Source of the DNA: a virus | Taxonomy: Duplodnaviria; Heunggongvirae; Uroviricota; Caudoviricetes | Strand: one strand, 5' to 3' | DNA: 64,000 nucleotides | IMG/VR virus record: IMGVR_UViG_3300031884_000008 | Part shown: one piece after another, positions 1-64,000 of the stretch | Layout: each line of letters starts with the position of its first letter | How positions within the stretch are numbered: position 1 is the stretch's first letter | Notes under the pieces: generated by a model | Seen by the model: only the letters and a program-made list of their open reading frames with translations | Told to the model about the DNA's origin: nothing | Databases searched by the model: none | Made by a program: the position numbers and the translations under genes

Positions 1-616
1 AAAGTCCCCTAAATAATTATCCTGTTGAATTGGAGCGTTAAGAATATCAGCAAATTCTTCAGAGTTCACTAGAGGCTCGCACTTAATTCGCCAAAGATGC
101 GGGAACCATGTTTGCGAAAACCCTTCACTTGCATAGTTAGCATCTGTTATTTGCATGAAACGTTTCAGTGCAGTAGGGATAGCTTCGTTGAGAGGATTAT
201 AGTCCAGCAAGTGCGGCAACTCCAACACATCTCCTACCATCAGTTTACGACCGATTATGTCAATCATATCGTTATAGTGAACTGTGATAAAAATGATGTC
301 GTTATTCAGAAAAAGTCCAAATTGACTTAGATCAAAATCCAGATTCTGCACATTATAGTGCCCTCGCAGGCGATATATGTTTGAGTCGTATTTTCTATCT
401 CTGTTTTCCAAAAACAGTAGATCCTGAATTTGAGTCGGATCAGGATCTACATACTGCGGCTGCGTGTAATCTATAGAAGGTCCTTGATTCGTGACTCCTG
501 CATATTTATGGATATACAGGTCTGTTCCGCCGACCGTTAACATTTCTGAAATCGTGCGGTCTAAGAACCTATAATCGTTCTGCTTATTCGGGCGGTATAA
601 ACTAAGTCGTGGCATA
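1..616 (-). CDS. hypothetical protein, 5'-proximal part only (gene runs off window start); N-term MPRLSLYRPNKQNDYRFLDRTISEMLTVGG
   Basis: Uninterrupted minus-strand reading frame from ATG (complement of 614-616) to position 1; plus-strand ORF 97..330 lies inside it and is likely spurious. Confidence 0.4.
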
Positions 617-705
617 TCTTTATTTATCGTCGGGTCTACGATAAAAATGTTGACAAGTCTACAGTACCCTGCTAAGTTGAACATTCACTCAATAGGAAAT
701 ACGAT

Positions 706-961
706 GAACAAGAATCAAGAGTACGTAAAGCAAATTGACGGTCAAATCATGAGCTTGCAAATTAATAAACCTGAAGGCTGGGAAGGAACTGTTTCTTATC
801 TCCAAATGGCTCTGACCGACGTAATGGGACGATTAAGTGCAGAAGAACTTGCAGAAGTTCGTGCCTCTCAAACTCAGGTCATGAGTGCCGAAGAAGCTAA
901 GGTCCGACGGGCCGAAGAAGCCAAGGAAATGGCTAACAATCGAGATAAACCGAGTATCTAA
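706..961 (+). CDS. hypothetical protein
   Basis: ORF track 647..961; likely start at MNKNQEYV. Confidence 0.3.
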
Positions 962-990
962 CATAGGCTAGAAAGCCTAAAAGAGCAGAC

Positions 991-1362
991 ATGCTACCTC
1001 CGATATCTGATGAACAAATGATGTGGTATATCCTTAAGGGGTATACTATTAACGTGGACGTATTCGGAAATCGGGAGTGGTGTCTAAACGGGCAGTGGCA
1101 CCGAGAAGGCGGCCCGGCGGTTGAAGATGCGAACGGAACTCGGTATTGGTATCTTAACGGGCAACTTCACCGAGAAGACGGCCCGGCGGTTGAAGATGCG
1201 AACGGAACTCGGTATTGGTATCTTAACGGGCAACTTCACCGAGAAGACGGCCCGGCGGTTGAAGATGCGGATGGAACTCGGTATTGGTATCTAAACGACC
1301 AAAGCATGACCGAAGAAAAACACCGAGAACTCACACAAAAGAAAATGGCTAATATCGGTTGA
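991..1362 (+). CDS. MORN-variant repeat protein (WYLNGQLHREDGPAVEDANGTRY x3)
   Basis: Three tandem ~23-aa repeats matching the MORN_2 pattern (W-Y-x-N-G-x-L-H-R-x-D-G-P-A); two paralogs at 58241 and 58506 share the N-terminus LPPISDEQMMW. Confidence 0.55.
   Translation: MLPPISDEQMMWYILKGYTINVDVFGNREWCLNGQWHREGGPAVEDANGTRYWYLNGQLHREDGPAVEDANGTRYWYLNGQLHREDGPAVEDADGTRYWYLNDQSMTEEKHRELTQKKMANIG
1123..1260 (+). repeat. exact 69-bp tandem direct repeat x2 (plus degenerate flanking copies) inside the MORN-repeat gene
   Basis: gaagatgcgaacggaactcggtattggtatcttaacgggcaacttcaccgagaagacggcccggcggtt occurs twice back to back. Confidence 0.9.
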
Positions 1363-1412
1363 CTCCTACTTCAACTGATATATAATCAAACAATCGACAA
1401 CGGAGATATCCA

Positions 1413-2660
1413 ATGGCTCGCGCTAAAACGACTACTGTTCGTAGGACTAAGAAGACAGTCAAAGCTGCCCCTCGTGTAAAGCGCGGAGCTAAGGTTGTTG
1501 GTCCTAGCTTTGATGGTTGGGAATCCTGGTCCGGTGAAGTTTATCACCTCAATCGACTTAAGGCCCGTGACTTCTTCTACGAAAATTACAAGTTGGTTGA
1601 CCTTCTTCCCGATGTTTGGGCTTGGATGAAGGATAATAAGTATAACGTTAATGATATTCGTGCTGCAAAGACTCAAAGTATCGGTTTTGGTGTCGCTATT
1701 AACTGCAAGCTTCTTCGGCAAGGAATGCCGGACTACAACAAGACCCATGCAGAATACTGGGAAGCTTTGCCTGGTACCGGTGACAAGCTGTATCCAGTTA
1801 CAGAACACACTCGTCGTATGATTGATGAAGCTGTGAAGAAGGGTAAGCAGATCGTAGATGCTGAAAAGAAAGCAGAACAAGAATCTGCTGCCAAGCCCGC
1901 TCGTCAAAACGTTCAAGAAATCATGCGTGAGCGTGCTAGCGAAGCTGCTGCTGAGATTGAAGGTATGTATGATTCCTTCATCGCTGCTGGCTGCCCCAAA
2001 GAGTTTAGTATGGACAAGGTAGTCCAAAAAGAATTGGACGAACGCAAAGTTCTTCCGCAACATATTCCGACGCTGATTAAGCCTTGGGAACGTCTTCGTG
2101 CCGAATACGTCGATCTGCAGGATGGTAGGGACAAGCAACTTGTCGAAGGCTACGCTCGCTTCTCTAAGATGCAAGTTCGCAACATCGTCAAGATGATTGA
2201 TCAAATCATCAATGATCTGAATGCGTATATCGCTATTAAGAAAGCCACTAAAGCTACTGGTGTTCGGACCCGCAAGCCTGTTCCGATTGAAAAGATCGTT
2301 GCGAAGCTTAAGTATCTCAAAACCTTGAAGGATGAGGCCACAAAGGTTGATCTGACCAGTCTGCATCCTTCTAAGCTTCATGGGTGCACCGAAGCCTGGG
2401 TGTACGACACTGCAAAGCGAAAGCTGCATCACTATGTGGCCGATAACTACAGTCAGGTGCTGTCTGTGAAGGGCAACACTCTGCTCGGGTTTGACATAAA
2501 GGACAGTGAAGTTAAGACTGTTCGCAAGCCGGCTGAGCAACTCAAAGCTGTGATGGGCAGTCGTCCAGCTGCACGCAAGTTCTTCAAGGACATCAAGGCT
2601 GTCGCTACGTGCCCGAATGGTCGCTTCAACGACAAGATGATTATTTTGAAAGTTTATTAA
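1413..2660 (+). CDS. hypothetical protein with highly basic Lys/Arg-rich N-terminus
   Basis: 415-aa ORF with RBS-like GGAG upstream; overlapping minus ORF 1386..2540 judged spurious. Confidence 0.5.
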   Translation: MARAKTTTVRRTKKTVKAAPRVKRGAKVVGPSFDGWESWSGEVYHLNRLKARDFFYENYKLVDLLPDVWAWMKDNKYNVNDIRAAKTQSIGFGVAINCKLLRQGMPDYNKTHAEYWEALPGTGDKLYPVTEHTRRMIDEAVKKGKQIVDAEKKAEQESAAKPARQNVQEIMRERASEAAAEIEGMYDSFIAAGCPKEFSMDKVVQKELDERKVLPQHIPTLIKPWERLRAEYVDLQDGRDKQLVEGYARFSKMQVRNIVKMIDQIINDLNAYIAIKKATKATGVRTRKPVPIEKIVAKLKYLKTLKDEATKVDLTSLHPSKLHGCTEAWVYDTAKRKLHHYVADNYSQVLSVKGNTLLGFDIKDSEVKTVRKPAEQLKAVMGSRPAARKFFKDIKAVATCPNGRFNDKMIILKVY

Positions 2661-2669
2661 GGAAAAAAG

Positions 2670-3119
2670 ATGAAAAATATTGACCTAAACAAGTACAAGG
2701 ACTTTGTACAAGCTGTAACTAGCAAAGAAAGCAATGATCTGCAGGAGTTTCAGCGGCGTCTAGCCCAACTGGATCAAAACTTCGAAGACTATGGCCCTAA
2801 TGGTGAAATGCAGAATGGCCCAAACATTAACGTCCCGCTTCTAATCACTTCGGGACTAGGTCTGGGCAGTGAAGCAGGTGAATTCCAAGAAATCCTAAAG
2901 AAGCTTCTCTTTCAAGGAAAGCCTCTTACCGAAGAAAACGTATTCCACATGAAGCGTGAGCTAGGGGACGTTATCTGGTATTGGGTAAATGCGTGTCGCG
3001 CTCTTGGTCTTGACCCAAATGATGTTATCGTAGAGAACGTCAACAAGCTAGAATCTCGCTATCCAGGCGGAGAATTTGATCCGTTCTATAGCGAAAATCG
3101 TCAAGTCGGTGATCTGTAA
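2670..3119 (+). CDS. mazG: MazG-like nucleoside triphosphate pyrophosphohydrolase
   Basis: ELGDVIWYW...LGLDPNDVIVENVNKLESRYPGG matches the MazG NTP-PPase core. Confidence 0.7.
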   Translation: MKNIDLNKYKDFVQAVTSKESNDLQEFQRRLAQLDQNFEDYGPNGEMQNGPNINVPLLITSGLGLGSEAGEFQEILKKLLFQGKPLTEENVFHMKRELGDVIWYWVNACRALGLDPNDVIVENVNKLESRYPGGEFDPFYSENRQVGDL

Positions 3120-3135
3120 CACAGAAAGCAGTGCA

Positions 3136-3381
3136 ATGGTTGAAGATGATCATCTGAACCTACGAGCCATCGTAGTAGCTAAACGAATGAAATGGTTTGA
3201 GGAAAACATCTATGACATTCGTAGGAGCGAATTTGCTAAGGATCTATCAAAGTATAAGGTTTTGTTTGATCTACAATCAGGCTACTTTACTCTGAATGAA
3301 AAGTTGATTAACGAACTTGAATCCATTGCTACTGTTTTAGAAGAAAAATATAAGCCAGAAGACGCTTTTATGTTTGAATAG
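3136..3381 (+). CDS. hypothetical protein
   Basis: ORF 3076..3381; probable start at MVEDDHL. Confidence 0.3.
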   Translation: MVEDDHLNLRAIVVAKRMKWFEENIYDIRRSEFAKDLSKYKVLFDLQSGYFTLNEKLINELESIATVLEEKYKPEDAFMFE

Positions 3382-3429
3382 GAGCTGCGGTATGCGTTTC
3401 CTGATAAATACTATCAACAGGAAACGCAC

Positions 3430-4215
3430 ATGACCGCAAGCATTCTATCAACACCGACAAACTACAATCTTGAAGAAATCAAAGAAGCGTTCTTTGAAAA
3501 TATCAGACTGCGTTTAGGCGGAGATATAATCGACCTAGAAATTGATCCGCAGCACTATGAGGCTGCGTACAACTATACGATCAAAACTTATCGTCAACGT
3601 GCGCAAAACGCGACCCAAGAGTCATATACTCTGATGACGGTAATCAAAAACGTAGACACGTATACACTACCCAGTGACTTTATCAACGTGCGCTGTTTGT
3701 ATCGTAGAACAGTGGGTTTAGAAACAGGGCCATCGTCATCTTCGTTCGATCCATTCTCAAGCGCAATTCTCAATACGTATTTGTTGAATTACAACTATAC
3801 GGGCGGCATGGCGACGTATGACTTCTATGCAGGATACGTTGAGCTAGCAGCACGTATGTTCGGTGGATACTTGACATACACATTTGATCCGGTAACAAAG
3901 GTCCTACGTATTACTCGTGATTTTAAAGGTACGGGTGAACGCATTCTTATTTGGGCTGACATACAACGCCCAGAAGCTGTTCTTTTACAAGATCCGGGCG
4001 CCGGCGTTTGGATCGGAGACTTCATGCTTGCGGTGCTTAAAGGTATCATGGGTGAAGCTCGTGAAAAGTTTAGCACCGTTGTGGGTCCAGGTGGAGGAAC
4101 TACCCTAAACGGTACTGCTATGAAAGCAGAGTCAAAGGCTGATATGGAACGACTGCTAACTGAACTCAAGAAGTATGTGGATTATTCACAACCCCTGACA
4201 TGGATTCAAGGTTAA
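3430..4215 (+). CDS. T4 gp13-like neck protein
   Basis: N-terminal NYNLEEIKEAFFENIRLRLGGDIIDLEIDPQHYEAAYNYTIKTY follows the gp13 pattern (NP-N--EL---I--RLG-PII-VEL---Q------A---Y); ATAAATA box 20 nt upstream. Confidence 0.5.
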   Translation: MTASILSTPTNYNLEEIKEAFFENIRLRLGGDIIDLEIDPQHYEAAYNYTIKTYRQRAQNATQESYTLMTVIKNVDTYTLPSDFINVRCLYRRTVGLETGPSSSSFDPFSSAILNTYLLNYNYTGGMATYDFYAGYVELAARMFGGYLTYTFDPVTKVLRITRDFKGTGERILIWADIQRPEAVLLQDPGAGVWIGDFMLAVLKGIMGEAREKFSTVVGPGGGTTLNGTAMKAESKADMERLLTELKKYVDYSQPLTWIQG

Positions 4216-4216
4216 C

Positions 4217-4564
4217 ATGAGAATTGCTGAAATATTTTCTCCAAGTGAACCATACCGTGCTCCTCACCATGGTCGGGAACTTGAGTTGATGCTTGCTGGT
4301 ACAAAGCCGGCTGCATTGATTGACGCCTCTCCCGGATTCAAGGAAAAAGCGGATAAGTTAATACAGCAAGGTCGTATCAAACTTATTGCAAAAGACCAAA
4401 ACGGAGATTATGTTATCACTTTGCCCGGTGAAGAATGGCGAGGGGAAGAGATATTAAAACTTATATCTTCTTCAGATAGAGGCAGGGAGTATGACATCAA
4501 ATTGGGTAAATTATTGGGATACTCCGACGAAGCTATTCAGTGGTGGATAGATCAAACCGATTGA
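4217..4564 (+). CDS. hypothetical protein
   Basis: 115-aa ORF translationally coupled to the previous gene. Confidence 0.35.
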   Translation: MRIAEIFSPSEPYRAPHHGRELELMLAGTKPAALIDASPGFKEKADKLIQQGRIKLIAKDQNGDYVITLPGEEWRGEEILKLISSSDRGREYDIKLGKLLGYSDEAIQWWIDQTD

Positions 4565-4595
4565 CATTCTATAGCTACTGTGCTATTATAATTAA

Positions 4596-5231
4596 ATGAT
4601 CATAGGAATTACAGGCAAGATCGGATCCGGCAAGGATACCGCAGCAGACTATCTGTGCACCGTTCATGGATTCAAACGCATGAGCTTTGCTGGAACTCTT
4701 AAAGATGCTGTATCAGCAGTCTTCAACTGGGATAGAGAACTCCTTGAAGGCTCTACCAAAACAAGCAGAGAATGGAGAGAGACTGTTGACCAATGGTGGG
4801 CTGACAGACTAGGTATTCCAAATCTAACTCCTCGTTGGATTCTTCAGCAATGGGGGACAGATGTTTGTAGGAAAAGCTTTCACAATGACATCTGGGTAGC
4901 TTCAGTCGAGAATCGGCTCCTAGTTACAAAGGATGATATCGTCATCACTGACTGCAGGTTCCCAAATGAGATTAATGCTATCCAGTCAGCAGGCGGAATC
5001 ACTATGAGAACTAATCGCGGCGGCACCTACATATGGGAACAGTTCGCTGCTAAGTTCAACAACTCGACGGATGAAGAAGAACGCAATCATCTTAAGCTCA
5101 TCCTAGAGAAGGAATATGAAGTTCATGCTAGCGAATACAGTAGCGTTGGTCTAGAATATGATTGCCAGATAGATAATAATGGCACGATTGACAGTCTGCA
5201 TCAGCAGATTGAATCAATAATCAACGGTTAG
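4596..5231 (+). CDS. deoxynucleoside monophosphate kinase (T4 gp1-like)
   Basis: GKIGSGKDTAADYL P-loop; FAGTLKDAVSAVFNW, RWILQQWGTD and ITDCRFPNEINAIQSAGG align with T4 gp1 motifs. Confidence 0.7.
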   Translation: MIIGITGKIGSGKDTAADYLCTVHGFKRMSFAGTLKDAVSAVFNWDRELLEGSTKTSREWRETVDQWWADRLGIPNLTPRWILQQWGTDVCRKSFHNDIWVASVENRLLVTKDDIVITDCRFPNEINAIQSAGGITMRTNRGGTYIWEQFAAKFNNSTDEEERNHLKLILEKEYEVHASEYSSVGLEYDCQIDNNGTIDSLHQQIESIING

Positions 5232-5730
5232 GGTTAGACTTACAGTTATCAAAATGCCATCTAGCTAATATTAACTTTGTTCCTTCTTTACCGCAGTGCG
5301 GACAGGTTGTCTTTACAACGCATTGATGAGTACCTTCGTCCGTGCGTTGTTTTGCTGATCTTCGTTGTATGTCTCCGGATAATAGATGGTGTTTTCCACT
5401 AGCTACTAATTCCCTTTGTAGCTTTCCTCCGACTAGGGCACTTTTTCCGTCTGCTATTTGTCTTCTCACCATGCTTCGTTGAAACTCACTATCTAAAAAG
5501 AGGTGTGTTCCGTTCTCTAGTCTTTTCTTATTGTGAAGGCTTGACAATTCGGATATTTTGCTAGGGGACACACTCATTCTTTGGGCTATTCTAATACACG
5601 CACCCCAGTCTCCTTGGGAATAATGTATGTCGTAGTGATCTTGTATAGAGACGGCAATCAGATTGTTAGGATCGTTGTTTTTTCTATTCCCATCTAAGAT
5701 GGTGTATTTCATAGGTTCTCCCATCCTCAT
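5221..5730 (-). CDS. homing-endonuclease-like protein (degenerate HNH_3 motif, NUMOD-like repeats, C-terminal CPHC...WHFDNCK zinc finger)
   Basis: ILDGNRKNNDPNNLIAVSIQDH resembles I-HmuI-type HNH but lacks the first His; the C-terminal Zn module is shared with the GIY-YIG genes at 16957 and 54135. Confidence 0.45.
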   Translation of the reverse strand: MRMGEPMKYTILDGNRKNNDPNNLIAVSIQDHYDIHYSQGDWGACIRIAQRMSVSPSKISELSSLHNKKRLENGTHLFLDSEFQRSMVRRQIADGKSALVGGKLQRELVASGKHHLLSGDIQRRSAKQRTDEGTHQCVVKTTCPHCGKEGTKLILARWHFDNCKSNPNR

Positions 5731-5848
5731 CTACGGGGATGGGACCATTGTGGTCTTCGTATATTTTGCGGTAGTTGGTTTTTCTATAAATAGACATTGC
5801 TGATACTCCTTGACAGTATTAGAGTAGTTGGGGATTGCCGTCCCGCGA

Positions 5849-5856
5849 ACTACATC
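5849..5856 (-). promoter_or_regulatory. exact T4-type late promoter box TATAAATA (minus strand), followed on the transcript by a hairpin
   Basis: Reverse complement of tatttata at 5849-5856; hairpin GTAGTT...AACTAC at 5822-5845. Confidence 0.45.
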
Positions 5857-5857
5857 T

Positions 5858-6256
5858 TTATTTATACCAATCTACTGTCAAATCTCCGCGTTTCCAAGTG
5901 ACTTCTTTGCGCTTCACTACTTCAACGCAATTCAAACATATCGTCCTTAAATTATTGAACGATACATTAGTTAAGTCCCCGTCAATGTGGAACACCGTTG
6001 TTTGGCTGGGATAAACTACTTTAAATCCGCATAGGTCGCAAGTGGATTTTTTCTTGTATCCAGCCTTCTCCCAAGTATGAACCTGTGCCTTCTTTTTAGG
6101 CTTGTTCTTTCCACACCCATCACAAATACTACGGTAATGCGTCACTCCGTTCTTCTTGTAGTTGACGGCACAGTAGTTCTTATTACAGGTCTTACAGATG
6201 GGTCTTTTCAGCATACTAATACTTATCAAAAAACCTTCGAAGGTGCGTCTAACCAA
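5858..6256 (-). CDS. Cys-rich zinc-finger / HNH-like small protein
   Basis: Multiple CxxC pairs; HIDGDLTNVSFNNLRTICLNC resembles an HNH core. Confidence 0.4.
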   Translation of the reverse strand: MVRRTFEGFLISISMLKRPICKTCNKNYCAVNYKKNGVTHYRSICDGCGKNKPKKKAQVHTWEKAGYKKKSTCDLCGFKVVYPSQTTVFHIDGDLTNVSFNNLRTICLNCVEVVKRKEVTWKRGDLTVDWYK

Positions 6257-6355
6257 GGATTTTTTAATCCTACGCTAAATAAGTGTTAGAAACCTAGTGT
6301 TACTAGCATTAGGGGACAGGTGGTAAACCTCATAATTATACAAAGGAAAAATAAT

Positions 6356-9300
6356 ATGACACTAGTTTCTCCAGGTGTAGAAGTAACGATCATTGATCAA
6401 TCTCAATATCTTCCGGCCCCGCTCGGTACAATTCCTTTTGTTTTGCTCGCGACCGCAGCAAACAAAGCTGATCCTACTTCTACTTCTGTAGCAGTCGGAA
6501 CCACAGCAGCAAACGCAAACACGCTATTTCAAATCACTAGTCAACGTGATCTTGTAACTCTATATGGTAATCCATTCTTCTATACGACTTCGAATGGTAC
6601 TCCTATTCAAGGATACGAACTCAATGAATATGGTTTGCTAGCTGCATATTCTGCACTAGGTGTATCTAACTTAATTTACTGCCTAAGAGCAGATATCGAC
6701 CTCGCAAGTCTAGTAGGACAGACTGGTCGTCCTACTGGAAATCCAGCTGACGGAACTTATTGGTTAGATACTACTAACACCACTTGGGGCATTTACGAAT
6801 TTAATTCTACTACTGGGCAATTTGAAATTCAATCTCCGATTGAAATTAGCGATATTACGCTAGTATCTGCTGGATATCCAATTCAAAGCTTGGGTTCAGT
6901 GGGTGATTACGCGGTGATCGCAATTCCTAATTACACATATCCTTCTGCAAACAATGCTAAACAATTCTTCTATAAGAACTCATTTAATCAATGGGTGGCA
7001 ATCGGAACGTCTGCTTGGTTCGCTTCGGTTCCTACGGTTCAAGGTAGCAATTCACTACCAACGTTGAATTCAGGTGATTCTATCAGCATTGCGATGGGTG
7101 GCCCTGCAAACGGAGCGAATGGTCCCGTTTATACTATTACTGGACAGACTACTGTTTTTGGTCTAGCATCAGCTATTAATGCTTTACAGCGTCCGTATTT
7201 GTCAGCAAGTGTTGTAGGCGGAAATCTTCAACTTTTCTCTACACAAACTGGACAGGCTCCTAATAACAGCGTTCCGTTTTACATTAATATTTCAGGTACC
7301 GGCACAATGCTTACCTCCTTGGGCATTACCGCAGGTAATTATTTCCAACCGAATGTTGCCTATGGTACATCTGCACAGCAGCCATTATGGCAACAAGGTC
7401 AACTTTTCCCGAGCCCAACTGGATCAGTTTGGATCAAGATTGGATCTGCTGGCACTGGATTCAATCCAGTAATATCACAATGGGACAGCACACAGGCAGT
7501 TTGGTCTTCTAAAACTGTATCATTCGCTACTAGCGACGTTGCTGCGATCAATTCATTAGATTCAACTGGTGGAAAAAACATTCCAGCTGGAACGGTCTAT
7601 GCGCAATACAACTATGATGCTGATATCATCAATACTTCAGGCGTTCCTGGTTATCAAGCAGGTCCAATTTATTATTGGGAAAGACTTACATCTGGTCCAA
7701 CTGTAATTACTGGTTCTATGCAAGATCCTACATTTACTAATGGCCCATATACTAGTCATGTGTATGTTTCAATTCCAGGATCAAACGGATTGTCAGCACC
7801 TTATACGCTTAGTGTCGCAGATAACGCTACAGCGCTTGACTTTGTAACTGCTTGGACGACTGCTGCTATTCCATATACAACAGCTATGTTATTGGATACT
7901 GGAGAAATTCAATTGACTCACACTGAGGGTGGCGTGATCGTAGTAAATGACTTTGACACTAGTACATTCCAACCAAACGGTTTAATGAGTGACGCTGGAT
8001 TTGTTGTAAGTTATACTGAAGGAGTCAAAGTTGGTCCGTTTGTATCACCATTGATGACACCTACACCAACATATACTACTGGCGTAGGAACCGATTTGTC
8101 AATTAGCGTTACTAATAACTTCCAAAATTATCAAGTAAATCCTATTTCTTTTGCAAATCCAGGAACTGGTTATACTGTAGGAGACTTAGTAACATTCCCA
8201 GGTAGCCAATTAGGTGGTACTGGTACTGGTGGAATTACTCCATCAGGAAATGACTTGACTGTAAGAGTTGAAGAAACTTCAACAGGAGCAGTCACTAAAG
8301 TTTCTTACTATGCAGGCTCCGGCGCCGCAAACTACATGGTTGAATTGTCAAATTGGATACAATTTTACATGACTGCAAACGAAGGCGCACCAACTGCGGC
8401 TCCTGCTGATCTAACAAATTGGTTTTATAGTGTAGTAGATCAAGTAGATATTATGGTAAATACTACTACTGGATGGAAGGGCTATAGAAATGCATCATAC
8501 AGCAGTTCAGGTCTTCCTCTTCCATCAGGATCAAACATGACCGACCCTAACGGACCACTTATAAGTGCTTCAGAACCAATGCTGCAATCAAGCGGTCAGG
8601 CCCTTGCATATGGTGATATTTGGATCGACACTAGTGATCTAGAGAATTATCCTCTTATAAATCGTTGGGAAAGCGTAAATGGCGTAGATCAATGGGTAAG
8701 ATTAGATAATACTGATCAGACCAGTTCAACTGGTGTTCTGTTTGCAGATGCACGTTGGGCCACTACACAATACGTTAGCCCGGTTAATGATCCTATTCCA
8801 ACGATCAAGTCATTGTTGACTAGCAACTATCTTGATTTGGATGCACCAGATCCTACTTTATATCCAGTAGGTATGTTATTGTTCAATACTCGTCGTTCGG
8901 GATATAATGTAAAGCAATTCCGTTCTAACTACTTTAACAATAACAGATTCCCAGGAGCAAATATTCCCAATCAAACTGATGCCTGGGTAACAGAATCCGG
9001 GTTGCAAACAAACGGTGCTCCGTATATGGGCCGCAAGGCACAAAGAGCAATGGTTGTTAAGGCAATGCGTGAGGCAATCGACACAAATACTGCAATTCGT
9101 GACGAAGATAACGCATTCACCTTGATTGCAACTCCGAACTATCCTGAACTACAACCTAACATGGTTGTTCTCAATAACGATAGAGGAGACACTGGATTCA
9201 TCATCGGTGATACGCCGATGAGACTAGCAGATGATGCTACCTTAATTCAAGCATGGGCAACTAATGCTGCCAACGCAACGTCAACTGGTGAAGACGGTCT

Positions 9301-9982
9301 TGTAACTCGTGATACTTATTTGGGTCTGTTCTATCCATCAGGTATCACTTCTGACTTGAGCGGCAATCTTGTTGCAGTTCCTGCATCGCACATGATGATC
9401 AGAACATTCTTACGTAGTGATAGTGTTTCTTATCCATGGTTTGCTCCAGCAGGTACGCGTCGTGGTATCATAGACAACGCTACCAACATCGGATACGTTA
9501 GTGCAATGACGGGTGAATTTGTAGTAGTTAAGAATTCTAGAGTCGGAATTCGTGACGTTCTATATTCTAATCAAATCAACCCACTGGTATTCTTCACTGG
9601 AAATGGATTGCTAAACTACGGTAATAAAACTAGCTATGCATCAAATTCTGCACTTGATAGAGTTAACGTAGCAAGACTTATTGGATACATTCGTCGTCAA
9701 TTGACAGTGGCAGCAAGACCATTCGTATTCGAACCAAACGATAGTATCACTAGACAGCAAATCTCTGGTGTCATTCAAACCCTGTTTGTAGACCTAGTAG
9801 CAAAGCGCGGTGTATACGATTATTTGGTTGTATGTGATTTGTCAAACAACACACCAGCAAGAATCGACAGAAATGAACTTTGGGTAGACTGTGCGATTGA
9901 GCCGGTGAAAGCAGCAGAATTCATTTATATCCCAGTTCGCGTTCTTAATACTGGTGCATTGGGTAACAATGCTAGCTCATAA
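6356..9982 (+). CDS. tail sheath protein (T4 gp18-like) with large internal insertion
   Basis: N-terminus MTLVSPGVEVTIIDQS is near-identical in pattern to T4 gp18 MTLLSPGIELKETTVQS; followed directly by tube genes; ~1209 aa, about twice the T4 gp18 length. Confidence 0.7.
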   Translation: MTLVSPGVEVTIIDQSQYLPAPLGTIPFVLLATAANKADPTSTSVAVGTTAANANTLFQITSQRDLVTLYGNPFFYTTSNGTPIQGYELNEYGLLAAYSALGVSNLIYCLRADIDLASLVGQTGRPTGNPADGTYWLDTTNTTWGIYEFNSTTGQFEIQSPIEISDITLVSAGYPIQSLGSVGDYAVIAIPNYTYPSANNAKQFFYKNSFNQWVAIGTSAWFASVPTVQGSNSLPTLNSGDSISIAMGGPANGANGPVYTITGQTTVFGLASAINALQRPYLSASVVGGNLQLFSTQTGQAPNNSVPFYINISGTGTMLTSLGITAGNYFQPNVAYGTSAQQPLWQQGQLFPSPTGSVWIKIGSAGTGFNPVISQWDSTQAVWSSKTVSFATSDVAAINSLDSTGGKNIPAGTVYAQYNYDADIINTSGVPGYQAGPIYYWERLTSGPTVITGSMQDPTFTNGPYTSHVYVSIPGSNGLSAPYTLSVADNATALDFVTAWTTAAIPYTTAMLLDTGEIQLTHTEGGVIVVNDFDTSTFQPNGLMSDAGFVVSYTEGVKVGPFVSPLMTPTPTYTTGVGTDLSISVTNNFQNYQVNPISFANPGTGYTVGDLVTFPGSQLGGTGTGGITPSGNDLTVRVEETSTGAVTKVSYYAGSGAANYMVELSNWIQFYMTANEGAPTAAPADLTNWFYSVVDQVDIMVNTTTGWKGYRNASYSSSGLPLPSGSNMTDPNGPLISASEPMLQSSGQALAYGDIWIDTSDLENYPLINRWESVNGVDQWVRLDNTDQTSSTGVLFADARWATTQYVSPVNDPIPTIKSLLTSNYLDLDAPDPTLYPVGMLLFNTRRSGYNVKQFRSNYFNNNRFPGANIPNQTDAWVTESGLQTNGAPYMGRKAQRAMVVKAMREAIDTNTAIRDEDNAFTLIATPNYPELQPNMVVLNNDRGDTGFIIGDTPMRLADDATLIQAWATNAANATSTGEDGLVTRDTYLGLFYPSGITSDLSGNLVAVPASHMMIRTFLRSDSVSYPWFAPAGTRRGIIDNATNIGYVSAMTGEFVVVKNSRVGIRDVLYSNQINPLVFFTGNGLLNYGNKTSYASNSALDRVNVARLIGYIRRQLTVAARPFVFEPNDSITRQQISGVIQTLFVDLVAKRGVYDYLVVCDLSNNTPARIDRNELWVDCAIEPVKAAEFIYIPVRVLNTGALGNNASS

Positions 9983-9985
9983 TAT

Positions 9986-10016
9986 AGTTAAAGTGGGTGC
10001 TTTAGGGCACCCACTT
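9986..10016 (+). terminator. hairpin after sheath gene (AAGTGGGTGC-tttagg-GCACCCACTT)
   Basis: 10-bp perfect stem immediately after the stop; weak T tract. Confidence 0.45.
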
Positions 10017-10023
10017 TAAAAAG

Positions 10024-10030
10024 ATAAATA
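10024..10030 (+). promoter_or_regulatory. late-promoter-like ATAAATA box
   Basis: gATAAATActtataacaggagaatacaaaaATG, 23 nt before the tube gene start. Confidence 0.45.
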
Positions 10031-10052
10031 CTTATAACAGGAGAATACAAAA

Positions 10053-10697
10053 ATGGCAACAGCCTCACAATCATTGTTCAATATGACCGTAGCGTCTGAT
10101 AATGCTGGTGGCAATCAAGGCCTGTTGATGCCTAAACTACAGTTCAGATTTCGTGTCAATTTCTTGAACTTCGGGGTTGGGTCAACAGCAGGACTGAGTT
10201 TGACTAAGCAAGTAGTAGATTGCTCTCGTCCAAACGTTACGTTTCAAGAAATCACTCTTCCAGTATATAACTCAACCCTATATCTAGCTGGCAAGCATCA
10301 GTGGCAAACAATCTCGATCAACATTCGTGATGACGCTTCAGGCAGTGTTTCTAAGGCAGTAGGTCAACAAGTGCAAAAGCAAATGGACTTTGTTGAACAA
10401 GCATCTGCGGCTACCGGTCAAGACTACAAGTTCCAAACTAACATCGAAATTCTCGATGGTGGTAACGGTACTGCTACTCCGCAAGTTCTTGAGACCTGGG
10501 AGCTTTATGGTTGCTTCGTTCAAACTGTAAACTACAACACATTGAACTACGGAACAAATGAACCGGTAACTATCGCACTTACTATTCGTTTCGACAACGC
10601 AATTCAGTCTCCGCTTGGTTCTGGTGTTGGAACACCTGTAGTCCGCCCACTATCAGGTACAACTGGTTCTGTAACAGGTATCGGTGGAACTACTTAA
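10053..10697 (+). CDS. tail tube protein (T4 gp19 family)
   Basis: KLQFRFRVNFLNFG...RPNVTFQEITLPVYNSTLYLAGKHQWQTISINIRDD matches the gp19-fold consensus. Confidence 0.65.
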   Translation: MATASQSLFNMTVASDNAGGNQGLLMPKLQFRFRVNFLNFGVGSTAGLSLTKQVVDCSRPNVTFQEITLPVYNSTLYLAGKHQWQTISINIRDDASGSVSKAVGQQVQKQMDFVEQASAATGQDYKFQTNIEILDGGNGTATPQVLETWELYGCFVQTVNYNTLNYGTNEPVTIALTIRFDNAIQSPLGSGVGTPVVRPLSGTTGSVTGIGGTT

Positions 10698-10712
10698 TAA
10701 AGGTCATACAGT

Positions 10713-11891
10713 ATGACTGGATTTATTCAAGATTTACTACAGGACGCTGCCGGAGCCTTCTTCGGCAGCGACTACCTTAGAGACTATACACACGCATCAA
10801 AAACGTTTAGGACAAATGCATATCAAAATGCTCCTAAACTAAAGTTCCTTTTTCATACATATTTTGAAATTAATCCGGCGGTGTACTTTCCTGGATCTCA
10901 GACCAATTATGGTCTATTAGTAAAAGAGGTTAAATTACCATCATTCTCTTTCAGTACTTATCAGATGAATCAATACAACAGAAAGAGAATAATTCAAACT
11001 AAAATCAAGTACGAACCTATAGAAATTACTTTCCACGATGATACTGCAAATCAAGTTAACAAAATGTGGGAAGCATATTACGTTTATTATTACAACGACG
11101 GTGCTAGATCCGGATCGGTATTAGCTGGCGACCCGGGTAGTCCGCCCGGAGCAAATGGCCCGCGTGATGCAGCATATAATGACAGAAATATCTATCAAAA
11201 TAGCCCCGCTGCAACATATGATTGGGGTCTTGTGGGCGGCACTGGCGGAACCCCTACGGACGTGCAAGCAAACAAAAAGGTTCCCTTCTTCAAGCGCATA
11301 ACCGTGTTCGGGTTTGATCAACACAAGTATACTGCATATACCCTAATTAATCCTATAATCACGAATTTCTCACACGACTCGTACAATTACGCCGAGGGTG
11401 CCGGCACAATGGCTAACAGAATGACAGTCGATTATGAGACGGTGTTGTATAATAACGGTGGAATGGATGGCAGAACTCCAGGTAACATTGTAACTTCCTT
11501 CGGTGATCCCGCAAACTATGATACTACTCTGAGTCCTATTGCTAAGCCAGGTTCTCAGGGCACTATTTTCGGACAAGGCGTATTAGTGGATGCAGCAGGA
11601 GGGTTTGTAAATTCACTAAACGAGGGTAACCCAATTGGTGCTATTATGGCTGCTGGAACAGCGTACAACACGTTTAAAAATACCAACCTTGCGCTCACTG
11701 CTAAAACTGAATTGAACACTATGTTAGTGAACTCAGTACAAAACACACCAAATACTAGAAACACATTATTCAACTTCCCAACTGCAAGATCAACTCCAGG
11801 TCCTGCCGGATTAGCAGCATCACCTGTCATTGGTGCAGTGACCTCTGCTATAACAGGAAGCAGAACAGCCGGAACTCAAAACAATAGTTAA
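10713..11891 (+). CDS. gp19-fold tail tube-like protein (gp48/gp54-type baseplate-tube junction candidate)
   Basis: KLKFLFHTYFEIN...VKLPSFSFSTYQMNQYNRKRIIQTKIKYEPIEITFHDD shows a second gp19-like fold. Confidence 0.5.
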   Translation: MTGFIQDLLQDAAGAFFGSDYLRDYTHASKTFRTNAYQNAPKLKFLFHTYFEINPAVYFPGSQTNYGLLVKEVKLPSFSFSTYQMNQYNRKRIIQTKIKYEPIEITFHDDTANQVNKMWEAYYVYYYNDGARSGSVLAGDPGSPPGANGPRDAAYNDRNIYQNSPAATYDWGLVGGTGGTPTDVQANKKVPFFKRITVFGFDQHKYTAYTLINPIITNFSHDSYNYAEGAGTMANRMTVDYETVLYNNGGMDGRTPGNIVTSFGDPANYDTTLSPIAKPGSQGTIFGQGVLVDAAGGFVNSLNEGNPIGAIMAAGTAYNTFKNTNLALTAKTELNTMLVNSVQNTPNTRNTLFNFPTARSTPGPAGLAASPVIGAVTSAITGSRTAGTQNNS

Positions 11892-11911
11892 TTTACAGCA
11901 TAAATACTAAT

Positions 11912-12271
11912 ATGGCAAGCATTTCATCGATAGATCAAGTAGATCAAACTATTCGCATTTATGACAACTTCTATAATAAGCAGTTGACTATAAATGCGGC
12001 TGACTACGATATAGTGTATTCATATTTTAAGGGCAAGTCAAACAACGCAGACATTGCATCTAACATGACAACTATTCTGTTTAGAATCGCGCAAACTGGA
12101 AATTATAACGTTATGGACTTGTTAGAGATTGTTCAGGGCGCCCCTAATAATCTACAGATGAACACTATTCTTTGTTATTATTTGAATACATTTAAGTCAA
12201 ATAATTCTTTGTATGGCGTCGGAAATATTCCAAAACCAAACGAAGCAGTACAGCGCAATGTAGTGCAATGA
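11912..12271 (+). CDS. hypothetical protein
   Basis: ATAAATA 6 nt upstream of the ATG. Confidence 0.4.
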   Translation: MASISSIDQVDQTIRIYDNFYNKQLTINAADYDIVYSYFKGKSNNADIASNMTTILFRIAQTGNYNVMDLLEIVQGAPNNLQMNTILCYYLNTFKSNNSLYGVGNIPKPNEAVQRNVVQ

Positions 12272-12272
12272 T

Positions 12273-12707
12273 ATGGGTAAATGGGCAAACGGCATATACA
12301 CTCCCAAAAACCCTGAGAAATATATAGGTAAACACGCACCTAGATATAGATCAGGCTGGGAAATGACGTTCATGACCTTTTGCGACAGTAACAAAAATGT
12401 GCTTGCTTGGGCAAGTGAATCAATGTCGATTCCATATCGTAATCCATTAACAGGAAAACCATCCAACTATATTCCTGATTTTTTCGTAGTGTATGAAAAC
12501 AAATTTGGTAAAAAGATTGCTGAAGTAGTAGAAATCAAACCAAAGAAGCAAAGTCTGATTGAAAGCAGGACAGCAAGTGCTAGAGATAGAGCCGCAGTTG
12601 CAGTGAATCATGCTAAGTGGGCCGCGGCCAAGGCCTACTGCCAGTCGCAAGGGTTTGCCTTTCGCGTAATTACGGAAGAGGATTTGTTCTATAATGGGCG
12701 CAAGTAA
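12273..12707 (+). CDS. T4 gp4-like head completion protein (PD-(D/E)XK fold)
   Basis: SGWEMTFMTFCDSNKNVLAWASESMSIPYRNPLTGK...IPDFFVV...EVVEIKPKKQ...NHAKWAAAKAYC...GFAFRVITEEDL fits the gp4 family pattern as I recall it. Confidence 0.45.
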   Translation: MGKWANGIYTPKNPEKYIGKHAPRYRSGWEMTFMTFCDSNKNVLAWASESMSIPYRNPLTGKPSNYIPDFFVVYENKFGKKIAEVVEIKPKKQSLIESRTASARDRAAVAVNHAKWAAAKAYCQSQGFAFRVITEEDLFYNGRK

Positions 12708-12719
12708 ATAAATACTTGC

Positions 12720-13205
12720 ATGAAAAAACTTGAAGAACTATTTGAGTTATCATCCAAATCCAACGAGCCAGACTCGTATGATGACGCCTCCTTACCAGAA
12801 AATACACAAGAAGTAACCGAATCTGCACTTACAAATTTAGATAAAATTGAAGCAGCCTTACCGCTGGTTAAAGGTTTAGAGGCCGCTGATGAGGAGATGG
12901 ATGAACTTGCTGATATGGCAAAATCTAGCTATAAGGATCTTGTCGATTTAGGTATGCAAGTTGAATCCAGATTCAGTTCGGAAATATTCAACGCAGCTAG
13001 CAGTTTTCTTGGACATGCAATTACTGCTAAGACAGCCAAAATAAATAAAAAACTAAAGATGCTGGACATTCAGCTTAAGAAAGCGCAACTGGATCAAAAG
13101 GTTCAATCCAAAAATGAAGAAATAGAAAGTACTCCGTTAGGAGAAGGGAAATCACTCGACCGCAACGAGTTGCTTAAGATGCTTAATCCGAAAAAAAATG
13201 AGTAA
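12720..13205 (+). CDS. acidic coiled-coil protein (scaffold/core-like)
   Basis: Low pI, heptad-rich; ATAAATA 6 nt upstream. Confidence 0.35.
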   Translation: MKKLEELFELSSKSNEPDSYDDASLPENTQEVTESALTNLDKIEAALPLVKGLEAADEEMDELADMAKSSYKDLVDLGMQVESRFSSEIFNAASSFLGHAITAKTAKINKKLKMLDIQLKKAQLDQKVQSKNEEIESTPLGEGKSLDRNELLKMLNPKKNE

Positions 13206-13222
13206 CAAGAATAAATAGTATT

Positions 13223-13657
13223 ATGAGCGACATTAGAGAAATAATTGAATTATTAGAAGATATTTGGGCTGAACCCTCTGAGGGCGATGTTTTGGAAATC
13301 GAATTAGGTGATCAGGTTATTGAAACCACGATCAGTGAAGTTTTAGACGATGGCGTAGTCATTCATATAGACGAACAAGCTATTAGAATCCTAATTGATG
13401 CTAAAAAGCAGCTAGATGAAGCAAAGTATCAAGGGCGTACTGTCCCATTAAACAAGCCTATGCAAGGTGATGTTAAGAAATCAAAGGTATATGTTCGCAA
13501 ACCGAACGGCAAAGTTGTAAAGGTCAACTTTGGTGACAAAAATATGCGCATAAAGAAAAATAGTCCAGGCCATCGCAAGAGTTTTCGTGCCAGACATCAC
13601 TGTGAAAATCCGGGTCCAAAGTGGAAGGCTCGTTATTGGTCTTGCCGAGCTTGGTAG
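13223..13657 (+). CDS. hypothetical protein with basic Cys/His-containing C-terminus
   Basis: C-terminal NSPGHRKSFRARHHCENPGPKWKARYWSCRAW. Confidence 0.4.
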   Translation: MSDIREIIELLEDIWAEPSEGDVLEIELGDQVIETTISEVLDDGVVIHIDEQAIRILIDAKKQLDEAKYQGRTVPLNKPMQGDVKKSKVYVRKPNGKVVKVNFGDKNMRIKKNSPGHRKSFRARHHCENPGPKWKARYWSCRAW

Positions 13658-13728
13658 TCATAGTGTCGATTCGTTAAAAATCGACAAACAAATGATAAAT
13701 ATAATATAAGCTAATTGCAAGGATCCAC

Positions 13729-14352
13729 ATGCGCTCATTAAAACAATTCATTGCGGAAAGTGTATATACTTACAACTACACGATCAAGATCGCTGGTGAA
13801 GTTGACAAGAATTTCCTAGAACTCTTTAAGTTCAATCTAAAAAAGTTTGATCCGATAAAGATTTCAGATCCAGTGTCCACACCAATTCAAAAAGACCCAT
13901 ATGGTTTCGTAGGGATCACTAACCAACCAGTACACGTCATTAAAGCAGAATTCAGATATCCTGCTACTGAAACGATGATCCAGCAAATCGCACAGTTATT
14001 GGGTCACAACATCAATTATGTTCGTGTAGTAGGTACAGCATTTGATGACAGCATCAATAGTGAAGCCGAAGGCTATGCAAACGAAGCAGATCATAGTCCG
14101 GTACTAAATCACCTAGAACTAGAAGAACAACCTGGTGCAAAAGAAGCAGCCAAAGCATATGGCAATTCTTATCTAGACAGCATCAAAGATCAAGCAAAAG
14201 ATTCAAAACTTGACATTCCTTATTCCGGAACAAAGACTCCTAATTCATATGATCCGTTCAAGCCAGAAACTCAATTTGCTTCTATGGGCAAAGAAAGTCC
14301 TATGACTAAGATTACTAGACCTGCGAAGCCTTCAACTGGTGCAAAAGGATAG
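13729..14352 (+). CDS. hypothetical protein
   Basis: ATAAATA 28 nt upstream. Confidence 0.4.
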   Translation: MRSLKQFIAESVYTYNYTIKIAGEVDKNFLELFKFNLKKFDPIKISDPVSTPIQKDPYGFVGITNQPVHVIKAEFRYPATETMIQQIAQLLGHNINYVRVVGTAFDDSINSEAEGYANEADHSPVLNHLELEEQPGAKEAAKAYGNSYLDSIKDQAKDSKLDIPYSGTKTPNSYDPFKPETQFASMGKESPMTKITRPAKPSTGAKG

Positions 14353-14355
14353 CCC

Positions 14356-16869
14356 ATGAAAAATTTATTAGATAAAATGACCCAATTGGAAGCTAAAGCA
14401 ATTCCAGAAAAAGTGAACACTGCACCAAAGAAGAAAGTACTTAAGGAGTCTGCTGCAAAAAAGGCACCTACCACACTTAAAGGAATGTTTGAGCAATTGA
14501 GCGAGACTCTTGCGCCCGGGCAAAAGCCAATTCCTGTAGTAAACAAGCAAGGTGGAACTCAACAGACTGGTGCGGGTTTTCTAAACATCACAGATACGTC
14601 ACCTAGCGGTAAAGCATTGCAACAAGCATTAAGCCAATTGGGTCCGGCTCAGGCACAAATAGTAGTTCCTACTCAGCCAGGTCAATCAGGACAACAGTCT
14701 GGCACATCAGCCGCAGGTAAGCCTAATCCAAATCAAATGCAACAAGGACAACAGTCTGGCACATCAGCCGCAGGTAAGCCTAATCCAAATCAAATGCAAC
14801 AAGGACAACAGACTATGCAAGAAGATGATCTTGACGAAAAATGGGCTGGCAACACAAAGGTAAACCCAGCCAAGAAGGGTATGTTCGCTGGTAAAACTAA
14901 GGCTGAATTGGAAAAGCAACTAGCTGCATTACACAAGTCAGGACCGCACAAGAAAGGTTCACCTGAATACACTAAGCAACAAGAATTAAACTTCGCTATT
15001 CGTGCAAAGAGCGGATGGAAGAAGGACTCAGTTGAAGAAGACCAACTTGATGAAAAGTATATGGGTTTTGAAAAGGTTGAAAAGGCCGCAGCTAAGTCCG
15101 GTGCAAGAGACCCTGGCGCAGTAGCAGCATCAATCGGTCGTAAGAAGTACGGCAAAGAAAAGTTCCAAAAGGCAGCAGCATCTGGCAAAAAGTTGGGTGA
15201 GGCTGATTTTGCTTCAACTCAGGGTATTGACACACGAGGTGCTGGCTTAGGTGCTGGCCGCAGTCCAACTACACTAGAAGGTAAGAAGGCTAAACCAGAT
15301 TTTCTAGATTTAGATAAAGCTGAAAAAGATGCTTCTGATGAAAAATCAGCACTTCAAAAAGATAAATTCAAGAAGAAAACAGTCAATGAATTAAGTGCTA
15401 ATACTTTAAATTCCTATAGGGATAAAGCATTAACTGACATTGATAAAAAGAACGCAAAAGGTGATTATTTTGGACCAAAAGGTTCCTTATATAGGTCATT
15501 CAAAGCTGCGACAGCTGGAGAAAAAATTACCAAACAAGGTTGCACACCAATTACTAGAGATAACAGAAAAGAAGTGAAGGAAAGCATGAGCAATAGAATC
15601 TCGGCCGCCCGCCTCGAGGGCAAATCACATGGTCTTAGAGGCCATGCTTACGCAGGTAAAAACTATGATGATATGGAAGAGTGCAGAGCATATCATGATG
15701 GATACAAAGAGGGACTCGATGAGTGTCATGGTCAAGGAATGTATGAAAGCGCACTAGACATGCCGATTGAATCTACACCGGCTGCAACAGTGCCTGGTAT
15801 GGCATCAAAGGCTCTTCCTGAAGACGATATGGATGAAGGCAATGCTTTCACTGCGGCTCTTGCAAGAACACCAAAAGGTTCTAGCTTTAAGTTAGGTGGA
15901 AGAACTTTTAAGGATCGTTCGAATTATGATGCACCAATGCATGAATCTGACTTTGCATTTGAGGCTTTGGATAAGCAACTAAACGATTTACTCAACGAGG
16001 GTCTTTCAGTTTCTATTTCTAAGGGCAATCAAAATGCACCTGACTCCGTAACTATCACTGCACAGGATGCAGAAGCAGAACATCTTCTTGCGTTCGTAAA
16101 GAATGCAGGTCTTGGTATCTTTGGTGGAGAAGAAGTTTCTGAACCAGTAAGAGGATTCAGTGTTGCACCATCAAGTGAAGTCAACACTCCAGGGGACATT
16201 GAAGTAGTAGATGACCATGATGATATGCTTTCACTCATGAAGAAGTTATCAGGAGTTCATTCGGGAGGCCATGAAGGATCTTCTGAAGACTACGCAGACG
16301 AAGATGAAGATAGTGGATGCGATGCATGTGGTCAAGCAGAATGCGAATGCGATGCACCTCCTATGAGACAAATCGGAGAAGTAGAATCTGAAGATCAAAT
16401 GGAGTTTGAAGTCGCAGAAGATAATGCACCGGATAACGGTTCGGCTAATTCAACTAATGATACTCAAGGCAATGCTGAAGCCAATTCATCGGTAGCATCG
16501 TCAGACGTTGGTCAAGACGAAGAAGAAGGTGAAGAAGACGAACGCGTACAAGAAAGCTACGATGACGAAGAAGAGGAAGAAGACGACGACGAGGATCCTA
16601 GATTCCCTCGTAGGCACCCAGACGATCCACGCGGCGGCGACGACGACCTCACTGAGTGGGCAAATGATGCCGGCGGCAACGTAGCAGATACTACATTCGA
16701 GCAGGACATAGATTTCATGACCAAAGTCATCTCTGGCGGGCTAAACAAGCAGAAGTCAACCGGTCAAACTACTATTCCAGTTATTGCTAATCAAAAGGGT
16801 CGCACTAAGTATCACGACATAAACGAATCTATCAATGATTGGGCTAAGTTAGCAGGAATCAAAAAGTAA
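14356..16869 (+). CDS. large low-complexity protein with poly-acidic C-terminal region and Cys clusters (possible internal/packaged protein)
   Basis: 837 aa, Gln/Gly/Lys-rich; DDEEEEEDDDED run; CDACGQAECECD cluster; contains an exact 57-bp duplication. Confidence 0.5.
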   Translation: MKNLLDKMTQLEAKAIPEKVNTAPKKKVLKESAAKKAPTTLKGMFEQLSETLAPGQKPIPVVNKQGGTQQTGAGFLNITDTSPSGKALQQALSQLGPAQAQIVVPTQPGQSGQQSGTSAAGKPNPNQMQQGQQSGTSAAGKPNPNQMQQGQQTMQEDDLDEKWAGNTKVNPAKKGMFAGKTKAELEKQLAALHKSGPHKKGSPEYTKQQELNFAIRAKSGWKKDSVEEDQLDEKYMGFEKVEKAAAKSGARDPGAVAASIGRKKYGKEKFQKAAASGKKLGEADFASTQGIDTRGAGLGAGRSPTTLEGKKAKPDFLDLDKAEKDASDEKSALQKDKFKKKTVNELSANTLNSYRDKALTDIDKKNAKGDYFGPKGSLYRSFKAATAGEKITKQGCTPITRDNRKEVKESMSNRISAARLEGKSHGLRGHAYAGKNYDDMEECRAYHDGYKEGLDECHGQGMYESALDMPIESTPAATVPGMASKALPEDDMDEGNAFTAALARTPKGSSFKLGGRTFKDRSNYDAPMHESDFAFEALDKQLNDLLNEGLSVSISKGNQNAPDSVTITAQDAEAEHLLAFVKNAGLGIFGGEEVSEPVRGFSVAPSSEVNTPGDIEVVDDHDDMLSLMKKLSGVHSGGHEGSSEDYADEDEDSGCDACGQAECECDAPPMRQIGEVESEDQMEFEVAEDNAPDNGSANSTNDTQGNAEANSSVASSDVGQDEEEGEEDERVQESYDDEEEEEDDDEDPRFPRRHPDDPRGGDDDLTEWANDAGGNVADTTFEQDIDFMTKVISGGLNKQKSTGQTTIPVIANQKGRTKYHDINESINDWAKLAGIKK
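14689..14802 (+). repeat. exact 57-bp tandem duplication (QQSGTSAAGKPNPNQMQQG x2)
   Basis: ggacaacagtctggcacatcagccgcaggtaagcctaatccaaatcaaatgcaacaa occurs twice. Confidence 0.9.
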
Positions 16870-16887
16870 TCATTATGACAAATTGAA

Positions 16888-16917
16888 ATAGCCGGGTTTG
16901 TTCCCGGCTATTTTTTT
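16888..16917 (+). terminator. rho-independent terminator
   Basis: ATAGCCGGG-tttgtt-CCCGGCTAT followed by T7. Confidence 0.8.
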
Positions 16918-16956
16918 GGATAGGGAGTTTATAATCTAAAACGATAAATACATATC

Positions 16957-17541
16957 ATGAATGACCCGTTATCCTTTTACGTATATGCATATCTTCGCAG
17001 CGACGGGACGCCTTATTACGTCGGTAAAGGTAAGGGCGACCGAGCATGGAACCATAGTAGGTCTGATACCGTACATCCACCGCAGGATAAGCGAAAAATT
17101 ATAATTTTGGAATCCGGGTTGACCAACTTGGGTGCTTTGACACTTGAACGAAGAATGATTCGTTGGTATGGGCGCATTGATTTGGGCACAGGTATACTTA
17201 GGAACCAAACTGATGATGGTGGTGATGGTGCATCTGGTGTCAAACAATCACAAGAAACGATAGCAAAACGAGTAGCCTCTTCCAAGGGAAAGGCTATGGG
17301 AATGACAGGAAAAAAACACACGGTTAAATCTAATGAACAACGTAGACTGTCGATGTTAGGTAAAAATACAACTCCTCATACTACGGAACGCAGATTGGCT
17401 AATTCTAGGTCAAAGCTTGGTATGAGATACAAATCACAATATATCCTTAATTGTCCACATTGCAATACTTCCGGAGGAAGTTCAAACATGAAGCGATATC
17501 ACATGGATAATTGCAAACACCTACAAAAGGTAATAGTATGA
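16957..17541 (+). CDS. GIY-YIG homing endonuclease with C-terminal CPHC...YHMDNCK zinc finger
   Basis: [32 protein letters not shown] motif; ATAAATA 7 nt upstream. Confidence 0.7.
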
Positions 17542-20500
17542 GTCAACAGAACATAGATTTTGGTACTTTTCCAGACGATCCAAATGCGGATGCAATTCGT
17601 ATTGCATTTCAAAAAACCCAGAATAACTTTAGTCAACTGTTTGACACGCTACAATCTCAATCAGTTTTATCTGTAAATAAATCTCAGGGCGCTGGAATTA
17701 CTGTCAACTCTCCTACAGGAAATGTGGTAGTATCAGCTAATATTGCCTGTGTTCAGGTAACCAGCACTACATTAGCCGTCGGTATCAACGGGTCAAATAA
17801 CTCCGGTAAATCAGGAGGCCTTGCAACAGTAACTAAATCTACAGACATTCTTCTAGTAGATTTACCATATGATGTTGCTAACATTAATAATATTACTGCT
17901 GCACAAACTATCACGGCAAACGACATTGTAGCTAACAATTCCTTCACATCTACTTCATTTTCTGCTACTGGTAATGTGTCTGCAGGAAATCTATTTTCTA
18001 CTGGTAACATCTATGCTAATTCAGGCAATGCGAATGTATCAAATGTTAATGCGGGAAATGGTTACTTTACAGCGAACCTATCAGTAATTTCTAATGTTTC
18101 TGCTGGCAATGTTTATGCAAACTCAGGTACAGTGGGCGCAGCTACTGGTAATTTTTCTGGAAATGTTAATGCAGCTAATGCTAATTTAGGTAATACCGTA
18201 ACTGCAAATTTCTTTAGCGGAAATGGATACTATCTTACTGGTGTAATTACTGCACCCGGACCTAAAATTGTTAATGGTGCTAGCTATACCAATATCGCTA
18301 CTTCAGGTGGAAACGTAGTTACAGCGGTAAATGGCAACACAACATTTACGGTTACGTCGACCGGAGCTAATATATCTGGTACCTTAGGTGTTACTGGAAA
18401 TATTACTGCCGGTAATCTCGACGGCGCCAATAGTGTTTTCGCTAATTATTTAACCGGAACATTAACTACTGCTGCACAACCGAACATCACATCAGTTGGT
18501 ACTCTCTCTAGCTTAAGTGTTAATGGAACTGTTACGGCTCCCAACTTCACTGCTAATACAGGGGTGTTTACAGGTAATGGTAGCGGTCTATCATCTATTG
18601 CCGGCGCCAATGTAACCGGTGCAGTCGCATATGCTACAACTGCTAACTCGGTAGCCGGAGCCAACGTTTCAGGTACAGTAGGTAGCGCAACCAATGCAGC
18701 CGCAGTTCTTAGTAACTCAGCCTCAACTGGTACTTATTATATTCCATTCATATCATCAATCGCAAATGGTAACTATACACACGCATCAAATGCTAATTTC
18801 AGCGCAAATCTATCCAATGGCTATATCACAGCAACTGGTTTTGTAGGCACACTTAGTGGCTCTGCTACATCTGCAACTACAGCAGGTACAGTGACAACTA
18901 ATGCACAACCAAACATCACATCAGTTGGTACTCTCTCTAGCTTAAGTGTTAATGGAACTGTTACGGCTCCCAACTTCACTGCTAATACAGGAGTGTTCAC
19001 GGGTAACGCTAATGGATTGACTGGAATTCCTGGAGCCAATGTCACAGGTGCAGTCGCATATGCTACCACTGCTAACTCAGTAGCAGGAGCTAATGTGTCT
19101 GGTGCAGTCGCATATGCTACCACTGCTAACGCAGTAGCAGGGGCGAATGTTTCAGGTACAGTTTCTTCGGCTACGTCTGCAACTAATGCGTCCGCAGTAT
19201 TAAACAACGTACAAACAACTGGTACTTATTACCCAGCATTCATATCATCTACTGCTAACGGCAATTATGCGCACGCATCTAATAGTGCATTTAGTGCTAA
19301 TTTTGCAAATGGTGCACTTTCTGCTACTACTTTCGTAGGTACATTAAGTGGTGCGGCCACTACAGCAGGCACAGTAACAACAAATGCACAACCAAATATT
19401 ACATCGGTTGGCACTTTAACAGGGCTAAATGTTAACGGTACAATAACTGCGCCTAACATCACTGCAAACACTGGTGTATTTACCGGTAATGGTAGTGGTC
19501 TGTCAGCTATTGCTGGCGCTAATGTTACTGGTACGGTTTCGAGCGCATCGACTGCAACTACTGCAACTACTGCGGGTACAGTAACGACGAATGCACAACC
19601 AAATATCACTTCAGTTGGTACTTTAGCTAACTTAACAGTAGGAAACGCATCGGCCAATACTCAATTTGGAAATGGAACAATTAACGCCGCTGGTAATGTT
19701 CAAGCTGCAAACTTGATTGGTCCTCTCGCATCTGGTAATTCTAACGTTACTATCACTGCCAACAGCAACGTCAACATTTATGTTGCAGGTAATGCTACAT
19801 CTCAATTAACAGTGACCTCAACTGGTGCAAACATCGCAGGTTATGCAACGGTTGCCGGTAATTTAACTTCAGCTAATGCAAACTTAGGAAACTTAGCAAA
19901 AGCTAATTACTTCCAAGGAGACGGCGGACTGTTAAGTAACATTACCGTTTCAGGGGGAACTTCTATTGTTAACGGTAATAGTAATATTGCTGTAGGTGCC
20001 AATAGCAACATTACGATGAGTGTTGCTGGTGTTTCCAATGTAATGGTAATTACCAGTACTGGAGCAAACATTACCGGAACATTAACAGTAGGAAACGTAT
20101 CTGCAGGAAACATTACCGGTAATGTCACTACTGCTGCTCAAGGAAATATTACCTCATTAGGTACTCTTACAGGGTTAACTGTTGCTGGTCCCGTAAACTT
20201 AGGACCAGCAAGCAATCTAACATTATCCGGTGGATCAGCTAATCAGCTACTTGTCTCTAACGGCGCCGGCGGCGCAGCATGGCAAACTGTAACTAGCTTA
20301 ACCCTTGCTCCGGGCTCTAATACACAAGTATTGTTTAACGATTCGGGTAGCTTTGCTGCAAACAGCGGTCTCACCTTTAACAAAACAACTGGAGCACTTA
20401 CTGTTACTGGAAATGCTAATACCGGTAATATTGGTGCAAACAATGCAGTGTTCACGTCTGTTACAGGTACGTTAACTACTAACGCACAACCAAACATTAC

Positions 20501-22073
20501 TTCAGTTGGTTCGTTGACCTCGCTGATTGTAACTGGTAACATCAATTCTGGTAATATATCTGGTGGTAATTTAGTAAGTGCCAATTATTTCAGCGGTAAC
20601 GGTAATGCACTGTCTAGTATTCAAGGTGCAAATGTAACTGGTACAGTAGGTAGCGCGACCAATGCGGCCGCAGTTCTTAGCAATTCAGCATCAACTGGTA
20701 CTTATTATATTCCATTCATATCATCAATCGCAAATGGTAACTATACACATGCATCAAATGCCAATTTCTATGCTAATTTGGCTAATGGATACATTACAGC
20801 AACCGGATTCGTAGGCACACTGAGTGGCGCCGCAACATCTGCAACTACCGCAGGCACAGTAACGACGAATGCACAACCAAACATCACATCAGTTGGTTCG
20901 TTGACCTCACTGATTGTAAACGGTAATATCAATTCTGGTAATATATCTGGTGGTAATTTAGTAAGCGCTAATTACTTTACTGGTTCTCATGCTAATGGTA
21001 ACTCAAACATAAACATTCCATCAGCTGATGGTAACATAAACTTTAGTAGTGCAGGTAATGCGAATGTTGTTGTAGTAACCGGGACAGGTGTCAATGTTTC
21101 TGGCACATTAAACGCAACCGGCTACGCGAACGTTGGTAACTTAGGTACCGCACAAGTACTTGCAACTGCAAACGTAACTGCTCCGCAATTAATCTCAAAC
21201 ATAGCAACAGGTACTGCACCGTTCGCTGTATCAAGCACAACACAAGTTGCTAACTTGAACTCGCAATATGCAGGTACAGCTAACTCAGTAGCAGGTGCAA
21301 ACGTAACCGGTGCAGTAGCGTATGCAACGACTGCTAACTCAGTAGCAGGTGCTAACGTAAGTGGTGAAGTTGGTCTTGCTACATACGCAACAACAGCAAA
21401 CGCGGTAGCAGGTGCTAACGTATCAGGTACTGTTGCTAACGCAAATAATTCTGCATATTTAGGTGGTACTGCGGCAGCAAGTTATCTATTAACAAACGGT
21501 ACTGGTAGTGGTTTAACTGCAATTACTGGTGCAAACGTAACCGGCGCAGTTTCACAAGCAACAACTGTGATGGGTAACACTCAGAACAATATTAATACAC
21601 TTGGTGCATTAACTACATTAAGTACAGGTGCAAACACTACATCAGGTACTATCACTGGTAACTGGTCATTAAGTGCAGGTTCAAAATTAGCCGCAACTTA
21701 TTCTGACTTGGCAGAAAAATATGTTAGTGATGCAGAATATGCTCCGGGTACAGTATTAGTATTTGGTGGTGAATATGAAGTGACATTAGCTAATACATTT
21801 GATAGTACACGTGTAGCAGGTGTAGTAACAACTGCCCCGGCTTACACTATGAATAGCGAATGTCAAGGTGAACATGTTGTTAACATTGCGCTACAAGGTC
21901 GTGTACCATGTTTAGTAATGGGTCCGGTAAGTAAGGGTGACTTAATGGTTGCAGGTACAAATGGTCGTGCAGTTGCTAATAATGAAGCACGTGCAGGTAC
22001 TATTATCGGTAAGTCATTAGAAAACTTTACAGGTACTGAAGGTATTATTGAAGTTGCTGTTGGTAGATTCTAA
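17538..22073 (+). CDS. tail fibre protein, highly repetitive, with possible C-terminal intramolecular-chaperone-like domain
   Basis: Ala/Thr/Gly/Asn-rich ~80-aa repeats ([19 protein letters not shown]...); C-terminal ...YSDLAEKY...[12 protein letters not shown]... loosely resembles the S74 chaperone start (SD-x-K); start codon overlaps GIY-YIG stop (ATGA). Confidence 0.6.
18440..21000 (+). repeat. long near-identical direct repeats (~90-250 bp units) within the fibre gene
   Basis: e.g. cacaacc(g/a)aacatcacatcagttggtactctctctagcttaagtgttaatggaactgttacggctcccaacttcactgctaatacagg at 18478 and 18904. Confidence 0.8.
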
Positions 22074-22124
22074 AAAGGTCACATTGTATTTTATTAAACA
22101 TTTATTAAAAATGATAAGTACAAT

Positions 22125-22394
22125 GTGATTAATGTTTTTCAATTAGAATACGAAACAAGACTAAAGAGTTGGTACGAACTCAGGCAATCCCTCGAAAACA
22201 AAGATATTGCCACTAAGTGTTTAGAAATAGACAAATGGTGGCAGTACGCACCTTTGGTTAATTATTATCTTCATCCAGATGATATTGATAATTGGCCCGG
22301 TCCGTGGGAATTACTGAATGATAACAATTATTGCCAAATTGCCAGGGGTTTGGGTATGCAATTTGCGTTCTCGTTTCGGTGTATAATACAATAA
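22125..22394 (+). CDS. hypothetical protein (paralog of next gene, shorter)
   Basis: YLHPDDIDNWPGPWELLN shared with 22395 ORF. Confidence 0.35.
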   Translation: MINVFQLEYETRLKSWYELRQSLENKDIATKCLEIDKWWQYAPLVNYYLHPDDIDNWPGPWELLNDNNYCQIARGLGMQFAFSFRCIIQ

Positions 22395-22838
22395 ATGAAC
22401 ATATTTTTACAGGATTACTATTTACGCCTCAAGGCGTGGCATGAACTTAGAGAAATCCTTAAGGACAAAGATTTGCAAACAATCTGCGTCGAGGTTGATA
22501 AGTTTTGGCAATGGGCACCTATTAGTGCCCATTATCTTCATCCAGATGACATAGAAGACTGGCCTAATCCATGGGAACTACTCAACGTGAATACTTACTG
22601 TCTATATGGTCGTGCATTGGGCATGATTTATACTCTTGTGTTATTGGGCGTACAAGACATTGACTTTGTTGAAGGAATAAGTGATAATGACAAAGATGTC
22701 ATATTAGTTCTGGTTGATAACGCAAAATATGTTATGAATGGTGGTATAGATACAGTGTTAAATACTGATCTTGCGTCGTTCGACATAAAGAAACATATCA
22801 ACATAGATCCATTGACACAGAAGATAGGCAAGCAATGA
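22395..22838 (+). CDS. hypothetical protein (tandem paralog)
   Basis: YLHPDDIEDWPNPWELLN; sits right after the fibre gene. Confidence 0.4.
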   Translation: MNIFLQDYYLRLKAWHELREILKDKDLQTICVEVDKFWQWAPISAHYLHPDDIEDWPNPWELLNVNTYCLYGRALGMIYTLVLLGVQDIDFVEGISDNDKDVILVLVDNAKYVMNGGIDTVLNTDLASFDIKKHINIDPLTQKIGKQ

Positions 22839-24490
22839 CAATTAATGTAACAAAAAGATCAGGAATAATCGAACCCCTACAACTAGAAAAGTGGCAGTCG
22901 CAAATCGCTAAAATTTGTAGCGGCATCGCTGACATTAGCCAATCGATGATTGAAATCAAAGCTTCTCCTCATTTTTTTGATGGCATTACTACTAGAGAAA
23001 TTGACGAGCTAACCCTGCGCGCAATAGTAGACCTAATTGATATTGAATCTAATCCGGACGTTGGTCATACCAATTACCAATTTGTGGCAGGTAAGCAAAG
23101 ACTGTCTATGTTGCGCAAAGACGTATATGGACAATTTCAGCCGCCGCATCTTTATGAGATAGTAAAGAAGAACGTAGAAGTAGGGCTGTATACATCTGAA
23201 CTGCTTGATTGGTATACGGAAGACGATTGGAATAAAATGAATGAAATGCTTGACCATGAAAAGGATGAGCAATATTCATATGCGGCGATTGAACAATTAG
23301 TAGAAAAGTATCTAGTTCGCAACAGAGCAACTAAAGAAATCTACGAAACTCCACAAGTTAGATACATGATCGCCGCCGCGACGGTTTTTCACAGCGAAGA
23401 ACCTAATACAGCCAGAATGCGATATATTAAGGAATATTATAATGCTGCGAGTGATGGGCTTTTTACTCTTGCTACTCCTGTGCTTGCTGGCCTTGGCACT
23501 CCTACTAAACAATTTAGTAGCTGCGTTCTTATTCGTAGCGACGATGATCTAGATAGCATCTTTGCTTCCGGAGAGATGATGGCAAAGTATGCGAGCAAGC
23601 GTGCTGGTATTGGACTAGAGATAGGAAGATTGCGTTCATTAGGTTCGCCAATTCGCGGCGGAGAAATCATGCATACCGGTATGATTCCTTTTCTAAAGAA
23701 ATGGTTCGGAGACCTCCGTTCGTGTTCTCAGGGAGGAATCAGAAACGCATCCGCCACTGTCTTTTATCCTATCTGGCATCACCAATTCGATGACCTAATT
23801 GTATTAAAGAATAATCAGGGAACCGAAGAAACCCGTGTTCGTCATATGGATTATGGCGTTGTTCTCAGTGCATTCTTCTGGCGCCGATTCAAGAATAAGG
23901 AAAACATCACCTTCTTTGATCCAAATGAAGTTCCAGATTTATATGAAGCGTTCTATAAGAACACAGCAAAGTTTGAAGAACTTTATGTAAAGTACGAGAA
24001 ACGTAAAGACCTTCGTAAGAAGACAATGAGTGCTGAAGAAGTGTTTAAGGGAGGCATACTAAAGGAACGCACAGACACTGGCCGCATCTATTTGGTCTTT
24101 ATCGACAATGTTATGAAGCAAGGCCCGTTCGATCCTGAGTACCATACTATATATCAATCTAACCTTTGCTGTGTAACCGGTGAAACACAAGTAACTTTCT
24201 TGCACGAAAACGGCAACACAGAACAAATGTCTGTTTCTAGTGCTGTGGAAAGATTTGAATTAGGTAATTTAACTACTTCAAAGATTAAAAGTTTTAAGAA
24301 TGGTGAAGTTTCCTGGGAAAATATTTCTGCGGCAATTAAAACTAAAACAGTCACCGAACTGTATGAAATTGAAGATGAAAACGGTAATGTATTGAGATGC
24401 ACAGGAGACCATCGTGTTTTTACTAAGAATAGAGGTTATGTAAGAGCCGATGAATTAGTTGAAACTGACGAGTTATGTGTTGAAATTTGA
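22835..24490 (+). CDS. nrdA: ribonucleotide reductase class Ia alpha subunit, N-terminal fragment (to active-site SNLC) fused to intein N-terminal half
   Basis: NrdA motifs (QFSSCVL, SNLC); intein block A CVTGET begins at ~24173 directly after SNLC; block B RCTGDHRVFT; in-frame stop at 24488. Confidence 0.75.
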   Translation: MTINVTKRSGIIEPLQLEKWQSQIAKICSGIADISQSMIEIKASPHFFDGITTREIDELTLRAIVDLIDIESNPDVGHTNYQFVAGKQRLSMLRKDVYGQFQPPHLYEIVKKNVEVGLYTSELLDWYTEDDWNKMNEMLDHEKDEQYSYAAIEQLVEKYLVRNRATKEIYETPQVRYMIAAATVFHSEEPNTARMRYIKEYYNAASDGLFTLATPVLAGLGTPTKQFSSCVLIRSDDDLDSIFASGEMMAKYASKRAGIGLEIGRLRSLGSPIRGGEIMHTGMIPFLKKWFGDLRSCSQGGIRNASATVFYPIWHHQFDDLIVLKNNQGTEETRVRHMDYGVVLSAFFWRRFKNKENITFFDPNEVPDLYEAFYKNTAKFEELYVKYEKRKDLRKKTMSAEEVFKGGILKERTDTGRIYLVFIDNVMKQGPFDPEYHTIYQSNLCCVTGETQVTFLHENGNTEQMSVSSAVERFELGNLTTSKIKSFKNGEVSWENISAAIKTKTVTELYEIEDENGNVLRCTGDHRVFTKNRGYVRADELVETDELCVEI

Positions 24491-24499
24491 TTCCCGAAC

Positions 24500-24506
24500 A
24501 TAAATA
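24500..24506 (+). promoter_or_regulatory. late-promoter-like ATAAATA box plus hairpin sequestering SD and ATG of the HNH gene
   Basis: acATAAATAcatatggagaaattcatATG; ACATATG/CATATGT 7-bp stem encloses the GGAG and start codon. Confidence 0.45.
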
Positions 24507-24523
24507 CATATGGAGAAATTCAT

Positions 24524-25459
24524 ATGTATAAAGAACTTTATAAGACTATAATTGACAACGCAAGAAAAGAAAACAGAATGAGAAATCAAGGAACATATTA
24601 TGAACGACACCATATCGTTCCTGATTTCTTGTACAAGAACAGAAAGAGAACAGGACCAAACGGGCATCTAGACGGTAATCCAGATAGCGCGGAGAATTTA
24701 ATTCTATTGACTTTTTCCGAACACTTAATGGCTCATTACTACTTGTATGAGATTTATAAAGGAACTCGTTATGAATACTCTGCTGGTTCTGCCCTGCAAT
24801 TCTTTTTTGTAAAAGCGACAGGCAACCACAAACGACAAATTAATTTGTCAGATGTTGATGAAAAGTTTCTTAAAGAAATGGAACACTTAAGACTACTAGG
24901 CAATGAATGTATTAGTAAGGCAAGAAAAGGAAAGATGCCTGTTGTCGATGCTGTGACTAGAGAAAAAATAGGATCAGTCTCCGTAGATCACCCTAAAGTT
25001 TTATCAGGGGAATGGGTTCATCATAGTAAAGGCGTTCCTGGAAAGTCTGCAAGAGATATGTCTGGTTCTAAAAATACTAACTTTAAGGAATTAACTCAGG
25101 ATCGAAGAGAAAGAATGTGGAAATGTGTGTCTGAATCTTGTCAAGAGGGTTACTTGAAGTTACACTTATTGCAGGATAATATGAAAAAAGAATTTGTAGA
25201 GTTTAAGAAAATTTCATTGGCGTGGATAGGCAAAAAGTTTGGATCTTTAGAAAATCTAATAAACGAAACGAATAAGAACTTGAATCTAAACATCAAATAT
25301 AATCCATATCATAGAAGCGCAGAGCAACGACGGGTTGCAGCAGAACACTCAAAAAAACATCGATGGTACAACAACGGCGTACAAAATGTAAGAGTCACAG
25401 ACGAAGAAGAATTTTGTAAACATAATCCAAATTATGTATTAGGAAGAATAAAAATATGA
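24524..25459 (+). CDS. free-standing HNH homing endonuclease located between split-intein halves
   Basis: YYERHHIVPDF...NGHLDGNPDSAENLILLTFSEHLMAH HNH motif; stop overlaps the start of the intein-C ORF (ATGA). Confidence 0.7.
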   Translation: MYKELYKTIIDNARKENRMRNQGTYYERHHIVPDFLYKNRKRTGPNGHLDGNPDSAENLILLTFSEHLMAHYYLYEIYKGTRYEYSAGSALQFFFVKATGNHKRQINLSDVDEKFLKEMEHLRLLGNECISKARKGKMPVVDAVTREKIGSVSVDHPKVLSGEWVHHSKGVPGKSARDMSGSKNTNFKELTQDRRERMWKCVSESCQEGYLKLHLLQDNMKKEFVEFKKISLAWIGKKFGSLENLINETNKNLNLNIKYNPYHRSAEQRRVAAEHSKKHRWYNNGVQNVRVTDEEEFCKHNPNYVLGRIKI

Positions 25460-26544
25460 TTAAAATTAAAAAAATTAAAGTAGAACCAACCGATGTATAT
25501 GACTTATCTGTGCCTGAAACAGAATGTTTCTTTGCTAATAACATATTAGTTCATAACTGCGAGATCCTACTACCTACAAAGTCATTCAAGAGACTAGATG
25601 ATGAGGCCGGCCGAATTGCGCTGTGTACCTTAGGGAGTATTAATTGGGGTGCGTTCCGTAACCCAGAAGATATGCGCCGAGCATGTCGTATTCTACTAAG
25701 AAGTCTGAATAACATTTTGGATTATCAAGACTTCCTTTCTATTCAGTCTAAGTTATCGAATGACGAGATTCGTCCAATCGGTATCGGTGTAACTAATCTC
25801 GCATACTGGCACGCTAAGCGCGGATATAAGTACGGAGACTCAGATGCACTACAGGACGTAAAGAGTTGGGCAGAACACCAGACTTACTACCTCATGGAAG
25901 CAAATGTAGAATTGGCAAAAGAGCGTGGAAAGTGCATTGACTCTGACAAGACCCGCTATGGTCAAGGAATCTTTCCCTGGGAACTTAGAGCCAATGGTGT
26001 AAACGAGCTAGCAGACTTTAATCCTGAGCTTGATTGGGAATCACTACGATTTGAAATGAAAGAGTATGGTGTGCGAAACAGCACAGTTGGTGCCATTGCT
26101 CCGGTTGAATCTTCATCTGTTGCCATTAATTCAACTAATGGTATTGCACTACCAATGAGTTTGATTTCTGTTAAGGAATCAAAAGCGGGATCCTTCGTGC
26201 AAGTTGTCCCAGAATATCATAATATTAAGGTCAGAAAGAATTATCAGTTGATGTGGGATCAGGTTGATTGCGTCGAGTATCTTAAGACCTCTGCTGTTCT
26301 TGCTGCATACATGGATCAATCAATTTCAACTGATACGTTCTATAATCCAGCACATTTCCCTGATCGCAAGATACCAACTACGCTAATTGCTAAAAATTTG
26401 ATGCTAGCACATAAGTTCGGTCTCAAGACGCTTTATTATAGCCTCGTGTGTAAACAAGGTTCTAAAGAAGAAGCCGACGATGCACCTCTTATGCCTATAG
26501 ACTTTTTTGAAGATGAAGATTCCTGCGAGAGTTGTAAGTTATAG
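25456..26544 (+). CDS. nrdA: intein C-terminal half (34 aa, blocks F/G ...ILVHN) fused to NrdA C-terminal fragment
   Basis: VYDLSVPETECFFANNILVHN|CEILLPTK; C-extein resumes with CEI of the SNLC-x-EI active site at ~25558. Confidence 0.75.
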   Translation: MIKIKKIKVEPTDVYDLSVPETECFFANNILVHNCEILLPTKSFKRLDDEAGRIALCTLGSINWGAFRNPEDMRRACRILLRSLNNILDYQDFLSIQSKLSNDEIRPIGIGVTNLAYWHAKRGYKYGDSDALQDVKSWAEHQTYYLMEANVELAKERGKCIDSDKTRYGQGIFPWELRANGVNELADFNPELDWESLRFEMKEYGVRNSTVGAIAPVESSSVAINSTNGIALPMSLISVKESKAGSFVQVVPEYHNIKVRKNYQLMWDQVDCVEYLKTSAVLAAYMDQSISTDTFYNPAHFPDRKIPTTLIAKNLMLAHKFGLKTLYYSLVCKQGSKEEADDAPLMPIDFFEDEDSCESCKL

Positions 26545-26575
26545 CATGTAAACTATAAGTTTTCTGTAAACTATG

Positions 26576-26582
26576 ATAAATA
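26576..26582 (+). promoter_or_regulatory. late-promoter-like ATAAATA box inside an inverted repeat (CTGTAAAC...GTTTACAG)
   Basis: tgATAAATAagtttacaggagatttacATG. Confidence 0.4.
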
Positions 26583-26600
26583 AGTTTACAGGAGATTTAC

Positions 26601-27269
26601 ATGAACTATGAAAAAATATACAATACATTAGTAAGTAGAGGACAGAGTAGAATACTAGAAGGATATAGCGAGAAGCATCATATTGTTCCTAAATGTCTTG
26701 GTGGAACCGATGACGCATCTAACTTAGTATCATTGACTCCTGAAGAACATTATTTGTGTCATCTGTTATTAGTTAAACTGTATCCTAACAATATACGACT
26801 GGTAAAGGCCGCTATGTTTATGCTATCATCAAATAGTGAACAACAGAGAAACAACAAGTCATATGGCTGGTTAAAGAGACAATATTCCGAATATATGCGC
26901 GGTCCTAATAACCCGGCAAAACTAAACGGACCATGGAACAAGGGTATGACAGGCTATAAAAATAAAGTCAACTTTTCGGACGACACATTAAAATCAATGT
27001 CTACCCGAATGACGGGTGAAAAAAATCCATGTTCTGGTGTTAAGCCCTGGAATCATCCAAGAGCAACAGATTATTCTAAATCTGTTTGGAAACAAGCAGA
27101 AACGATTTACAATGTTTGGGTAGAAAACAATAAACCCTCGTACTGTAAGTTATATACATTAGTGAACGATAAGAGTTATATTAATGAAAGCAAAGTTATA
27201 GGACCGTATATGAATATGGTAAAATATTTTAGAAGTGGTTGGATTCCAACACAAGATACCGAGTTGTAA
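26601..27269 (+). CDS. HNH homing endonuclease
   Basis: YSEKHHIVPKCLGGTDDASNLVSLTPEEHYLCH. Confidence 0.65.
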   Translation: MNYEKIYNTLVSRGQSRILEGYSEKHHIVPKCLGGTDDASNLVSLTPEEHYLCHLLLVKLYPNNIRLVKAAMFMLSSNSEQQRNNKSYGWLKRQYSEYMRGPNNPAKLNGPWNKGMTGYKNKVNFSDDTLKSMSTRMTGEKNPCSGVKPWNHPRATDYSKSVWKQAETIYNVWVENNKPSYCKLYTLVNDKSYINESKVIGPYMNMVKYFRSGWIPTQDTEL

Positions 27270-27468
27270 AGGAAAGCAGATTAAATACACCTACAGCGAA
27301 AGCATTGCTCCGTACGTAAAGAAGACTACTAAAGGTATTAATAAAACAGAAGAGCATAAAAAGAATCAAAGCAAAGCAATGAGCGGCCGTAGTGGGACAA
27401 AAGAGTGGTGCGAACAACATAGCGAAGCAATGAAGAAGTATCACGCAAAGATGAAAGACAAACTTTAG
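27235..27468 (+). CDS. NUMOD3-like fragment, possibly frameshifted C-terminal extension of the HNH gene
   Basis: KTEEHKKNQSKAMSGR resembles a NUMOD3 repeat; overlaps 26601 ORF in a different frame. Confidence 0.3.
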   Translation: MVGFQHKIPSCKGKQIKYTYSESIAPYVKKTTKGINKTEEHKKNQSKAMSGRSGTKEWCEQHSEAMKKYHAKMKDKL

Positions 27469-27519
27469 GAACGGTTGGGTTCCTATAGAAGATTTAGAAT
27501 GGAAAGAACTAAAGGAAAA

Positions 27520-28107
27520 AAAATGAAATTTAAAAATATCGTAGCAACAGCATTAGTATTATTCGCCGTCGGCGCCGGCGCAGTTTTAGCTGAGCCACTG
27601 CATGTCTGTAAAAATATTGACTATGCTCTATGTGCCGCAAGTCCAACTACGCCAACAGGTAAAACCATGAAGGTCAATGGCAAAACATTCAAAGAAGGCA
27701 TGGCAGCATGTCCAATACTTCACGGTGATGCTGCGGCCAACCTAAACCTGATGAATGGGTCATGTGATGCTCCTGGTCCAGGTAAAATTTGGAGTTTGTT
27801 TGGCATTCCAGCCCAGACCAGTTATCCACAACAACCCACTTGGGCGGTGGCACCTGCACAATTTAGAAGCTTCATTATTGGCACAACGCCTACAACCGGT
27901 ATGAGCAATATGTGGAGTTTTCCATGCGAGATCCAAGCACAAAAAGTCAATGGAGTAAAGTTGGCTTCGTGTTATGGACCTATCATGGAAAGTCCTTGGA
28001 CTAACGATCATGTTAAACCTGGCCAGATTGGATTTACCCAGGCCGCAGAAGGTGTGACATATCCGGTTGGTGGTAATGCTCCGGCTAACATTGGATCTAA
28101 AAAATAA
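27520..28107 (+). CDS. secreted Cys-rich protein (signal peptide), unknown function
   Basis: MKFKNIVATALVLFAVGAGAVLA signal-like N-terminus; 8 Cys; inserted between nrdA and nrdB. Confidence 0.45.
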   Translation, partial: KMKFKNIVATALVLFAVGAGAVLAEPLHVCKNIDYALCAASPTTPTGKTMKVNGKTFKEGMAACPILHGDAAANLNLMNGSCDAPGPGKIWSLFGIPAQTSYPQQPTWAVAPAQFRSFIIGTTPTTGMSNMWSFPCEIQAQKVNGVKLASCYGPIMESPWTNDHVKPGQIGFTQAAEGVTYPVGGNAPANIGSKK

Positions 28108-28108
28108 T

Positions 28109-29209
28109 ATGAGTAAAGCGCAATACAATCTCAATACCAAGACAGACTACCTGCATCGCAAGATGTTCCTGGATCCAGCAGGTCCCGTAACCATCCAACG
28201 ATTTGAGGAAGTAAAATATAATAAGCTAGCAAAAATAGAGCAAACTGCCCGCGGCTTCTTTTGGATTTCAGAAGAAATCAGTTTGACTAAAGATGCCAAT
28301 GACATGAAAGATGCTAGCGAGACAGTAGCACATATGTTTACTAGTAACCTATTGAGACAGACAGCCTTAGATAGTATACAAGGCCGAGCACCTGCGCAGG
28401 TGTTTACGCCAGCATGTTCTATTCCGGAACTAGAAGCAATCATGTCCAATTGGTCCTTTTTTGAAACAAATATTCATTCTCGGGCGTATTCACACATTAT
28501 TCGTAACATCTATAACGTCCCTAAGGAAGTTTTCAACACCGTTCACGATACTAGAGAAATCATCGATATGGCTGCAAGTGTAGGTGAATACTATGATCGT
28601 TTACATCTATTAAATTGTAAGAAAGAATGCGGTATTGATGTTTCTGAGGAAGAACACATTAATGCTATTTGGCTAGCGCTACATGCATCTTATGCACTTG
28701 AGGCTTTTCGATTTATGGTTTCATTTGCTACGTCACTTGCGATGGTAGAAAACAAAATCTTTATGGGTAATGGCAACATCATCAGTCTTATTTTACAAGA
28801 TGAGTTACTGCACAAAGAGTGGACTGCCTGGATGATTAACCAAGTGATCAAAGAAGATCCTCGATTTTTGCGAGCAAAAAATGAATGCGAAGCAGAAGTC
28901 CGTAAGATTTATGAAGATGTTATACGTGAAGAAAAGGAATGGGCCGGATATCTGTTCAAGAAGGGCCCGGTTATAGGTCTTAACGAACGAATCATGATAG
29001 ATTTTGTGGATTACAATGCTGTAGATGCATTGAAGCAGATTGGTATTAAGTATTGGAATCCGGCTCCAAAGTCCACTCCTATTCCATGGTTCAACAAACA
29101 CATGGATACTAGTAAGAAACAAACGGCGCTGCAAGAGTCAGAAAGTACTAATTACGTAGTCGGAATCATGTCACATGACCTAAATTACGATGAACTACCC
29201 AATATTTAA
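28109..29209 (+). CDS. nrdB: ribonucleotide reductase class Ia beta subunit
   Basis: Di-iron/tyrosyl radical motifs (EEHINAIW..., SFATSLAMVENKIFMGN...ELLHKEW). Confidence 0.75.
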   Translation: MSKAQYNLNTKTDYLHRKMFLDPAGPVTIQRFEEVKYNKLAKIEQTARGFFWISEEISLTKDANDMKDASETVAHMFTSNLLRQTALDSIQGRAPAQVFTPACSIPELEAIMSNWSFFETNIHSRAYSHIIRNIYNVPKEVFNTVHDTREIIDMAASVGEYYDRLHLLNCKKECGIDVSEEEHINAIWLALHASYALEAFRFMVSFATSLAMVENKIFMGNGNIISLILQDELLHKEWTAWMINQVIKEDPRFLRAKNECEAEVRKIYEDVIREEKEWAGYLFKKGPVIGLNERIMIDFVDYNAVDALKQIGIKYWNPAPKSTPIPWFNKHMDTSKKQTALQESESTNYVVGIMSHDLNYDELPNI

Positions 29210-29218
29210 GGAGAAGAA

Positions 29219-29452
29219 ATGAAGGCATTAATTTGGTCAAAGGAAAATTGCACCTACTGTGTGCAAGCAAAGGCTCTATTGGATTCTAAGGGAATCGAAT
29301 ATGAAGAACGTAAGATCGGGTCAGGATACGCAATAGAAGATTTGCTTGAGGCAATTCCAAACGCTCGCACTGTTCCGCAAATCTTTTTAGACGGAGCGTA
29401 TGTCGGCGGCTTCCGCGAGCTACAAGCTAAGTTTTTAGCGGAGTCAGTGTAA
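29219..29452 (+). CDS. glutaredoxin (NrdC/NrdH-like)
   Basis: 77 aa, CTYC redox motif, adjacent to nrdB. Confidence 0.65.
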   Translation: MKALIWSKENCTYCVQAKALLDSKGIEYEERKIGSGYAIEDLLEAIPNARTVPQIFLDGAYVGGFRELQAKFLAESV

Positions 29453-29453
29453 T

Positions 29454-29753
29454 ATGAAGTTTGAAGAAAACGAAGTGTACTCGTTCAAGATGCACAGCGG
29501 CGAAGAAATGATCGCAACGTATTTGGGTATGGACGGTGATGAATTGATCATTCACAATCCGGTATCAGTCGCACCTGGTCCGCAAGGTATGGGACTCATT
29601 CAATCCATGTTTACTTCAGATACGAAGTCTGATCCTAGACTAAATAATAGCAGCTACTCACTAGTATGCAAGACTGATGCCACTATTACTGAAAAGTATG
29701 TGGAAGCAACGACTGGTCTAGTAGTACCTAAAAAGAAGTTTATCACGGGCTAA
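29454..29753 (+). CDS. hypothetical protein
   Basis: 99-aa ORF, coupled. Confidence 0.35.
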   Translation: MKFEENEVYSFKMHSGEEMIATYLGMDGDELIIHNPVSVAPGPQGMGLIQSMFTSDTKSDPRLNNSSYSLVCKTDATITEKYVEATTGLVVPKKKFITG

Positions 29754-30022
29754 TGGCAAAGCTATCCAGAAAAAACGATACGACGGAAGCTAATGGTAAG
29801 ATAGTTCGCGGGGCCAGTACCGTGTTTGCGAACGGAATTGCTGTTGGTTTGCATGTCAGCGACATCACTCCTCACCCTGGCGGAGGTAAGCATAATGCCT
29901 CTAAGACTACTGAAGGTAGTCCTAGCGTATTTGCTGATGGTGTCGCGGTCCTTCGTGTAGGTTCTGGGACTACATGTGGTCACAAAGTCAATCAGGGTAG
30001 TCCTGACGTGTTTGTGCCTTAG
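29753..30022 (+). CDS. PAAR-like small Gly-rich protein (gp5.4-like spike tip candidate)
   Basis: GSPSVFADGVAVLRVGSGTTCGH...GSPDVFV repeats resemble PAAR-domain organisation. Confidence 0.35.
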   Translation: MAKLSRKNDTTEANGKIVRGASTVFANGIAVGLHVSDITPHPGGGKHNASKTTEGSPSVFADGVAVLRVGSGTTCGHKVNQGSPDVFVP

Positions 30023-30030
30023 GATAAAAA

Positions 30031-32958
30031 ATGGCTGATTCAGGAAAACAAAGTCCCTTAGGTGTTAATGTACTGGGATCGCTGCTAGCTAACGCCGGCT
30101 TCGTCATCAATCCAGTAGCACAATCTTATATGGGAATCAGTAGGACTAATGCCGGATACGCATTTGGTAGTATACTGAATAATACAGTACTGCATCTACT
30201 CACGTGGGCAATAAATGACGGATATGTTCGCGGTTGGTTTCCGGGAACAACGTTAACTACGACAACATATAACAATCTTATATCTATTGGTGCTGACACT
30301 ATTCCTGCTCTAGGCAACTCGATGCCACCTACATATACTGTAACGGATCCTGCTGGTGTGTGGACTAATGCTGCACAAGCATACGGTTTACAGACCACAG
30401 GAAGTGCAGTTCTTCCTGGCCCTGCTACATCTGGTTATGGTAACTATAGTAATTCAATAGGAGATCCGCTTGAGGGGTATGGTGTTGTAGATCAACAACA
30501 AAATGCAACATGGTACCCTTATAATACAACTAATCCTAACAATTCGATCACGCAATGGGGATATATTAGACTTCATGCATTGCAGGCATGGAATGAATTT
30601 AACTGTAATGGTACTACTGTAAACACAACTACTCCGGAATATAAAGAATTTTGTGCATCATTTTCTAGTGCAGTTTCAGCAGCCGGTACTTCAAATCAAA
30701 CGATCAGTACGGTTGTAAACTCAAATACCTTCTTAGACGGAACATACAGCAACATGGATGACCTCATGAGTGCTGATATATCTGGTGTAAATCTTTCCAC
30801 TAAGGATTTTGGTACTGATCTAGAAAATTTAGGAAAGGCTATAGACCTAAAACAGATCGAGACGTTTGGTTTACCATCCAACCTACTCAGAACAATAGGT
30901 AAAAATTCAGCAGTCACGCAAGATTTGTCTTTGGCTCTTTTGGCTGCAGGATTAACCACTAAGGAAATATCTGACATTACGGGTGGAGTAACACCAAATG
31001 TATCTAAGGCACTAGAACAGAAAATCTATGGTGCATTTTTAATCATAACAGGTGAAAATTTAGCCCATGTTTTGGCACCTCTACAATGCGTGACACAAGG
31101 ACTAAACTCCTTAGCGGATCTACTAAATCTAAAGATGTTGTTCCCTATCAGCTATTCAGCATTAACTGTTCCAATCTATAATGCTATCGCAGGAACAACC
31201 AACAGCAAAACTTACTACCTCATTTATCAAAATGGCGGCGTCAATGATGCACTAGACACTCCTGCTCTACAAGAATATGTAGGAACAATCATTCCTAGTG
31301 GTAAGCCTCCTATTTTTGATAAAGCATCTAATCCTGAAAATTATACGGAGCTTCCTAAAGGATTCGCCTCATACCTGCAGGACATTATTCCATACGATCA
31401 GGCATTAGCCGCAGGCGCATTCTCATATACGATGAGACAAATTAGAAACATTCAAAATGTTGACATACAAAAATTCGCTAAAGTAGTTAAGGGTATTGAA
31501 AATACATCTAATCTAAATTTAGTCAATGGCACCAGTAAACCTACGGATCAGACGCAGATAGATTTTGCGACTAGTGTTCAGGCGCTAGGCAGCGGCCCTA
31601 GTGGATCGCTCACGCTTTCAGACTTTTTTGGATGCATGTCGGGCCTCCCTTACCCATGGCAACTCATAGAACAGCGAATTCAAGAAGCACAAACTGATAA
31701 CTTGGCTGCAATATATCGCGGATTATTTTTAGCTGTTACATGGGATCCGGCTATAGTAACAGTTCAATATACTACATATACTGTTGGTCCTCCGGGCCCA
31801 CTCACTACATACTATCATGTTACCGGAGTAACGCTCACTCATCCAGGTGGTGGATATATTCGCGGTGATGCACCTGTGCCTACAATAACACTGTCTAACG
31901 GCGGAACCGCAGTAGCCACTGTCGAAACCGGTGAGTTTGCACAGTCAGTAGATCACGTTAATACAGGGTACGGGAGAGTAACATCAGTAACACTAACATC
32001 ATCCGGTCCGGACTCCACGTCTATTCCTACCGTAACAATCGAATGCCCACCTACTAGTACATCGGGTGGAACTAATACACCAGCCGGAACAACTGGTTGG
32101 CCGAATCCAATGAATGCGGTAGTTCAGGGATATATCGATCAGGCTAATGCGGAAATAGCTTCTATCTTAGTAAACAAACCAGATGCTGCACAACACCTGA
32201 ATGCGTACTGGAACATTTTAGGAACCCAACTAGCAAGAGAACAGCGAACTCGATACACTTATGCACCTCCTGTATCGGTCCCTAAAGACTTTTTCTTAAA
32301 CGCATATCCTAGCACACAATCGTCCTTTGTAGATTCGCTACCTCAGATGGCACTAGACACTCGCCCTCATATGGCAGCACAGACATTAGAAGCAATTTCG
32401 GACTTGTCTACGGTCGGTGGTCAAAGCCTAGTAGCGCTACTGCGCCAAGAAAGAAATCAAGCCCGCTTGCAGCAAGTTGGTATTGATTTGGATAATAGTA
32501 TTGCAGATGTTCTTCCAAATCAAATTGCGCTCACTACAAACGGAACAACATCGAATGCAGTTAATGGTATTCCAAGTTGCGGTACTGAATATACGTTCCC
32601 TGCATGGCCTTCTAATATAGACGACACTGGTAATACCATAACGCCTAAACCTGCAGGGATTTATACGTCTTCAGAAGGGTTTCAACAGATTTCAGGATCA
32701 GCACCCGGCGATATTACTCAGATTCTAAATTGTAATCCAAATCCGGTTGCCGGCACTGTCGTTCCTGCTGGCCCAGTCGTTACTCCGCCGAGCAGCGAAA
32801 TAGTCATCATCGCTCCGGCGCCCGCATATGACCCTAATAATTTGCCACCGAATTTAGATCCAAATTACACTAGTACTACGTTGCTTCCGGCCACTCCTTC
32901 TATACCCGATGCAATTGCGCAGGTTACTGCTTGTAACTGTGATTGTTGGGTCAAATAA
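30031..32958 (+). CDS. large structural protein (baseplate/fibre candidate) with Pro/Thr-rich C-terminus
   Basis: 975 aa, Thr/Asn/Gly-rich, follows the PAAR-like gene. Confidence 0.45.
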   Translation: MADSGKQSPLGVNVLGSLLANAGFVINPVAQSYMGISRTNAGYAFGSILNNTVLHLLTWAINDGYVRGWFPGTTLTTTTYNNLISIGADTIPALGNSMPPTYTVTDPAGVWTNAAQAYGLQTTGSAVLPGPATSGYGNYSNSIGDPLEGYGVVDQQQNATWYPYNTTNPNNSITQWGYIRLHALQAWNEFNCNGTTVNTTTPEYKEFCASFSSAVSAAGTSNQTISTVVNSNTFLDGTYSNMDDLMSADISGVNLSTKDFGTDLENLGKAIDLKQIETFGLPSNLLRTIGKNSAVTQDLSLALLAAGLTTKEISDITGGVTPNVSKALEQKIYGAFLIITGENLAHVLAPLQCVTQGLNSLADLLNLKMLFPISYSALTVPIYNAIAGTTNSKTYYLIYQNGGVNDALDTPALQEYVGTIIPSGKPPIFDKASNPENYTELPKGFASYLQDIIPYDQALAAGAFSYTMRQIRNIQNVDIQKFAKVVKGIENTSNLNLVNGTSKPTDQTQIDFATSVQALGSGPSGSLTLSDFFGCMSGLPYPWQLIEQRIQEAQTDNLAAIYRGLFLAVTWDPAIVTVQYTTYTVGPPGPLTTYYHVTGVTLTHPGGGYIRGDAPVPTITLSNGGTAVATVETGEFAQSVDHVNTGYGRVTSVTLTSSGPDSTSIPTVTIECPPTSTSGGTNTPAGTTGWPNPMNAVVQGYIDQANAEIASILVNKPDAAQHLNAYWNILGTQLAREQRTRYTYAPPVSVPKDFFLNAYPSTQSSFVDSLPQMALDTRPHMAAQTLEAISDLSTVGGQSLVALLRQERNQARLQQVGIDLDNSIADVLPNQIALTTNGTTSNAVNGIPSCGTEYTFPAWPSNIDDTGNTITPKPAGIYTSSEGFQQISGSAPGDITQILNCNPNPVAGTVVPAGPVVTPPSSEIVIIAPAPAYDPNNLPPNLDPNYTSTTLLPATPSIPDAIAQVTACNCDCWVK

Positions 32959-33015
32959 AATAGTTTGACATCATAGTTCATGTTTGTTATTTACGTATAA
33001 CAACGGAGTACAATC

Positions 33016-33288
33016 ATGTGGACACTCGCTAAGGTCAAGAACGGGTTTCATGACCTCCCCAACGAACGCTTTCATACGTTCGTCATTAAAAATGACGGAG
33101 AAATCGTAGGCGAACTTAAGTTCGACCGTGCCCGATGGAAGTCTGCCGGCGGTCCCGCATGGAAGGGTACTCTGTTCAAGACTTCTCTGCACAACAGAAC
33201 TATGTCTTCTGGATGCACCGGTGTCACGTATTACAGCAAGAAGAAGGAAGACGTGCTTACCTGGTTTAAGACCGGTGAGGTTCGATAA
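33016..33288 (+). CDS. hypothetical protein
   Basis: ORF with RBS (ggag) upstream. Confidence 0.35.
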   Translation: MWTLAKVKNGFHDLPNERFHTFVIKNDGEIVGELKFDRARWKSAGGPAWKGTLFKTSLHNRTMSSGCTGVTYYSKKKEDVLTWFKTGEVR

Positions 33289-33494
33289 TGGTTGTTAAAC
33301 CTCGATCACGTACTAAATCTCGATCTGCTCGAATTAAAGATTCTGAAAAGAAACTTAAAAAGATACACGAAGAGGTAACTGTTATTTGGCGCAATGCACC
33401 TAACCAAGCTGAAAAAATGGTGCTGCTTGATATACTTTCCGGATTGGATCATGCTATGTCAGCTATAAAATCCCACAAGGAAATTTCCAACTAA
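33288..33494 (+). CDS. hypothetical basic protein
   Basis: Coupled ORF. Confidence 0.3.
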   Translation: MVVKPRSRTKSRSARIKDSEKKLKKIHEEVTVIWRNAPNQAEKMVLLDILSGLDHAMSAIKSHKEISN

Positions 33495-33575
33495 AATATC
33501 GTTTGGTAATTTTACGGTTGACATAATCTTTTCGTGAGTTTATTGTAAGAAATAATCAATTGAGGAGATATCGAC

Positions 33576-33989
33576 GTGCTTACTCTATCTGACATCGACA
33601 ACATGTTTCCTGAAACTCGGGAAGGTTCCGTGTATTCGGATCTGTTTAAGGACGTTAACGGATTCCGCCCGCGCGCCGAACTTGCTCAATTTGCAAATCT
33701 CAATGATTTCCGAAACAGCTGGGACGCTCTAGTAATTGATTTGGAAAACCAAATGGAGCAGGATCGCAAGGCTAAGCTAGCAGCGGTAGCCCGACTCAAC
33801 AAGGATATCGAACTTCTTCGTACCTATTTCCCTCATGCTACTCAGTTGGATATGATGCGTTACCTCGCTGACGCCAACGGTTGCTACAGTGACAACCAGG
33901 GTTTCAGTTACTATGATTGGGAATTTTTGGACTACAAAATGGGCGTTAAGTATGGTACGTGTGAGGAATTGGCTAATGCTGAACGTTGA
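33576..33989 (+). CDS. hypothetical protein
   Basis: 137-aa ORF with GGAG RBS. Confidence 0.35.
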   Translation: MLTLSDIDNMFPETREGSVYSDLFKDVNGFRPRAELAQFANLNDFRNSWDALVIDLENQMEQDRKAKLAAVARLNKDIELLRTYFPHATQLDMMRYLADANGCYSDNQGFSYYDWEFLDYKMGVKYGTCEELANAER

Positions 33990-34283
33990 TCGATTTGCAT
34001 TTGGAGTCGGAATCCTTGGTATAATTTATTTTGGACTCCATCTGATGGTATCCTTAGTATTTCACCGCACACTAATGTAACGGAGATTTAACATGTGTGA
34101 CGAATGTGACTGTGAGCACAAGACTATGGATTTTGATGGTTCTACTACCGAAAGTAAGAATCCAACAATTCTTTTTTGGAATAGACTAGGTATGGCTGCT
34201 ATTATCTTCTCGCTCTGTATGGGCATTGGGTGCTGCACAGCAATTGCCAACCTTCATCAATAGTTATTATTTAAATAGTTAAC

Positions 34284-34290
34284 ATAAATA
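34284..34290 (+). promoter_or_regulatory. late-promoter-like ATAAATA box
   Basis: aacATAAATAtactcacatataaggagtatgtttATG. Confidence 0.4.
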
Positions 34291-34314
34291 TACTCACATA
34301 TAAGGAGTATGTTT

Positions 34315-35151
34315 ATGAAAAAGTTTTTTGCAGTAGTATCAATACTGCTAATATCTCTATGTCTTTATGATACAAGCTACGCATTTACACCTCGCGCACC
34401 TTTGCCTATTGCGAGTTGTTCAGTACATGCACCTTTTGGACCGCCGCAAAGCACTAAACCAGTTCAATCTATATGCCGTCAGGCATATCTGGTTGGGTAT
34501 GACGCTAGTTCAAAAATACCAGAATACGTAGAGTGGACACTTACTCCGCAAGCTGCGTTAGGTTGTGTTGTGCGATCAAATGCATTTACCGCTGACCCAT
34601 CTATAGCAGGCGGAGCAACGCCTAACGACTATGCAGGCTCCGGTTACGATAAGGGCCACATGGCGCCCGACGGCGACCAAAGTTGGAATCAACAAGTTGA
34701 GTATGAGTCATTTCTAATGACTAATATGACACCTCAGGCTCCTTCTCTCAATCGCGGGATTTGGAAATTGTTAGAAACTTCCTTTCGTGGTTGGGCGTTC
34801 CAACAGAACCGTCCATTCACCGCAATTTCCGGAGCAATCTATGCAGCTGGAGATAAAAAGATTGGGTCCGGCGTCGTTGTGCCTCATGCGTTCTACAAGA
34901 TTGTCATTGATGATCAAACTGGAATGGTAGCAGGTTGGTATTTCCCTCATACGGCTCCGTATCCTAATTTAGGAAACGATCTAACTAAGTATCGTACATC
35001 TATTGCCGCTATTGAAAAGGAATCAGGTGTAATTGTAGCATTACCTAAGAATGCTCAGGAACTTCCGGTAGGAAAAGAATGGCCGGTTGATTTTGGTAAA
35101 CTGACTGCTTCTAAGAAGGCAGCATGTGGACCAAGTGCGAGTGTAGACTAA
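34315..35151 (+). CDS. secreted DNA/RNA non-specific endonuclease (Serratia nuclease / Endonuclease_NS family)
   Basis: Signal peptide MKKFFAVVSILLISLCLYDTSYA; catalytic GYDKGHMAPDGD (DRGH-type) motif. Confidence 0.65.
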   Translation: MKKFFAVVSILLISLCLYDTSYAFTPRAPLPIASCSVHAPFGPPQSTKPVQSICRQAYLVGYDASSKIPEYVEWTLTPQAALGCVVRSNAFTADPSIAGGATPNDYAGSGYDKGHMAPDGDQSWNQQVEYESFLMTNMTPQAPSLNRGIWKLLETSFRGWAFQQNRPFTAISGAIYAAGDKKIGSGVVVPHAFYKIVIDDQTGMVAGWYFPHTAPYPNLGNDLTKYRTSIAAIEKESGVIVALPKNAQELPVGKEWPVDFGKLTASKKAACGPSASVD

Positions 35152-35156
35152 CAAAA

Positions 35157-35190
35157 ATACAGGTGTTATTTCAATAGCACCTGTATTTTG
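35157..35190 (+). terminator. rho-independent terminator
   Basis: ATACAGGTG-loop-CACCTGTAT followed by TTTT. Confidence 0.65.
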
Positions 35191-35325
35191 CGCAATAAAT
35201 AGCTTGAGAGGTGGCTGACATGAATCTAAACAATATGGGCGCCGGACGAAAGCTGTTAAATCAAATATTAATGCAAGGTAAGTTACGGACGATGGGTTGG
35301 TCTCCGCAGCAGCAGCAAGAAACAC

Positions 35326-35637
35326 TTGCTAAACAAAAAAATCCACATAACCCTAAATCAAGGCCAACCAATCGTGAGTGATTCCGAAAGCAGACTTAAG
35401 AAATCTAAACGTAGAGCAGCGGCGAACACCGCAGCCAAGAAACAATACAGTATCGCAAAATCACATGGAATGAATCCTGATCCTAACAAAATGCATCGGT
35501 ACGCAAAAATGCATTCTTTGAATTGCGGAGATCCAAATTGTATGATGTGTGGAAATCCTCGTAAGTTTTTCAATGAAATAACTATGCAGGAGAAAAAATT
35601 TATTGATGGTGTCGATTTTGGGTACAAAGACGATTGA
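35326..35637 (+). CDS. small zinc-finger-like protein
   Basis: CGDPNCMMCGNPRKF. Confidence 0.3.
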   Translation: MLNKKIHITLNQGQPIVSDSESRLKKSKRRAAANTAAKKQYSIAKSHGMNPDPNKMHRYAKMHSLNCGDPNCMMCGNPRKFFNEITMQEKKFIDGVDFGYKDD

Positions 35638-35817
35638 CTTTACGTCTAGTCGCTGATAAATTGTAGTTATCGATACAGAGAAGGCTCTGTACGAAACTAA
35701 GAGGCTACCTGTGAATAAGAAATCAGTATATGGTTTTCTAATCGAGTTCATCAAGGGTTTTGCAGTAGTTATGGTTCCTCTTATGTTATGGTTCCTCTTA
35801 TTTGGTTCCGTGCTATC

Positions 35818-35958
35818 ATGCCCTGGATGATTAACATTCACAACGACTTCGCGATCTTCGGCGCACTGCTGGGAACCATGCTCGTTGTGATTCTTACCGC
35901 AACACTAATCATTGAATTTGTGTTCAATATTATCAAACAACCTCAATCAAAGGACTAA
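35818..35958 (+). CDS. small single-TM membrane protein (46 aa) immediately upstream of the SPFH gene (NfeD-like partner?)
   Basis: MPWMINIHNDFAIFGALLGTMLVVILTATLIIEFVF; not in ORF track (<60 aa). Confidence 0.3.
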   Translation: MPWMINIHNDFAIFGALLGTMLVVILTATLIIEFVFNIIKQPQSKD

Positions 35959-35965
35959 TCAAACT

Positions 35966-36814
35966 ATGAATAACATTAAGACGGTTCTTATCGTCGGTGC
36001 TGCCGCTGCGGCTCTTGCTGCATGTGGTCAAGTGCAACCCGGATATGTTGGCCTTAAGGTTAATCAATATGGTTCAGGTTCTGGTGTTGACCCTAATGTT
36101 CTAGGTGTCGGTACGTATTTTACCCCAATGGGAACTCAAATTATCGAGTTTCCGGTTTATACTCAGCAATATATCTACACCGCTTCTAAGAATGAAGGCA
36201 AGGCTGTCAACGAAGAATTTACGTTCAATGACAAGCAAGGTCTGAATATGGGTGCCGACATTGCTGTAAGCTATTCGGTTGACTCTAGCAAGGCTCCGGT
36301 TCTTTATCAGAAGTTCCGCTCTACTGCCGAAGGTCTTGTCGAAAATCAAATTCGTAACGAAATTCGTAACGATCTGAACGACATTGCTTCTGCCTATGCG
36401 GTCGATGAAATCTTCGGTCCTAAGAAGAAGGAACTGTTGGATAAGGTGCAGGTTGAAGTCGCTGCTCACTTCAAGCCTTACGGTCTGAACATCGAGCGTC
36501 TGACTTGGGCGAATACTATTCGTATGCCCCAATCGATTCACGATCAAATCAACCAACGTATCGCTAACGAACAGCAAGCTAAGGCTGCTGAGGCTAACGT
36601 GATCACGGTTGAAGCCAATGCTCGCTCTGCGGTTGCTAAGGCTAAGGGTGAAGCTGATGCTAACGCACTGCTTGCTCAATCGATTAAGGCTAGCCCAGAA
36701 CTCGTCAAGCTTCGTGCGATTGAAGCCTGGAAGGAAACTGGTGGTAAGATGCCGACTTATGTTGGCGCTGGGGCTGAAATCCCGATCATCGGCAATCTGA
36801 TGAAGGGTAACTAG
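35966..36814 (+). CDS. SPFH/Band-7 (stomatin/prohibitin-like) lipoprotein
   Basis: Lipobox AALAAC|GQ; SPFH core GYVGLKVNQYG... Confidence 0.65.
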   Translation: MNNIKTVLIVGAAAAALAACGQVQPGYVGLKVNQYGSGSGVDPNVLGVGTYFTPMGTQIIEFPVYTQQYIYTASKNEGKAVNEEFTFNDKQGLNMGADIAVSYSVDSSKAPVLYQKFRSTAEGLVENQIRNEIRNDLNDIASAYAVDEIFGPKKKELLDKVQVEVAAHFKPYGLNIERLTWANTIRMPQSIHDQINQRIANEQQAKAAEANVITVEANARSAVAKAKGEADANALLAQSIKASPELVKLRAIEAWKETGGKMPTYVGAGAEIPIIGNLMKGN

Positions 36815-36815
36815 T

Positions 36816-37100
36816 ATGGCCCGCATGCTATCGATGATTATCGGGCTTGCTTCTATCGTGGCGCTAGCGGGGTGTAATAAACCCGCTAGCGGTTCGTTTG
36901 TTCAGCAAGGCTCTGATACATCAAGCGATCCTTCAATCCCTGCTGATTACAAGCTAGCTAATCCATGCCCACCAGGAGTTCCTTCGGTTTACTTGCGCCC
37001 GGACGGGTCTTACGTGGTCAAGAACTCAGAAGATCATGATAACTTTATTGTGATCGCTCAGACACCAGAAGATTTCTGTAAGTCTTTCCAAAAGAACTAG
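36816..37100 (+). CDS. small lipoprotein
   Basis: MARMLSMIIGLASIVALAGC lipobox. Confidence 0.45.
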   Translation: MARMLSMIIGLASIVALAGCNKPASGSFVQQGSDTSSDPSIPADYKLANPCPPGVPSVYLRPDGSYVVKNSEDHDNFIVIAQTPEDFCKSFQKN

Positions 37101-37164
37101 TTATACATAATATGTGCTAAATACTTGACAATAAGAGGATTATTGCCATTTAGGACATAAAAAA

Positions 37165-40100
37165 ATGAAGCACGCGAAGGCTATTTTACTAGCAGTTACC
37201 GCTATAGTTTCCACACTCACACTCACAGCTTGCTTTACATCTAGACAACAAACTGCAAACGCAGAAAATATTCCAAACAATCCTGACTACAATTGGGACG
37301 TTCGTCCGATTTTGTCACAAAATTGCTTTGCTTGTCACGGGCAAGGAACACAGAAGGCTGGTCTACGGTTAGACATACAAAAAGCCGCTTACGATTCCAT
37401 ACCAGAAGACAAAACCAAACACGCTTTTGTTCCGGGTAATCCTAGTAAAAGCGAGGCATTTAAACGCATTACTTCGACTGATGCAGACTACAGAATGCCA
37501 CCTAAAGATTCTCATAAAACCCTGTCTGCACATGAAATCGCAATTATAAAGCGATGGATTGAACAAGGTGCTCACTATAAACAACACTGGGCATACATAA
37601 CACCGACAGTAGTAAAGCCAGAAAGAACTAAATGGGACAAGCAAGCTGTCAACGCCATTGATCGATATATCTATGCCAAATTAGCTACAGAAGGGTTATC
37701 TCCTTCTGCGGAAGCGGACAAAGAAACGCTTATAAATCGTGTTTATCTAGACCTAACTGGACTTCCTCCCTCGCTTCAAGAAGTAGATGCATTTATCAAT
37801 GACACCTCTCCTAATGCTTACGAGAAGATAGTAGATCATCTTTTATCATCTACCGAGTATGCAGAACGCCAAACAAATATTTGGATGGATGTTGCTCGGT
37901 ATGCAGACAGCCGCGGAGGACTAAATGACGGGGAACGAGGAATCAGTTTCCCGTATCGTGATTGGGTCATCAATGCGTTTAAACGCAACATGCCTTATGA
38001 TGAGTTTGTGACCTGGCAGCTTGCCGGCGATAAACTTAATAATGGTCATCCGACTCGTGAGCAATTACTTGCAAGTGCCTTCCTTAAAGAAGGTCGTCAA
38101 GATTCAGAGGGCGGATCAATTGATGAAGAATTTAGAACTAATTATGTCCAAGAAAGAACAGAATTAATAGGTAAAGACTTTTTGGGTCTAACCGTTGGGT
38201 GCGCCAAATGCCACAATCACAAATATGATGTGATTGCCCAATCAGATTACTATTCATTAGCTGGATTCTTTAATCAGATGGACGAGCGAGGACAAGGATC
38301 CGGTTCTCGTGGTACACCCGGCGGCGCCACAATCGAATGGCCGACTCCGCTGCAATCAAAAAGACTTGAGGCCGCCCATGCAATTACAGTAGCTAAAGAA
38401 CAAGCTTATCAAGTTGCTTTACAATCTGCGCAGATCAATAAAATAGCATTAGACACAAACCGAACAACATTTATACAATCATCTATTCAAGCAGACACAC
38501 AAGCCTATTATCCATTAGATGCAGGGTACAAAGATTCATTTGATGAACTGTACCTAGATCCGCAACCAACGGCACCTGGTGAACCTCTACCTAATCAAAA
38601 AAATAACTTTCCCGGATTAACTGCGGCTCAAGTTACTGCCATATTACAAAATAAAATTCTTGCAGATGTAAAGGTCGGTAAACCAACTCCTAGTATGACA
38701 CCTAAAGATGATTCTATGTCTCCTAAAACCATCAAGTCTTCAGATATAAAGGACCCTAAAAAAGCACCCCTTCGCCGCTCACGATTCGGCGGTATGGACG
38801 GAGACATTGCTGCAATGAAGGCGGACCCTAATCTTCCGAGAATAGCTTCTCATGAAATCGATTGGGCTATGGAACAGCTTGTAGCATCCGGATTTACTGA
38901 TGATCGTTTAGGAGACCCACAACGTATCATGAAACGTCAACTTCCACAATGGATTCATGAAGATTCACTGTTGTGGACAGATGCAGGGATTCAGGGTGAA
39001 AAGCGTGGATTTGTAAGTAATGTAAAGTTTGTTTCCGGTCACAAGGGACAGGGAATTCAACTAAAAGATTCAGTTTTTGCTGCGGACAAAAGTGTAGGTA
39101 TGTTTGAAAGAACTCAACCATACACATTAGATTTTTGGTTGAAGCTTCCAAAGAAACCATATTACGACAATACTCGTCCATTAGGACCGTCTGCATCTAT
39201 AATTTATAACAACGGCGGCATTGAAGGGCTTGGTTATGAATTAACCATGTCTAATAATAAAATGGCATATTCTATTACTCACCAAGCTCCAACCGACATG
39301 CTTAGAATTTCTACGATTCAAGATGTTCCCACAGGTCGTTGGGTTCATATAACTTCTACTTATGACGGTAACTCCAAAGCGGCTGGTATGCATCTATATT
39401 TTGATGGTGTAGAACAAAAAGCTCAAATTGATCATGACCACTTAACACGTAGCGCATTTCCGCGCGGCGGAAACAGTCAGTTTGTGAGTTATTTTGGGTT
39501 GTCTGCTGGAGTTAACTTTAATAGACCGGAATTAGTAGACGGCGCCATTGATGAGCTACGTGTGATTACACGGGCATTGACTCCTACGGAAATTACTTAT
39601 CTGCAGGATCCTGCACTACTTAAACAAGTTCCGGCACAGCAAGCAATATCTGATATGAAGTTAATTATGGCTGAACTGGATCCTGCGGTTCAACGAGCCT
39701 GGCAAGAGATGACAGATGCACGACTTGCTGAACAACGCATAGAAACTCCGATCTATCGTGTCATGGTTGCAGGAGATCAGGCTATTCCTCGTAAAAACTT
39801 CGTGTTAGATCGTGGGGTCTATAACAGCTATCTACAAGAAGTAAAACCTCAGGCACCGAACCGAGTATTTGCATGGAACGAAACTTTACCTAGAGACCGT
39901 TTGGGACTAACTGAATGGATGTTTGATCCGAAAAATCCGCTCGTTGCTAGGGTTTATGTAAACCGCATATGGCAAAATCATTTCGGTACTGGTATAGTTC
40001 AAACGGTAGATGATTTTGGTACACAAGGAACTAATCCAACTCATTCGGAACTACTTGATTACCTAGCCGTAGAGTTTATTAGGTCTGGTTGGGATATAAA

Positions 40101-40836
40101 GCACATACAAAAACTAATAGTTATGTCTGCAACTTATCGTCAAAATTCTAATATTACGCATGACGCATTAGAAAAAGATCCACGAAATTTTCTTCTAGAA
40201 CGAGGACCACGTTTTAGAATGCCAGCAGAAGTTATTCGTGATAATGCATTAGCTGCCTCTGGTCTGTTACTTAAGAAAGTGGGCGGAGATGCAGTATTCC
40301 CATATGCTCCAGATGCAATTTGGGATGGTGTAGCGCAAGGTGCGGTTATTTATCCTACAAATGAACCGGATGATCAAATGCACAGACGATCTATGTATAC
40401 CTATATAAAGCGGAACTCACCAGTAGCCAACTTAGTACCGTTTGACATGCCAGATCGCTACAATGCACAAGTTCTACGTCCAGTGTCAACTACACCTCTG
40501 CAATCATTGGTTATGTTGAATGACGTTCAATTTATGGAAGCTTATCGTAAGCTATCTGAAAGAGCAATCAAGTCTTCTGCAAATCAAGATCAACAACTGA
40601 TAACGATGTTCCGTTTGGCTGTTCGGCGCCATCCAAATGATAATGAACTATCAGTATTGAGGAAATATCGTGTTGCTGAAATTAGCAGAATGCAGAATTC
40701 CCCTGATGAAGTAAAAAAGATACTTTCTATGGGGGTTTCTCCTACCGATACTTCGATTGATCCGGCCCAACTCGCAGCAATGACTATGGTCACTGCAAGC
40801 GTCATGAATACCCCAGACGCATATACTTTGCACTAA
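37165..40836 (+). CDS. PSCyt1 (planctomycete cytochrome c) - DUF1549/PSCyt2 - LamG-like - DUF1553/PSD1 multidomain lipoprotein
   Basis: Lipobox LTAC; DVRPILSQNCFACHGQGTQKAGLRLD (PSCyt1 CxxCH); LDLTGLPPSLQEVDAFI...WMDVARYADS...PYDEFVTWQLAGD (DUF1549); TTPLQSLVMLNDVQFMEAYRKLSER (DUF1553). Confidence 0.7.
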   Translation: MKHAKAILLAVTAIVSTLTLTACFTSRQQTANAENIPNNPDYNWDVRPILSQNCFACHGQGTQKAGLRLDIQKAAYDSIPEDKTKHAFVPGNPSKSEAFKRITSTDADYRMPPKDSHKTLSAHEIAIIKRWIEQGAHYKQHWAYITPTVVKPERTKWDKQAVNAIDRYIYAKLATEGLSPSAEADKETLINRVYLDLTGLPPSLQEVDAFINDTSPNAYEKIVDHLLSSTEYAERQTNIWMDVARYADSRGGLNDGERGISFPYRDWVINAFKRNMPYDEFVTWQLAGDKLNNGHPTREQLLASAFLKEGRQDSEGGSIDEEFRTNYVQERTELIGKDFLGLTVGCAKCHNHKYDVIAQSDYYSLAGFFNQMDERGQGSGSRGTPGGATIEWPTPLQSKRLEAAHAITVAKEQAYQVALQSAQINKIALDTNRTTFIQSSIQADTQAYYPLDAGYKDSFDELYLDPQPTAPGEPLPNQKNNFPGLTAAQVTAILQNKILADVKVGKPTPSMTPKDDSMSPKTIKSSDIKDPKKAPLRRSRFGGMDGDIAAMKADPNLPRIASHEIDWAMEQLVASGFTDDRLGDPQRIMKRQLPQWIHEDSLLWTDAGIQGEKRGFVSNVKFVSGHKGQGIQLKDSVFAADKSVGMFERTQPYTLDFWLKLPKKPYYDNTRPLGPSASIIYNNGGIEGLGYELTMSNNKMAYSITHQAPTDMLRISTIQDVPTGRWVHITSTYDGNSKAAGMHLYFDGVEQKAQIDHDHLTRSAFPRGGNSQFVSYFGLSAGVNFNRPELVDGAIDELRVITRALTPTEITYLQDPALLKQVPAQQAISDMKLIMAELDPAVQRAWQEMTDARLAEQRIETPIYRVMVAGDQAIPRKNFVLDRGVYNSYLQEVKPQAPNRVFAWNETLPRDRLGLTEWMFDPKNPLVARVYVNRIWQNHFGTGIVQTVDDFGTQGTNPTHSELLDYLAVEFIRSGWDIKHIQKLIVMSATYRQNSNITHDALEKDPRNFLLERGPRFRMPAEVIRDNALAASGLLLKKVGGDAVFPYAPDAIWDGVAQGAVIYPTNEPDDQMHRRSMYTYIKRNSPVANLVPFDMPDRYNAQVLRPVSTTPLQSLVMLNDVQFMEAYRKLSERAIKSSANQDQQLITMFRLAVRRHPNDNELSVLRKYRVAEISRMQNSPDEVKKILSMGVSPTDTSIDPAQLAAMTMVTASVMNTPDAYTLH

Positions 40837-40847
40837 GAGGAATAAAC

Positions 40848-42311
40848 ATGAATAATGATCCAAATGAATTAATAAATTTTGCCCGCCGGTCACTTTTAGG
40901 CACGAGTATGGGATTGGGTGTGATAGCCGGCGCCGAATTATTAGGTGCTACCAAATCACAAGCAGCCAGTGCTGCACCTTCCAGCGAGACTGGCCCAGAT
41001 TTAGGTAAGTTAACTACAGGTCAATTTCCAGCAAGAGCAAAGCGTGTAATTGACATTCACATGAAAGGAGCAGTATCCCAAATTGATACTTTTGATTATA
41101 AGCCAGAAGTTATCAAGCGCCATGGGCAAGAAATTCCACCTTCTGTAAAGGGTCATGGCAAAATATCATCAATGTCTAATGGACAAACTTCTTTCCCTCT
41201 TATGGGTCCTATTGCTCCATATAAACAATATGGTCAATGTGGTCGTTGGGTTTCAGACCTAATGCCACATATAGGGTCTATATCAGATGATCTAACCTTC
41301 ATTCATTCTATATGGACTCCCCAAGTTAATCACGATCCAGCAGACATTCTCATGCATACTGGGTTTCAATTAGCGGGCCGCCCTGCCGCTGGAGCATGGG
41401 TTAATTATGCATTAGGGACTGATAACTCTAATCTCCCTTCATATGTAGTCATGAAATCTCAGTTCCAATCAGCAGGGGTTGGCGCTACTCAGGCTACTTG
41501 GTCAGCAGGATTTTTGCCCTCTAATCACCAAGGTGTTGAATTTCGTTCTGGTAATTCTCCTGTTCTTTATGTAAGCAATCCAGATGGCATTAGTCGTGAA
41601 GAACGAAGAAGTCAAATTGATCTTATCGGTGAATTATCGCGCTATCAGTATCAGACGACCGATGACCCAGAAGTCTTAGCCAAAATTGCTCAATATGAAA
41701 TGGCATATCGTATGCAAGATTCTGTACCTGAGGTAACTGATCTATCTGATGAACCACAATATATACTCGATATGTATGGTCCTCAGGTTCATCAACCAGG
41801 TAGCTTTGCTCGCAATTGCCTATTAACACGTCGTCTTATTGAACGCGGTGTTAAGTATGTCAACCTAATTCAAGTTGGATGGGATCACCATAATGGTATT
41901 GCCCGCCGACATCCTAGTGACTGTTGGGCAGTAGATCAGCCATCTGCTGCTTTGGTGACGGATTTAAAGCAGCGAGGACTTCTAGATGATACTCTTGTAA
42001 CTTGGAAGGGTGAATTCGGTAGAACTGTATACGCGCAAGGAGGAATAAATCCAAACTGCGGGCGTGACCATCACGGAGGAAACTTTACGATGTGGATGGC
42101 CGGAGGCGGAACAAAACCTGGCATCGAATACGGCAAATCAGATGATTTCTCTTATAATGTTGTGGAAAATCCAGTAGAAGTTCACGATTTAAATGCTACT
42201 GTGTTATATCTTTTAGGAATTGATCACAAACAACTTACATACCATTATCAAGGTAGAGATTTCCGTTTAACTGATACTGCAGGTAAAGTAGTTCAAGGAA
42301 TAATTGCTTAA
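40848..42311 (+). CDS. DUF1501 (sulfatase-like) protein with Tat signal, canonical partner of DUF1549/DUF1553 proteins
   Basis: RRSLLG twin-arginine motif; DIHMKGAVSQIDTFDYKPE...GRDHHGGNFTMWMAGGG. Confidence 0.7.
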   Translation: MNNDPNELINFARRSLLGTSMGLGVIAGAELLGATKSQAASAAPSSETGPDLGKLTTGQFPARAKRVIDIHMKGAVSQIDTFDYKPEVIKRHGQEIPPSVKGHGKISSMSNGQTSFPLMGPIAPYKQYGQCGRWVSDLMPHIGSISDDLTFIHSIWTPQVNHDPADILMHTGFQLAGRPAAGAWVNYALGTDNSNLPSYVVMKSQFQSAGVGATQATWSAGFLPSNHQGVEFRSGNSPVLYVSNPDGISREERRSQIDLIGELSRYQYQTTDDPEVLAKIAQYEMAYRMQDSVPEVTDLSDEPQYILDMYGPQVHQPGSFARNCLLTRRLIERGVKYVNLIQVGWDHHNGIARRHPSDCWAVDQPSAALVTDLKQRGLLDDTLVTWKGEFGRTVYAQGGINPNCGRDHHGGNFTMWMAGGGTKPGIEYGKSDDFSYNVVENPVEVHDLNATVLYLLGIDHKQLTYHYQGRDFRLTDTAGKVVQGIIA

Positions 42312-42369
42312 GGCTTGACATTCAGCGTATATTATCGTATTATTCGTTACATAAGAGTTATGCGCGCCT

Positions 42370-42450
42370 GAGGCTGAATGGTTTCACAAGAGTCTCTAAA
42401 GCTCAAGATTGCAGGTTCAAATCCTGTCGGGCCCGCCACTCTTAAAATAT
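42370..42450 (+). pseudogene. tRNA 3'-half remnant (T-arm/acceptor ...GCAGGTTCAAATCCTGTCGGGCCCGCCA) without matching 5' half
   Basis: Canonical T-loop and CCA end seen but no complementary acceptor 5' strand upstream. Confidence 0.35.
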
Positions 42451-42487
42451 ATCTTGACTCCGTATACACCTTATAATAATGTGACTT

Positions 42488-42793
42488 ATGGACATGATCA
42501 CACAAGAACTGAAATCGCTGCACGAGGAATTCACTTCCCGTGTTTTTCAACTGCGTCTGGTTGACGGTGTTCGACGTGATTGGGCAGTTTCTTGGGCTCT
42601 GCTGCAAGATCAAAGTCCCGACTATGCCGAATGCTATGTTCCTCCGATCTTTCCGATTAAAGGACAAGACCTGCTGGAAACTGGTATGAAGCCTGGCAAG
42701 GAAGTTGGTCAACGGCTGCAAGTCATGCGTGATGCTTGGGTTAAATCTCGTTTTACTATGACTAAGGAAGACCTGCTGTCCCATAATAATTGA
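42488..42793 (+). pseudogene. C-terminal remnant of a CCA-adding tRNA nucleotidyltransferase
   Basis: PIKGQDLLETGMKPGKEVGQRLQVMRDAWVKSRFTMTKEDLL resembles the CCA-enzyme C-terminal tail; only ~100 aa; GC ~48%, above neighbours. Confidence 0.4.
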
Positions 42794-42843
42794 CATATAC
42801 TGCATTAAGTTGTAGTATATGTCATTATTATAAAGGAGACATT

Positions 42844-43377
42844 ATGAGTGCTGACCTTCCTACGCTAGTCCCTAGCGTAGTCTTTAAGACTCGGGTTCGT
42901 GACGATAGTATCGAAGGACCCAATCCATATCGCTGGCAAGAAGTAACTTCATTTGACTATTTCGCAGGAAAGCGAGTTGTGCTATTTGCGCTGCCTGGAG
43001 CATTTACCCCTACTTGCTCTACTTACCAACTTCCGGGTTTTGAAAATAACTATCAACAATTTAAGGATTTGGGTATTGACGAAATCTACTGCTTGTCAGT
43101 GAACGATTCGTTCGTCATGAACAAGTGGGCTCAAGACCAAAATCTAAAGAACGTTAAGGTTATTCCGGATGGTTCTGGTGAATTCACTAGCAAGATGAAC
43201 ATGCTTGTTGCTAAGGATAATTTGGGTTTCGGTGTTCGTTCTTGGCGATATGCGGTAATCGTTGACAATGGACGCATTGAAAAGTGGTTTATTGAACCTG
43301 GCATCGAACACAATTGCGATACGGATCCCTACGGTGAATCTTCACCTGAAAACATCCTCGTATATCTGAAAAACTAA
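42844..43377 (+). CDS. peroxiredoxin (Prx5-like, AhpC/TSA family)
   Basis: VLFALPGAFTPTCS peroxidatic Cys motif; AGGAG RBS. Confidence 0.7.
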   Translation: MSADLPTLVPSVVFKTRVRDDSIEGPNPYRWQEVTSFDYFAGKRVVLFALPGAFTPTCSTYQLPGFENNYQQFKDLGIDEIYCLSVNDSFVMNKWAQDQNLKNVKVIPDGSGEFTSKMNMLVAKDNLGFGVRSWRYAVIVDNGRIEKWFIEPGIEHNCDTDPYGESSPENILVYLKN

Positions 43378-43905
43378 CAACCGCGGACAAGCTTCGCATA
43401 AAAAAAGAAGAGGAAACCCGCATCATCTTTCTCTACGGTAGTGCAATACATAAGGCACTAGAGCGCAATGAATTCCAACATACTCCTTTTAAAACTACGA
43501 CAGGAGGATGCGGTAATCCATGGGTAGTGTGTGATATGCTCGATAAGCAGGAAGTTGTATTTGCCCTATTGAAATACGATTTTCGAATCATGACGCCCAA
43601 CGAACCTCTCTACAAAGAATACGATAAACGAGCCAAAACACTAGATTACGATGAAGCAGATTGGATTGATGAAGATGAAGACCTGTAAAATTTTCGTACC
43701 AACCTAGGTTTTCCATCAAATTAATAAGGCAATACGAGAATCGGGAATCAAACACCTGCCGTATCAAAAAAAGTTTGATGGGTACAACATTGAATTTATG
43801 ACTAATGATCATCCTCTAATTTGTTATCTTATTCTTAAATACGACGTGAAATATGAAATATGAAATATGAAATGTCATAAATATACACAGTATGAAAGAT
43901 TCAGT

Positions 43906-44802
43906 ATGTCTGTAGTAATTTTGACCAAAAGAGAAAAGGATTATGAGAATGCTCGTCTCCTAGAAAGTTTTGCCAACCAAGGTATAAACGTACAGTTTGC
44001 CAATCCAGAAAACTTTGATTTAGTTGTTAGGCAAGGTATAGAAACTGGTATAAATTACAATGGATTGACCCTTGAGAAACCCAAACTTTTGTTGACTAGA
44101 ACTGGATCAGGTACAAATGAGTTTGCAAGGGCTTTGATCAGACAGTTTGAAGAAGAAGGAACACCTTGTGTAAATTCCTCTGAGGGAATTGAGATTGCTA
44201 AAGATAAACTTAGAACATCACAATTACTAGTGAGCAATGGAATTCCAATTCCAAATACGATGCTAGTTAGGTTTCCAGTTGAAGTTGATATTGTAGATAG
44301 AAATATTGGTTGGCCTTGCATAGTAAAAGTGATTAGTGGAAGCTATGGTGAAGGTGTATATCTATGTGAAAGAAAAAAAGATTTCAAAAAGCTTATGGAC
44401 TTCACTGATAGTCTAAAAAGTGCAAAAACCTTAATAGTACAAGAATACGTAGGACACCGCCCAGGTGAAGACCTCAGAGTGTTTGTTGTGGGCGGCAAGG
44501 TGATTGGGGCAATGAAACGTATTGCTCCAGTCGGTGACTTCCGTGCTAATATTTCAAATGGTGGTCACGGTGAAACATTTGAGGTCACCGACGAAATTGA
44601 ATACATTGCGAGAGAGACTGCTAGAGTTTGCGGATTGCAAATTGCAGGGATAGACCTCTTGTTTGATGAAAACGGATTTAAAGTTTGTGAAGCAAACTCA
44701 GCTCCAGGCTTTGAGGGCTTCGAACGATATTGCAATATAAATGTAGCAGACCACATCGTAGGATTTGTTAACTTCAAGTTAAACGGGTTAACCCGCAATT
44801 GA
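43906..44802 (+). CDS. RimK-like ATP-grasp ligase (alpha-L-glutamate ligase family)
   Basis: GWPCIVKVISGSYGEGV...IVQEYVGHRPGEDLRVFVVGGKVIGAMKRIAPVGDFRANISNGG aligns with E. coli RimK. Confidence 0.65.
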   Translation: MSVVILTKREKDYENARLLESFANQGINVQFANPENFDLVVRQGIETGINYNGLTLEKPKLLLTRTGSGTNEFARALIRQFEEEGTPCVNSSEGIEIAKDKLRTSQLLVSNGIPIPNTMLVRFPVEVDIVDRNIGWPCIVKVISGSYGEGVYLCERKKDFKKLMDFTDSLKSAKTLIVQEYVGHRPGEDLRVFVVGGKVIGAMKRIAPVGDFRANISNGGHGETFEVTDEIEYIARETARVCGLQIAGIDLLFDENGFKVCEANSAPGFEGFERYCNINVADHIVGFVNFKLNGLTRN

Positions 44803-44825
44803 CACAAGTAAAATAAGGAACTAAA

Positions 44826-45041
44826 ATGTCAAAGATGTATAAGAGTGAGGCTTCTTCTACGAAGGTAGATCACATTCAACCCATTACGGTTGAAAAACAA
44901 ATCGAGCTACTTGAATCAAAGATTCGTAGACTAGCAGAGACAGTAGCTAATGTTCAGTCTGAGTTGGGCCTAATGCAGAGGCATTATCGCCGCCAAAAAA
45001 CTGACATATCTAATTTAAATACTGCTGTTCGCAATAGATAA
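44826..45041 (+). CDS. hypothetical coiled-coil protein
   Basis: 71-aa ORF. Confidence 0.3.
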   Translation: MSKMYKSEASSTKVDHIQPITVEKQIELLESKIRRLAETVANVQSELGLMQRHYRRQKTDISNLNTAVRNR

Positions 45042-45137
45042 ATAAATTTGTAGCATGGTGCTTGCTCCTTGATAGCGTTAGAGTAGTTGGGATATTGTCG
45101 AGACATCCGTGAACTACATTTTTATTTATCTTTGTTA

Positions 45138-45166
45138 TTGACAATGGTTTGATGCTACTATATTAT
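45138..45166 (+). promoter_or_regulatory. sigma70-type promoter (TTGACA-N17-TATTAT) reading into the GC-rich island
   Basis: ttgTTGACAatggtttgatgctactaTATTATag. Confidence 0.5.
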
Positions 45167-45258
45167 AGATATGTCAATCAGACATTTATGATGGAGAAAA
45201 GCTATTTCATTTTATTTAAAATCGGGCACGAATTGGCGCGTTACTTCTAAGGATGCGA

Positions 45259-45339
45259 TGGATTTGCATGAGCATCTTCCAGCAGGCAACTACACGGTTG
45301 GTCAGGACATGCAAGGTAATTACGGGCTGGGCTGGTAAA
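45259..45339 (+). pseudogene. 27-codon ORF at the left edge of the GC-rich island (possible truncated toxin remnant)
   Basis: MDLHEHLPAGNYTVGQDMQGNYGLGW; begins where GC content jumps. Confidence 0.25.
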
Positions 45340-45344
45340 AGAAA

Positions 45345-45803
45345 ATGAACACTACGACGACATGCACGGAATGTGGCAATGGCCACTATGAGGAGTACAT
45401 CCTCCCGGAGCACCTGGAGGATGTCGGCGGAATTGAGGTGTGCCTGAAAAACACCGTCCACGTGCGTCGCTGCGCTGGATGTGCGGACGAGATGACCATG
45501 ATCCCGGACATGCGGGGTCTAGTGCGGACGGTGGCTGTGGCTCGTTGCCTGCTGCCGATCAAACTGAACGCGGGTGATATGCGTCTGCTGCGCCGTGCTT
45601 TGGACATGACGCAAAAGGAATTTGCCGAGACGATGGGTATCACGGCTGAGACAGCCTCTCGTTGGGAGAAGGATGGGGGAAAGGGTGTGGGTGACTATTC
45701 GGATCATCTTGTCCGCCACAACGCCTGCGCCCTGCTGGCTGCCGATGCCCCGGGTGAAGGAAAAGATCAACTACGACTATACTGCCCTGCTTTAGGAAAA
45801 TAA
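45345..45803 (+). CDS. MqsA-like antitoxin (N-terminal CxxC...CxxC zinc ribbon + C-terminal HTH-XRE)
   Basis: CTECGNG...CAGCADE zinc ribbon; MTQKEFAETMGITAETASRWE HTH; island GC ~55% vs ~38% flanks. Confidence 0.55.
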   Translation: MNTTTTCTECGNGHYEEYILPEHLEDVGGIEVCLKNTVHVRRCAGCADEMTMIPDMRGLVRTVAVARCLLPIKLNAGDMRLLRRALDMTQKEFAETMGITAETASRWEKDGGKGVGDYSDHLVRHNACALLAADAPGEGKDQLRLYCPALGK

Positions 45804-46279
45804 TGACTCGAAATTGGATTGATGACGTAAAGGGTACTATTCCGGAATATGCGGAATCTGTGGCTGAAACGCTACAATACTCCATAGATGATGCGGTAGC
45901 ACAGTTAGATGAAATAACTGTTCACGGTTGTGCTCTTGCTGCTGCTACCGCAACTGCTAATGGTGGTTTGGCATTTGAAATTTCTATGAATGGTCCACTT
46001 TTCGGATCCGACGAAAGAGAAATAGCAAAGAAAGTAGCAGTGCTTCTAGTTATGGAAGCGACATGCATGTCATATCCTCAATATACTGGTGGATTGACCA
46101 ATGATTGGAATCAACCAAATCACAACGCATATGCTTTTGCAGCAGCCATCGCTATGCAGCACGAAAAATTAATCAATTATTATTCGAGTCTGCTAACAAA
46201 CGGCGGCATAAATGTTAAGGCAAAATCAGCAATTGTGAAAATTGCTGCTGCGATAGCCGCTATTGGTAAGATTACTTAA
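45803..46279 (+). CDS. hypothetical protein, Ala-rich C-terminus
   Basis: TAATG overlap with preceding gene. Confidence 0.4.
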   Translation: MTRNWIDDVKGTIPEYAESVAETLQYSIDDAVAQLDEITVHGCALAAATATANGGLAFEISMNGPLFGSDEREIAKKVAVLLVMEATCMSYPQYTGGLTNDWNQPNHNAYAFAAAIAMQHEKLINYYSSLLTNGGINVKAKSAIVKIAAAIAAIGKIT

Positions 46280-46841
46280 TACCGATTAGCATAAAACGAT
46301 TATACCCTCCGTCGGAGTATCTAATTTCTTTCGTCCCCGAAAAAAGATACTTTGATAGAGGGTATTTTTTTGTTAAGGCATCTAATGACTCATTAGGATT
46401 GACGCACTTCCAAATATCATCATTGTCAATGGTTACATCACTAGATTGAATACATACAAGTTTTCCGTAATCCAAATTTTCAAACCATTCATTTGTGGAC
46501 ATATGTTCAGGTGAACAGTTGACAACAATATCGAAAGAAGCTAAATCATACGTACTGGCGTCAGCAATGATGTTAGTGACAGTCGAGTCGATACACCAAG
46601 CATCGGTGATTCTGTCTGCAATAGGCTTCGTGCTTGCATCTATATCAATGCCCAAAATATGTTGATATAAATTAGGATTGCGTGTAAGAAGCATAAATGA
46701 TAGTACGTTGTACCAACTACCTAAGATAGCAACTTTTGCGCTTTTAGGGACGTAGGGTTCAAGTTCATTGCAGAGCCAAAGTTTACTTTGAATCTGTCCG
46801 TGAGAAAATGCATCGAAATTCATAATCGTATTTATATGCAA
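46272..46841 (-). CDS. hypothetical protein (possible Rossmann-fold methyltransferase-like)
   Basis: KVAILGSWYN...ILGIDID weakly resembles MTase motifs I/II. Confidence 0.35.
   Translation of the reverse strand: MHINTIMNFDAFSHGQIQSKLWLCNELEPYVPKSAKVAILGSWYNVLSFMLLTRNPNLYQHILGIDIDASTKPIADRITDAWCIDSTVTNIIADASTYDLASFDIVVNCSPEHMSTNEWFENLDYGKLVCIQSSDVTIDNDDIWKCVNPNESLDALTKKYPLSKYLFSGTKEIRYSDGGYNRFMLIGIK
46302..46371. terminator. bidirectional terminator between convergent genes
   Basis: ATACCCTC...GAGGGTAT long imperfect hairpin followed by T7. Confidence 0.55.
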
Positions 46842-46848
46842 AAAAGGC

Positions 46849-46877
46849 TTGACAACTGTTTTTAGAAGATGTATAAA
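46849..46877 (+). promoter_or_regulatory. near-consensus sigma70 promoter TTGACA-N17-TATAAAT
   Basis: gcTTGACAactgtttttagaagatgTATAAATaag. Confidence 0.55.
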
Positions 46878-47138
46878 TAAGACTGTAGAGTTGATTGAAA
46901 CGAAAGTTTGAAAAAACCGAAGTTAAAATTAACGTATTATTAACCAGGACTAAATAAGTTTAATATGAACAACACTTGTAACATATCGATGAAGCAGCAT
47001 AACCAACTCTGGGGCCAATTAGCCTCATTGTGCGTCGTTGCGGATGCGGTATACCCTACAAGCATTCGCGGTACCTTTAATCTAAGAGAAGGGTTCCGGG
47101 ATTAGATAAACAGTTCATATAAAACTAGTTTATTTGGT

Positions 47139-47170
47139 CCCTGGGAATCGAAAGATTTTCAGGGTTTTTT
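47139..47170 (+). terminator. rho-independent terminator
   Basis: CCCTG-ggaatcgaaagattttc-CAGGG followed by T6. Confidence 0.65.
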
Positions 47171-47519
47171 ATTAGTTGGAGGCAAGAATCTCTGACAGTT
47201 AGGATGAAAGACCTAACACAAGTGCAAGTCGGAACGAGGCTGCAAAGCACTTTAAAAAATGAACGGGCGGTGTTAGGGATGAAATCTGCGGAGGTAACGC
47301 AGAAAGTAAAAACTTTCAGTGAAGGGCATTGTGACCCTTCGCAAGTGGGGCAGTCCGAAATGCTGGACAACATATCCTCGCTTGTCAATAAAAAGCTAAC
47401 TATTATTATATGAAAACATAGGACTTAAACACAGTCACTGGGCTACGAACCTCGTTGAAGCAACACGTCAATGTGTTTTCTTATAATCATAGTATTCGTA
47501 TATAAATATCAAGTATTAT

Positions 47520-47593
47520 TGTCCCTTCGTCTAATGGTAAGACATCCGTTTTTGGTGCGGATTATCGAGGTTCGAGTCCTTGGGGGACAGCCA
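47520..47593 (+). tRNA. tRNA-Gln(UUG)
   Basis: Cloverleaf by eye; anticodon loop TTTTGGT; CCA encoded; TATAAATA 13 nt upstream. Confidence 0.7.
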
Positions 47594-47637
47594 AATTATA
47601 TGCCGTGTTAGCTCATACAACATACCTATTAATAGGC

Positions 47638-47644
47638 ATAAATA
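47638..47644 (+). promoter_or_regulatory. late-promoter-like ATAAATA box
   Basis: gcATAAATAactgagctaggacaaagcttATG. Confidence 0.4.
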
Positions 47645-47664
47645 ACTGAGCTAGGACAAAGCTT

Positions 47665-48162
47665 ATGCACGTATGTCACTGCGGTAAAGAGTTTGAAACG
47701 TTCCGTCAATTGAATGGACATAAAAGTGTTCATCGGGAAGGCGGAAGATACTCTATTAGTAGAGGTAGAGCCCGAACAAATATACCTTCGTGTTTGAAAT
47801 GCGAGAAACAATGTGGCGTCAAGCAAAAGTTTTGTTCTAATAAATGTCAAGCAGAATACCAGTCTGCTGAAAAAATTAAAAATTGGTTGATAACCGGTGC
47901 ATTTGATAGCATGGGTTTTCCGGCATGGGCGCGCCGAACTTTAATAGCGTTGCATGGAGCCAAATGTCAGTGGTGTAAATTAGAGCAATGGAACGATCTC
48001 CCAATCACACTAGAATGTGATCATTCAGATGGTAATCCTAATAACAATCATATAGATAATTTAAGGTTGCTTTGTCCAAACTGTCATAGTCAAACTGATT
48101 CCTTTAAAGGAAAAAACAGGGGAAATGGTCGAACGCACCGGTACAAAAATAAGCCGACGTAG
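47665..48162 (+). CDS. HNH endonuclease with N-terminal C2H2-like zinc finger (paralog of 55811)
   Basis: CHCGKEFETFRQLNGHKSVH; ITLECDHSDGNPNNNHIDNLRLLCPNCH; stop overlaps tRNA-Thr start. Confidence 0.65.
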   Translation: MHVCHCGKEFETFRQLNGHKSVHREGGRYSISRGRARTNIPSCLKCEKQCGVKQKFCSNKCQAEYQSAEKIKNWLITGAFDSMGFPAWARRTLIALHGAKCQWCKLEQWNDLPITLECDHSDGNPNNNHIDNLRLLCPNCHSQTDSFKGKNRGNGRTHRYKNKPT

Positions 48163-48227
48163 CACAGTGGTAGTGCGCAGTCTTGGTAAGACTGAGGTCA
48201 AGGGTTCAATCCCCTTCGTCGGCACCA
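48153..48227 (+). tRNA. tRNA-Thr(GGU)
   Basis: Anticodon loop TTGGTAA; CCA encoded. Confidence 0.75.
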
Positions 48228-48233
48228 TATTAC

Positions 48234-48310
48234 GGATCCTTAGCTCAGCGGACTAGAGCATCGCGCTTCGGACGCGAGGGTCGGCAGTTCAAATCTGTCA
48301 GGATTCGCCA
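48234..48310 (+). tRNA. tRNA-Arg(UCG)
   Basis: Anticodon loop CTTCGGA. Confidence 0.75.
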
Positions 48311-48330
48311 AATATAGCATATTAAAGTAT

Positions 48331-48408
48331 GCAGTCATAGCTCAACGGATGAGAGCATCAGACTACGAATCTGAGGGTTGGGGGTTCGAATCCCTCTGAT
48401 TGCGCCAT
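48331..48408 (+). tRNA. tRNA-Arg(ACG)
   Basis: Anticodon loop CTACGAA. Confidence 0.7.
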
Positions 48409-48418
48409 TTATAGTATT

Positions 48419-48530
48419 GGTCCTAGGTGGTTTTCCTTGGTGGGAAAGGGTGTGACGTTCGAATCGTCTCTATAGGACTTGGGTGCCCCAAAAGCGGTTT
48501 GATTCCGCTAGCCAATACGACTTTATCATG
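48419..48530 (+). ncRNA. tRNA-like element(s) with T-arms (GACGTTCGAATCGTC; AGCGGTTTGATTCCGCT) that do not fold into one canonical cloverleaf
   Basis: Two T-loop consensus segments, stem-triloop TTGGG-TGC-CCCAA; acceptor pairing imperfect. Confidence 0.25.
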
Positions 48531-48549
48531 CGCACTTCGTACAATAGTA

Positions 48550-48622
48550 GTACCGCTGTCTCCAAAGCAGCAGACGTGGGTTCGATTCCAATTAGACCCA
48601 CCAAATTGCGCATTGCACACCA
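48550..48622 (+). pseudogene. degenerate tRNA-Trp(CCA)-like copy (good D and anticodon arms, disrupted T-stem/acceptor)
   Basis: GTACAATAGTAGTAC D-arm; GCTGT-CTCCAAA-GCAGC anticodon arm; T-stem 3' strand does not pair. Confidence 0.3.
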
Positions 48623-48690
48623 AAGTTTATGCCCCGACTATCAACTCACTTAGGTGATTATATAATTAGGATTGAGGGCCACCATAATAC

Positions 48691-48777
48691 GGAGTGGGTA
48701 AGCAGATAGGATCTGTCTTCGCTTGGAAAGCGAAAGGTACCTTACGGGTATAGAGTTCGAATCTCTAACGCTCCGCC
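48691..48777 (+). tRNA. tRNA-Ser(GGA), class II
   Basis: Anticodon loop TTGGAAA; long variable arm. Confidence 0.7.
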
Positions 48778-48931
48778 ATAAGTTTATGCCCCTATCACGT
48801 ATGTTTGGTATCCAACACCGAAAGTAATCGAGAGAAAGATAGAGTAGGGGCGACAGTTTATCGTCAGGTCCCGCAGCGGTAGCAGTTTACTAGTGACTGC
48901 CGGAGAGAAAATTTCCTGACGGCCAAATTAT

Positions 48932-49020
48932 CAGGGTATAGCTCAGCCAGGTCGGAGCGCTCGTTTTGGAAACGAGAGGCGGAATCGTTCACGCAGGTTC
49001 GAATCCTGCTACCCTGACCA
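48932..49020 (+). tRNA. class-II (16-nt variable arm) tRNA with anticodon UGG (Pro), discriminator A73
   Basis: CTCGT-TTTGGAA-ACGAG perfect anticodon arm; var arm AGGCGGAATCGTTCAC; perfect T-arm and acceptor. Confidence 0.5.
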
Positions 49021-49029
49021 TTTAACTAC

Positions 49030-49121
49030 GGAGAGTTGACCGAGCGGCCGAAGGTGGCGGTCTCGAAAACCGACGTACTTAGAAATAAGTACCGGGGGTT
49101 CAAATCCCTCACTCTCCGCCA
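49030..49121 (+). tRNA. tRNA-Ser(CGA), class II
   Basis: Near-identical in architecture to E. coli tRNA-Ser(CGA): GGTCTCGAAAACC. Confidence 0.7.
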
Positions 49122-49129
49122 AATTTAAT

Positions 49130-49203
49130 TGAGGGTTCGTCTAATAGTAGGATATTTGACTCTGAATCAGAAGATCCAGGTGCGAGTCCTGGCCCCTCAT
49201 CCA
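49130..49203 (+). tRNA. tRNA-Gln(CUG)-like
   Basis: TTTGA-CTCTGAA-TCAGA anticodon arm; good T-arm; weak D-stem. Confidence 0.45.
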
Positions 49204-49221
49204 ACATACCAGCGAGGAAAT

Positions 49222-49605
49222 ATGAAACTGAAAATGTACTGCATCTTCGCTAAAGAAAGCGTAGACAAGATGAAAGGTAATCGCGGAAAGCTTGCTTCTA
49301 TGGCAGGTCACGCATACCTTCATGCTTATTGGAATGCAGTTAGTCTTGAGGTTTCTTCGGACTGCAATCTTCAAGCAATCCAGTACAAGAACAGTGATCA
49401 TGCGTATAAGATCACTCTTATTGTTGACACGGTAGCCGAACTAGAAGTGATTCAAGAGGCATACAAGAATGTATGCGGTGTCTCGTTAGTTAAAGACGCT
49501 GGGTTCACGGTATTCAACGAACCGACTGTTACTTGTTTAGGACTCGGTCCTATTCGAGAAGACTTGATCGGTGAAGATTTGAAAGCCTTGAAGCTATTCA
49601 TGTAG
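49222..49605 (+). CDS. peptidyl-tRNA hydrolase, PTH2 family
   Basis: MKGNRGKLASMAGHAYLHAY matches PTH2 GKGK-AAQ-xHA motif; C-terminal GLGPI...LKLF; embedded in the tRNA array. Confidence 0.5.
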   Translation: MKLKMYCIFAKESVDKMKGNRGKLASMAGHAYLHAYWNAVSLEVSSDCNLQAIQYKNSDHAYKITLIVDTVAELEVIQEAYKNVCGVSLVKDAGFTVFNEPTVTCLGLGPIREDLIGEDLKALKLFM

Positions 49606-49751
49606 AGAGGATACTCTCGTTGGTACCCTGCACAATGGTTCTGACGAGGAAGGGTAGTGTGCAGCTACCCGAGAGATTATGGGGACGTAAGTGGGCTTAA
49701 CGCCGGGCTGGCAGTTCAGCAGGGAGGGTTCGATTCCCTCCGTCTCCACCA
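49606..49751 (+). ncRNA. structured RNA candidate: 5' nested-helix domain plus tRNA-like 3' module (acceptor GGGGACG/CGTCTCC, T-arm, ACCA)
   Basis: CTCTCG...CGAGAG and CTGCACA...TGTGCAG helices; ...GGGAGGGTTCGATTCCCTCCGTCTCCACCA 3' end. Confidence 0.35.
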
Positions 49752-50068
49752 AAATAACTCGGCGGGTGAAGAACACCGTAAGTCCGCAGAATTCATGTTG
49801 CTCTAGTGTAGATGGTCTGCACGCGAGACCGAAAATCTCGAGGTTTCGGATCATTACCGAAGGGCAACACCATTTATGTCTCCTCAGGTTCATAGCGTGC
49901 TAAAGGCGTCAAGTCGCCGGGAGACACCATTTTTACTGTAGGTGATTATTGCAAGCCCTGCAGAATGAGATATACGGTTGAGGAGAAACTAGGCAGCACA
50001 ATACTGCTATTAGTAAGCTTTTAAGGGGGTGACGGTCTCTAAAAATGAGGAACCCCAGTAAGTTTTAT

Positions 50069-50153
50069 GCGAGTATGGCGGAATTGGTAGACGCACTGGT
50101 TTTAGGTACCAGCGCCGAAAGGCGTGGGGGTTCGACTCCCTCTACTCGCACCA
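50069..50153 (+). tRNA. tRNA-Leu(UAG), class II
   Basis: Anticodon loop TTTAGGT. Confidence 0.75.
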
Positions 50154-50199
50154 ATATATAATGCCCCGATGGTGGAATTGTCCAGGGTATAAATGATGT

Positions 50200-50283
50200 G
50201 GGGGCGTGGCGGAATGGTCTACGCGGCTGTCTCAAAAGCAGCTTCCGAAAGGATTGGGGGTTCGACTCCCTCCGCCCCTACCA
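50200..50283 (+). tRNA. tRNA-Leu(CAA), class II
   Basis: Anticodon loop CTCAAAA. Confidence 0.75.
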
Positions 50284-50289
50284 AATTAG

Positions 50290-50853
50290 TTACATACCGG
50301 CTTCTGCTTTAAGTGCATCAAGCTGTCTATCGTAATCTTTAGCCCAACCCAAAATAGTCTGTTTTAGTCGAGAGAACACATCTCCTACAGCTTCTTTGAT
50401 TGGCTTTACTGACATTGCAGGACTTTTTTGAGTCACTGTAACCATTTGCTTTTTAAGCCCCTCTAACACTACGATCAATTCAGGTGTTAGATGCTTCTCT
50501 AATTCAGTTAAAATATCTTTGTACTTTGGAGTTCTAGTTTCTTCCGGATCCTTAGTCAACGTAAAGATAAAGCTAAGAGTCTCAACAACTCTAGTGCGAA
50601 CGGCATCTTCTGCGTCAAACAAATCACTCACATTTTCTTTAGCTTCATCCTTTACGGCAGCTTTAAGATATTTGACTTCTGATTCCAATTCATCAATTCT
50701 TGCAAGTTTTTGTGCAAGCTTTGTATATATTTGGCTATTATAGCTCTTAAGTCTAGCAATGACCTTTTTACCGTTAGGTTCGTCCTCGTACTCCAAATTA
50801 GGATTACGTGCTTCAAATAGGTTAAGTAGTTTACGAAAATCTGTAGTGTCCAT
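50290..50853 (-). CDS. hypothetical protein
   Basis: ORF 50290..50934; likely start MDTTDF; two ATAAATA boxes and a 16-bp direct repeat upstream. Confidence 0.4.
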   Translation of the reverse strand: MDTTDFRKLLNLFEARNPNLEYEDEPNGKKVIARLKSYNSQIYTKLAQKLARIDELESEVKYLKAAVKDEAKENVSDLFDAEDAVRTRVVETLSFIFTLTKDPEETRTPKYKDILTELEKHLTPELIVVLEGLKKQMVTVTQKSPAMSVKPIKEAVGDVFSRLKQTILGWAKDYDRQLDALKAEAGM

Positions 50854-50914
50854 ATTCATATTTATCATTATATTCATATTTATCATTAGATAAATAATAT
50901 GGGAGGATACTCTT

Positions 50915-51298
50915 ATGAAAAAATTACTATGCATCGCTGTGCTTGCGTTAGCAGCATGTACGCCAAATTCAAGTTCACAAGTTGGCGCTGATGGTTATAC
51001 TTTTAAACAAAAGCAGTACGAGAAGCACGAAGTTACGATTAAGATAGTTACATATAAATCACCTTCGGAATTAAACCGAGTAGTAGCAGGGTATCTCAAT
51101 AAGAGTACTACGGCATCAGATCATAAAGTAAATTCTACTAACGTAGTAGCATTTAGCCTGCTGCAACCTCCTAGTTATGATACATGCACAATTCACATGA
51201 TGGATCCTAGCGTGACTTACCAACCAGAGTTTGTTGGTCACGAATTTATCCATTGTATATACGGACAGTTTCACGGCGACAACACAGTAAATAACTAA
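50915..51298 (+). CDS. small lipoprotein with HExxHxxGxxH (metzincin-type) zinc-binding motif
   Basis: Lipobox LALAAC; HEFIHCIYGQFH; ATAAATA + GGGAGGA RBS upstream. Confidence 0.45.
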   Translation: MKKLLCIAVLALAACTPNSSSQVGADGYTFKQKQYEKHEVTIKIVTYKSPSELNRVVAGYLNKSTTASDHKVNSTNVVAFSLLQPPSYDTCTIHMMDPSVTYQPEFVGHEFIHCIYGQFHGDNTVNN

Positions 51299-51299
51299 C

Positions 51300-51374
51300 G
51301 CCCTATTAGCTAAGAGGTATAGCAGCGCTTTCGTAAAGCGAAGGTCGGCAGTTCGATTCTGTCATGGGGCACCA
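51300..51374 (+). tRNA. tRNA-Thr(CGU)
   Basis: Anticodon loop TTCGTAA. Confidence 0.55.
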
Positions 51375-51429
51375 AAAAATCTAAGTGTTTAGGTTGCGAC
51401 ATGTTAAATACATTCGGAGAAAATTTCGC

Positions 51430-51867
51430 ATGTATACTGTTTATAGAATTACTAATTTGGTTAACAGCAAAACCTATATAGGAGTTCATAAGACCAACAA
51501 GCCAATGGATTCGTATTACGGGAGCGGAACTGCAATAAAAAACGCAATTTCAAAATATGGAAAAGAAAATTTTCGAAAGGAAATTCTTTTAATATCCGAA
51601 ACCCGAACGGAAGCATATGATTTAGAACGAAAGCTAACCGAAAACTTTAACGAACATTCAAATTATAATATGAGATTGGGCGGAGTGGGAGGGTTTACCA
51701 AAGAGAGCGCCCTTAAGGGCGCTCTGGCAAGGATAGAAAAAACAACAGTAGAAGAACGCAGTCTTCTGGCCAAAAAAGCTTATTTAGAGTACGTCAGCAG
51801 AATGACGGAGGAAGAATATAGTTCCTATACGAACGCCATGCGAGAAAGAGCTAAAAAGGCGGGTTAG
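51430..51867 (+). CDS. GIY-YIG homing endonuclease
   Basis: YTVYRITNLVNSKTYIGVHKT...YYGSG. Confidence 0.6.
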   Translation: MYTVYRITNLVNSKTYIGVHKTNKPMDSYYGSGTAIKNAISKYGKENFRKEILLISETRTEAYDLERKLTENFNEHSNYNMRLGGVGGFTKESALKGALARIEKTTVEERSLLAKKAYLEYVSRMTEEEYSSYTNAMRERAKKAG

Positions 51868-52107
51868 CGAATAAAGGTAAACCAAAAAATACGGATTCAG
51901 TTGAACACCAAGAAGCCAACAGAAAAAGATCATTAGCCTCTAAAAACAAAGTCAGAATAACTAACGGAGTGATTAACAAATCAATTTCGCCATTGGACGA
52001 AATTCCTATAGGATATAGAAAAGGTCTAACTCGTCGCAACCATAAAGAAAATAAAAAACCCGGTTGACAATTTTTTTATATCTGTTATGATAAAATTAAA
52101 GAAATAT

Positions 52108-52184
52108 GCCCGTATAGCTCAGTGGTCAGTAGCGCAGGTCTCATAAACCTGGGGTCCTAGGTTCAAATCCTAGTGCGGGCACCA
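52108..52184 (+). tRNA. tRNA with CAU anticodon (Met or, more likely given adjacent TilS, Ile2/lysidine)
   Basis: CAGGT-CTCATAA-ACCTG anticodon arm; G1:C72 paired so not an initiator. Confidence 0.7.
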
Positions 52185-52203
52185 TCATCTAAGAGGTACT
52201 CAA

Positions 52204-52881
52204 ATGTCAGTTGCATGGAAAAAGATTCAACAAGAATTAGTGAATCTGTATTCGCAAGATCGTAGAGAAATCCTGCTGATGGTATCAGGAGGACCCGACA
52301 GTATGTTCATGCTAGATTTCTGCAATAATGCAGGCATCGGTTTTACTGTCTGTCATTTTCAGCACGGTATTCGAGACAACGATTATCTCGACAAGGAACT
52401 CATTCAGCAGTTTATTCAGGATAAACAGATTCAATGTAACTTTGTCGTTGGTTACGGAAAGGATCTCAAAGATTCTTCCAACCTTGAAGCAGAGGCCCGC
52501 AGTCAGCGTTGGGAGTTTGTGCGTAACTACAGAAAAACTCTTGGTAAAGAGGTTGTAGCGGTAACTGCACACCACCTCAATGACAATATCGAACAAGTGT
52601 TTTTGGACCTGATGCGGGGCGCCGCTCATTCGAATCTTGGACTTGCTAAGTTTAGATTTGACGAAAGCCTAGAATTTTTTAAATGCAAACCATTTCTTAC
52701 GGTTCCGAAGTCTGTTATTTTAGAACAGTGCAATCGGCGCGGTATCCCCTTCATTGATGATATCACTAATCAAGACAATCACCATGAAAGAAATTGGTTG
52801 AGAAATGAAATCATTCCACAACTGATGAGTCGTAGAAATCTAGAGAAATCTATGCTCAATGCGTTAATTCACAACTATTGA
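52204..52881 (+). CDS. tilS: tRNA(Ile)-lysidine synthetase-like PP-loop ATPase
   Basis: LLMVSGGPDSMFMLDF (SGGxDS PP-loop); VTAHHLNDNIEQVFLDLMRGA; gene starts 20 nt after the tRNA(CAU). Confidence 0.55.
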   Translation: MSVAWKKIQQELVNLYSQDRREILLMVSGGPDSMFMLDFCNNAGIGFTVCHFQHGIRDNDYLDKELIQQFIQDKQIQCNFVVGYGKDLKDSSNLEAEARSQRWEFVRNYRKTLGKEVVAVTAHHLNDNIEQVFLDLMRGAAHSNLGLAKFRFDESLEFFKCKPFLTVPKSVILEQCNRRGIPFIDDITNQDNHHERNWLRNEIIPQLMSRRNLEKSMLNALIHNY

Positions 52882-52894
52882 AAGATAAAATACA

Positions 52895-53119
52895 ATGACT
52901 AAGAAGACCGCGCTTGAAAAGGATTTGGACAAGCATACAAAGCTGTACGTGTCGCATACAGTCGAAGAAATGAAGCGATTGAGGCATTGGTTTGCCGGTT
53001 TTTCTGCTGCTGGCGGAAAGCTTCCGGCATGTGAACAAAGTTTTAGTGCCTGCCAAAAGGCACAAGTTATTCTTGACGACTATCTGGCCCTTATGGAAAA
53101 ATACGGACCTAAATCCTAA
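52895..53119 (+). CDS. hypothetical protein
   Basis: 74-aa ORF. Confidence 0.3.
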   Translation: MTKKTALEKDLDKHTKLYVSHTVEEMKRLRHWFAGFSAAGGKLPACEQSFSACQKAQVILDDYLALMEKYGPKS

Positions 53120-53127
53120 ATAAAATA

Positions 53128-53203
53128 TGCCTAGGTGGCGGAATTGGTATAGCAGCGCTTTCGTAAAGCGAAGGCCGGCAGTTCAATCCTGTTCTAGGCA
53201 CCA
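53128..53203 (+). pseudogene. tRNA-Thr(CGU)-like duplicate with diverged 5' half (poor D-stem)
   Basis: 3' 55 nt near-identical to tRNA at 51300. Confidence 0.35.
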
Positions 53204-53270
53204 AATACGATTTACCTATAGAAAAATAATTACCTAAATTAGGTACTTAAATAGTATATAGGAGAAACTC

Positions 53271-53444
53271 ATGAACACTAATACTAAACCTAATCGCAGA
53301 GCGGTCATCACTGACATAGATGGATATGTAGTGCTTTGCTACGAAAACGAAATTCTTAAGCGTACAATCGATCTTAAGGACAAGTCAATCTACTATGCAG
53401 AGTCCGCCGCCGAAAATTGGGAATCAGGTATTCTCAACGAATAG
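53271..53444 (+). CDS. small hypothetical protein (57 aa)
   Basis: AGGAG RBS; not in ORF track (<60 aa). Confidence 0.3.
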   Translation: MNTNTKPNRRAVITDIDGYVVLCYENEILKRTIDLKDKSIYYAESAAENWESGILNE

Positions 53445-53566
53445 TCTATAAAATGGTTGACGCCGTTCGCCCATTTTGTTATATTAACTCATAAGATGAA
53501 TTGAAGAAATTTCAAGGATTGAACATAGGGTTCAATAGAGAGAATGAACATATAGGATAAATACAG

Positions 53567-53573
53567 AAAAATA
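53567..53573 (+). promoter_or_regulatory. late-promoter-like ATAAATA box
   Basis: gGATAAATAcagaaaaataggagcagttATG. Confidence 0.4.
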
Positions 53574-53582
53574 GGAGCAGTT

Positions 53583-54146
53583 ATGGCGATTCTAGCCTTG
53601 GACGTTTCGGGTATTCCCCGAACTTGGGTATCTAACGACGATGCAATTTCTTATCACGCGAAGGGTCTTGTGGCCTGGTCGCTAGGTTCGGTAGTTGCTC
53701 GTTATCGTGGTGGCACGAGAAATGACGGTACCCAAAGCTATCTTGAAACTCCGAGTATCATCGCCATTAAGGGCACTGGTTTCGACTTCAAGAAGCACAC
53801 GCATGTTATTCTGACGAACAAGACTTTGTTCGCTCGTGACCGTAGCGTCTGCGCCTATTGCGGTGATCATCACACGAGTCATCAATTCTTGAGTCGTGAT
53901 CACATCAAGCCGCGGTTTCTTGGTGGCGAAGATGAATGGATGAACGTCGTAACTGCTTGTAAGCCTTGTAACCAAAAGAAGGGTTGTAAGACGTTGAAGC
54001 AGGCTGGTATGGAGTTGCTGTACGTACCGTACGAACCGTCACATTATGAACATTTGGTTCTCCAAAACCGCAGCATCCTTGCTGACCAAATGGATTACTT
54101 GATGTCCGGTATTCCAAAACACAGTAGAATTAGACTATATTTTTAA
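53583..54146 (+). CDS. HNH endonuclease
   Basis: CAYCG...LSRDHIKPRFLGGEDEWMNVVTACKPCNQKKG; GC ~47%. Confidence 0.6.
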   Translation: MAILALDVSGIPRTWVSNDDAISYHAKGLVAWSLGSVVARYRGGTRNDGTQSYLETPSIIAIKGTGFDFKKHTHVILTNKTLFARDRSVCAYCGDHHTSHQFLSRDHIKPRFLGGEDEWMNVVTACKPCNQKKGCKTLKQAGMELLYVPYEPSHYEHLVLQNRSILADQMDYLMSGIPKHSRIRLYF

Positions 54147-54854
54147 TTTGCGACAGCGGTCGAAATGCCAAACTTGCATTCCTGATCTTTTACCGATCTT
54201 TTTGCAATGCGGGCACTCGACAATAACCTGAGATTCAAGTGCGGCTTGCTTCTTTCGAAGTTTTGCTGTACTTGAATCTTTTCTACCGAAGTTTGGATTT
54301 GCAGGTCCAATTTTACCGAACATAGGGTTTTTAGCCCCAGACATGTCAGCGTGATTATCGCTCATCTTCTGTTTACGTTCTTCGGTGTGTTTTACACCAA
54401 GTAATGCGTTAGCAATGTTTTTCTTACGCTCAACAGAGTGTGGTCCTACTTTTCTCCCTGTTAGCGTCGTGCTAGTTTTATCTCGTTGCGCTATAGATAT
54501 AACTTTCCCTTTTTGTGAACATCCTATTTTCTTTTTGTGGTTTTCGGTTTTTTTCTTTCCTTTATGTGACGGAGGTTTGCCTCCTCCCGGTACTAAATTG
54601 TAGACATCGGACCTCATTATAAATGATTCATTAACTATTTCAGTTTCCTTAGACAACGCATCATGTTCCGTAGTAAACACATGTAGCGTTTCTCGTATAA
54701 ATTTGTATCGCCCGTATTTCTTTATAGCCTTTAAGATACCTTTACCGCTACCTAAATATCCATCAAATGCGAAGGGGTCACTTTCTTGAAAATGATAACC
54801 CACGTAGATTTTGTTGTTGACAGTGTTAGTAGTTTTGTATATAATGTGAAACAT
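54135..54854 (-). CDS. GIY-YIG homing endonuclease with C-terminal CPHC...WHFDRCRK zinc finger
   Basis: MFHIIYKTTNTVNNKIYVGYH...YLGSG. Confidence 0.65.
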   Translation of the reverse strand: MFHIIYKTTNTVNNKIYVGYHFQESDPFAFDGYLGSGKGILKAIKKYGRYKFIRETLHVFTTEHDALSKETEIVNESFIMRSDVYNLVPGGGKPPSHKGKKKTENHKKKIGCSQKGKVISIAQRDKTSTTLTGRKVGPHSVERKKNIANALLGVKHTEERKQKMSDNHADMSGAKNPMFGKIGPANPNFGRKDSSTAKLRKKQAALESQVIVECPHCKKIGKRSGMQVWHFDRCRKLKI

Positions 54855-54906
54855 GATTTATTTATCTAATCAATATGAGAATCTAATTTATGGTGTTTAA
54901 TATCAT

Positions 54907-54983
54907 TCCCTAGTAGCACAGTTGGTAGTTGCGTCGGACTGTTAATCCGAATGTCGTTCGTTCGAGCCGAACCTGGGGAGCCA
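54907..54983 (+). tRNA. tRNA-Asn(GUU)
   Basis: Anticodon loop CTGTTAA. Confidence 0.75.
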
Positions 54984-55153
54984 TTCTAACGGGGTGAGAG
55001 CCGTAAATAACTCCGCATAGGGTCATGGTTAACTCTATATTATTTAAGTTCGGTAGTGTAGTTAAACGATCAATAAATAGCAAGGCTGTCAGCGTTGACT
55101 AGTGTACTCTAGAGACGGCAAGAGCGGGTGAAGAATCGTCACTCCCGCCCGAA

Positions 55154-55579
55154 CTACTCATCGTGTTTCTTAAGTAGTTCATGAATATCAGAATGAATAG
55201 CTTTGATTTCCTGTAACTCTTTTAATAAAGTTTCGTGATCTTCGTCTGCTCTTTTTTCTGTTTTTTCATTTAAGACCGCTTGACCTACCATAATTATACT
55301 AAGTAAAACTAACTGCAAGAAAGTCTGTGCTATCCAACTTATCAGAGTAGCGACCCCACCCTTAATAGCTTCGGGTAAACTGATAAACGCTATAATAGCA
55401 AAAAGGTAAGCACACCACATTGTGGCTACAGAATTTGTAATGAGTATGGCTATTGTCTTGTTGATATCATTTATTTTGTCAACAATAGGTTTTATATTCA
55501 TTAGCTTTCCTTTTACGTATTTATAAATTTTCATGCATGGAACCATGCATATATACATGATAATGCCGGTATAGCTCAT
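55154..55579 (-). CDS. membrane protein (2 TM helices + C-terminal coiled coil)
   Basis: Hydrophobic segments AILITNSVATMWCAYLFAIIAFISL / LQLVLLSIIMVGQAVL. Confidence 0.4.
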   Translation of the reverse strand: MSYTGIIMYICMVPCMKIYKYVKGKLMNIKPIVDKINDINKTIAILITNSVATMWCAYLFAIIAFISLPEAIKGGVATLISWIAQTFLQLVLLSIIMVGQAVLNEKTEKRADEDHETLLKELQEIKAIHSDIHELLKKHDE

Positions 55580-55599
55580 TCGAAAAATACGTAAAATAC

Positions 55600-55674
55600 G
55601 CCCTTATAGCTCATCGGTAGAGCAGCGACCTTGTAAGTCGAAGGCAGGGGGTTCAATTCCCTCTTGGGGCACCA
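55600..55674 (+). tRNA. tRNA-Thr(UGU)
   Basis: Anticodon loop CTTGTAA; same scaffold family as 51300. Confidence 0.55.
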
Positions 55675-55810
55675 TTTTTGCTCGTTTTCATATTTGAAAG
55701 ATAAATAATTATTAATTAATAGAAAGTTTCAAAAATGAGTATGAGTAAAGCAGAATAGGCGGATTATAATCCGCTGCAATAACACTGCAAAAAAGCAAGA
55801 TCGGATAAAC

Positions 55811-56323
55811 TTGTATACAATCGATCCTAAACGGTGTATACATTGTAGTCAGATTTTAAAATATGAACATCGTCATAGATTGTTTTGCAATTCGTCTTGT
55901 TCTGCTGCCTGTAATAATGCTAAAAGAAAAATAATTTATACAAATATATGTGTTTACTGTAATAATAGTATTTCTAGTAAGGGCAAATATTGTAATAATA
56001 AATGTCAAAATGATCACATTTTTTCTTTAAAAATTAAACAGTGGTTAGATGAAAACCAAGCACCCGGGTTAGGTGCTATCCGTCGATACTTAAAAGAAAC
56101 ATTTGGTTATAAATGCACAGAATGCGGAATCAGTGATTACAATTCTAAACCTATAACATTAGAACTAGAACATAAAGACGGTAATAGTGATAACAATGCA
56201 TTAGAAAATCTTTGTTTGCTATGTCCCAATTGTCATAGCCAAACACCTACTTATAAGGCCAAAAATAAAGGTAACGGTAGACACACTAGAAGACAACGTT
56301 ATGCTGAAGGCAAAAGCTACTAA
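55811..56323 (+). CDS. HNH endonuclease with N-terminal zinc fingers (paralog of 47665)
   Basis: ITLELEHKDGNSDNNALENLCLLCPNCHSQTPTYKAKNKGNGR. Confidence 0.65.
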   Translation: MYTIDPKRCIHCSQILKYEHRHRLFCNSSCSAACNNAKRKIIYTNICVYCNNSISSKGKYCNNKCQNDHIFSLKIKQWLDENQAPGLGAIRRYLKETFGYKCTECGISDYNSKPITLELEHKDGNSDNNALENLCLLCPNCHSQTPTYKAKNKGNGRHTRRQRYAEGKSY

Positions 56324-56374
56324 TCCTTGGTGCCGGCACCAAACAAAGATAAATAGTCACGTAAGGAGACTCTT

Positions 56375-56719
56375 ATGGCTAATTTTTTAAATATTTTTTC
56401 AGAAGCTAAAACAGAAGAAAAAAAGGCAATTCAGCTAGTAGATACGTTCGTAGAGGAAGTAGAGACTGACGCAAAGATTTTATTTGAACGGTCACGAAAA
56501 CTTGCGATTGAAACCAATGCAGAAGTTAGTTTACTTAAAACACAGTTACAAGATGCATTGAAAAAGTCACGAGACGCGCACCAAGAAACAATTAATCAAG
56601 GTGCCCGAGCAATTGCAGATGCGGAAGCTGAAATTGCAAAGTTTAAGCAAATTATCATTGCACATACTTCTGATCTTGCAGCACAAACGGCTCAAATTCA
56701 AACTTCGGAACCAACCTAA
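56375..56719 (+). CDS. hypothetical coiled-coil protein
   Basis: 114-aa ORF with AGGAG RBS. Confidence 0.4.
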   Translation: MANFLNIFSEAKTEEKKAIQLVDTFVEEVETDAKILFERSRKLAIETNAEVSLLKTQLQDALKKSRDAHQETINQGARAIADAEAEIAKFKQIIIAHTSDLAAQTAQIQTSEPT

Positions 56720-56750
56720 TTCTACTGTAAAATATCATCGAGAATGATCA

Positions 56751-56786
56751 AGTCAAGGGTTCAGAACCCTTGACTTTTTCTTTTGA
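56751..56786 (+). terminator. rho-independent terminator
   Basis: AGTCAAGGGTTC-a-GAACCCTTGACT followed by TTTTTCTTTT. Confidence 0.8.
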
Positions 56787-56822
56787 TAGTATAGAATAAG
56801 AAAACGATAAGAGATTAGTTAA

Positions 56823-56867
56823 TGGCTCCATAGCTCAGCGGATTAGAGCCTGAACCTATTCGCGCCA
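56823..56867 (+). pseudogene. internally deleted tRNA fragment (acceptor 5' strand + D-arm joined to ...TTCGCGCCA)
   Basis: GGCTCCATAGCTCAGCGGATTAGAGC then CTGAACCTATTCGCGCCA. Confidence 0.3.
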
Positions 56868-56882
56868 TTGTGTACAATATAT

Positions 56883-56957
56883 GTCCCGGTCGTTTAATGG
56901 ATAAGACAAGAGTCTTCTAAACTCTGAATGGGAGTTCGATTCTCTCTCGGGACGCCA
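56883..56957 (+). tRNA. tRNA-Arg(UCU)
   Basis: Anticodon loop CTTCTAA. Confidence 0.75.
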
Positions 56958-57024
56958 AAATATAACTTGACACAGAATAAAAATTGTGTCATAGTAGAAA
57001 ACTAAATACTTTTACGAAATACAA

Positions 57025-57100
57025 GGGGACATAGCTCATCTGGTAGAGCGACTGGTTTGCATCCAGTAGGTGGCGGGTTCGAGTCCTGTTGTCTCCACCA
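57025..57100 (+). tRNA. tRNA-Ala(UGC)
   Basis: G3:U70 identity pair; anticodon loop TTTGCAT. Confidence 0.8.
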
Positions 57101-57182
57101 ATATTAGGGTCTGCTACGGGATTAATGTAGCAGAGCAATTGAGAGGGAAAATACCCACTCTTAGCCCGTGTGTTTTATATAA

Positions 57183-57259
57183 CGGAGATTAGCGCAGTCT
57201 GGTAGCGCATCTGCTTTGGGAGCAGAGGGTCGCAGGTTCGAATCCTGCATCTCCGACCA
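57183..57259 (+). tRNA. tRNA-Pro(UGG), canonical class I
   Basis: Anticodon loop TTTGGGA. Confidence 0.8.
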
Positions 57260-57324
57260 TAATAGAAGTCGTTACAAAAAGGTAACTAAACGTAACAAGT
57301 ATTTGTAAGAATACAAAAAAATAC

Positions 57325-57400
57325 GGGCCCTTAGCTCAGCTGGGAGAGCGTCTGCTTTACACGCAGAATGTCGGCAGTTCGATCCTGTCAGGGCCTACCA
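57325..57400 (+). tRNA. tRNA-Val(UAC)
   Basis: Anticodon loop TTTACAC. Confidence 0.8.
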
Positions 57401-57427
57401 TTTAGAAGAAGCCGCGCATACAGGAAA

Positions 57428-57868
57428 ATGCTGCGGCTTTTTCATTTAAATAAATATGATATTAAGAAAGGTAATAAGAAGTTGGCCCTATTTCACAAGC
57501 ATTTGATCGTCCGTGCAGAAGTCAATAAACCAATGGTTTGTCCTGAGAAGGTATCTAAAGAGTGGATGCCTGCTCTTATTGACCGTATTGGTATGAAAAT
57601 TCTCATGGGACCCTATGCTGTTTATAGTGATATGGAAGGTAATCGCGGATTGACCGCTGCCACTATTATTGAGACCAGTCATATTGTCATGCATATCTGG
57701 GATGAACAGAGCCCGGCAATGGTACAACTCGACGTTTATACGTGCGGGCCGCTCGATCCATATGACGTTGTTGAATCGCTTAAGATCATGGATCCAGTTC
57801 ATATCGACATGAAATATTTGGATCGTGAACATGATCTGGTTGATCTTCCTATTCCTGAATCCGAGTAA
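57428..57868 (+). CDS. speD: S-adenosylmethionine decarboxylase proenzyme (SpeH/SpeD small class)
   Basis: ETSHIVMHIWDEQ (pyruvoyl-forming ES-H site) and LDVYTCG motifs. Confidence 0.6.
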   Translation: MLRLFHLNKYDIKKGNKKLALFHKHLIVRAEVNKPMVCPEKVSKEWMPALIDRIGMKILMGPYAVYSDMEGNRGLTAATIIETSHIVMHIWDEQSPAMVQLDVYTCGPLDPYDVVESLKIMDPVHIDMKYLDREHDLVDLPIPESE

Positions 57869-57872
57869 CTAT

Positions 57873-57946
57873 ACCAGTGTAGTATAGTGGTAGTGCGAGG
57901 GTCTCCAAAACCCCAAGCGGGAGTTCGATTCTCTCCACTGGTGCCA
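57873..57946 (+). tRNA. tRNA-Trp(CCA)
   Basis: Anticodon loop CTCCAAA. Confidence 0.7.
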
Positions 57947-58240
57947 AATACGTAAAAAACAGTTGACTTGTTTCATATCATACAGTACATTCTCTTATAA
58001 AGAGGATATGAGCATGATGTTTAAATCTGAACAAGACTTTGAAGCTGCATTTGGAACTGAGGAATTTATCAGGCAATACGCTGAATACATCATGCGCAAT
58101 TGTGCCGGAGACCGAATCATCGCCAATGGTGACATGCTTCTTGTAGCTATGGAAGACATGTATCTCTACGAAGAATTTAAAGAGTCCATGCTTTAACTGA
58201 TTTAGGTTTAGTTATTCTACCGCCGATATCTGATGAACAA

Positions 58241-58525
58241 ATGATGTGGTATATCCTTAAGGGGTATACTATTGATGTGGACAGGCCCGGCGAGCGGTGG
58301 TGGTCTCTAAACGGGCAGTGGCACCGAGAAGACGGCCCTGCGGTTGAACATGCGAACGGAACTCGGGCTTGGTATCGCTACGGAGAACTTCACCGAGAAG
58401 ACGGCCCGGCGGTTGAAGATGCGGATGGAACTCGGTATTGGTATCTAAACGACCAAAACATGACCGAAGAAAAACACCGAGAACTCACACAAAAGAACAG
58501 AGAACATGCTACCGCCGATATCTGA
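58241..58525 (+). CDS. MORN-variant repeat protein paralog
   Basis: MMWYILKGYTIDVD...WHREDGPAVE repeats; shares 5' box with 991 ORF. Confidence 0.5.
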   Translation: MMWYILKGYTIDVDRPGERWWSLNGQWHREDGPAVEHANGTRAWYRYGELHREDGPAVEDADGTRYWYLNDQNMTEEKHRELTQKNREHATADI

Positions 58526-58847
58526 TGAACAAATGATGTGGGATACTCTAAAGGGTTATAGAGTCGTTACGTATAGTAGCGGAACTCGTATGTGGTTTTT
58601 GAATAGAACCCTACACCGAGAAGCCGGCCCTGCAGTAATTGGTATTAACAGCGTATGTTGGTATCGCTACGGAGAACTTCACCGAGAAGACGGCCCTGCG
58701 TTGGAACGTGCTAACGGTGACAAAGAATGGTATTTTAACGGACAACGTCACCGAGAAGACGGCCCTGCGATTGAATGTGCAGATGGAACTAAACATTGGT
58801 ATGTTAACGGTAGGGAAGTTTACAAAGAAATTAAAATAGCCGGTTGA
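58506..58847 (+). CDS. MORN-variant repeat protein paralog
   Basis: MLPPISDEQMMW...LHREDGPA repeats. Confidence 0.5.
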   Translation: MLPPISDEQMMWDTLKGYRVVTYSSGTRMWFLNRTLHREAGPAVIGINSVCWYRYGELHREDGPALERANGDKEWYFNGQRHREDGPAIECADGTKHWYVNGREVYKEIKIAG

Positions 58848-58904
58848 CAGTAAGAAAATGATTTGCTACTATGCATCATAGAGATTGAACAAAGGAGCTG
58901 AACA

Positions 58905-59069
58905 ATGATTTTCGCGTCTGGTGCCGAAGCTGTTGCTCACTACTACAGGCAAGGTTACATGACTCTTAAGGAGTCTGACGATTATCGTTCGATGATCAAT
59001 GAAATTACCGGACATATCGTTCGAATCTTTCATACCGGATTCCTCGAATGGAAGGCAGTCGAAGACTAA
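58905..59069 (+). CDS. small hypothetical protein (54 aa)
   Basis: AAAGGAG RBS; below ORF-track cutoff. Confidence 0.3.
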   Translation: MIFASGAEAVAHYYRQGYMTLKESDDYRSMINEITGHIVRIFHTGFLEWKAVED

Positions 59070-59075
59070 AATTAT

Positions 59076-59160
59076 GGCCGCGTGGTGAAACTGGTAAGAC
59101 ACAAGGGACTTAAAATCCCTCGCTTTGGGCATGTCGGTTCGACTCCGACCGCGGCTACCA
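59076..59160 (+). tRNA. tRNA-Leu(UAA), class II
   Basis: Anticodon loop CTTAAAA. Confidence 0.7.
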
Positions 59161-59201
59161 AAATATACTAAATAACACCCGAAACAGTTGACAGTGTACA
59201 A

Positions 59202-59435
59202 ATGCTGTCGTACTGTAAAACAGTAACAATAACGGAGACTAACATGAGCAATATCATTAACGTTGACTTCACCCGTAAGGTAAACCCTGCGCTTGAAAAC
59301 TATCTAAACTCACTACGAGAGCAAGGATTAGACGAAGACGACGCTATGGATGTAGTTGACGCAATCAACGATTGTGTGGCTTTTGACCAAGCCGATGAAG
59401 ACATTCAGGTGTTGGCCTCAGCCTGGTTCGGATAA
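59202..59435 (+). CDS. hypothetical acidic protein
   Basis: 77-aa ORF. Confidence 0.3.
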   Translation: MLSYCKTVTITETNMSNIINVDFTRKVNPALENYLNSLREQGLDEDDAMDVVDAINDCVAFDQADEDIQVLASAWFG

Positions 59436-59443
59436 TATTTAAC

Positions 59444-59528
59444 GCCTCAGTATACCTCTAAGGACGGGGTCCGGACTGTAAATCCGGTGTCTTTGACTGG
59501 CTAGGATCGTTACCTAGATGAGGCACCA
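59444..59528 (+). tRNA. tRNA-Tyr(GUA), class II, non-canonical T-loop (ATCGTTA)
   Basis: CCGGA-CTGTAAA-TCCGG anticodon arm. Confidence 0.55.
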
Positions 59529-59534
59529 ATTCAT

Positions 59535-59608
59535 GCTGACGTAGTTCAATGGTAGAACGCTTGATTGTGGATCAAGTCACGTACGTTCGATTCTTACCGG
59601 CAGTGCCA
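59535..59608 (+). tRNA. tRNA-His(GUG) lacking encoded G-1
   Basis: CTTGA-TTGTGGA-TCAAG anticodon arm; GTTC/GAAC D-stem; one acceptor mismatch. Confidence 0.5.
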
Positions 59609-59807
59609 TTATATAGGATCTGAAATGAATATTTTTACTGCGGCGGCGTATGGCTATGCCTTGTGTGCAATTCAATGGGGCCCGATTTTTATGGATCATG
59701 CTCCGAACACTGCTAAATGGTTTATCGTAGTAGGTTGCTTCGTTGGAATCATTGGCGCTGTTGCAGAAATTGTTAGGATCAACAAATACAGAAATAAATA
59801 GTTATAC

Positions 59808-59900
59808 GGAAGTGTGGTCGAGTCTGGTTTATGGCATCCGCCTTGAAAGCGGACGAACGTGATGAGCGTTCCGTGAGTTCGAATCTCACCGCTTCCGCCA
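59808..59900 (+). tRNA. tRNA-Ser(UGA), class II
   Basis: Anticodon loop CTTGAAA; ATAAATA 7 nt upstream. Confidence 0.7.
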
Positions 59901-59916
59901 ATTTTAAGGAGCCCCA

Positions 59917-60972
59917 ATGTCTAAAGTACTGTTCATCCTAAAGCGCAAGGATGACTATAATGCAAACAGAGATAGTAGACATATAGGACTTAGTACGGGA
60001 TTATATAACTCAGCATCATTTGTTAATCAGATGCTAAATGATATGGGTATAGAATCCAATATGGAAGTTGCAGTCGATAACAACTGCATTGATCACTTTG
60101 TAGCAAAGCATAAACCAACCCATGTGATCATAGAAGCACTCTGGGTAGTTCCTGAAAAATATCAAATACTACAAAAGTTACATCCTAATGTAACATGGAT
60201 ATTGCGCCTTCACAGTGAAATGCCTTTTATGTCCGGTGAAGGTATGGCGCTGAATTGGATTGGTGAATATTCTAAAATTAAGAATATGTTAGTTTCAGTA
60301 AATGCGCCACGTATGTTACGTGAAATTAAATTTTTTCTAAAGACGCTGAATAATTGGACAGACGAGCAAACTGATAAAAAGGTTTTGTATCTTCCTAACT
60401 ATTATCCACAAACATACGCCAAACCAAAGAAAATAGATCGCAAACAATATTACGTGAACGTGGGTTGTTTCGGTGCTGTCCGCCCACTAAAGAATCATAT
60501 GGTTCAGGCAATAGCAGCGGTGGATTTTGCTGAATCTATAGGAAAAAGAGTCAAGTTTCACATAAATGCCGGCAGAATTGAAATGCAAGGGCAACCGGTA
60601 GCACACAATTTAGAAAGTTTCTTTGCGCATTTATATGATCGTGGACATAGATTAGTTAATCATGCATGGGCACCTCGCGAGGAATTTCTCGTGACTTGTT
60701 CTAAAATGGACATTGGTATGCAGTGCAATTTTAGTGAAACCTTCAATATCGTAGGAGCTGATTTAATAAGCCAAGGTGTTCCTTTGATTGGTAGTAAAGA
60801 GATTCCGTGGATGGTGTTCGGTAAAACTGATCCAACAGAAAGCAGACTAATTAAAACTGAATTAGAGTTTGCTTACGAAATGCCATGGCTCAATGTAGCA
60901 TGTAATCAGCATAGCTTGACTAAATACACAGACAAGACTGCTAAGATTTGGTCAAAGATATTTAAAGGATAG
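59917..60972 (+). CDS. hypothetical protein, possibly GT-B glycosyltransferase-like
   Basis: ETFNIVGADLISQGVPLIGSKEIPW weakly resembles GT4 C-terminal motif. Confidence 0.3.
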   Translation: MSKVLFILKRKDDYNANRDSRHIGLSTGLYNSASFVNQMLNDMGIESNMEVAVDNNCIDHFVAKHKPTHVIIEALWVVPEKYQILQKLHPNVTWILRLHSEMPFMSGEGMALNWIGEYSKIKNMLVSVNAPRMLREIKFFLKTLNNWTDEQTDKKVLYLPNYYPQTYAKPKKIDRKQYYVNVGCFGAVRPLKNHMVQAIAAVDFAESIGKRVKFHINAGRIEMQGQPVAHNLESFFAHLYDRGHRLVNHAWAPREEFLVTCSKMDIGMQCNFSETFNIVGADLISQGVPLIGSKEIPWMVFGKTDPTESRLIKTELEFAYEMPWLNVACNQHSLTKYTDKTAKIWSKIFKG

Positions 60973-60975
60973 CAC

Positions 60976-61179
60976 ATGCACAAGAAACATTCAGTTAAAA
61001 TCCGTGGTTGGGAAAACGGAGAGCTAGTCGTAGCAACATTGTTCTTCAATTCATACAATGAAGCCGTAGATTTTGCATCTGGTCGCCATCACAGATATGG
61101 TCATTCGGCTAAGATTTATAATGAGTTCAATGAACTTGTTTTAGAACTTGTAGCGAAAATTATCGGCTCCTACGCATAA
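60976..61179 (+). CDS. hypothetical protein
   Basis: 67-aa ORF. Confidence 0.3.
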   Translation: MHKKHSVKIRGWENGELVVATLFFNSYNEAVDFASGRHHRYGHSAKIYNEFNELVLELVAKIIGSYA

Positions 61180-61220
61180 TTAATATTGACTTTGTTCTCA
61201 ATAAGTAATATGCATGTAAC

Positions 61221-61412
61221 ATGCATATTACCTTTTGGGAAATCATAGAACTACTAATTCTACTGCCAGGCACCATTTTATTTGGTTGGTTGTCAATTCC
61301 GGTTCTTCTAGCTAATTGGAAGGATTGGCACTGGCTTCTGGCCGCCCTGTGGACGGGAATTTTTGCCCGTGATGTTGTGTTGCTTATCGTACAAATCATG
61401 CATCGGGTTTAG
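61221..61412 (+). CDS. small membrane protein
   Basis: Hydrophobic 63-aa ORF. Confidence 0.3.
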   Translation: MHITFWEIIELLILLPGTILFGWLSIPVLLANWKDWHWLLAALWTGIFARDVVLLIVQIMHRV

Positions 61413-61761
61413 CGTGGAATTCTTTATAGAAGAACAGTATCTAACTCATGTATCGGTACGAGACGTTAGAAGCAATTTAGAAAATCCAGACGAGCCTACG
61501 GCTGAGGATCTCATCAAAATTCTTAAAGATGAACACATAACTGTTAGAAGTTATTCGCATAAAGATCATCCTATATTCACTGAACTTAGAGAACATCTGG
61601 AAGATAACGGCTATATAAAAACAGAGCGTCATTGGTGGAATGGAGATAGAGTAATGAAACCGTTTTCACTTAACGGATACCAATTTGAAATAGGTGAGAA
61701 GTTTCCTTGCGCAGCCGCTATTGCTGGTCACATGAAGTTTAATTCAAAATATAAAGATTAA
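61363..61761 (+). CDS. hypothetical protein
   Basis: 132-aa ORF. Confidence 0.35.
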   Translation: MPVMLCCLSYKSCIGFSVEFFIEEQYLTHVSVRDVRSNLENPDEPTAEDLIKILKDEHITVRSYSHKDHPIFTELREHLEDNGYIKTERHWWNGDRVMKPFSLNGYQFEIGEKFPCAAAIAGHMKFNSKYKD

Positions 61762-61772
61762 AGAAAAGTCCA

Positions 61773-62156
61773 ATGTCATACCTACTGTTTCTAGATGATG
61801 TTCGAATGCCAGATCAAGTTACCTGGGAATCGTTCCCTCGCGATGAATTGACCTACATTCTTCGTAACTATGATCAATTCATTAAGCATATTTCGTTGCA
61901 TGGCGTTCCTGAATTTGTCTGTTTTGATCACGACCTTGCAGATGAACACTATGCTGCTATGTTGGCTGAATCTGAAGGTCATGACGCGGCCTACGGTGAT
62001 GAAAAGACCGGATACGATTGTGCCAAATGGTTGGTCGATTACTGCACGGATCACGGAAAGAAATTTCCAAAGTACATAGTACATTCTATGAATCCGGCTG
62101 GTAAAGACAGAATCATCGGTTACATTGAAAATGCGAAGAAGCATTTAGGTATATAA
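61773..62156 (+). CDS. hypothetical protein
   Basis: 127-aa ORF, MSYLLFLDDVRMP N-terminus. Confidence 0.35.
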   Translation: MSYLLFLDDVRMPDQVTWESFPRDELTYILRNYDQFIKHISLHGVPEFVCFDHDLADEHYAAMLAESEGHDAAYGDEKTGYDCAKWLVDYCTDHGKKFPKYIVHSMNPAGKDRIIGYIENAKKHLGI

Positions 62157-62166
62157 ATACTATTAC

Positions 62167-62258
62167 GGAGAGGTGCCCGAGAGGCCGAAGGGAGTGGTTT
62201 GCTAAACCATCGTACCTAGAAATAGGTACCCAGGGTTCGAATCCCTGTCTCTCCGCCA
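62167..62258 (+). tRNA. tRNA-Ser(GCU), class II
   Basis: Anticodon loop TTGCTAA. Confidence 0.7.
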
Positions 62259-62318
62259 TTTTTAATAAAATCGGTTGACACGCAGCACACTGTTTGCTAC
62301 TATGAATCATACAGATAC

Positions 62319-62393
62319 GGATCCTTAGCTCAGCGGTAGAGCAGCGGGCCTTTAACCCGCTGGTCCTCGGTTCGATCCCGAGAGGATCCTCCA
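62319..62393 (+). tRNA. tRNA-Lys(UUU) with U73 discriminator
   Basis: GCGGG-CCTTTAA-CCCGC anticodon arm; palindromic GGATCC acceptor. Confidence 0.65.
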
Positions 62394-62402
62394 AATTTTA
62401 TT

Positions 62403-62432
62403 ACTAGACAGTCTGCTAGCAGACTGTCTAGT
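62403..62432. repeat. 30-nt perfect palindrome ACTAGACAGTCTGCTAGCAGACTGTCTAGT
   Basis: Exact self-complementarity centred on GCTAGC; followed by tRNA 3'-end-like GAGTTCGAGTCCCAGAGGGTTCACCA (62436-62466). Confidence 0.85.
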
Positions 62433-62533
62433 AAACTAGATGAGTTCGAGTCCCAGAGGGTTCACCAAAGTCACCCAAATTGATTGTGTTGAATATATAA
62501 GTGTTGTATAATTGACACTATCAAAGGGTTTAC

Positions 62534-62818
62534 ATGTTAAAAGATATAGTAGTTATTGATGATGCGTTAGCTGATCCGTATTATTGGGTGAATCTAGCAA
62601 AGACTATTCCGTTTCATAGCAATGAAACCACAGACATTGATTTTGCACCGACTGTGGGCCTAAAATCAAAAAAGCCTGGTGGCTCATGGCCCGGGTATCG
62701 GTCTGACCCACTAAATATTATAGCAGCAGACCAAAATAGATTAGTGCTGCAAGAATTAATAGAAAAAGTGTTCTTGCACTGTGATGTTGACGCGAGGGGT
62801 TATAAGTTCGGTGACTAA
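62534..62818 (+). CDS. hypothetical protein
   Basis: 94-aa ORF. Confidence 0.3.
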   Translation: MLKDIVVIDDALADPYYWVNLAKTIPFHSNETTDIDFAPTVGLKSKKPGGSWPGYRSDPLNIIAADQNRLVLQELIEKVFLHCDVDARGYKFGD

Positions 62819-63761
62819 GGTTTGGTACACTGGGCACAATGATTATCGAAAGTTAACATTAGACGAAGGCCCTACCAACACATTCACTATGGAACTTCGT
62901 GACGTTGAAACTGTAACGTACAATACTGTGCAGGAAGCATACACTGAGCATTTGAAATCGGCACTTCTTCCAGTTGAAGTTTTGTATAGCGGCGGATTAG
63001 ATAGCGAGAGCGCTATCGTAGGATGTTTGCAAAACAATATTCCAGTTGTTGCAGTATCAATGCGCTTGTTGTTTAGGGGAAACCCTATAAACGTCCATGA
63101 TCTATACTACTCTGAAAAATTTTGCAGAAATCATGGAGTCAAGCAATATCATTTTGATTTAAACCTTGACAGTTTCTTTGGTAATGGTGATCATACAAAG
63201 TATATGGAACCATATAATTTGTTAGAACCAAACACTCCTACTCAAATGTGGTTAGTTGAGCAATGCCATTCATTTCCTATCATAGGCGGAGATTACACTT
63301 GGCCACAGGAAAAGGTATATAGTCCACACCGGTATGAATTTGCGATGTTTGATGTGTTCATGAGAGAACAAAGCATCCCTGGTATAGGCAACATGATAAG
63401 TCACAGTTTGGAATCTAACATGTTCTTTATTAAGGAACACCTGAGCCTGCGCAAGAAACATTCTATTAACGGGGATTACCTGGCCATAGGTCAATTCAAG
63501 CTACAGTTATTAGAAAATTTAGGTTTTGGTAAACTGGAAGCCAGGCATAGAAGCGACGGCTGGGAATTCGTAAAGAGATCCAATTTATGGTTAGATACTA
63601 TACAGCCCGTTATAAATTCTCGTGTGACTAACTCCAAACACACAAAAAGTATTATTAACTGGAATATGTCCATAGGAAACCTTTTAGAGATAGGGCCTGG
63701 CTCAAATGATAATTATGGTATGACAAATCTAATCGGGTTACTTCGCCGCAAAACTTTGTAG
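62781..63761 (+). CDS. PP-loop superfamily ATPase (QueC/asparagine-synthase-like)
   Basis: VLYSGGLDSESAIVGC SGGxDS motif. Confidence 0.45.
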   Translation: MMLTRGVISSVTKVWYTGHNDYRKLTLDEGPTNTFTMELRDVETVTYNTVQEAYTEHLKSALLPVEVLYSGGLDSESAIVGCLQNNIPVVAVSMRLLFRGNPINVHDLYYSEKFCRNHGVKQYHFDLNLDSFFGNGDHTKYMEPYNLLEPNTPTQMWLVEQCHSFPIIGGDYTWPQEKVYSPHRYEFAMFDVFMREQSIPGIGNMISHSLESNMFFIKEHLSLRKKHSINGDYLAIGQFKLQLLENLGFGKLEARHRSDGWEFVKRSNLWLDTIQPVINSRVTNSKHTKSIINWNMSIGNLLEIGPGSNDNYGMTNLIGLLRRKTL

Positions 63762-64000
63762 ACATACCGGTAATGATAAATAAGAATAGTAATGAAGGTC
63801 AGAAATATGTCGTTTATGCAAGCGTTGCGTGAAAAATTAACTGAAGTTAAGGAAGATATTATAGCAGACAAGAGCATCTCTGCTGTCTTTTCGGTTTTTA
63901 GCAGCCTTTAGGATATCAGTATATTTAAGCGTAACCGAATCGTAATGTTCTTTTAGTTTTTCGAATCCATTATATTTACGAGGTTGCGGTATAACGTCAA

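Follow-up and report, generated by a model that had tools for sequence, protein, structure and literature searches.

Across a large uncultured clade of jumbo phages, homing endonuclease genes of at least five unrelated families share one leader, a strongly covarying RNA motif of about 85 nt that is new to Rfam 15 and to 50,697 deposited phage genomes. In the endonuclease sense it consists of an ATAAATA box, a 5-nt spacer, a bulged hairpin (HP1), a short Shine-Dalgarno hairpin (HP2) and the segment CAGC-ATG-TATTTAT. Two copies lie in the window, by which we mean the whole stretch of Caudoviricetes DNA analysed here (64,000 nt, or 64 kb), and one of them belongs to an endonuclease gene that is broken by a frameshift. 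We consider it probable that this gene is a decaying, free-standing cassette of the I-TevIII/Mob type in an uncultured jumbo myovirus, carrying an old, shared finger and a leader common to many endonuclease genes of the clade, which would give late, low expression.

The complete copy of the leader lies at 5784..5869 on the minus strand (covariance model R1, 94.3 bits, E 8.5e-21) and forms the first row of our leader alignment A7. On that strand its parts are the ATAAATA box at 5859-5865, HP1 at 5824-5853, TCTAA at 5819-5823, HP2 with the Shine-Dalgarno sequence at 5804-5818, TCAGCA at 5798-5803, ATG at 5795-5797 and TATTTAT at 5785-5791, with a predicted transcript start at G5853. A second, solo copy at 45044..45133, also on the minus strand, scores 63.7 bits (E 5.6e-13), with its HP1 at 45083-45117; scanning with R1 gave no further copies in the window. 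The sequence-only reading had described a GTAGTT...AACTAC hairpin upstream of the HNH gene and a similar hairpin with ATAAATA at 45070-45135. Both are there; read alike on the minus strand, their elements match, and both fit one covariance model. The pattern GTAGTT-N(8-38)-AACTAC occurs only at these two HP1 positions in the window, against 0.13 expected from shuffles (two occurrences were reached in 0 of 100), and the flanks ATAAATAAA[AG]ATGTAGTT and CCCAACTACTCTAA are common to these two sites alone. Calling it a repeated hairpin/late-promoter element was sound, and an understatement, since the leader is widespread among homing endonuclease genes and covaries. The solo copy is probably a leader left behind without its gene. 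No long minus-strand ORF follows it; a relic ORF of 13 codons at 45015..45056 (minus strand; MLQIYLSIANSSI and a stop) retains the ...IYL beginning that GIY-YIG genes behind a leader typically have. Relatives whose flanking genes are 61-79% identical have no leader at this locus, and L125-L132 have neither leader nor endonuclease there, so the case for a relic is made by the leader itself and the IYL codons.

Across IMG/VR the leader is present in more than 117 stretches, where the N-terminal domains encoded behind it fall into eight BLAST clusters (HNH_3, phrog_655 and phrog_314 among them), and the covariance model matches only next to endonuclease starts or relics. Double (compensatory) changes were found in 14 of 16 pairs, a value reached by 0 of 500 shuffles, with slid controls far lower. 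The inner HP1 pair 28:42, for example, occurs as AU (38), GC (23), UA (15) or CG (1) and is never broken, and copies detected by the covariance model only have compensated outer stems such as GUGAGU/ACUCAC, GUGGUU/AACCAC and GCCGAU/AUCGGC. HP2 has only 3-5 pairs, with 72-78% of cells paired. In most copies TATTTA stands 4-6 nt past CAGC, across three reading frames. We rejected a long-range AUAAAUA/UAUUUAU helix, as the complementary ATAAATA and TATTTAT do not covary. Rfam 15 has no match to the leader (5500-6100 gave only noise at E<=10), and there was none by blastn in 50,697 GenBank phages, by megablast with window positions 4000-10000, or, for anything relevant, in a literature search with exact motif strings.

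The promoter 8-mer TATAAATA that the sequence-only reading had placed upstream of the HNH gene is present at 5859-5866 on the minus strand. With 7 occurrences against 5.3 expected, the 8-mer is not enriched in the window. The 7-mer ATAAATA is enriched, strongly so near genes, with 23 of 27 plus-strand copies in the intergenic 16% of the window; these stand just ahead of genes, structural ones included, among them several that follow the tail tube gene (11912, 12720, 13223, 13729) and the endonuclease genes. Of 86 leaders, 67 have a 5-nt spacer between box and stem, and 11 have a CTAAATA variant of the box, as in phage Aeh1; the T4 rule puts the late box at -13 to -6 (PMC1524935). We infer that ATAAATA is a T4-type late promoter at -12 to -6 which would set the start and the late timing of transcription, and from the position of the box the transcript should start at the first paired G of HP1. 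The late mRNA would then begin with a fully paired, bulged 5' stem-loop that may serve as a stabiliser, as the binding site of a common regulator, or as both, and the second, short hairpin, which holds half of the Shine-Dalgarno sequence, may throttle translation. Many endonuclease genes of the clade have this leader in common, whatever their nuclease family, and its net effect would be expression that is late and at a low level.

T4-type late boxes beside 5'-UTR hairpins are also known from I-TevI, I-TevII, I-TevIII, T4 segB and Aeh1 mobE (PMC2988022), and for I-TevI, mobE and segB the upstream sequence masks the ribosome-binding site (RBS) in read-through RNA while late transcripts are translated (PMC2988022, PMC2330249). 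The same translational switch, documented as it is for T4-family endonucleases, might be expected here: UUUGACAGUA, at the end of the upstream gene, can pair with UACUGUCAAG by the Shine-Dalgarno sequence, ATAAATA is complementary to the TATTTAT past the AUG, and late RNAs leave the stretch from Shine-Dalgarno to AUG slightly more open (0.50 vs 0.44, p=2e-5). However, the difference is gone when the Shine-Dalgarno or the AUG is taken by itself, no ATAAATA/TATTTAT pair covaries, and the outer helix, which is specific to the window, is weaker in ortholog L004 and missing from L007. Partition-function accessibilities predicted for late and read-through RNA are 0.41 and 0.41 at the Shine-Dalgarno and 0.47 and 0.40 at the AUG, and because they are the same in both RNAs, a switch in which the late transcript frees the RBS is not supported; we rejected T4-style masking on these equal values and think such a switch unlikely. 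The geometry differs as well. Known hairpins of the I-TevI type hide the RBS and lose their 5' arm to the late start, whereas the leader has its box 5 nt ahead of the hairpin, so the late RNA should retain it, and the predicted start leaves both HP1 and HP2 whole. Unlike the hairpins of I-TevI, mobE and segB, the main hairpin of the leader leaves the RBS out: HP1 stops 15 nt short of the Shine-Dalgarno, which overlaps only with the 3-5-bp HP2, and the AUG lies outside both. The leader has neither the Shine-Dalgarno and start within the hairpin nor the lost 5' arm that mark the T4-type arrangement, and it is one sequence family common to many unrelated genes, which the I-TevI, mobE and segB cases are not.

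A second alternative turns HP1 around. Read on the antisense strand with its U-rich tail it could be a terminator, in which case the endonuclease genes would merely have landed beside an intrinsic plus-strand terminator, or beside a PeSL-like unit of terminator and early promoter that serves early genes of the phage itself; we find this improbable. PeSL units are reportedly made of a sigma-70-type early promoter and a terminator stem-loop. In outline, the PeSL cassettes of T4-type phages (Arbiol et al. 2010, PMC2839356) resemble the leader in being short repeated units of promoter and stem-loop that lie by variable mobile ORFs and also occur as solo copies. Both window copies have U-rich plus-strand tails (ATCTTTATTTAT and ATTTTTATTTAT) and lie downstream of plus-strand genes with TTGACA-17-TATTAT promoters, and another such promoter directly follows copy 2. 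An outward-facing TTGACA lies near the box at 18 of 83 loci. The counts of G-U and A-C (42 vs 107) do not tell the folding strand apart and are compatible with the plus strand. In the endonuclease sense, HP1 leads into UCUAA and not into a U run; the antisense tail, AUCUUUAUUUAU, is U-rich but interrupted, and a simple terminator scan does not list HP1. Against the alternative, the leader has a late-type box, an RBS and a tie to endonuclease genes, and where PeSL has a sigma-70-type early promoter joined to the stem-loop, the outward-facing TTGACA is confined to those 18 loci, at variable distance. The orientation of the neighbours is not fixed, with the upstream ORF on the opposite strand at 38 loci and on the same strand at 24. 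Ordinary terminators of the window differ in having GC stems and long T runs. Conservation and covariation extend to HP2, the Shine-Dalgarno sequence, CAGC-ATG and TATTTAT, which make sense only on the endonuclease-sense strand, and the covariance model finds the element by endonuclease starts or relics and nowhere else.

A leader acting in the endonuclease sense has a parallel in the metagenomic "fractured genes", also from uncultured phage, for which the main text of Dassa et al. 2009 describes hairpins in 15 of 16 endonuclease 5' UTRs, 10 with TATAAATA, two conserved stem-pairing motifs, and one locus with the hairpin but without an endonuclease (PMC2677866). The architecture of hairpin plus TATAAATA matches ours, so that the two are alike in plan and possibly the same element. 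Covariation, the Shine-Dalgarno hairpin, the fixed 5-nt spacing and the TATTTAT box go beyond what that main text describes, and the present leader occurs at over 100 loci, ahead of at least five families. The window also holds a fractured nrdA with a split intein, akin to the "fractured genes" described there.

It is tempting to go further. The leader may be a new class of structured regulatory RNA, a portable late promoter with bulged hairpin, Shine-Dalgarno hairpin and first four codons, which unrelated nuclease genes would have acquired by recombination and which would be read by one phage factor or by a cis-antisense RNA from the mirrored TATTTAT box; we offer this tentatively, as a possibility rather than an expectation. 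If true, every endonuclease of the genome would be under one control, and together with the shared C-terminal finger this would make these genes assemblies of interchangeable nuclease cores, flanked by 5' and 3' end-modules that they hold in common. The leader marks endonuclease genes and relics in the clade, and can serve as an annotation tool for endonuclease starts, pseudogenes and solo scars. It also offers a test case for selfish nucleases that are kept late and low by means other than the T4 RBS-masking switch, and evidence that regulatory 5' ends, besides DNA-binding domains, are shuffled between nuclease families.

The gene behind the complete leader, at 5221..5797 on the minus strand between the dNMP kinase and tail sheath genes, encodes a homing endonuclease of the I-TevIII/Mob type, as identified by its HNH_3 profile and phrog_12324. 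It had been taken to start at 5730, but its true start is the ATG at 5797, with an upstream AAGGAG Shine-Dalgarno, and a frameshift splits it. An N-terminal fragment runs from 5797 to 5684 (37 codons, then TAG) and the downstream part, in the +1 frame, from 5730 to 5221. At the site, CTT-A-GAT (5693..5698), there is one extra base (about A5695) relative to intact orthologs (window CATCTTAGATGGGAAT; L004 CATATT-GACGGGAAT; L007 CACATA-GACGGTGAT). HNH_3 profile positions 5-24 fall in the upstream ORF and 24-44 in the downstream ORF, and the motif becomes contiguous only once one base is removed. Since the 1-nt insertion splits the HNH motif, the locus should yield a nuclease-dead fragment at most. 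The repaired protein of 191 aa matches phrog_12324, "intron-like DNA endonuclease", at 3e-40, is 36% identical to RB3 I-TevIII by tblastn and gives an AF2 model with a pLDDT of 90. It has 359 homologs at E<=1e-5, PF13392 being found in nearly all of the 120 listed. Its probable plan is an N-terminal HNH_3 nuclease, several helical "GTHxF" repeats and one C-terminal C2HC finger. With I-TevIII (RB3 nrdB intron) and T4 Mob it shares the N-terminal motif YEIHH-DGN..NN...NL...H, the GTHxF repeats, the CX2CX12-13HX3C finger and the ...NPNR tail; unlike I-TevIII it is free-standing and not intron-encoded, has one finger and not two, measures 191 aa and not 269, and is frameshifted.

We rejected an assembly error as the source of the frameshift because three independent assemblies agree, L002 and L003 being identical to the window at this site. 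Their agreement could also speak for recoding, in which a programmed +1 frameshift at CUU-AGA-U would leave the gene functional. The programmed +1 site of Ty1 is CUU-AGG-C, which the heptamer resembles, and the phage encodes a tRNA-Leu(UAG). Yet the orthologs, 72-82% identical, are single ORFs without the extra base, Arg is most often encoded by AGA in the window (30%), and the phage has a tRNA-Arg(UCU), on which grounds we rejected recoding as very unlikely. Elsewhere 11 of 83 leader-linked ORFs are truncated as well, so decay is common.

The two other endonuclease genes of the window that end in the same finger are probably Seg-like genes of the GIY-YIG type. That at 16957..17541 on the plus strand matches phrog_15526 (1.7e-21) and phrog_314 "homing endonuclease" (6e-8) and has a NUMOD3-like linker (0.0015); of the GIY-YIG domain it shows only the motif YVYAY...PYYVGKG, and its PHROG matches are weaker than those of the other gene. 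Ahead of it, at 16935..16950, a leader relic emerges when the locus is aligned with its syntenic L055 ortholog, which has a full leader and the same upstream terminator: TCTAA (16935-16939) is retained, HP1 has been removed precisely, and 6 nt ahead of the ATG stands a new ATAAATA box (16944-16950). The second gene, at 54135..54854 on the minus strand, has its box at 54859-54865, 4 nt ahead of the ATG, and lies in a tRNA cluster, like T4 segB (PMC2330249). It matches phrog_314 over residues 1-235 (4e-39) and NUMOD3 (5e-7), and for its GIY-YIG domain Pfam GIY-YIG (0.29), SegE_GIY-YIG (0.004) and TIGR01453 (2.8e-13), all three below curated cut-offs; tblastn gives full-length matches to annotated Seg-like genes, which, like the phrog_314 match, support its membership of the family. 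Best matches of the pair are Seg-like genes of Vibrio, Aeromonas and Acinetobacter phages (31-40% identity). Like T4 Seg enzymes such as SegB they are free-standing, with a putative GIY-YIG N-terminus and NUMOD3 linkers, and they differ from these in their C-terminal C2HC finger of the I-TevIII type.

That three endonucleases of the window share a CPHC motif at the C-terminus, as first proposed, was confirmed by a six-frame scan of the 64 kb with CP.C-x(8-13)-[WYF]H.[DN].C[KR], which gave exactly three matches: CPHCGKEGTKLILARWHFDNCK in the HNH gene (5239-5304, minus strand), a copy in gene 16957..17541 (17452-17517, plus strand) and CPHCKKIGKRSGMQVWHFDRCR in gene 54135..54854 (54150-54215, minus strand). 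A looser C..C-x8-14-[WYFH]H...C pattern added no ORF in the window. All three copies have the ligand spacing C-x2-C-x12-H-x3-C, and a stop codon follows 4-7 residues past each (ORFs of 169, 194 and 239 aa). The spacing agrees with the CX2CX12-13HX3C finger of I-TevIII, for which zinc binding and a requirement of the finger in DNA binding were shown by experiment, with a PAR assay and Cys-to-Ala mutants (PMC1865063). The C, C, H, D and C are invariant in alignments with the I-TevIII fingers, and the HNH-gene finger aligns with finger I, including a common ...CK.NPNR tail; by homology it probably binds zinc and helps to bind the DNA target.

One might suppose, as the sequence-only reading did, that a single cassette was shuffled between nuclease families, and the same finger does sit on both GIY-YIG and HNH enzymes. 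What did not hold up is a shuffling peculiar to this genome. Aligned with each other, the fingers are identical at only 10-11 of 22 residues (45-50%) and 34-36 of 66 nt (52-55%), and pairwise comparison of the window copies found no similarity among the three endonucleases beyond the finger. A recent swap among endonuclease genes of one genome would account for CPHC...H.D.C[KR] standing at the extreme C-terminus of all three, but with fingers only about 50% identical, no near-identical module DNA where we looked for it, and closer proteins in other GenBank phages (60 to about 70% identical to the HNH-gene finger), recent exchange within the genome was rejected, and we give it almost no credence. 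The module is also far too common for that: a profile built from the three copies matched 7,158 protein clusters, GIY-YIG and HNH proteins both, with 1-8 tandem copies, making the finger essentially generic across such endonucleases. The HNH and the two Seg-like genes would end alike because phage endonucleases have in this finger an old and promiscuous "bead" for their DNA-binding domains. This result is an ordinary one: a known I-TevIII module is recognised in two more genes, and its commonness is documented.

Among the best 150 of the 7,158 clusters, at least 57 have GIY-YIG-like and 7 HNH-like N-terminal motifs, Pfam assigns GIY-YIG to 19, SegE_GIY-YIG to 13, HNH_3 to 7 and HNH to 6, and the last finger lies within 10 residues of the C-terminus in 123. 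Among profile hits, 370 fingers have a Cys-His spacer of 12 and 66 have one of 13. With the 33-aa module as query, tblastn reached 650 phage records, with matches in I-TevIII remnants, mobE and Seg-like genes. Pfam and NCBIfam hold no model of the finger and return only weak, mixed zinc-ribbon matches. The fold is predicted to be beta-beta-alpha (C2HC) and not the treble clef that had been considered: in the AF2 model the HNH-gene finger has strands at 162-164 and 171-173 and a helix at 174-180, and across models the His and last Cys lie at, or just past, the C-terminal end of the helix, where a treble clef would draw its second pair of ligands from the N-terminus of a helix behind a beta-hairpin. 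Foldseek against PDB gave no match with E<1 for the full model or the 33-aa module; the best neighbours, at E>1, are the Rad18 UBZ (TM 0.63, rmsd 2.0 A, 30 residues) and CTCF fingers. Classical C2H2 fingers and the C2HC finger of Rad18 UBZ are alike in C-x2-C-x12-H-x3-[HC] spacing and in the predicted strand-strand-helix order, whereas our finger differs from beta-beta-alpha C2H2 fingers in its last ligand (Cys), in its phage nuclease context and in having no significant sequence or Foldseek score. In relatives L021 and L044 a GIY-YIG-like N-terminus is joined to a complete I-TevIII-type tail of GTHxF repeats and finger.

Just upstream of the HNH gene, a 118-aa Cys-rich protein (5858..6214, minus strand) has weak matches to HNH and HNH_3 (0.012-0.017). 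Its gene is syntenic, being called in L004-L006, with a 118-aa ORF at the same position in L084, and its stop codon lies inside the ATAAATAA box of the leader.

The claim that a hairpin and late-promoter element recurs in the window holds, and the element proves to be larger than the hairpin. GTAGTT...AACTAC hairpins occur at two sites, 5824-5853 and 45083-45117 (0.13 expected from shuffling; none of 100 shuffles reaches two), and the flanks ATAAATAAA[AG]ATGTAGTT and CCCAACTACTCTAA are common to just these two. With both read on the minus strand, the surrounding leaders, 5784-5869(-) and 45044-45133(-), align over about 60-85 nt in the order ATAAATA, AA[AG]AT, the hairpin GTAGTTC[GA]CGG...CCCAACTAC (HP1), TCTAA, a short stem (HP2), AAGGAG and ATG. 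The exact pattern ATGTAGTTC-N8-30-CCCAACTACTCTAA is found in more than 117 IMG/VR stretches, with at least 55 distinct cores. In A7, a MAFFT alignment of 77 distinct leaders, the inner stem of HP1 covaries: pair 28:42 is AU in 38, GC in 23, UA in 15 and CG in one, never broken, and pair 29:41 is AU41/GC12/UA8/UG7. HP2, whose 3' arm holds half of the Shine-Dalgarno, covaries as well (GC36/AU24 and CG40/UA11). A covariance model of the leader, R1, recovers 124 copies in 100 loci, and in the 15 that lie outside the search pattern the outer stems are compensated (AUAGUU/AACUAU, GUGGUU/AACCAC, GUGAGU/ACUCAC, GCCGAU/AUCGGC). The R1 alignment is fitted to the model, and A7 agrees with it for the inner stem; it has double changes in 14 of 16 pairs, its score is reached by 0 of 500 shuffles, and slid controls lower its pairing from 88.6% to 20-51%. 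The near-invariance of the internal loop UC[G/A]CGG/CC and of the UCUAA tail in the recovered copies is weak evidence, as the copies were picked by that sequence or by the model derived from it. In the window R1 finds two copies only (94 and 64 bits), and neither Rfam nor 50,697 GenBank phage records contain a match to the leader.

What follows the leader is, in nearly all of 83 distinct copies, an endonuclease-like ORF. By their N-terminal 105 residues, the 62 full-length leader-linked ORFs form eight BLAST clusters (23, 13, 9, 9, 5, 1, 1 and 1 members), with representatives matching HNH_3 (Pfam, 5.5e-13), phrog_655 ('EKHHIIP' HNH-type homing endonucleases), phrog_314 (Seg-type endonucleases) and phrog_3339; no library match exists for the largest cluster, MTIYLYKKTHN...YLGKT. 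A further 11 leader-linked ORFs are short, decayed ones. Upstream, the nearest ORF faces the opposite way at 38 loci and the same way at 24, so the leader belongs to the endonuclease gene and not to its neighbours; where the two share a strand, the stop codon of the upstream ORF often lies inside ATAAATAA. On several contigs two or three leaders occur at intervals of 1-2 kb (L026/L055 at 4743 and 6035, L016 at 4551 and 5576, L012 at 3552 and 5704, L029 at 127 and 2261), and in these tandem loci neighbouring endonuclease genes each have their own copy. TATTTA(T) is held 4-6 nt after CAGC in most leaders though the ATG shifts, and it is translated as x-I-Y, I-F-I or Y-L depending on the endonuclease family. 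This constraint acts on the nucleotides, and it may explain the M-[ST]-I-Y start of the HNH genes here.

Judging from its placement, ATAAATA itself is this phage's late-promoter-like signal. Of its 27 plus-strand copies, 23 fall in the intergenic 16% of the window, immediately before genes. Among these genes are both GIY-YIG genes, several that closely follow the tail tube gene, and the endonuclease genes starting at 24524, 26601 and 53583. The T4 late box lies at -13 to -6, its first T is poorly conserved in relatives, and the Aeh1 form is CTAAATA (PMC1524935), a variant carried by 11 of 86 leaders. A 5-nt spacer separates the box from the first paired base in 67 of 86; given the T4 box position, late transcription would start at the first G of HP1, G5853 in the window. 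The late mRNA would then open with HP1 as a fully paired 5'-terminal stem-loop (mean MFE -9.1 kcal/mol), which could stabilise the message, be read by a common factor, or both, while HP2 would partly occlude the Shine-Dalgarno (about 60% paired in models). A conserved structured element tied to endonuclease starts is the established part of this scheme; the further steps of the mechanism we infer. A classic T4 switch is unsupported, as the Shine-Dalgarno and AUG are equally accessible in late and read-through RNAs, and pairing between ATAAATA and TATTTAT shows no covariation. [quoted passage not shown]

Other genes show two further arrangements of the box. At 11900-13230 (genes 11912, 12720 and 13223) and at 46823(-), ATAAATA stands exactly 5 nt before the ATG, without a Shine-Dalgarno; a T4-type start, 6 nt past the box, would make the A of the AUG the first nucleotide of the mRNA, so several genes that closely follow the tail tube gene may have leaderless transcripts. 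Elsewhere the box is about 20 nt upstream, with GGAG. Two strong sigma-70-type promoters (TTGACA-17-TATTAT) lie at 4561-4589, before the dNMP kinase gene, and at about 45143-45171, directly behind the second leader copy; early genes appear to use host-type promoters, and late ones ATAAATA.

Hairpins with late promoters are known before the genes for I-TevI/II/III, segB and Aeh1 mobE (PMC2988022, PMC2330249). For the free-standing endonucleases of metagenomic fractured genes, Dassa et al. 2009 found a hairpin in 15 of 16 5' UTRs, ten UTRs with TATAAATA, two conserved motifs that pair in a stem, and a hairpin retained at one endonuclease-free locus (PMC2677866). Compared by description of architecture, their motif may be this leader. 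The additions here are a definition of the two-hairpin architecture, evidence of covariation, the fixed distance to the promoter, a TATTTAT box kept irrespective of reading frame, and the occurrence of the leader at over 100 loci and before at least five families; Rfam and cultured phages lack it. The leader is a new variant of known endonuclease regulation and deserves follow-up.

The second leader, 45044-45133(-), is followed only by MLQIYLSIANSSI* (45056->45015), and the leader is absent from this locus in relatives whose flanking genes are 61-79% identical. We take it for a solo leader, left behind when a GIY-YIG gene was lost, but the leader may also have been transferred by itself. A different change has affected the GIY-YIG gene at 16957. 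Its ortholog in the related stretch L055, at the same locus and behind the same terminator, has a full leader; the window has lost HP1 by an exact deletion but retains TCTAA (16935-16939), and a new ATAAATA box lies 6 nt before the ATG. The 3' end of this gene overlaps, at 17511-17541 (ATG 17538 within GTATGA), the start of a 1,511-1,520-aa repetitive gene taken to encode a fibre protein, an overlap of a kind also noted by Dassa et al. (PMC2677866).

The HNH gene behind the first leader had been placed at 5221-5730, which is incomplete: it starts at ATG 5797, preceded by an AAGGAG Shine-Dalgarno, and the HNH_3 profile (Pfam) is split between a 37-codon ORF, 5797->5684 (positions 5-24), and a 169-aa ORF in another frame (positions 24-44). 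Skipping one base (CAT CTT [A] GAT GGG) gives the contiguous HNH motif ...YEIHHLDGNRKNNDPNNLIAVSIQDH... and a repaired protein of 191 aa, which has 359 homologs at E<=1e-5 (PF13392 in nearly all among the matches listed) and matches phrog_12324 'intron-like DNA endonuclease' at 3e-40. Its orthologs are single ORFs of 189-196 aa (72-82% identity) that lack the extra base and occupy the same locus, adjoining the dNMP kinase gene behind the same 118-aa gene. The frameshifted allele is identical in two further assemblies. AGA, the shift-site codon, accounts for 30% of the window's Arg codons, more than any other, and the phage encodes a tRNA-Arg(UCU). Intact orthologs, the recurrent allele and the ready decoding of AGA together argue for a real, fixed frameshift pseudogene and make programmed recoding unlikely. 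The insertion makes a perfect palindrome, CCATCT-T-AGATGG (5690-5702), and the heptamer CUU-AGA-U resembles the Ty1 +1 frameshift site; we judge this to be coincidental. Nearby, where the window has a 115-aa gene, L004 (2098-2796, a relative of window 4217-4596) has a 232-aa NUMOD3-containing gene beside the dNMP kinase gene, probably another endonuclease; this neighbourhood is a hot spot of endonuclease turnover.

The C-terminal motif that the sequence-only reading saw on three endonuclease genes is real. A six-frame scan of the whole window for CP.C-x(8-13)-[WYF]H.[DN].C[KR] gives exactly three sites, at 5239-5304(-) in ORF 5221-5730(-), 17452-17517(+) in ORF 16957-17541(+) and 54150-54215(-) in ORF 54135-54854(-), each 4-7 residues before the stop codon and each spaced C-x2-C-x12-H-x3-C. 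By tblastn, the closest GenBank relatives of the HNH protein are RB3 I-TevIII and kin (36% identity, with 93% of the query covered). Of the two motif copies in I-TevIII, CDFCGHIGKGPGFYLKHNDRCKLNPNR and CPYCDKKDLSPSTYKRWHGDNCK, it is the first that the HNH-gene finger aligns with, NPNR tail included. Robbins et al. 2007 defined these fingers as CX2CX12-13HX3C, found about one zinc ion per finger with zinc lost in Cys-to-Ala mutants, and showed that disrupting either finger abolishes DNA binding and cleavage (PMC1865063). The module is therefore known and characterised already, and this half of the finding is ordinary.

The idea of one cassette shuffled between nuclease families stands in part. 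The finger does sit on both GIY-YIG and HNH enzymes, and it ends 22 of the 62 full-length leader-linked ORFs. The 33-aa module alone occurs in 964 places in 650 GenBank phage records, under annotations such as mobE, I-TevIII remnant and Seg-like or GIY-YIG endonuclease. Searched against 1.84 billion proteins, a profile built from the window's three modules matches 7,158 cluster representatives at E<=1e-3 (638 at E<=1e-10), some with up to eight fingers per protein. Among the best 150 of these 7,158, 370 fingers have a spacer of 12 and 66 have one of 13, 123 proteins carry their last finger no more than 10 residues from the C-terminus, and the N-terminal motif is GIY-YIG-like in at least 57 and HNH-like in seven (Pfam: NUMOD3 41, GIY-YIG 19, SegE_GIY-YIG 13, HNH_3 7, HNH 6). 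Neither Pfam nor NCBIfam has a dedicated model. Exchange within this genome is not detectable: the three fingers match one another at 10-11 of 22 residues and at 34-36 of 66 nucleotides, the three genes show no similarity beyond the finger, and proteins of other phages are nearer to the HNH-gene finger (up to about 70% identity). Alignment and profile search thus yield an old, generic bead found on different nuclease families, the outcome named beforehand as counting against a specific relationship. Larger-scale shuffling is visible in the relatives L021 and L044, where a GIY-YIG-like N-terminus is joined to I-TevIII-type GTHxF repeats and the finger.

The suggestion that this generic module is a treble clef is not supported by the predicted structure. 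The AF2 model of the repaired HNH protein (70 aligned sequences, pLDDT 90) has a strand at 162-164, CPHC, a strand at 171-173 and a helix at 174-180, then H181 and C185, and the module folded alone is again strand-strand-helix (pLDDT 80). In the PDB it comes closest to beta-beta-alpha fingers, namely Rad18 UBZ (TM 0.63, 2.0 A over 30 residues) and CTCF C2H2, though no match is significant (E>1) for so small a domain. The ligand spacing is that of classical C2H2 fingers.

Endonuclease genes and relics together number at least seven in the 64 kb. The nrdA gene, 22835-26544, is a 'fractured gene': ORF 22835-24490 encodes the N-part of the reductase and an intein N-half (Intein_splicing, residues 487-549), ORF 25456-26544 encodes the intein C-half and then the reductase C-part, and between them a free-standing 311-aa phrog_655 homing endonuclease (24524-25459) has ATAAATA upstream and a 4-nt overlap with the downstream gene. 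This arrangement is that described by Dassa et al. 2009. A 222-aa phrog_655 homing endonuclease follows at 26601-27269 (6e-57), and the 118-aa Cys-rich protein at 5858-6214 has weak HNH matches. An HNH_5 protein (53583-54146; 4.7e-15) overlaps the GIY-YIG gene at 54135-54854 convergently by its 3' end (54135-54146). The window has 28 tRNA genes in 47520-62393, including Arg(UCU), Leu(UAG) and two Ser(CGA), and this GIY-YIG gene sits between tRNA-Phe and tRNA-Asn, much as segB sits in the tRNA cluster of T4.

Follow-up and report, generated by a model that had tools for sequence, protein, structure and literature searches.

[quoted passage not shown] In the window (the whole 64,000-nt stretch of viral DNA analysed), three ORFs on the + strand encode NrdA residues 1–445 followed by an intein N-half (IntN; ORF1, 22835-24490, 551 aa), a 311-aa endonuclease (HEG; ORF2, 24524-25459) and an intein C-half followed by NrdA residues 446–773 (IntC; ORF3, 25456-26544, 362 aa). 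[quoted passage not shown]

Structure of the interrupted nrdA gene

The N-extein (22835..24169, + strand, 445 codons), whose limits follow from Pfam, NCBIfam, tblastn and the alignment of an in silico spliced NrdA to that of Xanthomonas phage X1, contains the ATP-cone and all-alpha domains together with the first half of the barrel, and ends in ...YQSNLC. Its last codon (445, TGC, 24167-24169) encodes the thiyl-radical Cys, the equivalent of E. coli C439. In tblastn against the intein-less NrdA of X1, the alignment stops at residue 445. The C-extein (25558..26544, + strand, 328 codons and a TAG) starts at Cys+1 with CEILLPT.... The two halves are complementary in both profiles: for Ribonuc_red_lgC (Pfam), ORF1 covers positions 1-257 and ORF3 positions 213-522, and for PRK09103 (NCBIfam, 761 positions) they cover 4-441 and 440-760, respectively. 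The predicted spliced NrdA has 773 residues (~88 kDa), with the junction SNLC-CEILLPT in the peptide ...IYQSNLCCEILLPTK.

Among the 80 closest nrdA relatives in IMG/VR (88-91% aa identity), 74 continue from SNLC to CEILLPT without a break (SNLC|CEILLPT), which places the 1388-nt cassette (24170-25557) precisely between the radical Cys and Cys+1. The cassette is polymorphic for presence and absence among relatives. Cys+1 is native to this phage clade. The break had been placed at the catalytic SNLC, and this motif is indeed there; the intein, however, follows the catalytic Cys (the −1 residue) instead of preceding it as at the classic site.

Downstream on the + strand lie nrdB (28109-29209; Pfam Ribonuc_red_sm, 1e-38) and a glutaredoxin gene (29219-29452; TIGR02181, 2e-16), as the initial annotation had it. 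Between nrdA and nrdB is a second free-standing HNH/MobE-like endonuclease gene (26601..27269, + strand; PHROG 655, 6e-57; Pfam HNH, 0.0027). An ATAAATA motif of its own and a strong hairpin at the 5' end (−21.4 kcal/mol, z = −5.5) accompany this gene, which only some relatives carry.

The endonuclease gene and its start

The HEG product is MobE-like. Its motif residues (H29, H30 ... N58 ... H67, H71) are invariant among homologues, and residues 27-78 are predicted to form a strand-strand-helix. It matched PHROG 655 'homing endonuclease' (4.7e-13), the 'HNH homing endonuclease' of Yersinia phage TG1 (34% identity over 84% of the length) and 'MobE' of phiN3. In a Pfam search of the HEG, HNH was below detection and AHH scored 0.053. 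The earlier claim that this separate ORF encodes an HNH endonuclease thus stands for the ORF and for its putative type by motif and PHROG, but does not extend to a Pfam HNH match. Its target could be an empty nrdA site or an intein that lacks the HEG.

The RNA hairpin proposed at the start of the HEG is confirmed (24504..24529, + strand), with an 11-bp stem (24504-24514/24519-24529) and a GAAA loop, rather than the 7-bp stem first described. Both the HEG start codon (24524-24526) and its Shine-Dalgarno sequence (GGAG, 24512-24515) are buried, the GGA of the latter and the ATG lying in the stem. The hairpin is short and AT-rich, with a folding energy of −11.2 kcal/mol (z = −2.5), and 4 of 200 shuffled sequences folded equally well. 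RNAalifold on 13 loci gave 10 pairs, four of which showed compensatory double changes.

Overlapping the 5' arm is an ATAAATA motif (24500..24506, + strand) that resembles a late promoter of phages (T4 TATAAATA-like) and is invariant in all 13 aligned spacers. On the + strand the window has 27 copies, of which only one is inside a long ORF and 14 are located 12-34 nt upstream of an ORF start; the − strand has 10. ATAAATA marks gene starts across the window, and may act as a promoter. The positional and strand pattern belongs to the 7-mer only, the exact 8-mer TATAAATA showing no enrichment in the window.

At its other end, the HEG stop overlaps the ORF3 start in an ATGA (25456-25459). A Shine-Dalgarno-like AGGAAG (25441..25446, + strand), read from the sequence, is located inside the 3' end of the HEG, 9 nt upstream of the ATG of the nrdA C-half, and most related loci have a purine-rich element at the equivalent position.

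The intein halves

IntN (24170..24490, + strand; CVTGET...RCTGDHRVFTKNRGYVRADELVETDELCVEI, then TGA) carries the block A Cys1 and the block B TxxH, and reads in ORF1 as ending ...DELCVEI before the TGA. An N-half with its own stop had been reported after SNLC, at 105 codons; it has 106. IntC (25456..25557, + strand) spans 34 codons (MIKIKKIKVEPTDVYDLSVPETECFFANNILVHN) that include the Asp of block F and the His-Asn of block G, and is fused to CEILLPT as originally described. Both passed the curated NCBIfam cut-offs (TIGR01445 for IntN, 29.2 bits against 24.5; TIGR01443 for IntC, 25.6 bits against 15.6), in line with the proposal that the segments flanking the HEG are intein halves. Pfam Intein_splicing matched the inner ends of both ORF1 and ORF3, with IntC covering positions 122-155. 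The best PDB relative is the split intein NrdJ-1 (8ubs, E = 7e-19), whose split position is identical. NrdJ-1 is a fast trans-splicer by experiment (PMC7090010).

Could the two fragments work without being spliced? In Aeromonas phage Aeh1, nrdA is split by the HNH gene mobE and, as described in Dassa 2009 (PMC2677866) and PMC3045599, functions as NrdA-a and NrdA-b joined by tails. By analogy, and given the MobE-like endonuclease here, the fragments might be held together by intein-half tails, with a catalytically dead intein and no peptide bond. We consider this unlikely. Cys1, the block B TxxH, the block F Asp, the terminal HN and Cys+1 are kept in all ~20 homologous loci, despite IntN identity falling to ~46-50%. 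IntN has a Ka/Ks of 0.04-0.08 (against type-II relatives) and evolves under purifying selection. In addition, the nearest solved relative is an efficient trans-splicing intein, and the break adjoins the active-site radical Cys, where a covalent join is most needed.

Conservation of the split arrangement

All 17 independent viral contigs with a related HEG (52-91% identical) have the order N-half/IntN, HEG, IntC/C-half, and this is retained in loci whose exteins are down to 43% identical at the amino acid level. Among type-II loci, DNA identity is 80-89% in the cassette and 66-80% in the flanking exteins, where synonymous sites are saturated. Like IntN, the HEG is under purifying selection (Ka/Ks 0.05-0.10). 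Some loci represent a stage of decay: the HEG is shortened to 114 aa in one (L023), and two independent deletions of the HEG (one in L025, L105 and L106, the other in L107) leave a split intein without it.

Decay of nrdA itself, with the gene inactivated by mobile DNA and the phage dependent on the RNR of its host, is very improbable. The similarly interrupted nrdA of Campylobacter phage CPt10 has been annotated and discussed as a pseudogene (PMC3653736). Here, however, the extein halves are full length and free of internal stops, and the virtual spliced product is 60% identical overall to the intact NrdA of the cultured phage X1; the arrangement is conserved in divergent loci, and nrdB and the glutaredoxin gene are retained downstream.

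Spacers between IntN and HEG are 32 or 33 nt long; therefore the relative frames of the two differ, and a conserved read-through frame is excluded. The idea that an assembly or sequencing error, or programmed recoding, hides a single continuous intein containing an HNH domain in frame is scarcely credible. In its favour, ORF1 and the HEG are in one frame in the window, one TGA and 11 codons apart across a 33-nt spacer, and contiguous endonuclease-containing inteins occur one residue upstream, at the classic nrdA site, in the Dickeya phage LIMEstone1 and the Salmonella phage maane. The independent contigs effectively refute it, however: about half of the homologous loci have the 32-nt spacer, and ORF3 lies in a separate frame at each locus. 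Conservation also extends to the stop, the SD, the hairpin and the ATG. Moreover, the HEG shows no relationship to the endonuclease domains that the inteins of LIMEstone1 and PH357 contain, and other long intact ORFs in the window use the standard genetic code.

Proposed mechanism

From the sequence, we propose that the NrdA fragments would be translated separately, the C-half from its own SD within the 3' end of the HEG. IntN (106 aa) and IntC (34 aa) would then come together and join the exteins by protein trans-splicing, yielding a probably functional NrdA whose junction, SNLC-CEILLPT, reads as in intein-less relatives. The endonuclease would cut cassette-free alleles of co-infecting phages, and repair would copy the cassette in, allowing it to spread. 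The hairpin over the SD and AUG may block HEG translation on read-through nrdA transcripts, and permit it from transcripts that start at the putative ATAAATA late promoter within its 5' arm. By analogy, this would be the logic established for Aeh1 mobE and T4 I-TevI.

Comparison with known systems

Fractured genes were described by Dassa, London, Stoddard, Schueler-Furman and Pietrokovski in 2009 (NAR 37:2560; PMC2677866), including the NrdJ-1 and NrdA-1 to NrdA-7 loci from GOS metagenomes. Those genes and the present one share a hairpin over the endonuclease start with an adjoining TATAAATA-like element, and a split at the canonical endonuclease-domain site. Similarly, the HEG-less derivatives resemble their gp41-7 locus. 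The endonuclease differs: it is HNH/MobE-like here, while the 2009 loci had only GIY-YIG or Vsr-like enzymes, the involvement of HNH enzymes being a prediction of the authors. Although the host gene is a class Ia nrdA, its intein is related to NrdJ-1 and occupies the site reported in 2009 for NrdJ, one residue past the classic NrdA site. Unlike the 2009 loci, this one is part of a long phage contig, and most of its close relatives lack the intein.

The arrangement had been described as one reported from metagenomes, which is correct, but it also occurs, unrecognised in annotation, in two cultured phages. Yersinia phage vB_YenM_TG1 (NC_028820, 135.9-141.2 kb) has the same order of nrdA-N with IntN, a homologous HEG, IntC with nrdA-C, a second HEG and nrdB, and a hairpin over the HEG SD with TATAAATA in its loop. 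In contrast, TG1 has its intein inserted at the classic site (SNL|C...HN|CAEI), and the two IntN sequences share only 28% identity. This locus is annotated simply as RNR large subunit and homing endonuclease, and in the literature searched no paper linked TG1 to inteins. Klebsiella phage KP13-7 (Alcyoneusvirus) carries a split intein of the same lineage as the one in the window, also inserted at C|C (SNLC|CVTGET...EILVHN|CEI; IntN 53% identical), but with a GIY-YIG endonuclease gene between the halves (Pfam, 4e-7). Its nrdA has two further breaks, one intein-less with an HNH_3 ORF, and the other a second split intein whose halves enclose another ORF.

In Aeh1 (nrdA-a/mobE/nrdA-b), nrdA is likewise split by an HNH-family Mob endonuclease gene, and a hairpin linked to a late promoter represses translation of that gene (summarised in PMC2677866; Friedrich et al. 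2007, Gibb & Edgell 2007, Crona et al. 2010). Aeh1 has no intein and its fragments assemble non-covalently via their tails, whereas the endonuclease gene here lies between intact intein halves. The contiguous NrdA inteins of Ackermannviridae (LIMEstone1, maane) likewise interrupt the active-site loop of a phage class Ia NrdA, with nrdB and glutaredoxin genes downstream, but they are single ORFs of ~1100 aa inserted before the radical Cys, with an in-frame endonuclease domain unrelated to the HEG. The overall layout has been known since 2009; this new member of the kind differs in its MobE-like HNH endonuclease and in an insertion point one residue past the classic NrdA site.

Anatomy of the fractured nrdA locus

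Three ORFs on the + strand make up the locus at 22835-26544, and re-deriving their coordinates gave the layout claimed in the initial annotation. ORF1 (22835-24490, 551 aa) encodes NrdA through ...YHTIYQSNLC (residue 445), followed by an intein N-half (IntN; CVTGETQVTF...RCTGDHRVFTKNRGYVRADELVETDELCVEI) and a TGA. An N-half ending in a stop had been predicted at this point and is present, with a length of 106 codons and not 105. ORF2 (24524-25459, 311 aa), the putative homing endonuclease gene (HEG), begins after a 33-nt spacer between the IntN stop and its ATG, and has its own SD, start and stop. Its TGA shares the tetranucleotide ATGA (25456-25459) with the ATG of ORF3 (25456-26544, 362 aa), which opens with a 34-aa intein C-half (IntC; MIKIKKIKVEPTDVYDLSVPETECFFANNILVHN) and continues with CEILLPTKSFKRL... 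to the NrdA C-terminus. Downstream of ORF3 lies nrdB (28109-29209), followed by a gene for a 77-aa glutaredoxin (29219-29452).

ORF1 and ORF3 jointly encode a complete NrdA homologue, with neither gap nor overlap in the extein. The Pfam family Ribonuc_red_lgC was matched over positions 1-257 by ORF1 and 213-522 by ORF3, and the NCBIfam model PRK09103 (class Ia NrdA, 761 positions) over 4-441 and 440-760, respectively. Matches to Pfam Intein_splicing lie at the inner ends of both ORFs.

The intein halves

Scores against the intein models TIGR01445 (29.2 bits) and TIGR01443 (25.6 bits) exceed the curated cut-offs of 24.5 and 15.6 bits. The best solved relative of the fused IntN and IntC sequences is the NrdJ-1 intein (PDB 8ubs, E = 7e-19), and alignment to fused NrdJ-1 puts the break at the same split position. 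The lengths of 106 and 34 aa also fit the canonical split at the endonuclease insertion site (IntN ~100-125 aa, IntC ~35-40 aa). NrdJ-1 is a split intein from the fractured genes described in 2009 (PMC2677866), and belongs to the fastest trans-splicing inteins that have been measured (PMC7090010).

The residues of class 1 splicing are complete: C446, T523-G-D-H526 in block B (RCTGDH), the block F Asp (VYDLSV), H33-N34 of ORF3, and Cys35. They are kept in all of the ~20 homologous loci, even where IntN identity falls to 46-50%, and IntN has a Ka/Ks of 0.04-0.08 against its type-II relatives. From the intact catalytic residues, this purifying selection and the homology to the experimentally active NrdJ-1, we infer that trans-splicing restores NrdA. 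An NrdJ-1-like intein with Cys at both -1 and +1 is a candidate for a fast orthogonal split-intein set in protein engineering.

The insertion site

The closest cultured intein-less NrdA belongs to Xanthomonas phage X1. Its alignment with ORF1 ends at residue 445 and that with ORF3 starts at residue 36, leaving a single X1 codon between the two. The virtual spliced product (445 + 328 = 773 aa) and the 772-aa X1 protein are 60% identical over an end-to-end alignment, in which the product reads SNLC-C-EILLPT at the junction where X1 has SNLC-Q-EILLPT. The predicted junction peptide of the product is ...IYQSNLCCEILLPTK. Of the 80 IMG/VR relatives most similar to the N-extein (88-91% amino-acid identity), 74 read SNLCCEILLPT uninterrupted, which defines the cassette as 24170-25557 (1388 nt). 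It therefore sits between the thiyl-radical Cys at -1, equivalent to E. coli C439, and a clade-native Cys that is the +1 nucleophile.

At the classic NrdA site, one residue upstream, the radical Cys is itself the +1 residue. In Dickeya phage LIMEstone1 and Salmonella phage maane the intein is at this classic site (SSNL/CFTG...VHN/CLEI, slashes marking the junctions), as it is in Yersinia phage TG1 and the related loci L015-L022, but not in the window. The seven NrdA loci of Dassa et al. 2009 have the classic site, and the +1-shifted site was seen for NrdJ only (PMC2677866).

Related loci and alternative explanations

All 17 IMG/VR contigs with a related HEG (52-91% identical to that of the window) have the order NrdA-N/IntN, HEG, IntC/NrdA-C. 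Their spacers between IntN and HEG are either 33 or 32 nt long, and therefore the relative frames of IntN and HEG differ between loci. By this comparison the in-frame TGA between IntN and HEG in the window is a coincidence and not a recoding site.

A nrdA in pieces of the Aeh1 type has no intein at the break. The window locus shares with it the Mob-like endonuclease and the proposed regulatory logic, but has intein halves that pass the curated models and is therefore not of this type. A contiguous intein containing an endonuclease is ruled out by the stop after IntN and the position of ORF3 in another frame, both kept in the 17 contigs with their variable relative frames. The same contigs dispose of a sequencing frameshift in a single continuous intein.

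The curated intein models, the exact junction relative to empty alleles and the layout in 17 contigs thus support the split-intein interpretation of the initial annotation, and the locus is a real and very probably functional fractured nrdA of the kind described in 2009.

The middle gene

ORF2 had no match in Pfam or NCBIfam. It matched PHROG 655 ('homing endonuclease', 4.7e-13) and PHROG 12434 ('HNH endonuclease', 8.6e-8), the 'HNH homing endonuclease' of TG1 (34% identity over 84% of its length, 3e-34) and the 'MobE' of phiN3 (1e-6), and over its first 78 residues it shares 32% identity with the product of a second endonuclease gene in the window at 26601-27269. Residues H29, H30, N58, H67 and H71 are invariant across 39 homologues, and in the AF2 model (pLDDT 86.5) a strand-strand-helix element bears the invariant His and Asn residues. 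When 14 members of the family were scanned against Pfam, 10 matched AHH, of the HNH/EndoVII superfamily, with a best E of 0.0012, and one matched HNH (0.16), all below threshold. A profile of the family returned noise only from PDB sequences. The comparisons support ORF2 as a MobE-like homing endonuclease, of probable HNH type by motif and PHROG matches, with putative DNA cleavage activity. Homology to the endonuclease domains of contiguous NrdA inteins (LIMEstone1, PH357) was considered and rejected, as the comparison found none.

The family has 265 members in a set of 5.8 billion proteins, and none is named. The HEG has a Ka/Ks of 0.05-0.10 and is therefore a maintained gene.

A hairpin and a candidate promoter element at the HEG start

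The start of the HEG lies in a hairpin with an 11-bp stem (24504-24514 paired with 24519-24529) and a GAAA loop (-11.2 kcal/mol, z = -2.5, RNAfold), with both the SD (GGA) and the ATG inside the stem. In an RNAalifold alignment of 13 loci, 10 pairs are kept, four with compensatory double changes, and in three of these loci the stem sequence is entirely different. The heptamer ATAAATA, which adjoins the stem on its 5' side with a 3-nt overlap, is invariant in all 13.

The window has 27 copies of ATAAATA on the + strand and 10 on the - strand. Only one of the 27 is inside a long ORF, and 14 lie 12-34 nt before an ORF start, including those of tail genes and both endonuclease genes; at least three further copies precede tRNA genes by 14-18 nt. 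Examples are at 3404, 10024, 11900, 12708, 13211, 16944, 26576, 34284, 47502, 50890, 53557, 56349 and 62153. At 11900, 12708, 13211 and 16944 the ATG comes only 5-6 nt after the motif, and mRNAs starting from these copies would have no leader or almost none. The motif looks like a candidate late-type promoter element of the phage. The T4 late promoter is TATAAATA, and this exact octamer is not enriched in the window (7 copies against 5.3 expected). A simple promoter and terminator scan of 22000-29600 gave nothing above chance, and Rfam detected no group I intron or other family in 22000-30000.

By analogy with the T4 late promoter and with Aeh1 mobE, where hairpin and late-promoter logic governs endonuclease expression (summarised in PMC2677866), transcription from ATAAATA would begin near 24512 and yield an mRNA without the stem's 5' arm. 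Translation of the HEG would then be possible from this late transcript only, and read-through nrdA mRNA would leave it silent. An AGGAAG lies 9 nt upstream of the ATG of ORF3, which should therefore not depend on HEG translation. The HEG of TG1 has a stronger hairpin than that of the window, with TATAAATA in the loop.

Signs of mobility and decay of the cassette

Between the window and other type-II loci, the DNA of IntN, spacer, HEG and IntC is 80-89% identical, compared to 66-80% for the flanking nrdA DNA, where synonymous sites are saturated. As the cassette is more alike than the exteins, it is younger than its host gene. It is also polymorphic for presence (74 of 80 close alleles are empty). 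The Ser codon before the junction, taken as a marker of co-conversion, is mixed among intein-bearing alleles (8 TCN, 12 AGY).

Several relatives have decayed alleles. Locus L023 (5265-5633) has only the last 114 HEG codons, the hairpin and HNH part being gone. Loci L025 (5730-5830; on the same contig as L105) and L106 (3886-3918) are without the HEG, of which the last 9 nt remain together with the ATGA overlap. In L107 (9562-9610) it was lost by a separate deletion that left IntN and IntC in one frame, with a TAA and one codon between them. Split inteins without HEG have thus arisen by two independent deletions (L025/L105/L106 and L107). The decayed alleles match step III of the gene-breaking model of 2009 (PMC2677866). 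Empty site, split intein with HEG, split intein with truncated HEG and split intein without HEG therefore exist side by side among relatives, and this natural series can be used to test models of split-intein origin and of homing cycles.

Fractured nrdA genes in cultured phages

None of 50,697 phage records matched the 3.7-kb region in a megablast search, and the window is therefore without a close cultured relative. Two cultured phages, TG1 and KP13-7, have the arrangement, neither being annotated as such. Like the window, TG1 has the order nrdA-N / HEG / nrdA-C / HEG / nrdB, with a homologous HEG. Klebsiella phage KP13-7 shares the window's intein lineage and its insertion site between two Cys (Cys at -1 and +1), but the gene between the halves encodes a GIY-YIG protein.

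The KP13-7 nrdA (OP617745.1, 3998-9528) is in four pieces. It contains an intein-less break with an HNH_3 ORF (4991-5377), the split intein with the GIY-YIG gene (5574-6284 / 6346-7059 / 7013-8038), and a second split intein (...IMPGE/CQSW... and ...IVSHN/TSSQ) whose halves enclose another ORF (8019-8990). Every one of these pieces is annotated as a hypothetical protein. The annotation of nrdA in Campylobacter phage CPt10 (NC_027996, 2621-6688) is that of a disrupted pseudogene. An IntN-like segment, 38% identical to the last 70 residues of the window IntN, immediately precedes two small CDSs there, and this nrdA may be a fractured gene and not a dead one. Several nrdA 'fragments' of cultured phages (TG1 and KP13-7, possibly also Campylobacter phages) are thus probably functional fractured genes whose annotation is wrong.

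In the related locus L012 (3375-4370), an insert of ~1 kb breaks the C-extein a second time, ~10 codons past the intein. This insert contains a 243-aa ORF (3555-4286) with a GIY-YIG-like start (KYFCKT...YLGSG) and no Pfam match. It may represent either an intron or another fracture without an intein.

Possible exchange between inteins

In L015 and L017 the intein is one codon upstream of the window's, at the classic site. Compared to the window, DNA identity in these two loci is 43-46% in the first third of IntN, which is essentially unrelated, 62-64% in the middle third, and 74-87% across the last third of IntN, the spacer, HEG and IntC. This mosaic, and the presence of a GIY-YIG gene in the KP13-7 member of the window's intein lineage, suggest that the endonuclease gene and adjoining intein segments move between inteins. 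We propose, tentatively, that the mobile unit may be the HEG with the 3' third of IntN and IntC, homing into intein-coding DNA, so that split inteins would be landing pads colonised and swapped by different endonuclease families. We regard this as possible but somewhat doubtful. It fits the GIY-YIG gene of KP13-7 at the same C/C site, and split-intein alleles without HEG, the presumed targets, were found. In one step of the 2009 model (PMC2677866) a free-standing endonuclease invades an intein, which matches the proposed exchange. If it occurs, hybrid IntN/IntC pairs from two lineages would remain splicing-competent, and such exchanges could move the intein position by one residue.

Genomic surroundings

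The second free-standing endonuclease gene, MobE-like/HNH (26601-27269; PHROG 655 6e-57, Pfam HNH weak), lies between nrdA and nrdB, where T4 has mobE. A strong hairpin (-21.4 kcal/mol, z = -5.5) forms in its 5' region; the 3' arm contains the SD and the ATG, and ATAAATA is close to the loop. Among related loci it is found in some only (L008, L009 and partly L013); in several others (L010, L015, L017, L018) nrdB directly follows nrdA. Between this gene and nrdB, a 210-aa ORF (27475-28107) with an N-terminal hydrophobic, signal-like segment had no PHROGs or NCBIfam match, and no tblastn match in the 17 related loci.

Directly upstream of nrdA, two adjacent paralogous ORFs of 89 and 147 aa (22125-22838), with no family match, have the common motif M-x-x-F-x-x-x-Y-x-x-R-L-K-x-W-x-E-L-R...HPDDI-x-x-WP-x-PWELL; the second is kept at this position in related contigs (43-50% identity). 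Further upstream, a 1520-aa ORF (17511-22073) consists of many near-identical modules with a recurring ...[ST][SG]L.VNG..., and its product probably has a fibre or decoration role. The window has genes for the tail sheath and tube, which identify it as a fragment of a myovirus-type phage. There are 28 tRNA genes at 47520-62393, covering most amino acids; this cluster, and the occurrence of relatives on 260-360-kb contigs, suggests a jumbo-phage lineage.

Comparison with known fractured genes

The arrangement that was first assembled in 2009 from short metagenomic reads is here confirmed in a long contig of a phage for which many relatives have been sequenced. In the literature searched there was no description of a split intein enclosing a free-standing HNH gene. 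The fractured loci of 2009 carried GIY-YIG and Vsr-like endonucleases, whereas the HEG of the window is HNH/MobE-like. A hairpin before or across the start codon of the endonuclease, in many cases with an element resembling TATAAATA, is a further feature of the 2009 loci that the window locus shares. Dassa et al. 2009 observed only the former two and predicted that HNH genes would be capable of the same (PMC2677866). The window locus thus represents the case that was only predicted at that time, a putative free-standing HNH-type endonuclease fracturing an intein.

Follow-up and report, generated by a model that had tools for sequence, protein, structure and literature searches.

The closest full-length structural relatives of the SPFH protein reported here are subunits of the HflK/C-FtsH and prohibitin-m-AAA cages, in which the SPFH proteins come as a pair (K/C or PHB1/2) and are anchored by an N-terminal transmembrane (TM) helix. 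A second arrangement is the NfeD-SPFH operon (E. coli YbbJ-QmcA, B. subtilis YuaF-FloT): a small membrane gene, encoding a partner with an NfeD/OB-fold domain, lies directly upstream of the SPFH gene and is translationally coupled to it. NfeD-linked SPFH proteins face the cytoplasm. In phages, the PHROG 200 proteins (phiCbK gp238, phi1026b gp48, N4 gp20 and those of Vi01-like and RaK2-like phages) combine a lipobox at the N-terminus with an SPFH domain and a long coiled coil, and their genes have a small membrane ORF directly upstream; the role of SPFH proteins in phages is termed unclear in papers up to June 2026 (PMC7760394, PMC13239085). Among nucleases of the beta-beta-alpha-metal type, NucA/Serratia-type enzymes carry the motif D-R-G-H, and secreted bacterial Endonuclease_NS enzymes have a signal peptide. 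Phage homologues of this family are rare and mostly found in large phages; among them are the 'periplasmic DNA/RNA non-specific endonuclease' of RaK2/K64-1 and proteins of YerA41 and RP13. Proteins with PSCyt1, PSCyt2 and PSD1 domains occur in Planctomycetes, Verrucomicrobia and some Proteobacteria, and DUF1501 proteins are their usual partners.

Members of the PHROG 200, Endonuclease_NS and PSCyt/PSD1 + DUF1501 groups are encoded side by side in the viral DNA analyzed here, a stretch of 64,000 nucleotides from the IMG/VR record IMGVR_UViG_3300031884_000008 (the window); all features described below lie on the + strand. Phage genes present are those for a tail sheath, a tail tube and a ribonucleotide reductase (RNR), together with 28 tRNAs, and an identical SPFH gene is found on contigs of up to 314 kb. 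The phage, a jumbo myophage, probably has a freshwater host of the Caulobacteraceae type, assigned from protein identity to MAGs and from one bacterial contig. One bacterial contig of 352 kb (GC 0.67) carries both a two-TM + SPFH pair and a PSCyt + DUF1501 pair.

A first-pass annotation of this DNA had described four consecutive genes for exported or membrane proteins between 34315 and 37100. A crude signal/TM screen flagged 11 of the 91 candidate ORFs in the window, seven of them within 34.3–42.3 kb, and the clustering of exported proteins is therefore real. The limits given were too narrow: the run extends past both ends, from an ORF at 34093–34263 to the genes at 37165–42311. Nor are the four genes consecutive, as a terminator hairpin and two non-exported ORFs (35220–35381 and 35374–35637) stand between the nuclease gene and the others. 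The clustering reduces to about three multi-gene units side by side. Because the nuclease is not conserved beside the SPFH module, we read the region, with a probability of about 0.6, as a mosaic island in a jumbo myophage: at least three independent exported-protein units (the nuclease; the SPFH module; the PSCyt/PSD1 + DUF1501 pair), not one four-gene system. Signal peptides and lipoboxes were assigned by eye and hydropathy throughout. The ORF at 34093–34263, just upstream of the nuclease gene, was missed by the screen; it encodes a small Cys-rich protein (56 aa) that has a hydrophobic segment at its C-terminus. The independent assemblies L003 and L004 also have it annotated as a gene, and its product may be a further membrane protein belonging to the island.

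The nuclease gene (34315–35151, 278 aa) starts at the second ATG, 7 nt downstream of AAGGAG. Its product, a predicted non-specific DNA/RNA endonuclease, matches Pfam Endonuclease_NS (PF01223) at 3.8e-37 (128.5 bits, cutoff 23; profile positions 18–215 of 223), phrog_14168 'nuclease' at 2.4e-34 and the PDB entry of NucA (1zm8) at 2.6e-19. The N-terminus, MKKFFAVVSILLISLCLYDTSYA followed by F, resembles a Sec/SPase I signal of the kind found on the secreted bacterial enzymes: the n-region has Lys/Arg, the core is hydrophobic and positions −3 and −1 hold small residues, with cleavage predicted after SYA23. The alignment to 1zm8 places GYDKGHMAP on GYARGHIAP, TNMTPQ on TNMMPQ and NRGIWKLLE on NRNTWGNLE: the catalytic His, the Mg2+-ligand Asn (in TNMTPQ) and the conserved Glu (in NRGIWKLLE) are all kept. 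By profile and PDB matches, its closest known relatives are Anabaena NucA, the Serratia marcescens nuclease and EndoG, with catalytic His, Mg-binding Asn and Glu aligned. The earlier call of a Serratia-type nuclease, probably secreted, is thus upheld, also at the residue on which it had been made to depend, since the His is retained in the alignment with both NucA and the Serratia nuclease. The motif had been misread, though: it is DKGH and not DRGH, with Lys replacing Arg, a variant that could lower activity. The mature part contains four Cys. No catalogued phage nuclease that aligns over more than 70% of the length exceeds 35% identity, and no NuiA-like inhibitor gene was identified for the enzyme.

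Downstream of the nuclease gene, RNA folding predicts an intrinsic-terminator-like hairpin (35154–35189) with a 16-bp stem, an A-tract before it and a U-tract after it (−19.8 kcal/mol, z −7.12; 0 of 200 shuffles equally stable), which a simple pattern scan for terminators missed. This hairpin would close the nuclease unit. It is followed by a 53-aa non-exported ORF (35220–35381), called as a gene in four assemblies, which overlaps the next ORF by 8 nt (GTGAGTGA); the latter (35374–35637) encodes a basic, non-exported protein of 87 aa with a Cys motif (CGDPNCMMCGNP) and matches phrog_4499 at 2.9e-9. Homologues of the 53-aa ORF exist in the closest relative, L001 (51%), and in a second relative, L028 (47%), where a 46% identical homologue of the 87-aa ORF is likewise paired with it.

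These intervening elements bear on the possibility that nuclease, membrane peptide and both lipoproteins act jointly as one concerted envelope system, for example in superinfection exclusion, with a periplasmic nuclease held at an SPFH-organized membrane site where incoming DNA crosses. All these proteins are exported or membrane-bound and encoded within 3 kb, and L028 also encodes an exported DRGH nuclease homologue with a signal peptide, about 1 kb from its two-TM/SPFH/lipoprotein module. Furthermore, the SPFH gene of the Vi01-like phage PhiSH19 adjoins a gene annotated 'superinfection exclusion protein' (PMC3220722). We nevertheless consider joint action unlikely. Between the nuclease gene and the module stand the terminator-like hairpin and two unrelated ORFs; gene order differs, as the nuclease gene of L028 lies downstream of the module, that is on the opposite side from the window, and no nuclease is present in the 10-kb stretch around the module of L001. 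Endonuclease_NS homologues were found in only 37 phage records as against at least 500 with an SPFH gene, and around the chromosomal two-TM + SPFH pairs the called genes, over about 6 kb, include no nuclease. Searches for known defence functions returned no match to Pfam Imm_superinfect (T4 Imm-type) at E values up to 1, and nothing from the PADLOC models beyond a chance-level match (0.006) to Csm6. Superinfection exclusion, membrane remodelling and the degradation of extracellular DNA, the roles suggested in the first-pass annotation, are conjectural. As only a few kb separate nuclease and SPFH module in both the window and L028, a loose functional link is conceivable.

The SPFH gene (35966–36814) encodes a lipoprotein of 282 aa with the lipobox LAAC (pattern [LVI][ASTVI][GAS]C ending the signal peptide). 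It matches Pfam Band_7 (PF01145) at 1.4e-25 (90.8 bits against a cutoff of 23.6) and phrog_200 'lipoprotein' at 4.8e-63, which places it in the same family as the PHROG 200 proteins, with the same lipobox, SPFH domain and coiled coil. The lipid-modified Cys of ALAAC20 is at least 90% conserved in alignments of 23 and 35 sequences; 154 homologues were found, and precomputed PF01145 is present on all 120 among the matches listed. The AF2 model (pLDDT 86.9) shows strands at 20–105, helices at 107–172 and a long helix at 189–242. Foldseek matched it at probability 1.00 to prohibitin, stomatin, erlin, HflK/C, QmcA and flotillin, the alignments with the prohibitin, stomatin, erlin, HflK/C and QmcA cage subunits covering 245–312 columns. 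The best full-length matches were prohibitin (8rrh, 2e-15) and HflK/C (7vhq, 9cz2, 7wi3), and the QmcA subunit of the solved QmcA-YbbJ complex (8z5g) was also among them. By its model, the protein is a full-length prohibitin/HflK/C-type subunit, and the SPFH/Band-7 lipoprotein assignment survives profile, sequence and fold searches alike. It shares with HflK/C and prohibitin the order of SPFH domain, long helix and C-terminal segment, as well as a predicted topology outside the cytoplasmic membrane, but it is encoded by a single gene and anchored by lipid on Cys20 instead of a TM helix. An HflC equivalog (TIGR01932 and relatives) was rejected: the NCBIfam HflC model gave 12.7 bits against a cutoff of 134.4.

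Relatives of the SPFH protein are found in uncultured phages (82% and 62% identity) and in Caulobacterales chromosomes (about 62%), the nearest catalogued phage protein being 37% identical; tblastn detects the gene in at least 500 phage records at 23–37% identity. The SPFH proteins of E. coli phages carry Asp at position +2 after the lipid-modified Cys (CDR), and in E. coli an Asp at this position is the inner-membrane retention signal. The window protein has Gly at +2, which by the E. coli rule would direct it to the outer membrane and away from its inner-membrane partner, although this rule may not be that of a Caulobacterales host.

The gene for this partner, directly upstream, is split in two. 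An exact 17-bp tandem duplication (GTTATGGTTCCTCTTAT twice, 35768–35801; TRF period 17, 2.0 copies, 100% match), whose copies at 35768–35784 and 35785–35801 are identical strings, shifts the frame of a two-TM gene. The N-terminal half (35711–35830, 39 aa) begins with GTG 6 nt after AAGAGG and consists of TM1, recognized as a hydrophobic segment, and an out-of-frame tail. The C-terminal half (35788–35958), with TM2 and the conserved loop motif MPWMINIHND, can be read from an in-frame ATG contributed by the second copy (35788, 56 aa), from 35818 (46 aa) or from ATG 35827 (43 aa), the last of which overlaps the stop of the upstream half as ATGA. Deleting one copy of the repeat restores a two-TM ORF of 76 aa that scores 1e-10 against an HMM of the partner family built from 21 sequences, the window excluded. 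This HMM finds the window frame 35719–35955, which is that of the C-terminal half, at 1.9e-9, the sole significant match among 1308 six-frame segments. The family was defined by a length of 57–100 aa, two TM segments, a conserved loop between them and a gene end no more than about 45 nt from the SPFH start; the window partner agrees with it in HMM score and position, its gene being interrupted by the duplication, and its C-terminal half is homologous to the intact 90-aa partner of L001. What had been described as a 46-aa single-pass peptide is therefore a genuine ORF with one hydrophobic segment (35818–35958), but one that is the C-terminal half of a split two-TM gene of about 76 aa. Neither does it overlap the SPFH start, as had been proposed: the peptide ends at 35958 and the homology-supported start is ATG 35966.

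In about 32 of 37 IMG/VR loci, and in two unrelated bacterial chromosomal loci, the SPFH gene has a small two-TM ORF immediately next to it, and the pair is also present in phi1026b, CKB-S1, N4 (gp19-gp20), a P1-like phage, an Stx2a phage and Klebsiella Seu621. In host-like bacterial chromosomes an intact two-TM gene precedes SPFH lipoprotein genes. The loop between the TM segments is conserved as P-x-L-I/V-N/S-x-x-D and, given that both termini are positively charged, would face the periplasm. No Pfam or NCBIfam family was matched. The resemblance to NfeD-SPFH pairs noted in the first-pass annotation holds in that a small membrane peptide is the operon partner of the SPFH protein, directly upstream and translationally coupled, but it does not extend to the partner itself. 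The repaired window protein and four homologues (76–100 aa, two TM segments, short tails) gave no match to NfeD (PF01957) at E values up to 1; partners of this type are bare two-TM hairpins of 57–100 aa with a conserved periplasmic loop. Identity with an NfeD-SPFH operon was rejected on the missing NfeD/OB-fold domain and PF01957 match, and the window SPFH protein is exported, unlike the cytoplasm-facing NfeD-linked proteins. The two-TM partner represents a conserved and apparently undescribed family whose gene is split in this phage, a difference from the PHROG 200 loci named above.

The split partner may be a pseudogene, in which case the SPFH module would be decaying in this phage, a non-functional cargo with the lipoproteins as free riders. 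The 17-bp duplication occurs in four other assemblies of the phage, so that the partner is frameshifted in every assembly examined, and gene callers skip the region in three of four assemblies. Against this, the SPFH gene has an intact reading frame, its product shares 82% identity with that of L001, and the family-invariant columns are kept. Both partner halves are still open reading frames, the C-terminal one with in-frame ATGs including that of the ATGA overlap, and a host-like chromosome encodes an intact two-TM partner, bearing the same loop motif, which could stand in for the split one. A decaying remnant is thus rather unlikely.

We regard it as very improbable that the module is a non-canonical lysis or spanin-like cassette, in which the two-TM protein would be a class II holin and the two lipoproteins would play the part of spanin-like components in the outer membrane. 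The repaired partner does resemble class II holins in its length of about 76 aa, two TM segments and charged C-terminus, and the second lipoprotein, like o-spanins, is a small protein with a Pro-rich stretch close to the N-terminus. However, the homologous chromosomal pairs lie among housekeeping genes, and a holin would be lethal in a bacterial chromosome. Annotated phages carry the pair among early or replication genes (e.g. N4 gp19-20): it adjoins a DNA polymerase gene in CKB-S1, DnaB in a P1-like phage and int/xis in an Stx2a phage. The SPFH gene of a Staphylococcus phage also adjoins a DNA polymerase gene, the upstream gene there being a different, one-TM gene. The SPFH protein itself is a lipoprotein and not a type II membrane i-spanin, and no endolysin, holin or spanin family was matched in any neighbour scanned. 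The earlier judgement that this is not a lysis cassette can be retained.

The second lipoprotein had likewise been called correctly: its ORF (36816–37100, 94 aa, lipobox LAGC) starts 2 nt after the SPFH stop. After a linker of about 20 aa, AF2 predicts a domain of about 50 aa (pLDDT about 85–90), for which no fold match was found; it consists of four strands plus one helix and contains two conserved Cys. L001 has a 63% identical homologue at the corresponding place and L028 a positional analogue; there are four more small relatives, three of them lipoproteins, and the lipobox ALAGC20 is conserved in P0242, P0244, P0245 and P0275. The protein is a member of a rare family and follows the SPFH gene in this phage lineage only.

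The third unit begins at 37165. Its first gene (37165–40836) encodes a protein of 1223 aa with PSCyt1, PSCyt2, LamG and PSD1 domains and a lipoprotein-type signal (LTAC), matching Pfam PSD1 at 2.9e-89 and PSCyt2 at 1.3e-78, as well as Laminin_G_3 and PSCyt1; the second (40848–42311) encodes a DUF1501 protein of 487 aa (3.3e-147) with a twin-arginine-like signal (RRSLLGTSMGLG). All four Pfam models of the pair are far above their cutoffs, and the domain set is that of the bacterial pairs. The pair has no counterpart in 50,697 phage records. On Caulobacteraceae-type contigs (bacterial loci L088–L090) the two genes stand in the same order; the PSCyt/PSD1 protein is 67–75% identical to Caulobacteraceae-type chromosomal genes and the DUF1501 protein shares 85–90% identity with its counterparts in Caulobacteraceae MAGs. 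In spite of this identity of the DUF1501 protein, the codons have been fully adapted to the low GC of the phage: GC3 is 0.27–0.30 (0.27 for DUF1501), compared with about 0.90 in the bacterial copies (0.91–0.94 for DUF1501). The pair was apparently captured from a Caulobacteraceae-type host.

The island is a set of separate, mostly already-seen gene units, not one new system. The nuclease unit would be monocistronic and yield a Sec-exported NucA/Serratia-type Mg2+ nuclease that, on account of the four Cys in its mature part, should fold and gain activity only outside the cytoplasm, so that replicating phage DNA would be spared. Such an enzyme may act in the periplasm or in the medium, and host DNA and RNA freed at lysis would be the likeliest nucleic acid for it to digest. 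In the SPFH module, the gene of a two-TM hairpin protein is followed by those of the SPFH lipoprotein and the small lipoprotein. Since the SPFH protein is exported and lipid-anchored, it could form a ring- or cage-like assembly at the inner membrane, on the periplasmic side. The hairpin partner, whose two ends would lie in the cytoplasm, would bind this cage through its periplasmic loop and mark the enclosed membrane patch. The split partner could be made as two single-TM peptides, the ATGA overlap permitting coupled translation, or be substituted by that of the host. During infection the phage pair would most likely replace or co-assemble with the host's own pair, and by analogy with HflK/C and prohibitin the phage cage may wall off or stabilize a patch of inner membrane, or control a client such as FtsH.

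The closest relative phage locus (L001, with an SPFH protein 82% identical to that of the window) carries a single 90-aa protein with two transmembrane (TM) segments directly upstream of its SPFH lipoprotein gene. Equivalents of this partner protein measure 81 aa in L002 (SPFH 62% identical) and 71 aa in L028 (45%). In the window the partner sequence is spread over two frames because of an exact 17-bp tandem duplication, GTTATGGTTCCTCTTAT, at 35768–35784 and repeated at 35785–35801; removal of one repeat copy restores a 76-aa two-TM ORF. The '46-aa peptide' listed as a separate gene in the first-pass annotation is really half of this split gene. Both halves are still open on the + strand, namely a 39-aa ORF with one TM segment (35711–35830), whose GTG start lies behind AAGAGG, and a 56- or 46-aa ORF, also with one TM segment, running from 35788 or 35818 to 35958. 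The second repeat copy supplies the C-terminal half with an in-frame ATG at 35788, and an ATG at 35827 overlaps the stop of the N-terminal half as ATGA. Four other assemblies of the phage (two JGI, two Logan) contain the identical duplication, which is therefore not an assembly error of one sample. A programmed frameshift across the duplication was also considered: a +1 or −2 shift would be needed to restore the frame, and no slippery heptamer was seen, so this reading is not put forward. The split would be tolerated if the two predicted peptides still function or if the partner of the host complements them.

About 32 of 37 non-redundant IMG/VR loci carrying an SPFH homologue have a small ORF with at least two hydrophobic segments (mostly two TM) that ends at most 45 nt from the SPFH start. 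An HMM of 21 partners, with the window left out, matched the frame 35719–35955 of the window at 1.9e-9, the only significant match in 1308 six-frame segments; ORFs of N4, P1-like, Stx2a and Seu621 phages were matched at 1e-6 to 3e-5. In annotated phages the pair corresponds to gp49–gp48 of phi1026b and gp19–gp20 of N4 and is also present in Vibrio CKB-S1 and Klebsiella Seu621. It lies there among early or replication genes, so that early synthesis of the phage copy is probable. The P1-like MH422554 (L092, 1215–1460) and the Stx2a phage LC567842 (L094, 1145–1444) carry the partner directly upstream of the SPFH gene as an unannotated ORF matched by the HMM at 1.5e-6 and 1.7e-5, respectively; the gene has therefore been missed in phage annotation. 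Between the TM segments a motif is conserved: the window has FRAIMPWMINIHND, a Caulobacteraceae MAG VRIAIPDLINAHDT, phi1026b TPWLVNQDSS and N4 LLPSMVSALDS. Since positive charges are located at both termini, this loop is predicted to face the periplasm.

The partner had been compared to NfeD in the first-pass annotation, which saw a likeness to NfeD–SPFH pairs, but it is neither an NfeD protein nor T4 Imm. A Pfam search with the window partner and four homologues gave chance-level matches to membrane proteins only, with neither NfeD nor Imm_superinfect among them. No model for the family was found in Pfam or NCBIfam. The two-TM and SPFH pair is also encoded in two unrelated bacterial chromosomal loci, where its neighbours are ordinary genes (nitrate assimilation, ArsC, M23 peptidase, Ada/AlkA). 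Because of these chromosomal homologues, and as no endolysin was found among the neighbours scanned, we rejected a holin or spanin reading. The conserved non-NfeD partner family is apparently new, as is its fission by exact duplication in the window.

The SPFH gene itself was called correctly in the first-pass annotation (Pfam Band_7, 1.4e-25; phrog_200, 'lipoprotein', 4.8e-63). According to its homologues the protein starts at ATG 35966 (MNNIKTVLIVGAAAAALAAC) and the gene extends to 36814 on the + strand; the lipobox Cys is conserved in at least 90% of the homologues. The AlphaFold2 model (pLDDT 86.9) consists of an SPFH domain followed by a 54-residue helix. With this model Foldseek retrieved subunits of prohibitin (2e-15), stomatin, erlin, HflK/C, QmcA and flotillin cages over 245–312 aligned columns, and a sequence search of the PDB returned prohibitin-2 as sole match. 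As the whole chain follows the lipoprotein signal, the protein is expected outside the cytoplasmic membrane, like HflK/C and prohibitin. In E. coli, lipoproteins with Asp at position +2 are kept in the inner membrane. SPFH lipoproteins of E. coli phages bear this residue (LTGC-DR, LVGC-DR), which fits a complex with an inner-membrane partner. Unlike these, the window protein has Gly at +2; sorting in Caulobacterales may differ from the E. coli rule.

At least 500 catalogued phage genomes encode an SPFH ('band 7') lipoprotein, among them those of T4-like, N4-like, P1-like, Stx, Vi01-like and jumbo phages and even of haloarchaeal viruses. By sequence, the window gene is assigned as a new member of this long-known, uncharacterised family. 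Its occurrence in T4-like phages has been on record since 2006 (PMC1524935), and papers of 2020 and 2026 still call the role of phage SPFH proteins poorly understood or unclear (PMC7760394, PMC13239085). We found no literature on a tested function of any phage SPFH protein, the nearest being a virulence-factor study of the Pasteurella prophage protein PM0222. A survey of P. aeruginosa SPFH proteins mentions neither phages nor lipoproteins, and the SPFH classification of 2009, which describes periplasm-facing 'p-prohibitins' that lack an NfeD partner, includes neither lipoproteins nor phage proteins. A search for Caulobacter SPFH proteins gave only FliL papers and an irrelevant 'SPFHQR' motif. 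An NCBIfam scan produced sub-threshold noise only, and PADLOC gave nothing usable for seven proteins.

A small lipoprotein gene (36816–37100, +; lipobox LAGC) starts 2 nt after the SPFH stop. In a word-indexed search of 5.8 billion proteins its product had one relative only, the protein encoded at the same position in L001 (63% identical). L028 carries in the same place a 97-aa lipoprotein with the same two-Cys pattern, without BLAST-level similarity. A profile search of 1.84 billion representatives added four more small relatives, three of the four with a lipobox, and the relatives have in common LA[ND]PCPxGVPxVYxRPDGxY...TPxEFC. About 60 WD40-repeat proteins in this search were discarded as spurious, as they match the blade-like motif V-x-S-V-x-x-x-P-D-G only. 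The motif concerned, GVPSVYLRPDGSYVVKNSEDHD (36957–37070, about residues 48–85), resembles a WD40 blade, and we judge this likeness to be motif convergence and not homology. AlphaFold2 predicts the C-terminal ~50 residues confidently as four strands and a helix; a fold search with this domain gave no match (all E-values >1). The bacterial chromosomal two-TM and SPFH loci have no such gene, and the small lipoprotein is a lineage-specific add-on. The conserved unit is the two-TM and SPFH pair everywhere, joined by the small lipoprotein in this phage lineage only.

The exported nuclease (34315–35151, +) belongs to a different unit. It matches Pfam Endonuclease_NS at 3.8e-37 and phrog_14168 at 2.4e-34, and its nearest solved relatives are Anabaena NucA (2.6e-19), EndoG, EXOG and the Serratia nuclease. 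The proposal of a Serratia-type enzyme with a catalytic His held in the alignment, which retains the His, the Asn of TNMTPQ that binds the metal and the Glu of NRGIWKLLE, although the motif given as DRGH reads DKGH. By its form the N-terminus, MKKFFAVVSILLISLCLYDTSYA|F, looks like a Sec/SPase I-type signal, and the predicted mature part contains four Cys. We classify the protein as a new member of Endonuclease_NS. Homologues were present in only 37 of 50,697 phage records, mostly of large phages (RaK2/K64-1-like, YerA41, RP13, Phosso, XaC1), and some are annotated as 'periplasmic' or 'precursor'; such genes are thus known from phages, though rare. The enzyme would be exported and active only outside the cytoplasm, so that phage DNA is spared, and it may attack nucleic acid within the periplasm or once the cell has lysed.

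The first-pass annotation had proposed a cluster of four consecutive envelope-targeted genes. It placed the four members (nuclease, 46-aa ORF, SPFH gene and second lipoprotein) at the correct coordinates, but the arrangement is a patchwork. The nuclease is closed by a hairpin directly after its stop (35154–35189, +; 16-bp stem, A-run and U-run flanks, −19.8 kcal/mol, z −7.1), which a simple terminator pattern scan missed; the gene therefore looks monocistronic. Two unrelated ORFs had been overlooked between the hairpin and the SPFH module, one of 53 aa (35220–35381, +) and one of 87 aa (35374–35637, +), the latter a phrog_4499 member (2.9e-9) with a C-x4-C-x2-C motif. They overlap stop to start in GTGAGTGA and are kept as a pair in L028 (7081–7510). 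In L028 the homologous exported nuclease (FDRGHMTP, 35% identical) follows the two-TM/SPFH/lipoprotein block at a distance of ~1 kb instead of preceding it, and L001 contains the block but no nuclease in the 10-kb stretch around it. The SPFH gene is also more than 10 times commoner in phages than the nuclease. The evidence thus says that nuclease and SPFH module are not one system. GC3 is 0.45 for the SPFH and 0.47 for the small lipoprotein gene versus 0.33 for the nuclease and 0.27–0.30 for the PSCyt and DUF1501 genes further downstream, which could mean later acquisition or different codon selection. Promoter-like sites found by pattern scan showed no excess (25 in the sequence versus 22.8 in shuffles).

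The clustering of exported proteins as such is real: in a crude signal/TM screen of 91 candidate ORFs, 7 of the 11 flagged lie in 34.3–42.3 kb. It results from three units placed side by side in an accessory-gene region, which also encodes a peroxiredoxin, a RimK-like ATP-grasp enzyme and a glutaredoxin. The nuclease is preceded by a Cys-rich protein of 56 aa (34093–34263, +) that has a hydrophobic segment near its C-terminus. Two exported-looking proteins lie elsewhere, one of 194 aa with a signal-like N-terminus (27523–28107) and a 127-aa lipoprotein with the lipobox LAAC (50915–51298); neither has a PHROG or Pfam match.

The third unit (37165–42311, +) consists of a phage-encoded PSCyt1-PSCyt2-LamG-PSD1 lipoprotein (37165–40836) and a DUF1501 protein with TAT signal (40848–42311). 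Such pairs are very abundant and typical of Planctomycetes, Verrucomicrobia and some Proteobacteria. The DUF1501 protein is 85–90% identical to proteins of Caulobacteraceae MAGs, and in Caulobacteraceae-type bacteria its gene follows the PSCyt-LamG-PSD1 gene in the same order as in the window. On one bacterial contig of 352 kb (GC 0.67) this pair is present together with a two-TM and SPFH pair. With the DUF1501 identity, this points to a Caulobacteraceae-type host. The phage copies have a GC3 of 0.27–0.30 versus about 0.90 in the bacterial genes, at ~65% nucleotide identity; if, as we infer, the pair derives from such a host, the capture is old and the protein has been under constraint. As the PSCyt protein had no tblastn match in the 50,697 phage records, the phage-borne pair is apparently a new and unusual auxiliary gene set. 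It is arguably more unusual than the SPFH part, is kept under strong protein-level constraint and offers a new angle on the role of the pair. Directly after the DUF1501 stop an Rfam tRNA match (42364–42435, +; 34.6 bits, gathering score 29) was not called by ARAGORN; it may be a decayed tRNA or have been left behind by the capture.

The window is part of a large myophage. Its GC content is 0.42, and it encodes 28 tRNAs, a tail sheath of 1220 aa, a tail tube and ribonucleotide reductase (RNR) subunits that homing-endonuclease ORFs interrupt. Several independent metagenome assemblies encode a protein identical to its SPFH product, and contigs that carry it reach 314 kb. Megablast of 30000–42400 against the 50,697 phage records gave no match, and we therefore regard the virus as an uncultured jumbo phage. 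The tRNA genes form an island (47520–62393) interspersed with HNH, GIY-YIG and other homing-endonuclease ORFs and containing a TilS-like PP-loop ATPase (52204–52881), an arrangement consistent with an AT-rich phage whose host is GC-rich. The RNR large subunit is split into 22835–24490 and 25456–26544 by a homing-endonuclease ORF (24524–25459); the second part has a weak intein-splicing match on record and is followed by another homing endonuclease (26601–27269). At 29753–32958 a PAAR-motif protein precedes a 975-aa protein without Pfam match, whose counterpart in L028 (294–3179, 58% identical) is also located just upstream of the SPFH module.

How might the SPFH module work? The lipoprotein may oligomerise on the inner membrane and form a ring or cage that faces the periplasm; the periplasmic loop of the hairpin partner would dock to it, and the phage module may replace or mix with the module of the host. 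By analogy, the cage could wall off or stabilise a membrane patch, or control a client such as FtsH. Client control of this kind is the only established biochemical role of periplasm-facing SPFH cages (HflK/C, prohibitin). In a rough split of the possible functions, control of FtsH or another client is our tentative first choice, drawn by analogy; stabilisation of the membrane, likewise an analogy, is somewhat doubtful, a role outside those named here is rated the same, and exclusion of other phages seems improbable. As a joint reading, to which we give a probability of about 0.3, the two-TM hairpin with its periplasmic P-x-L-I/V-N/S-x-x-D loop would be a dedicated and so far undescribed partner of SPFH lipoproteins in the inner membrane. 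The two would form a non-NfeD 'periplasmic cage' module common to Proteobacteria and hundreds of phages (N4 gp19–gp20, P1-like, Stx2a), deployed probably early to wall off part of the inner membrane or control a client such as FtsH; in the window the partner, split by the 17-bp duplication, would work as two single-TM peptides or with the partner of the host.

For the window itself the value of these results is mainly corrective, as the cluster turns into a patchwork and the small peptide into half a gene. The parts worth following are the partner module and the PSCyt pair. The conserved partner, the pair in the likely host chromosome and the enterobacterial retention signal replace a vague annotation by a two-protein model that can be tested in tractable phages, for example with N4 gp19–gp20. 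If the joint reading is true, it would provide the first experimental handle on the reason why phages carry SPFH genes, which has been sought since 2006 or earlier.
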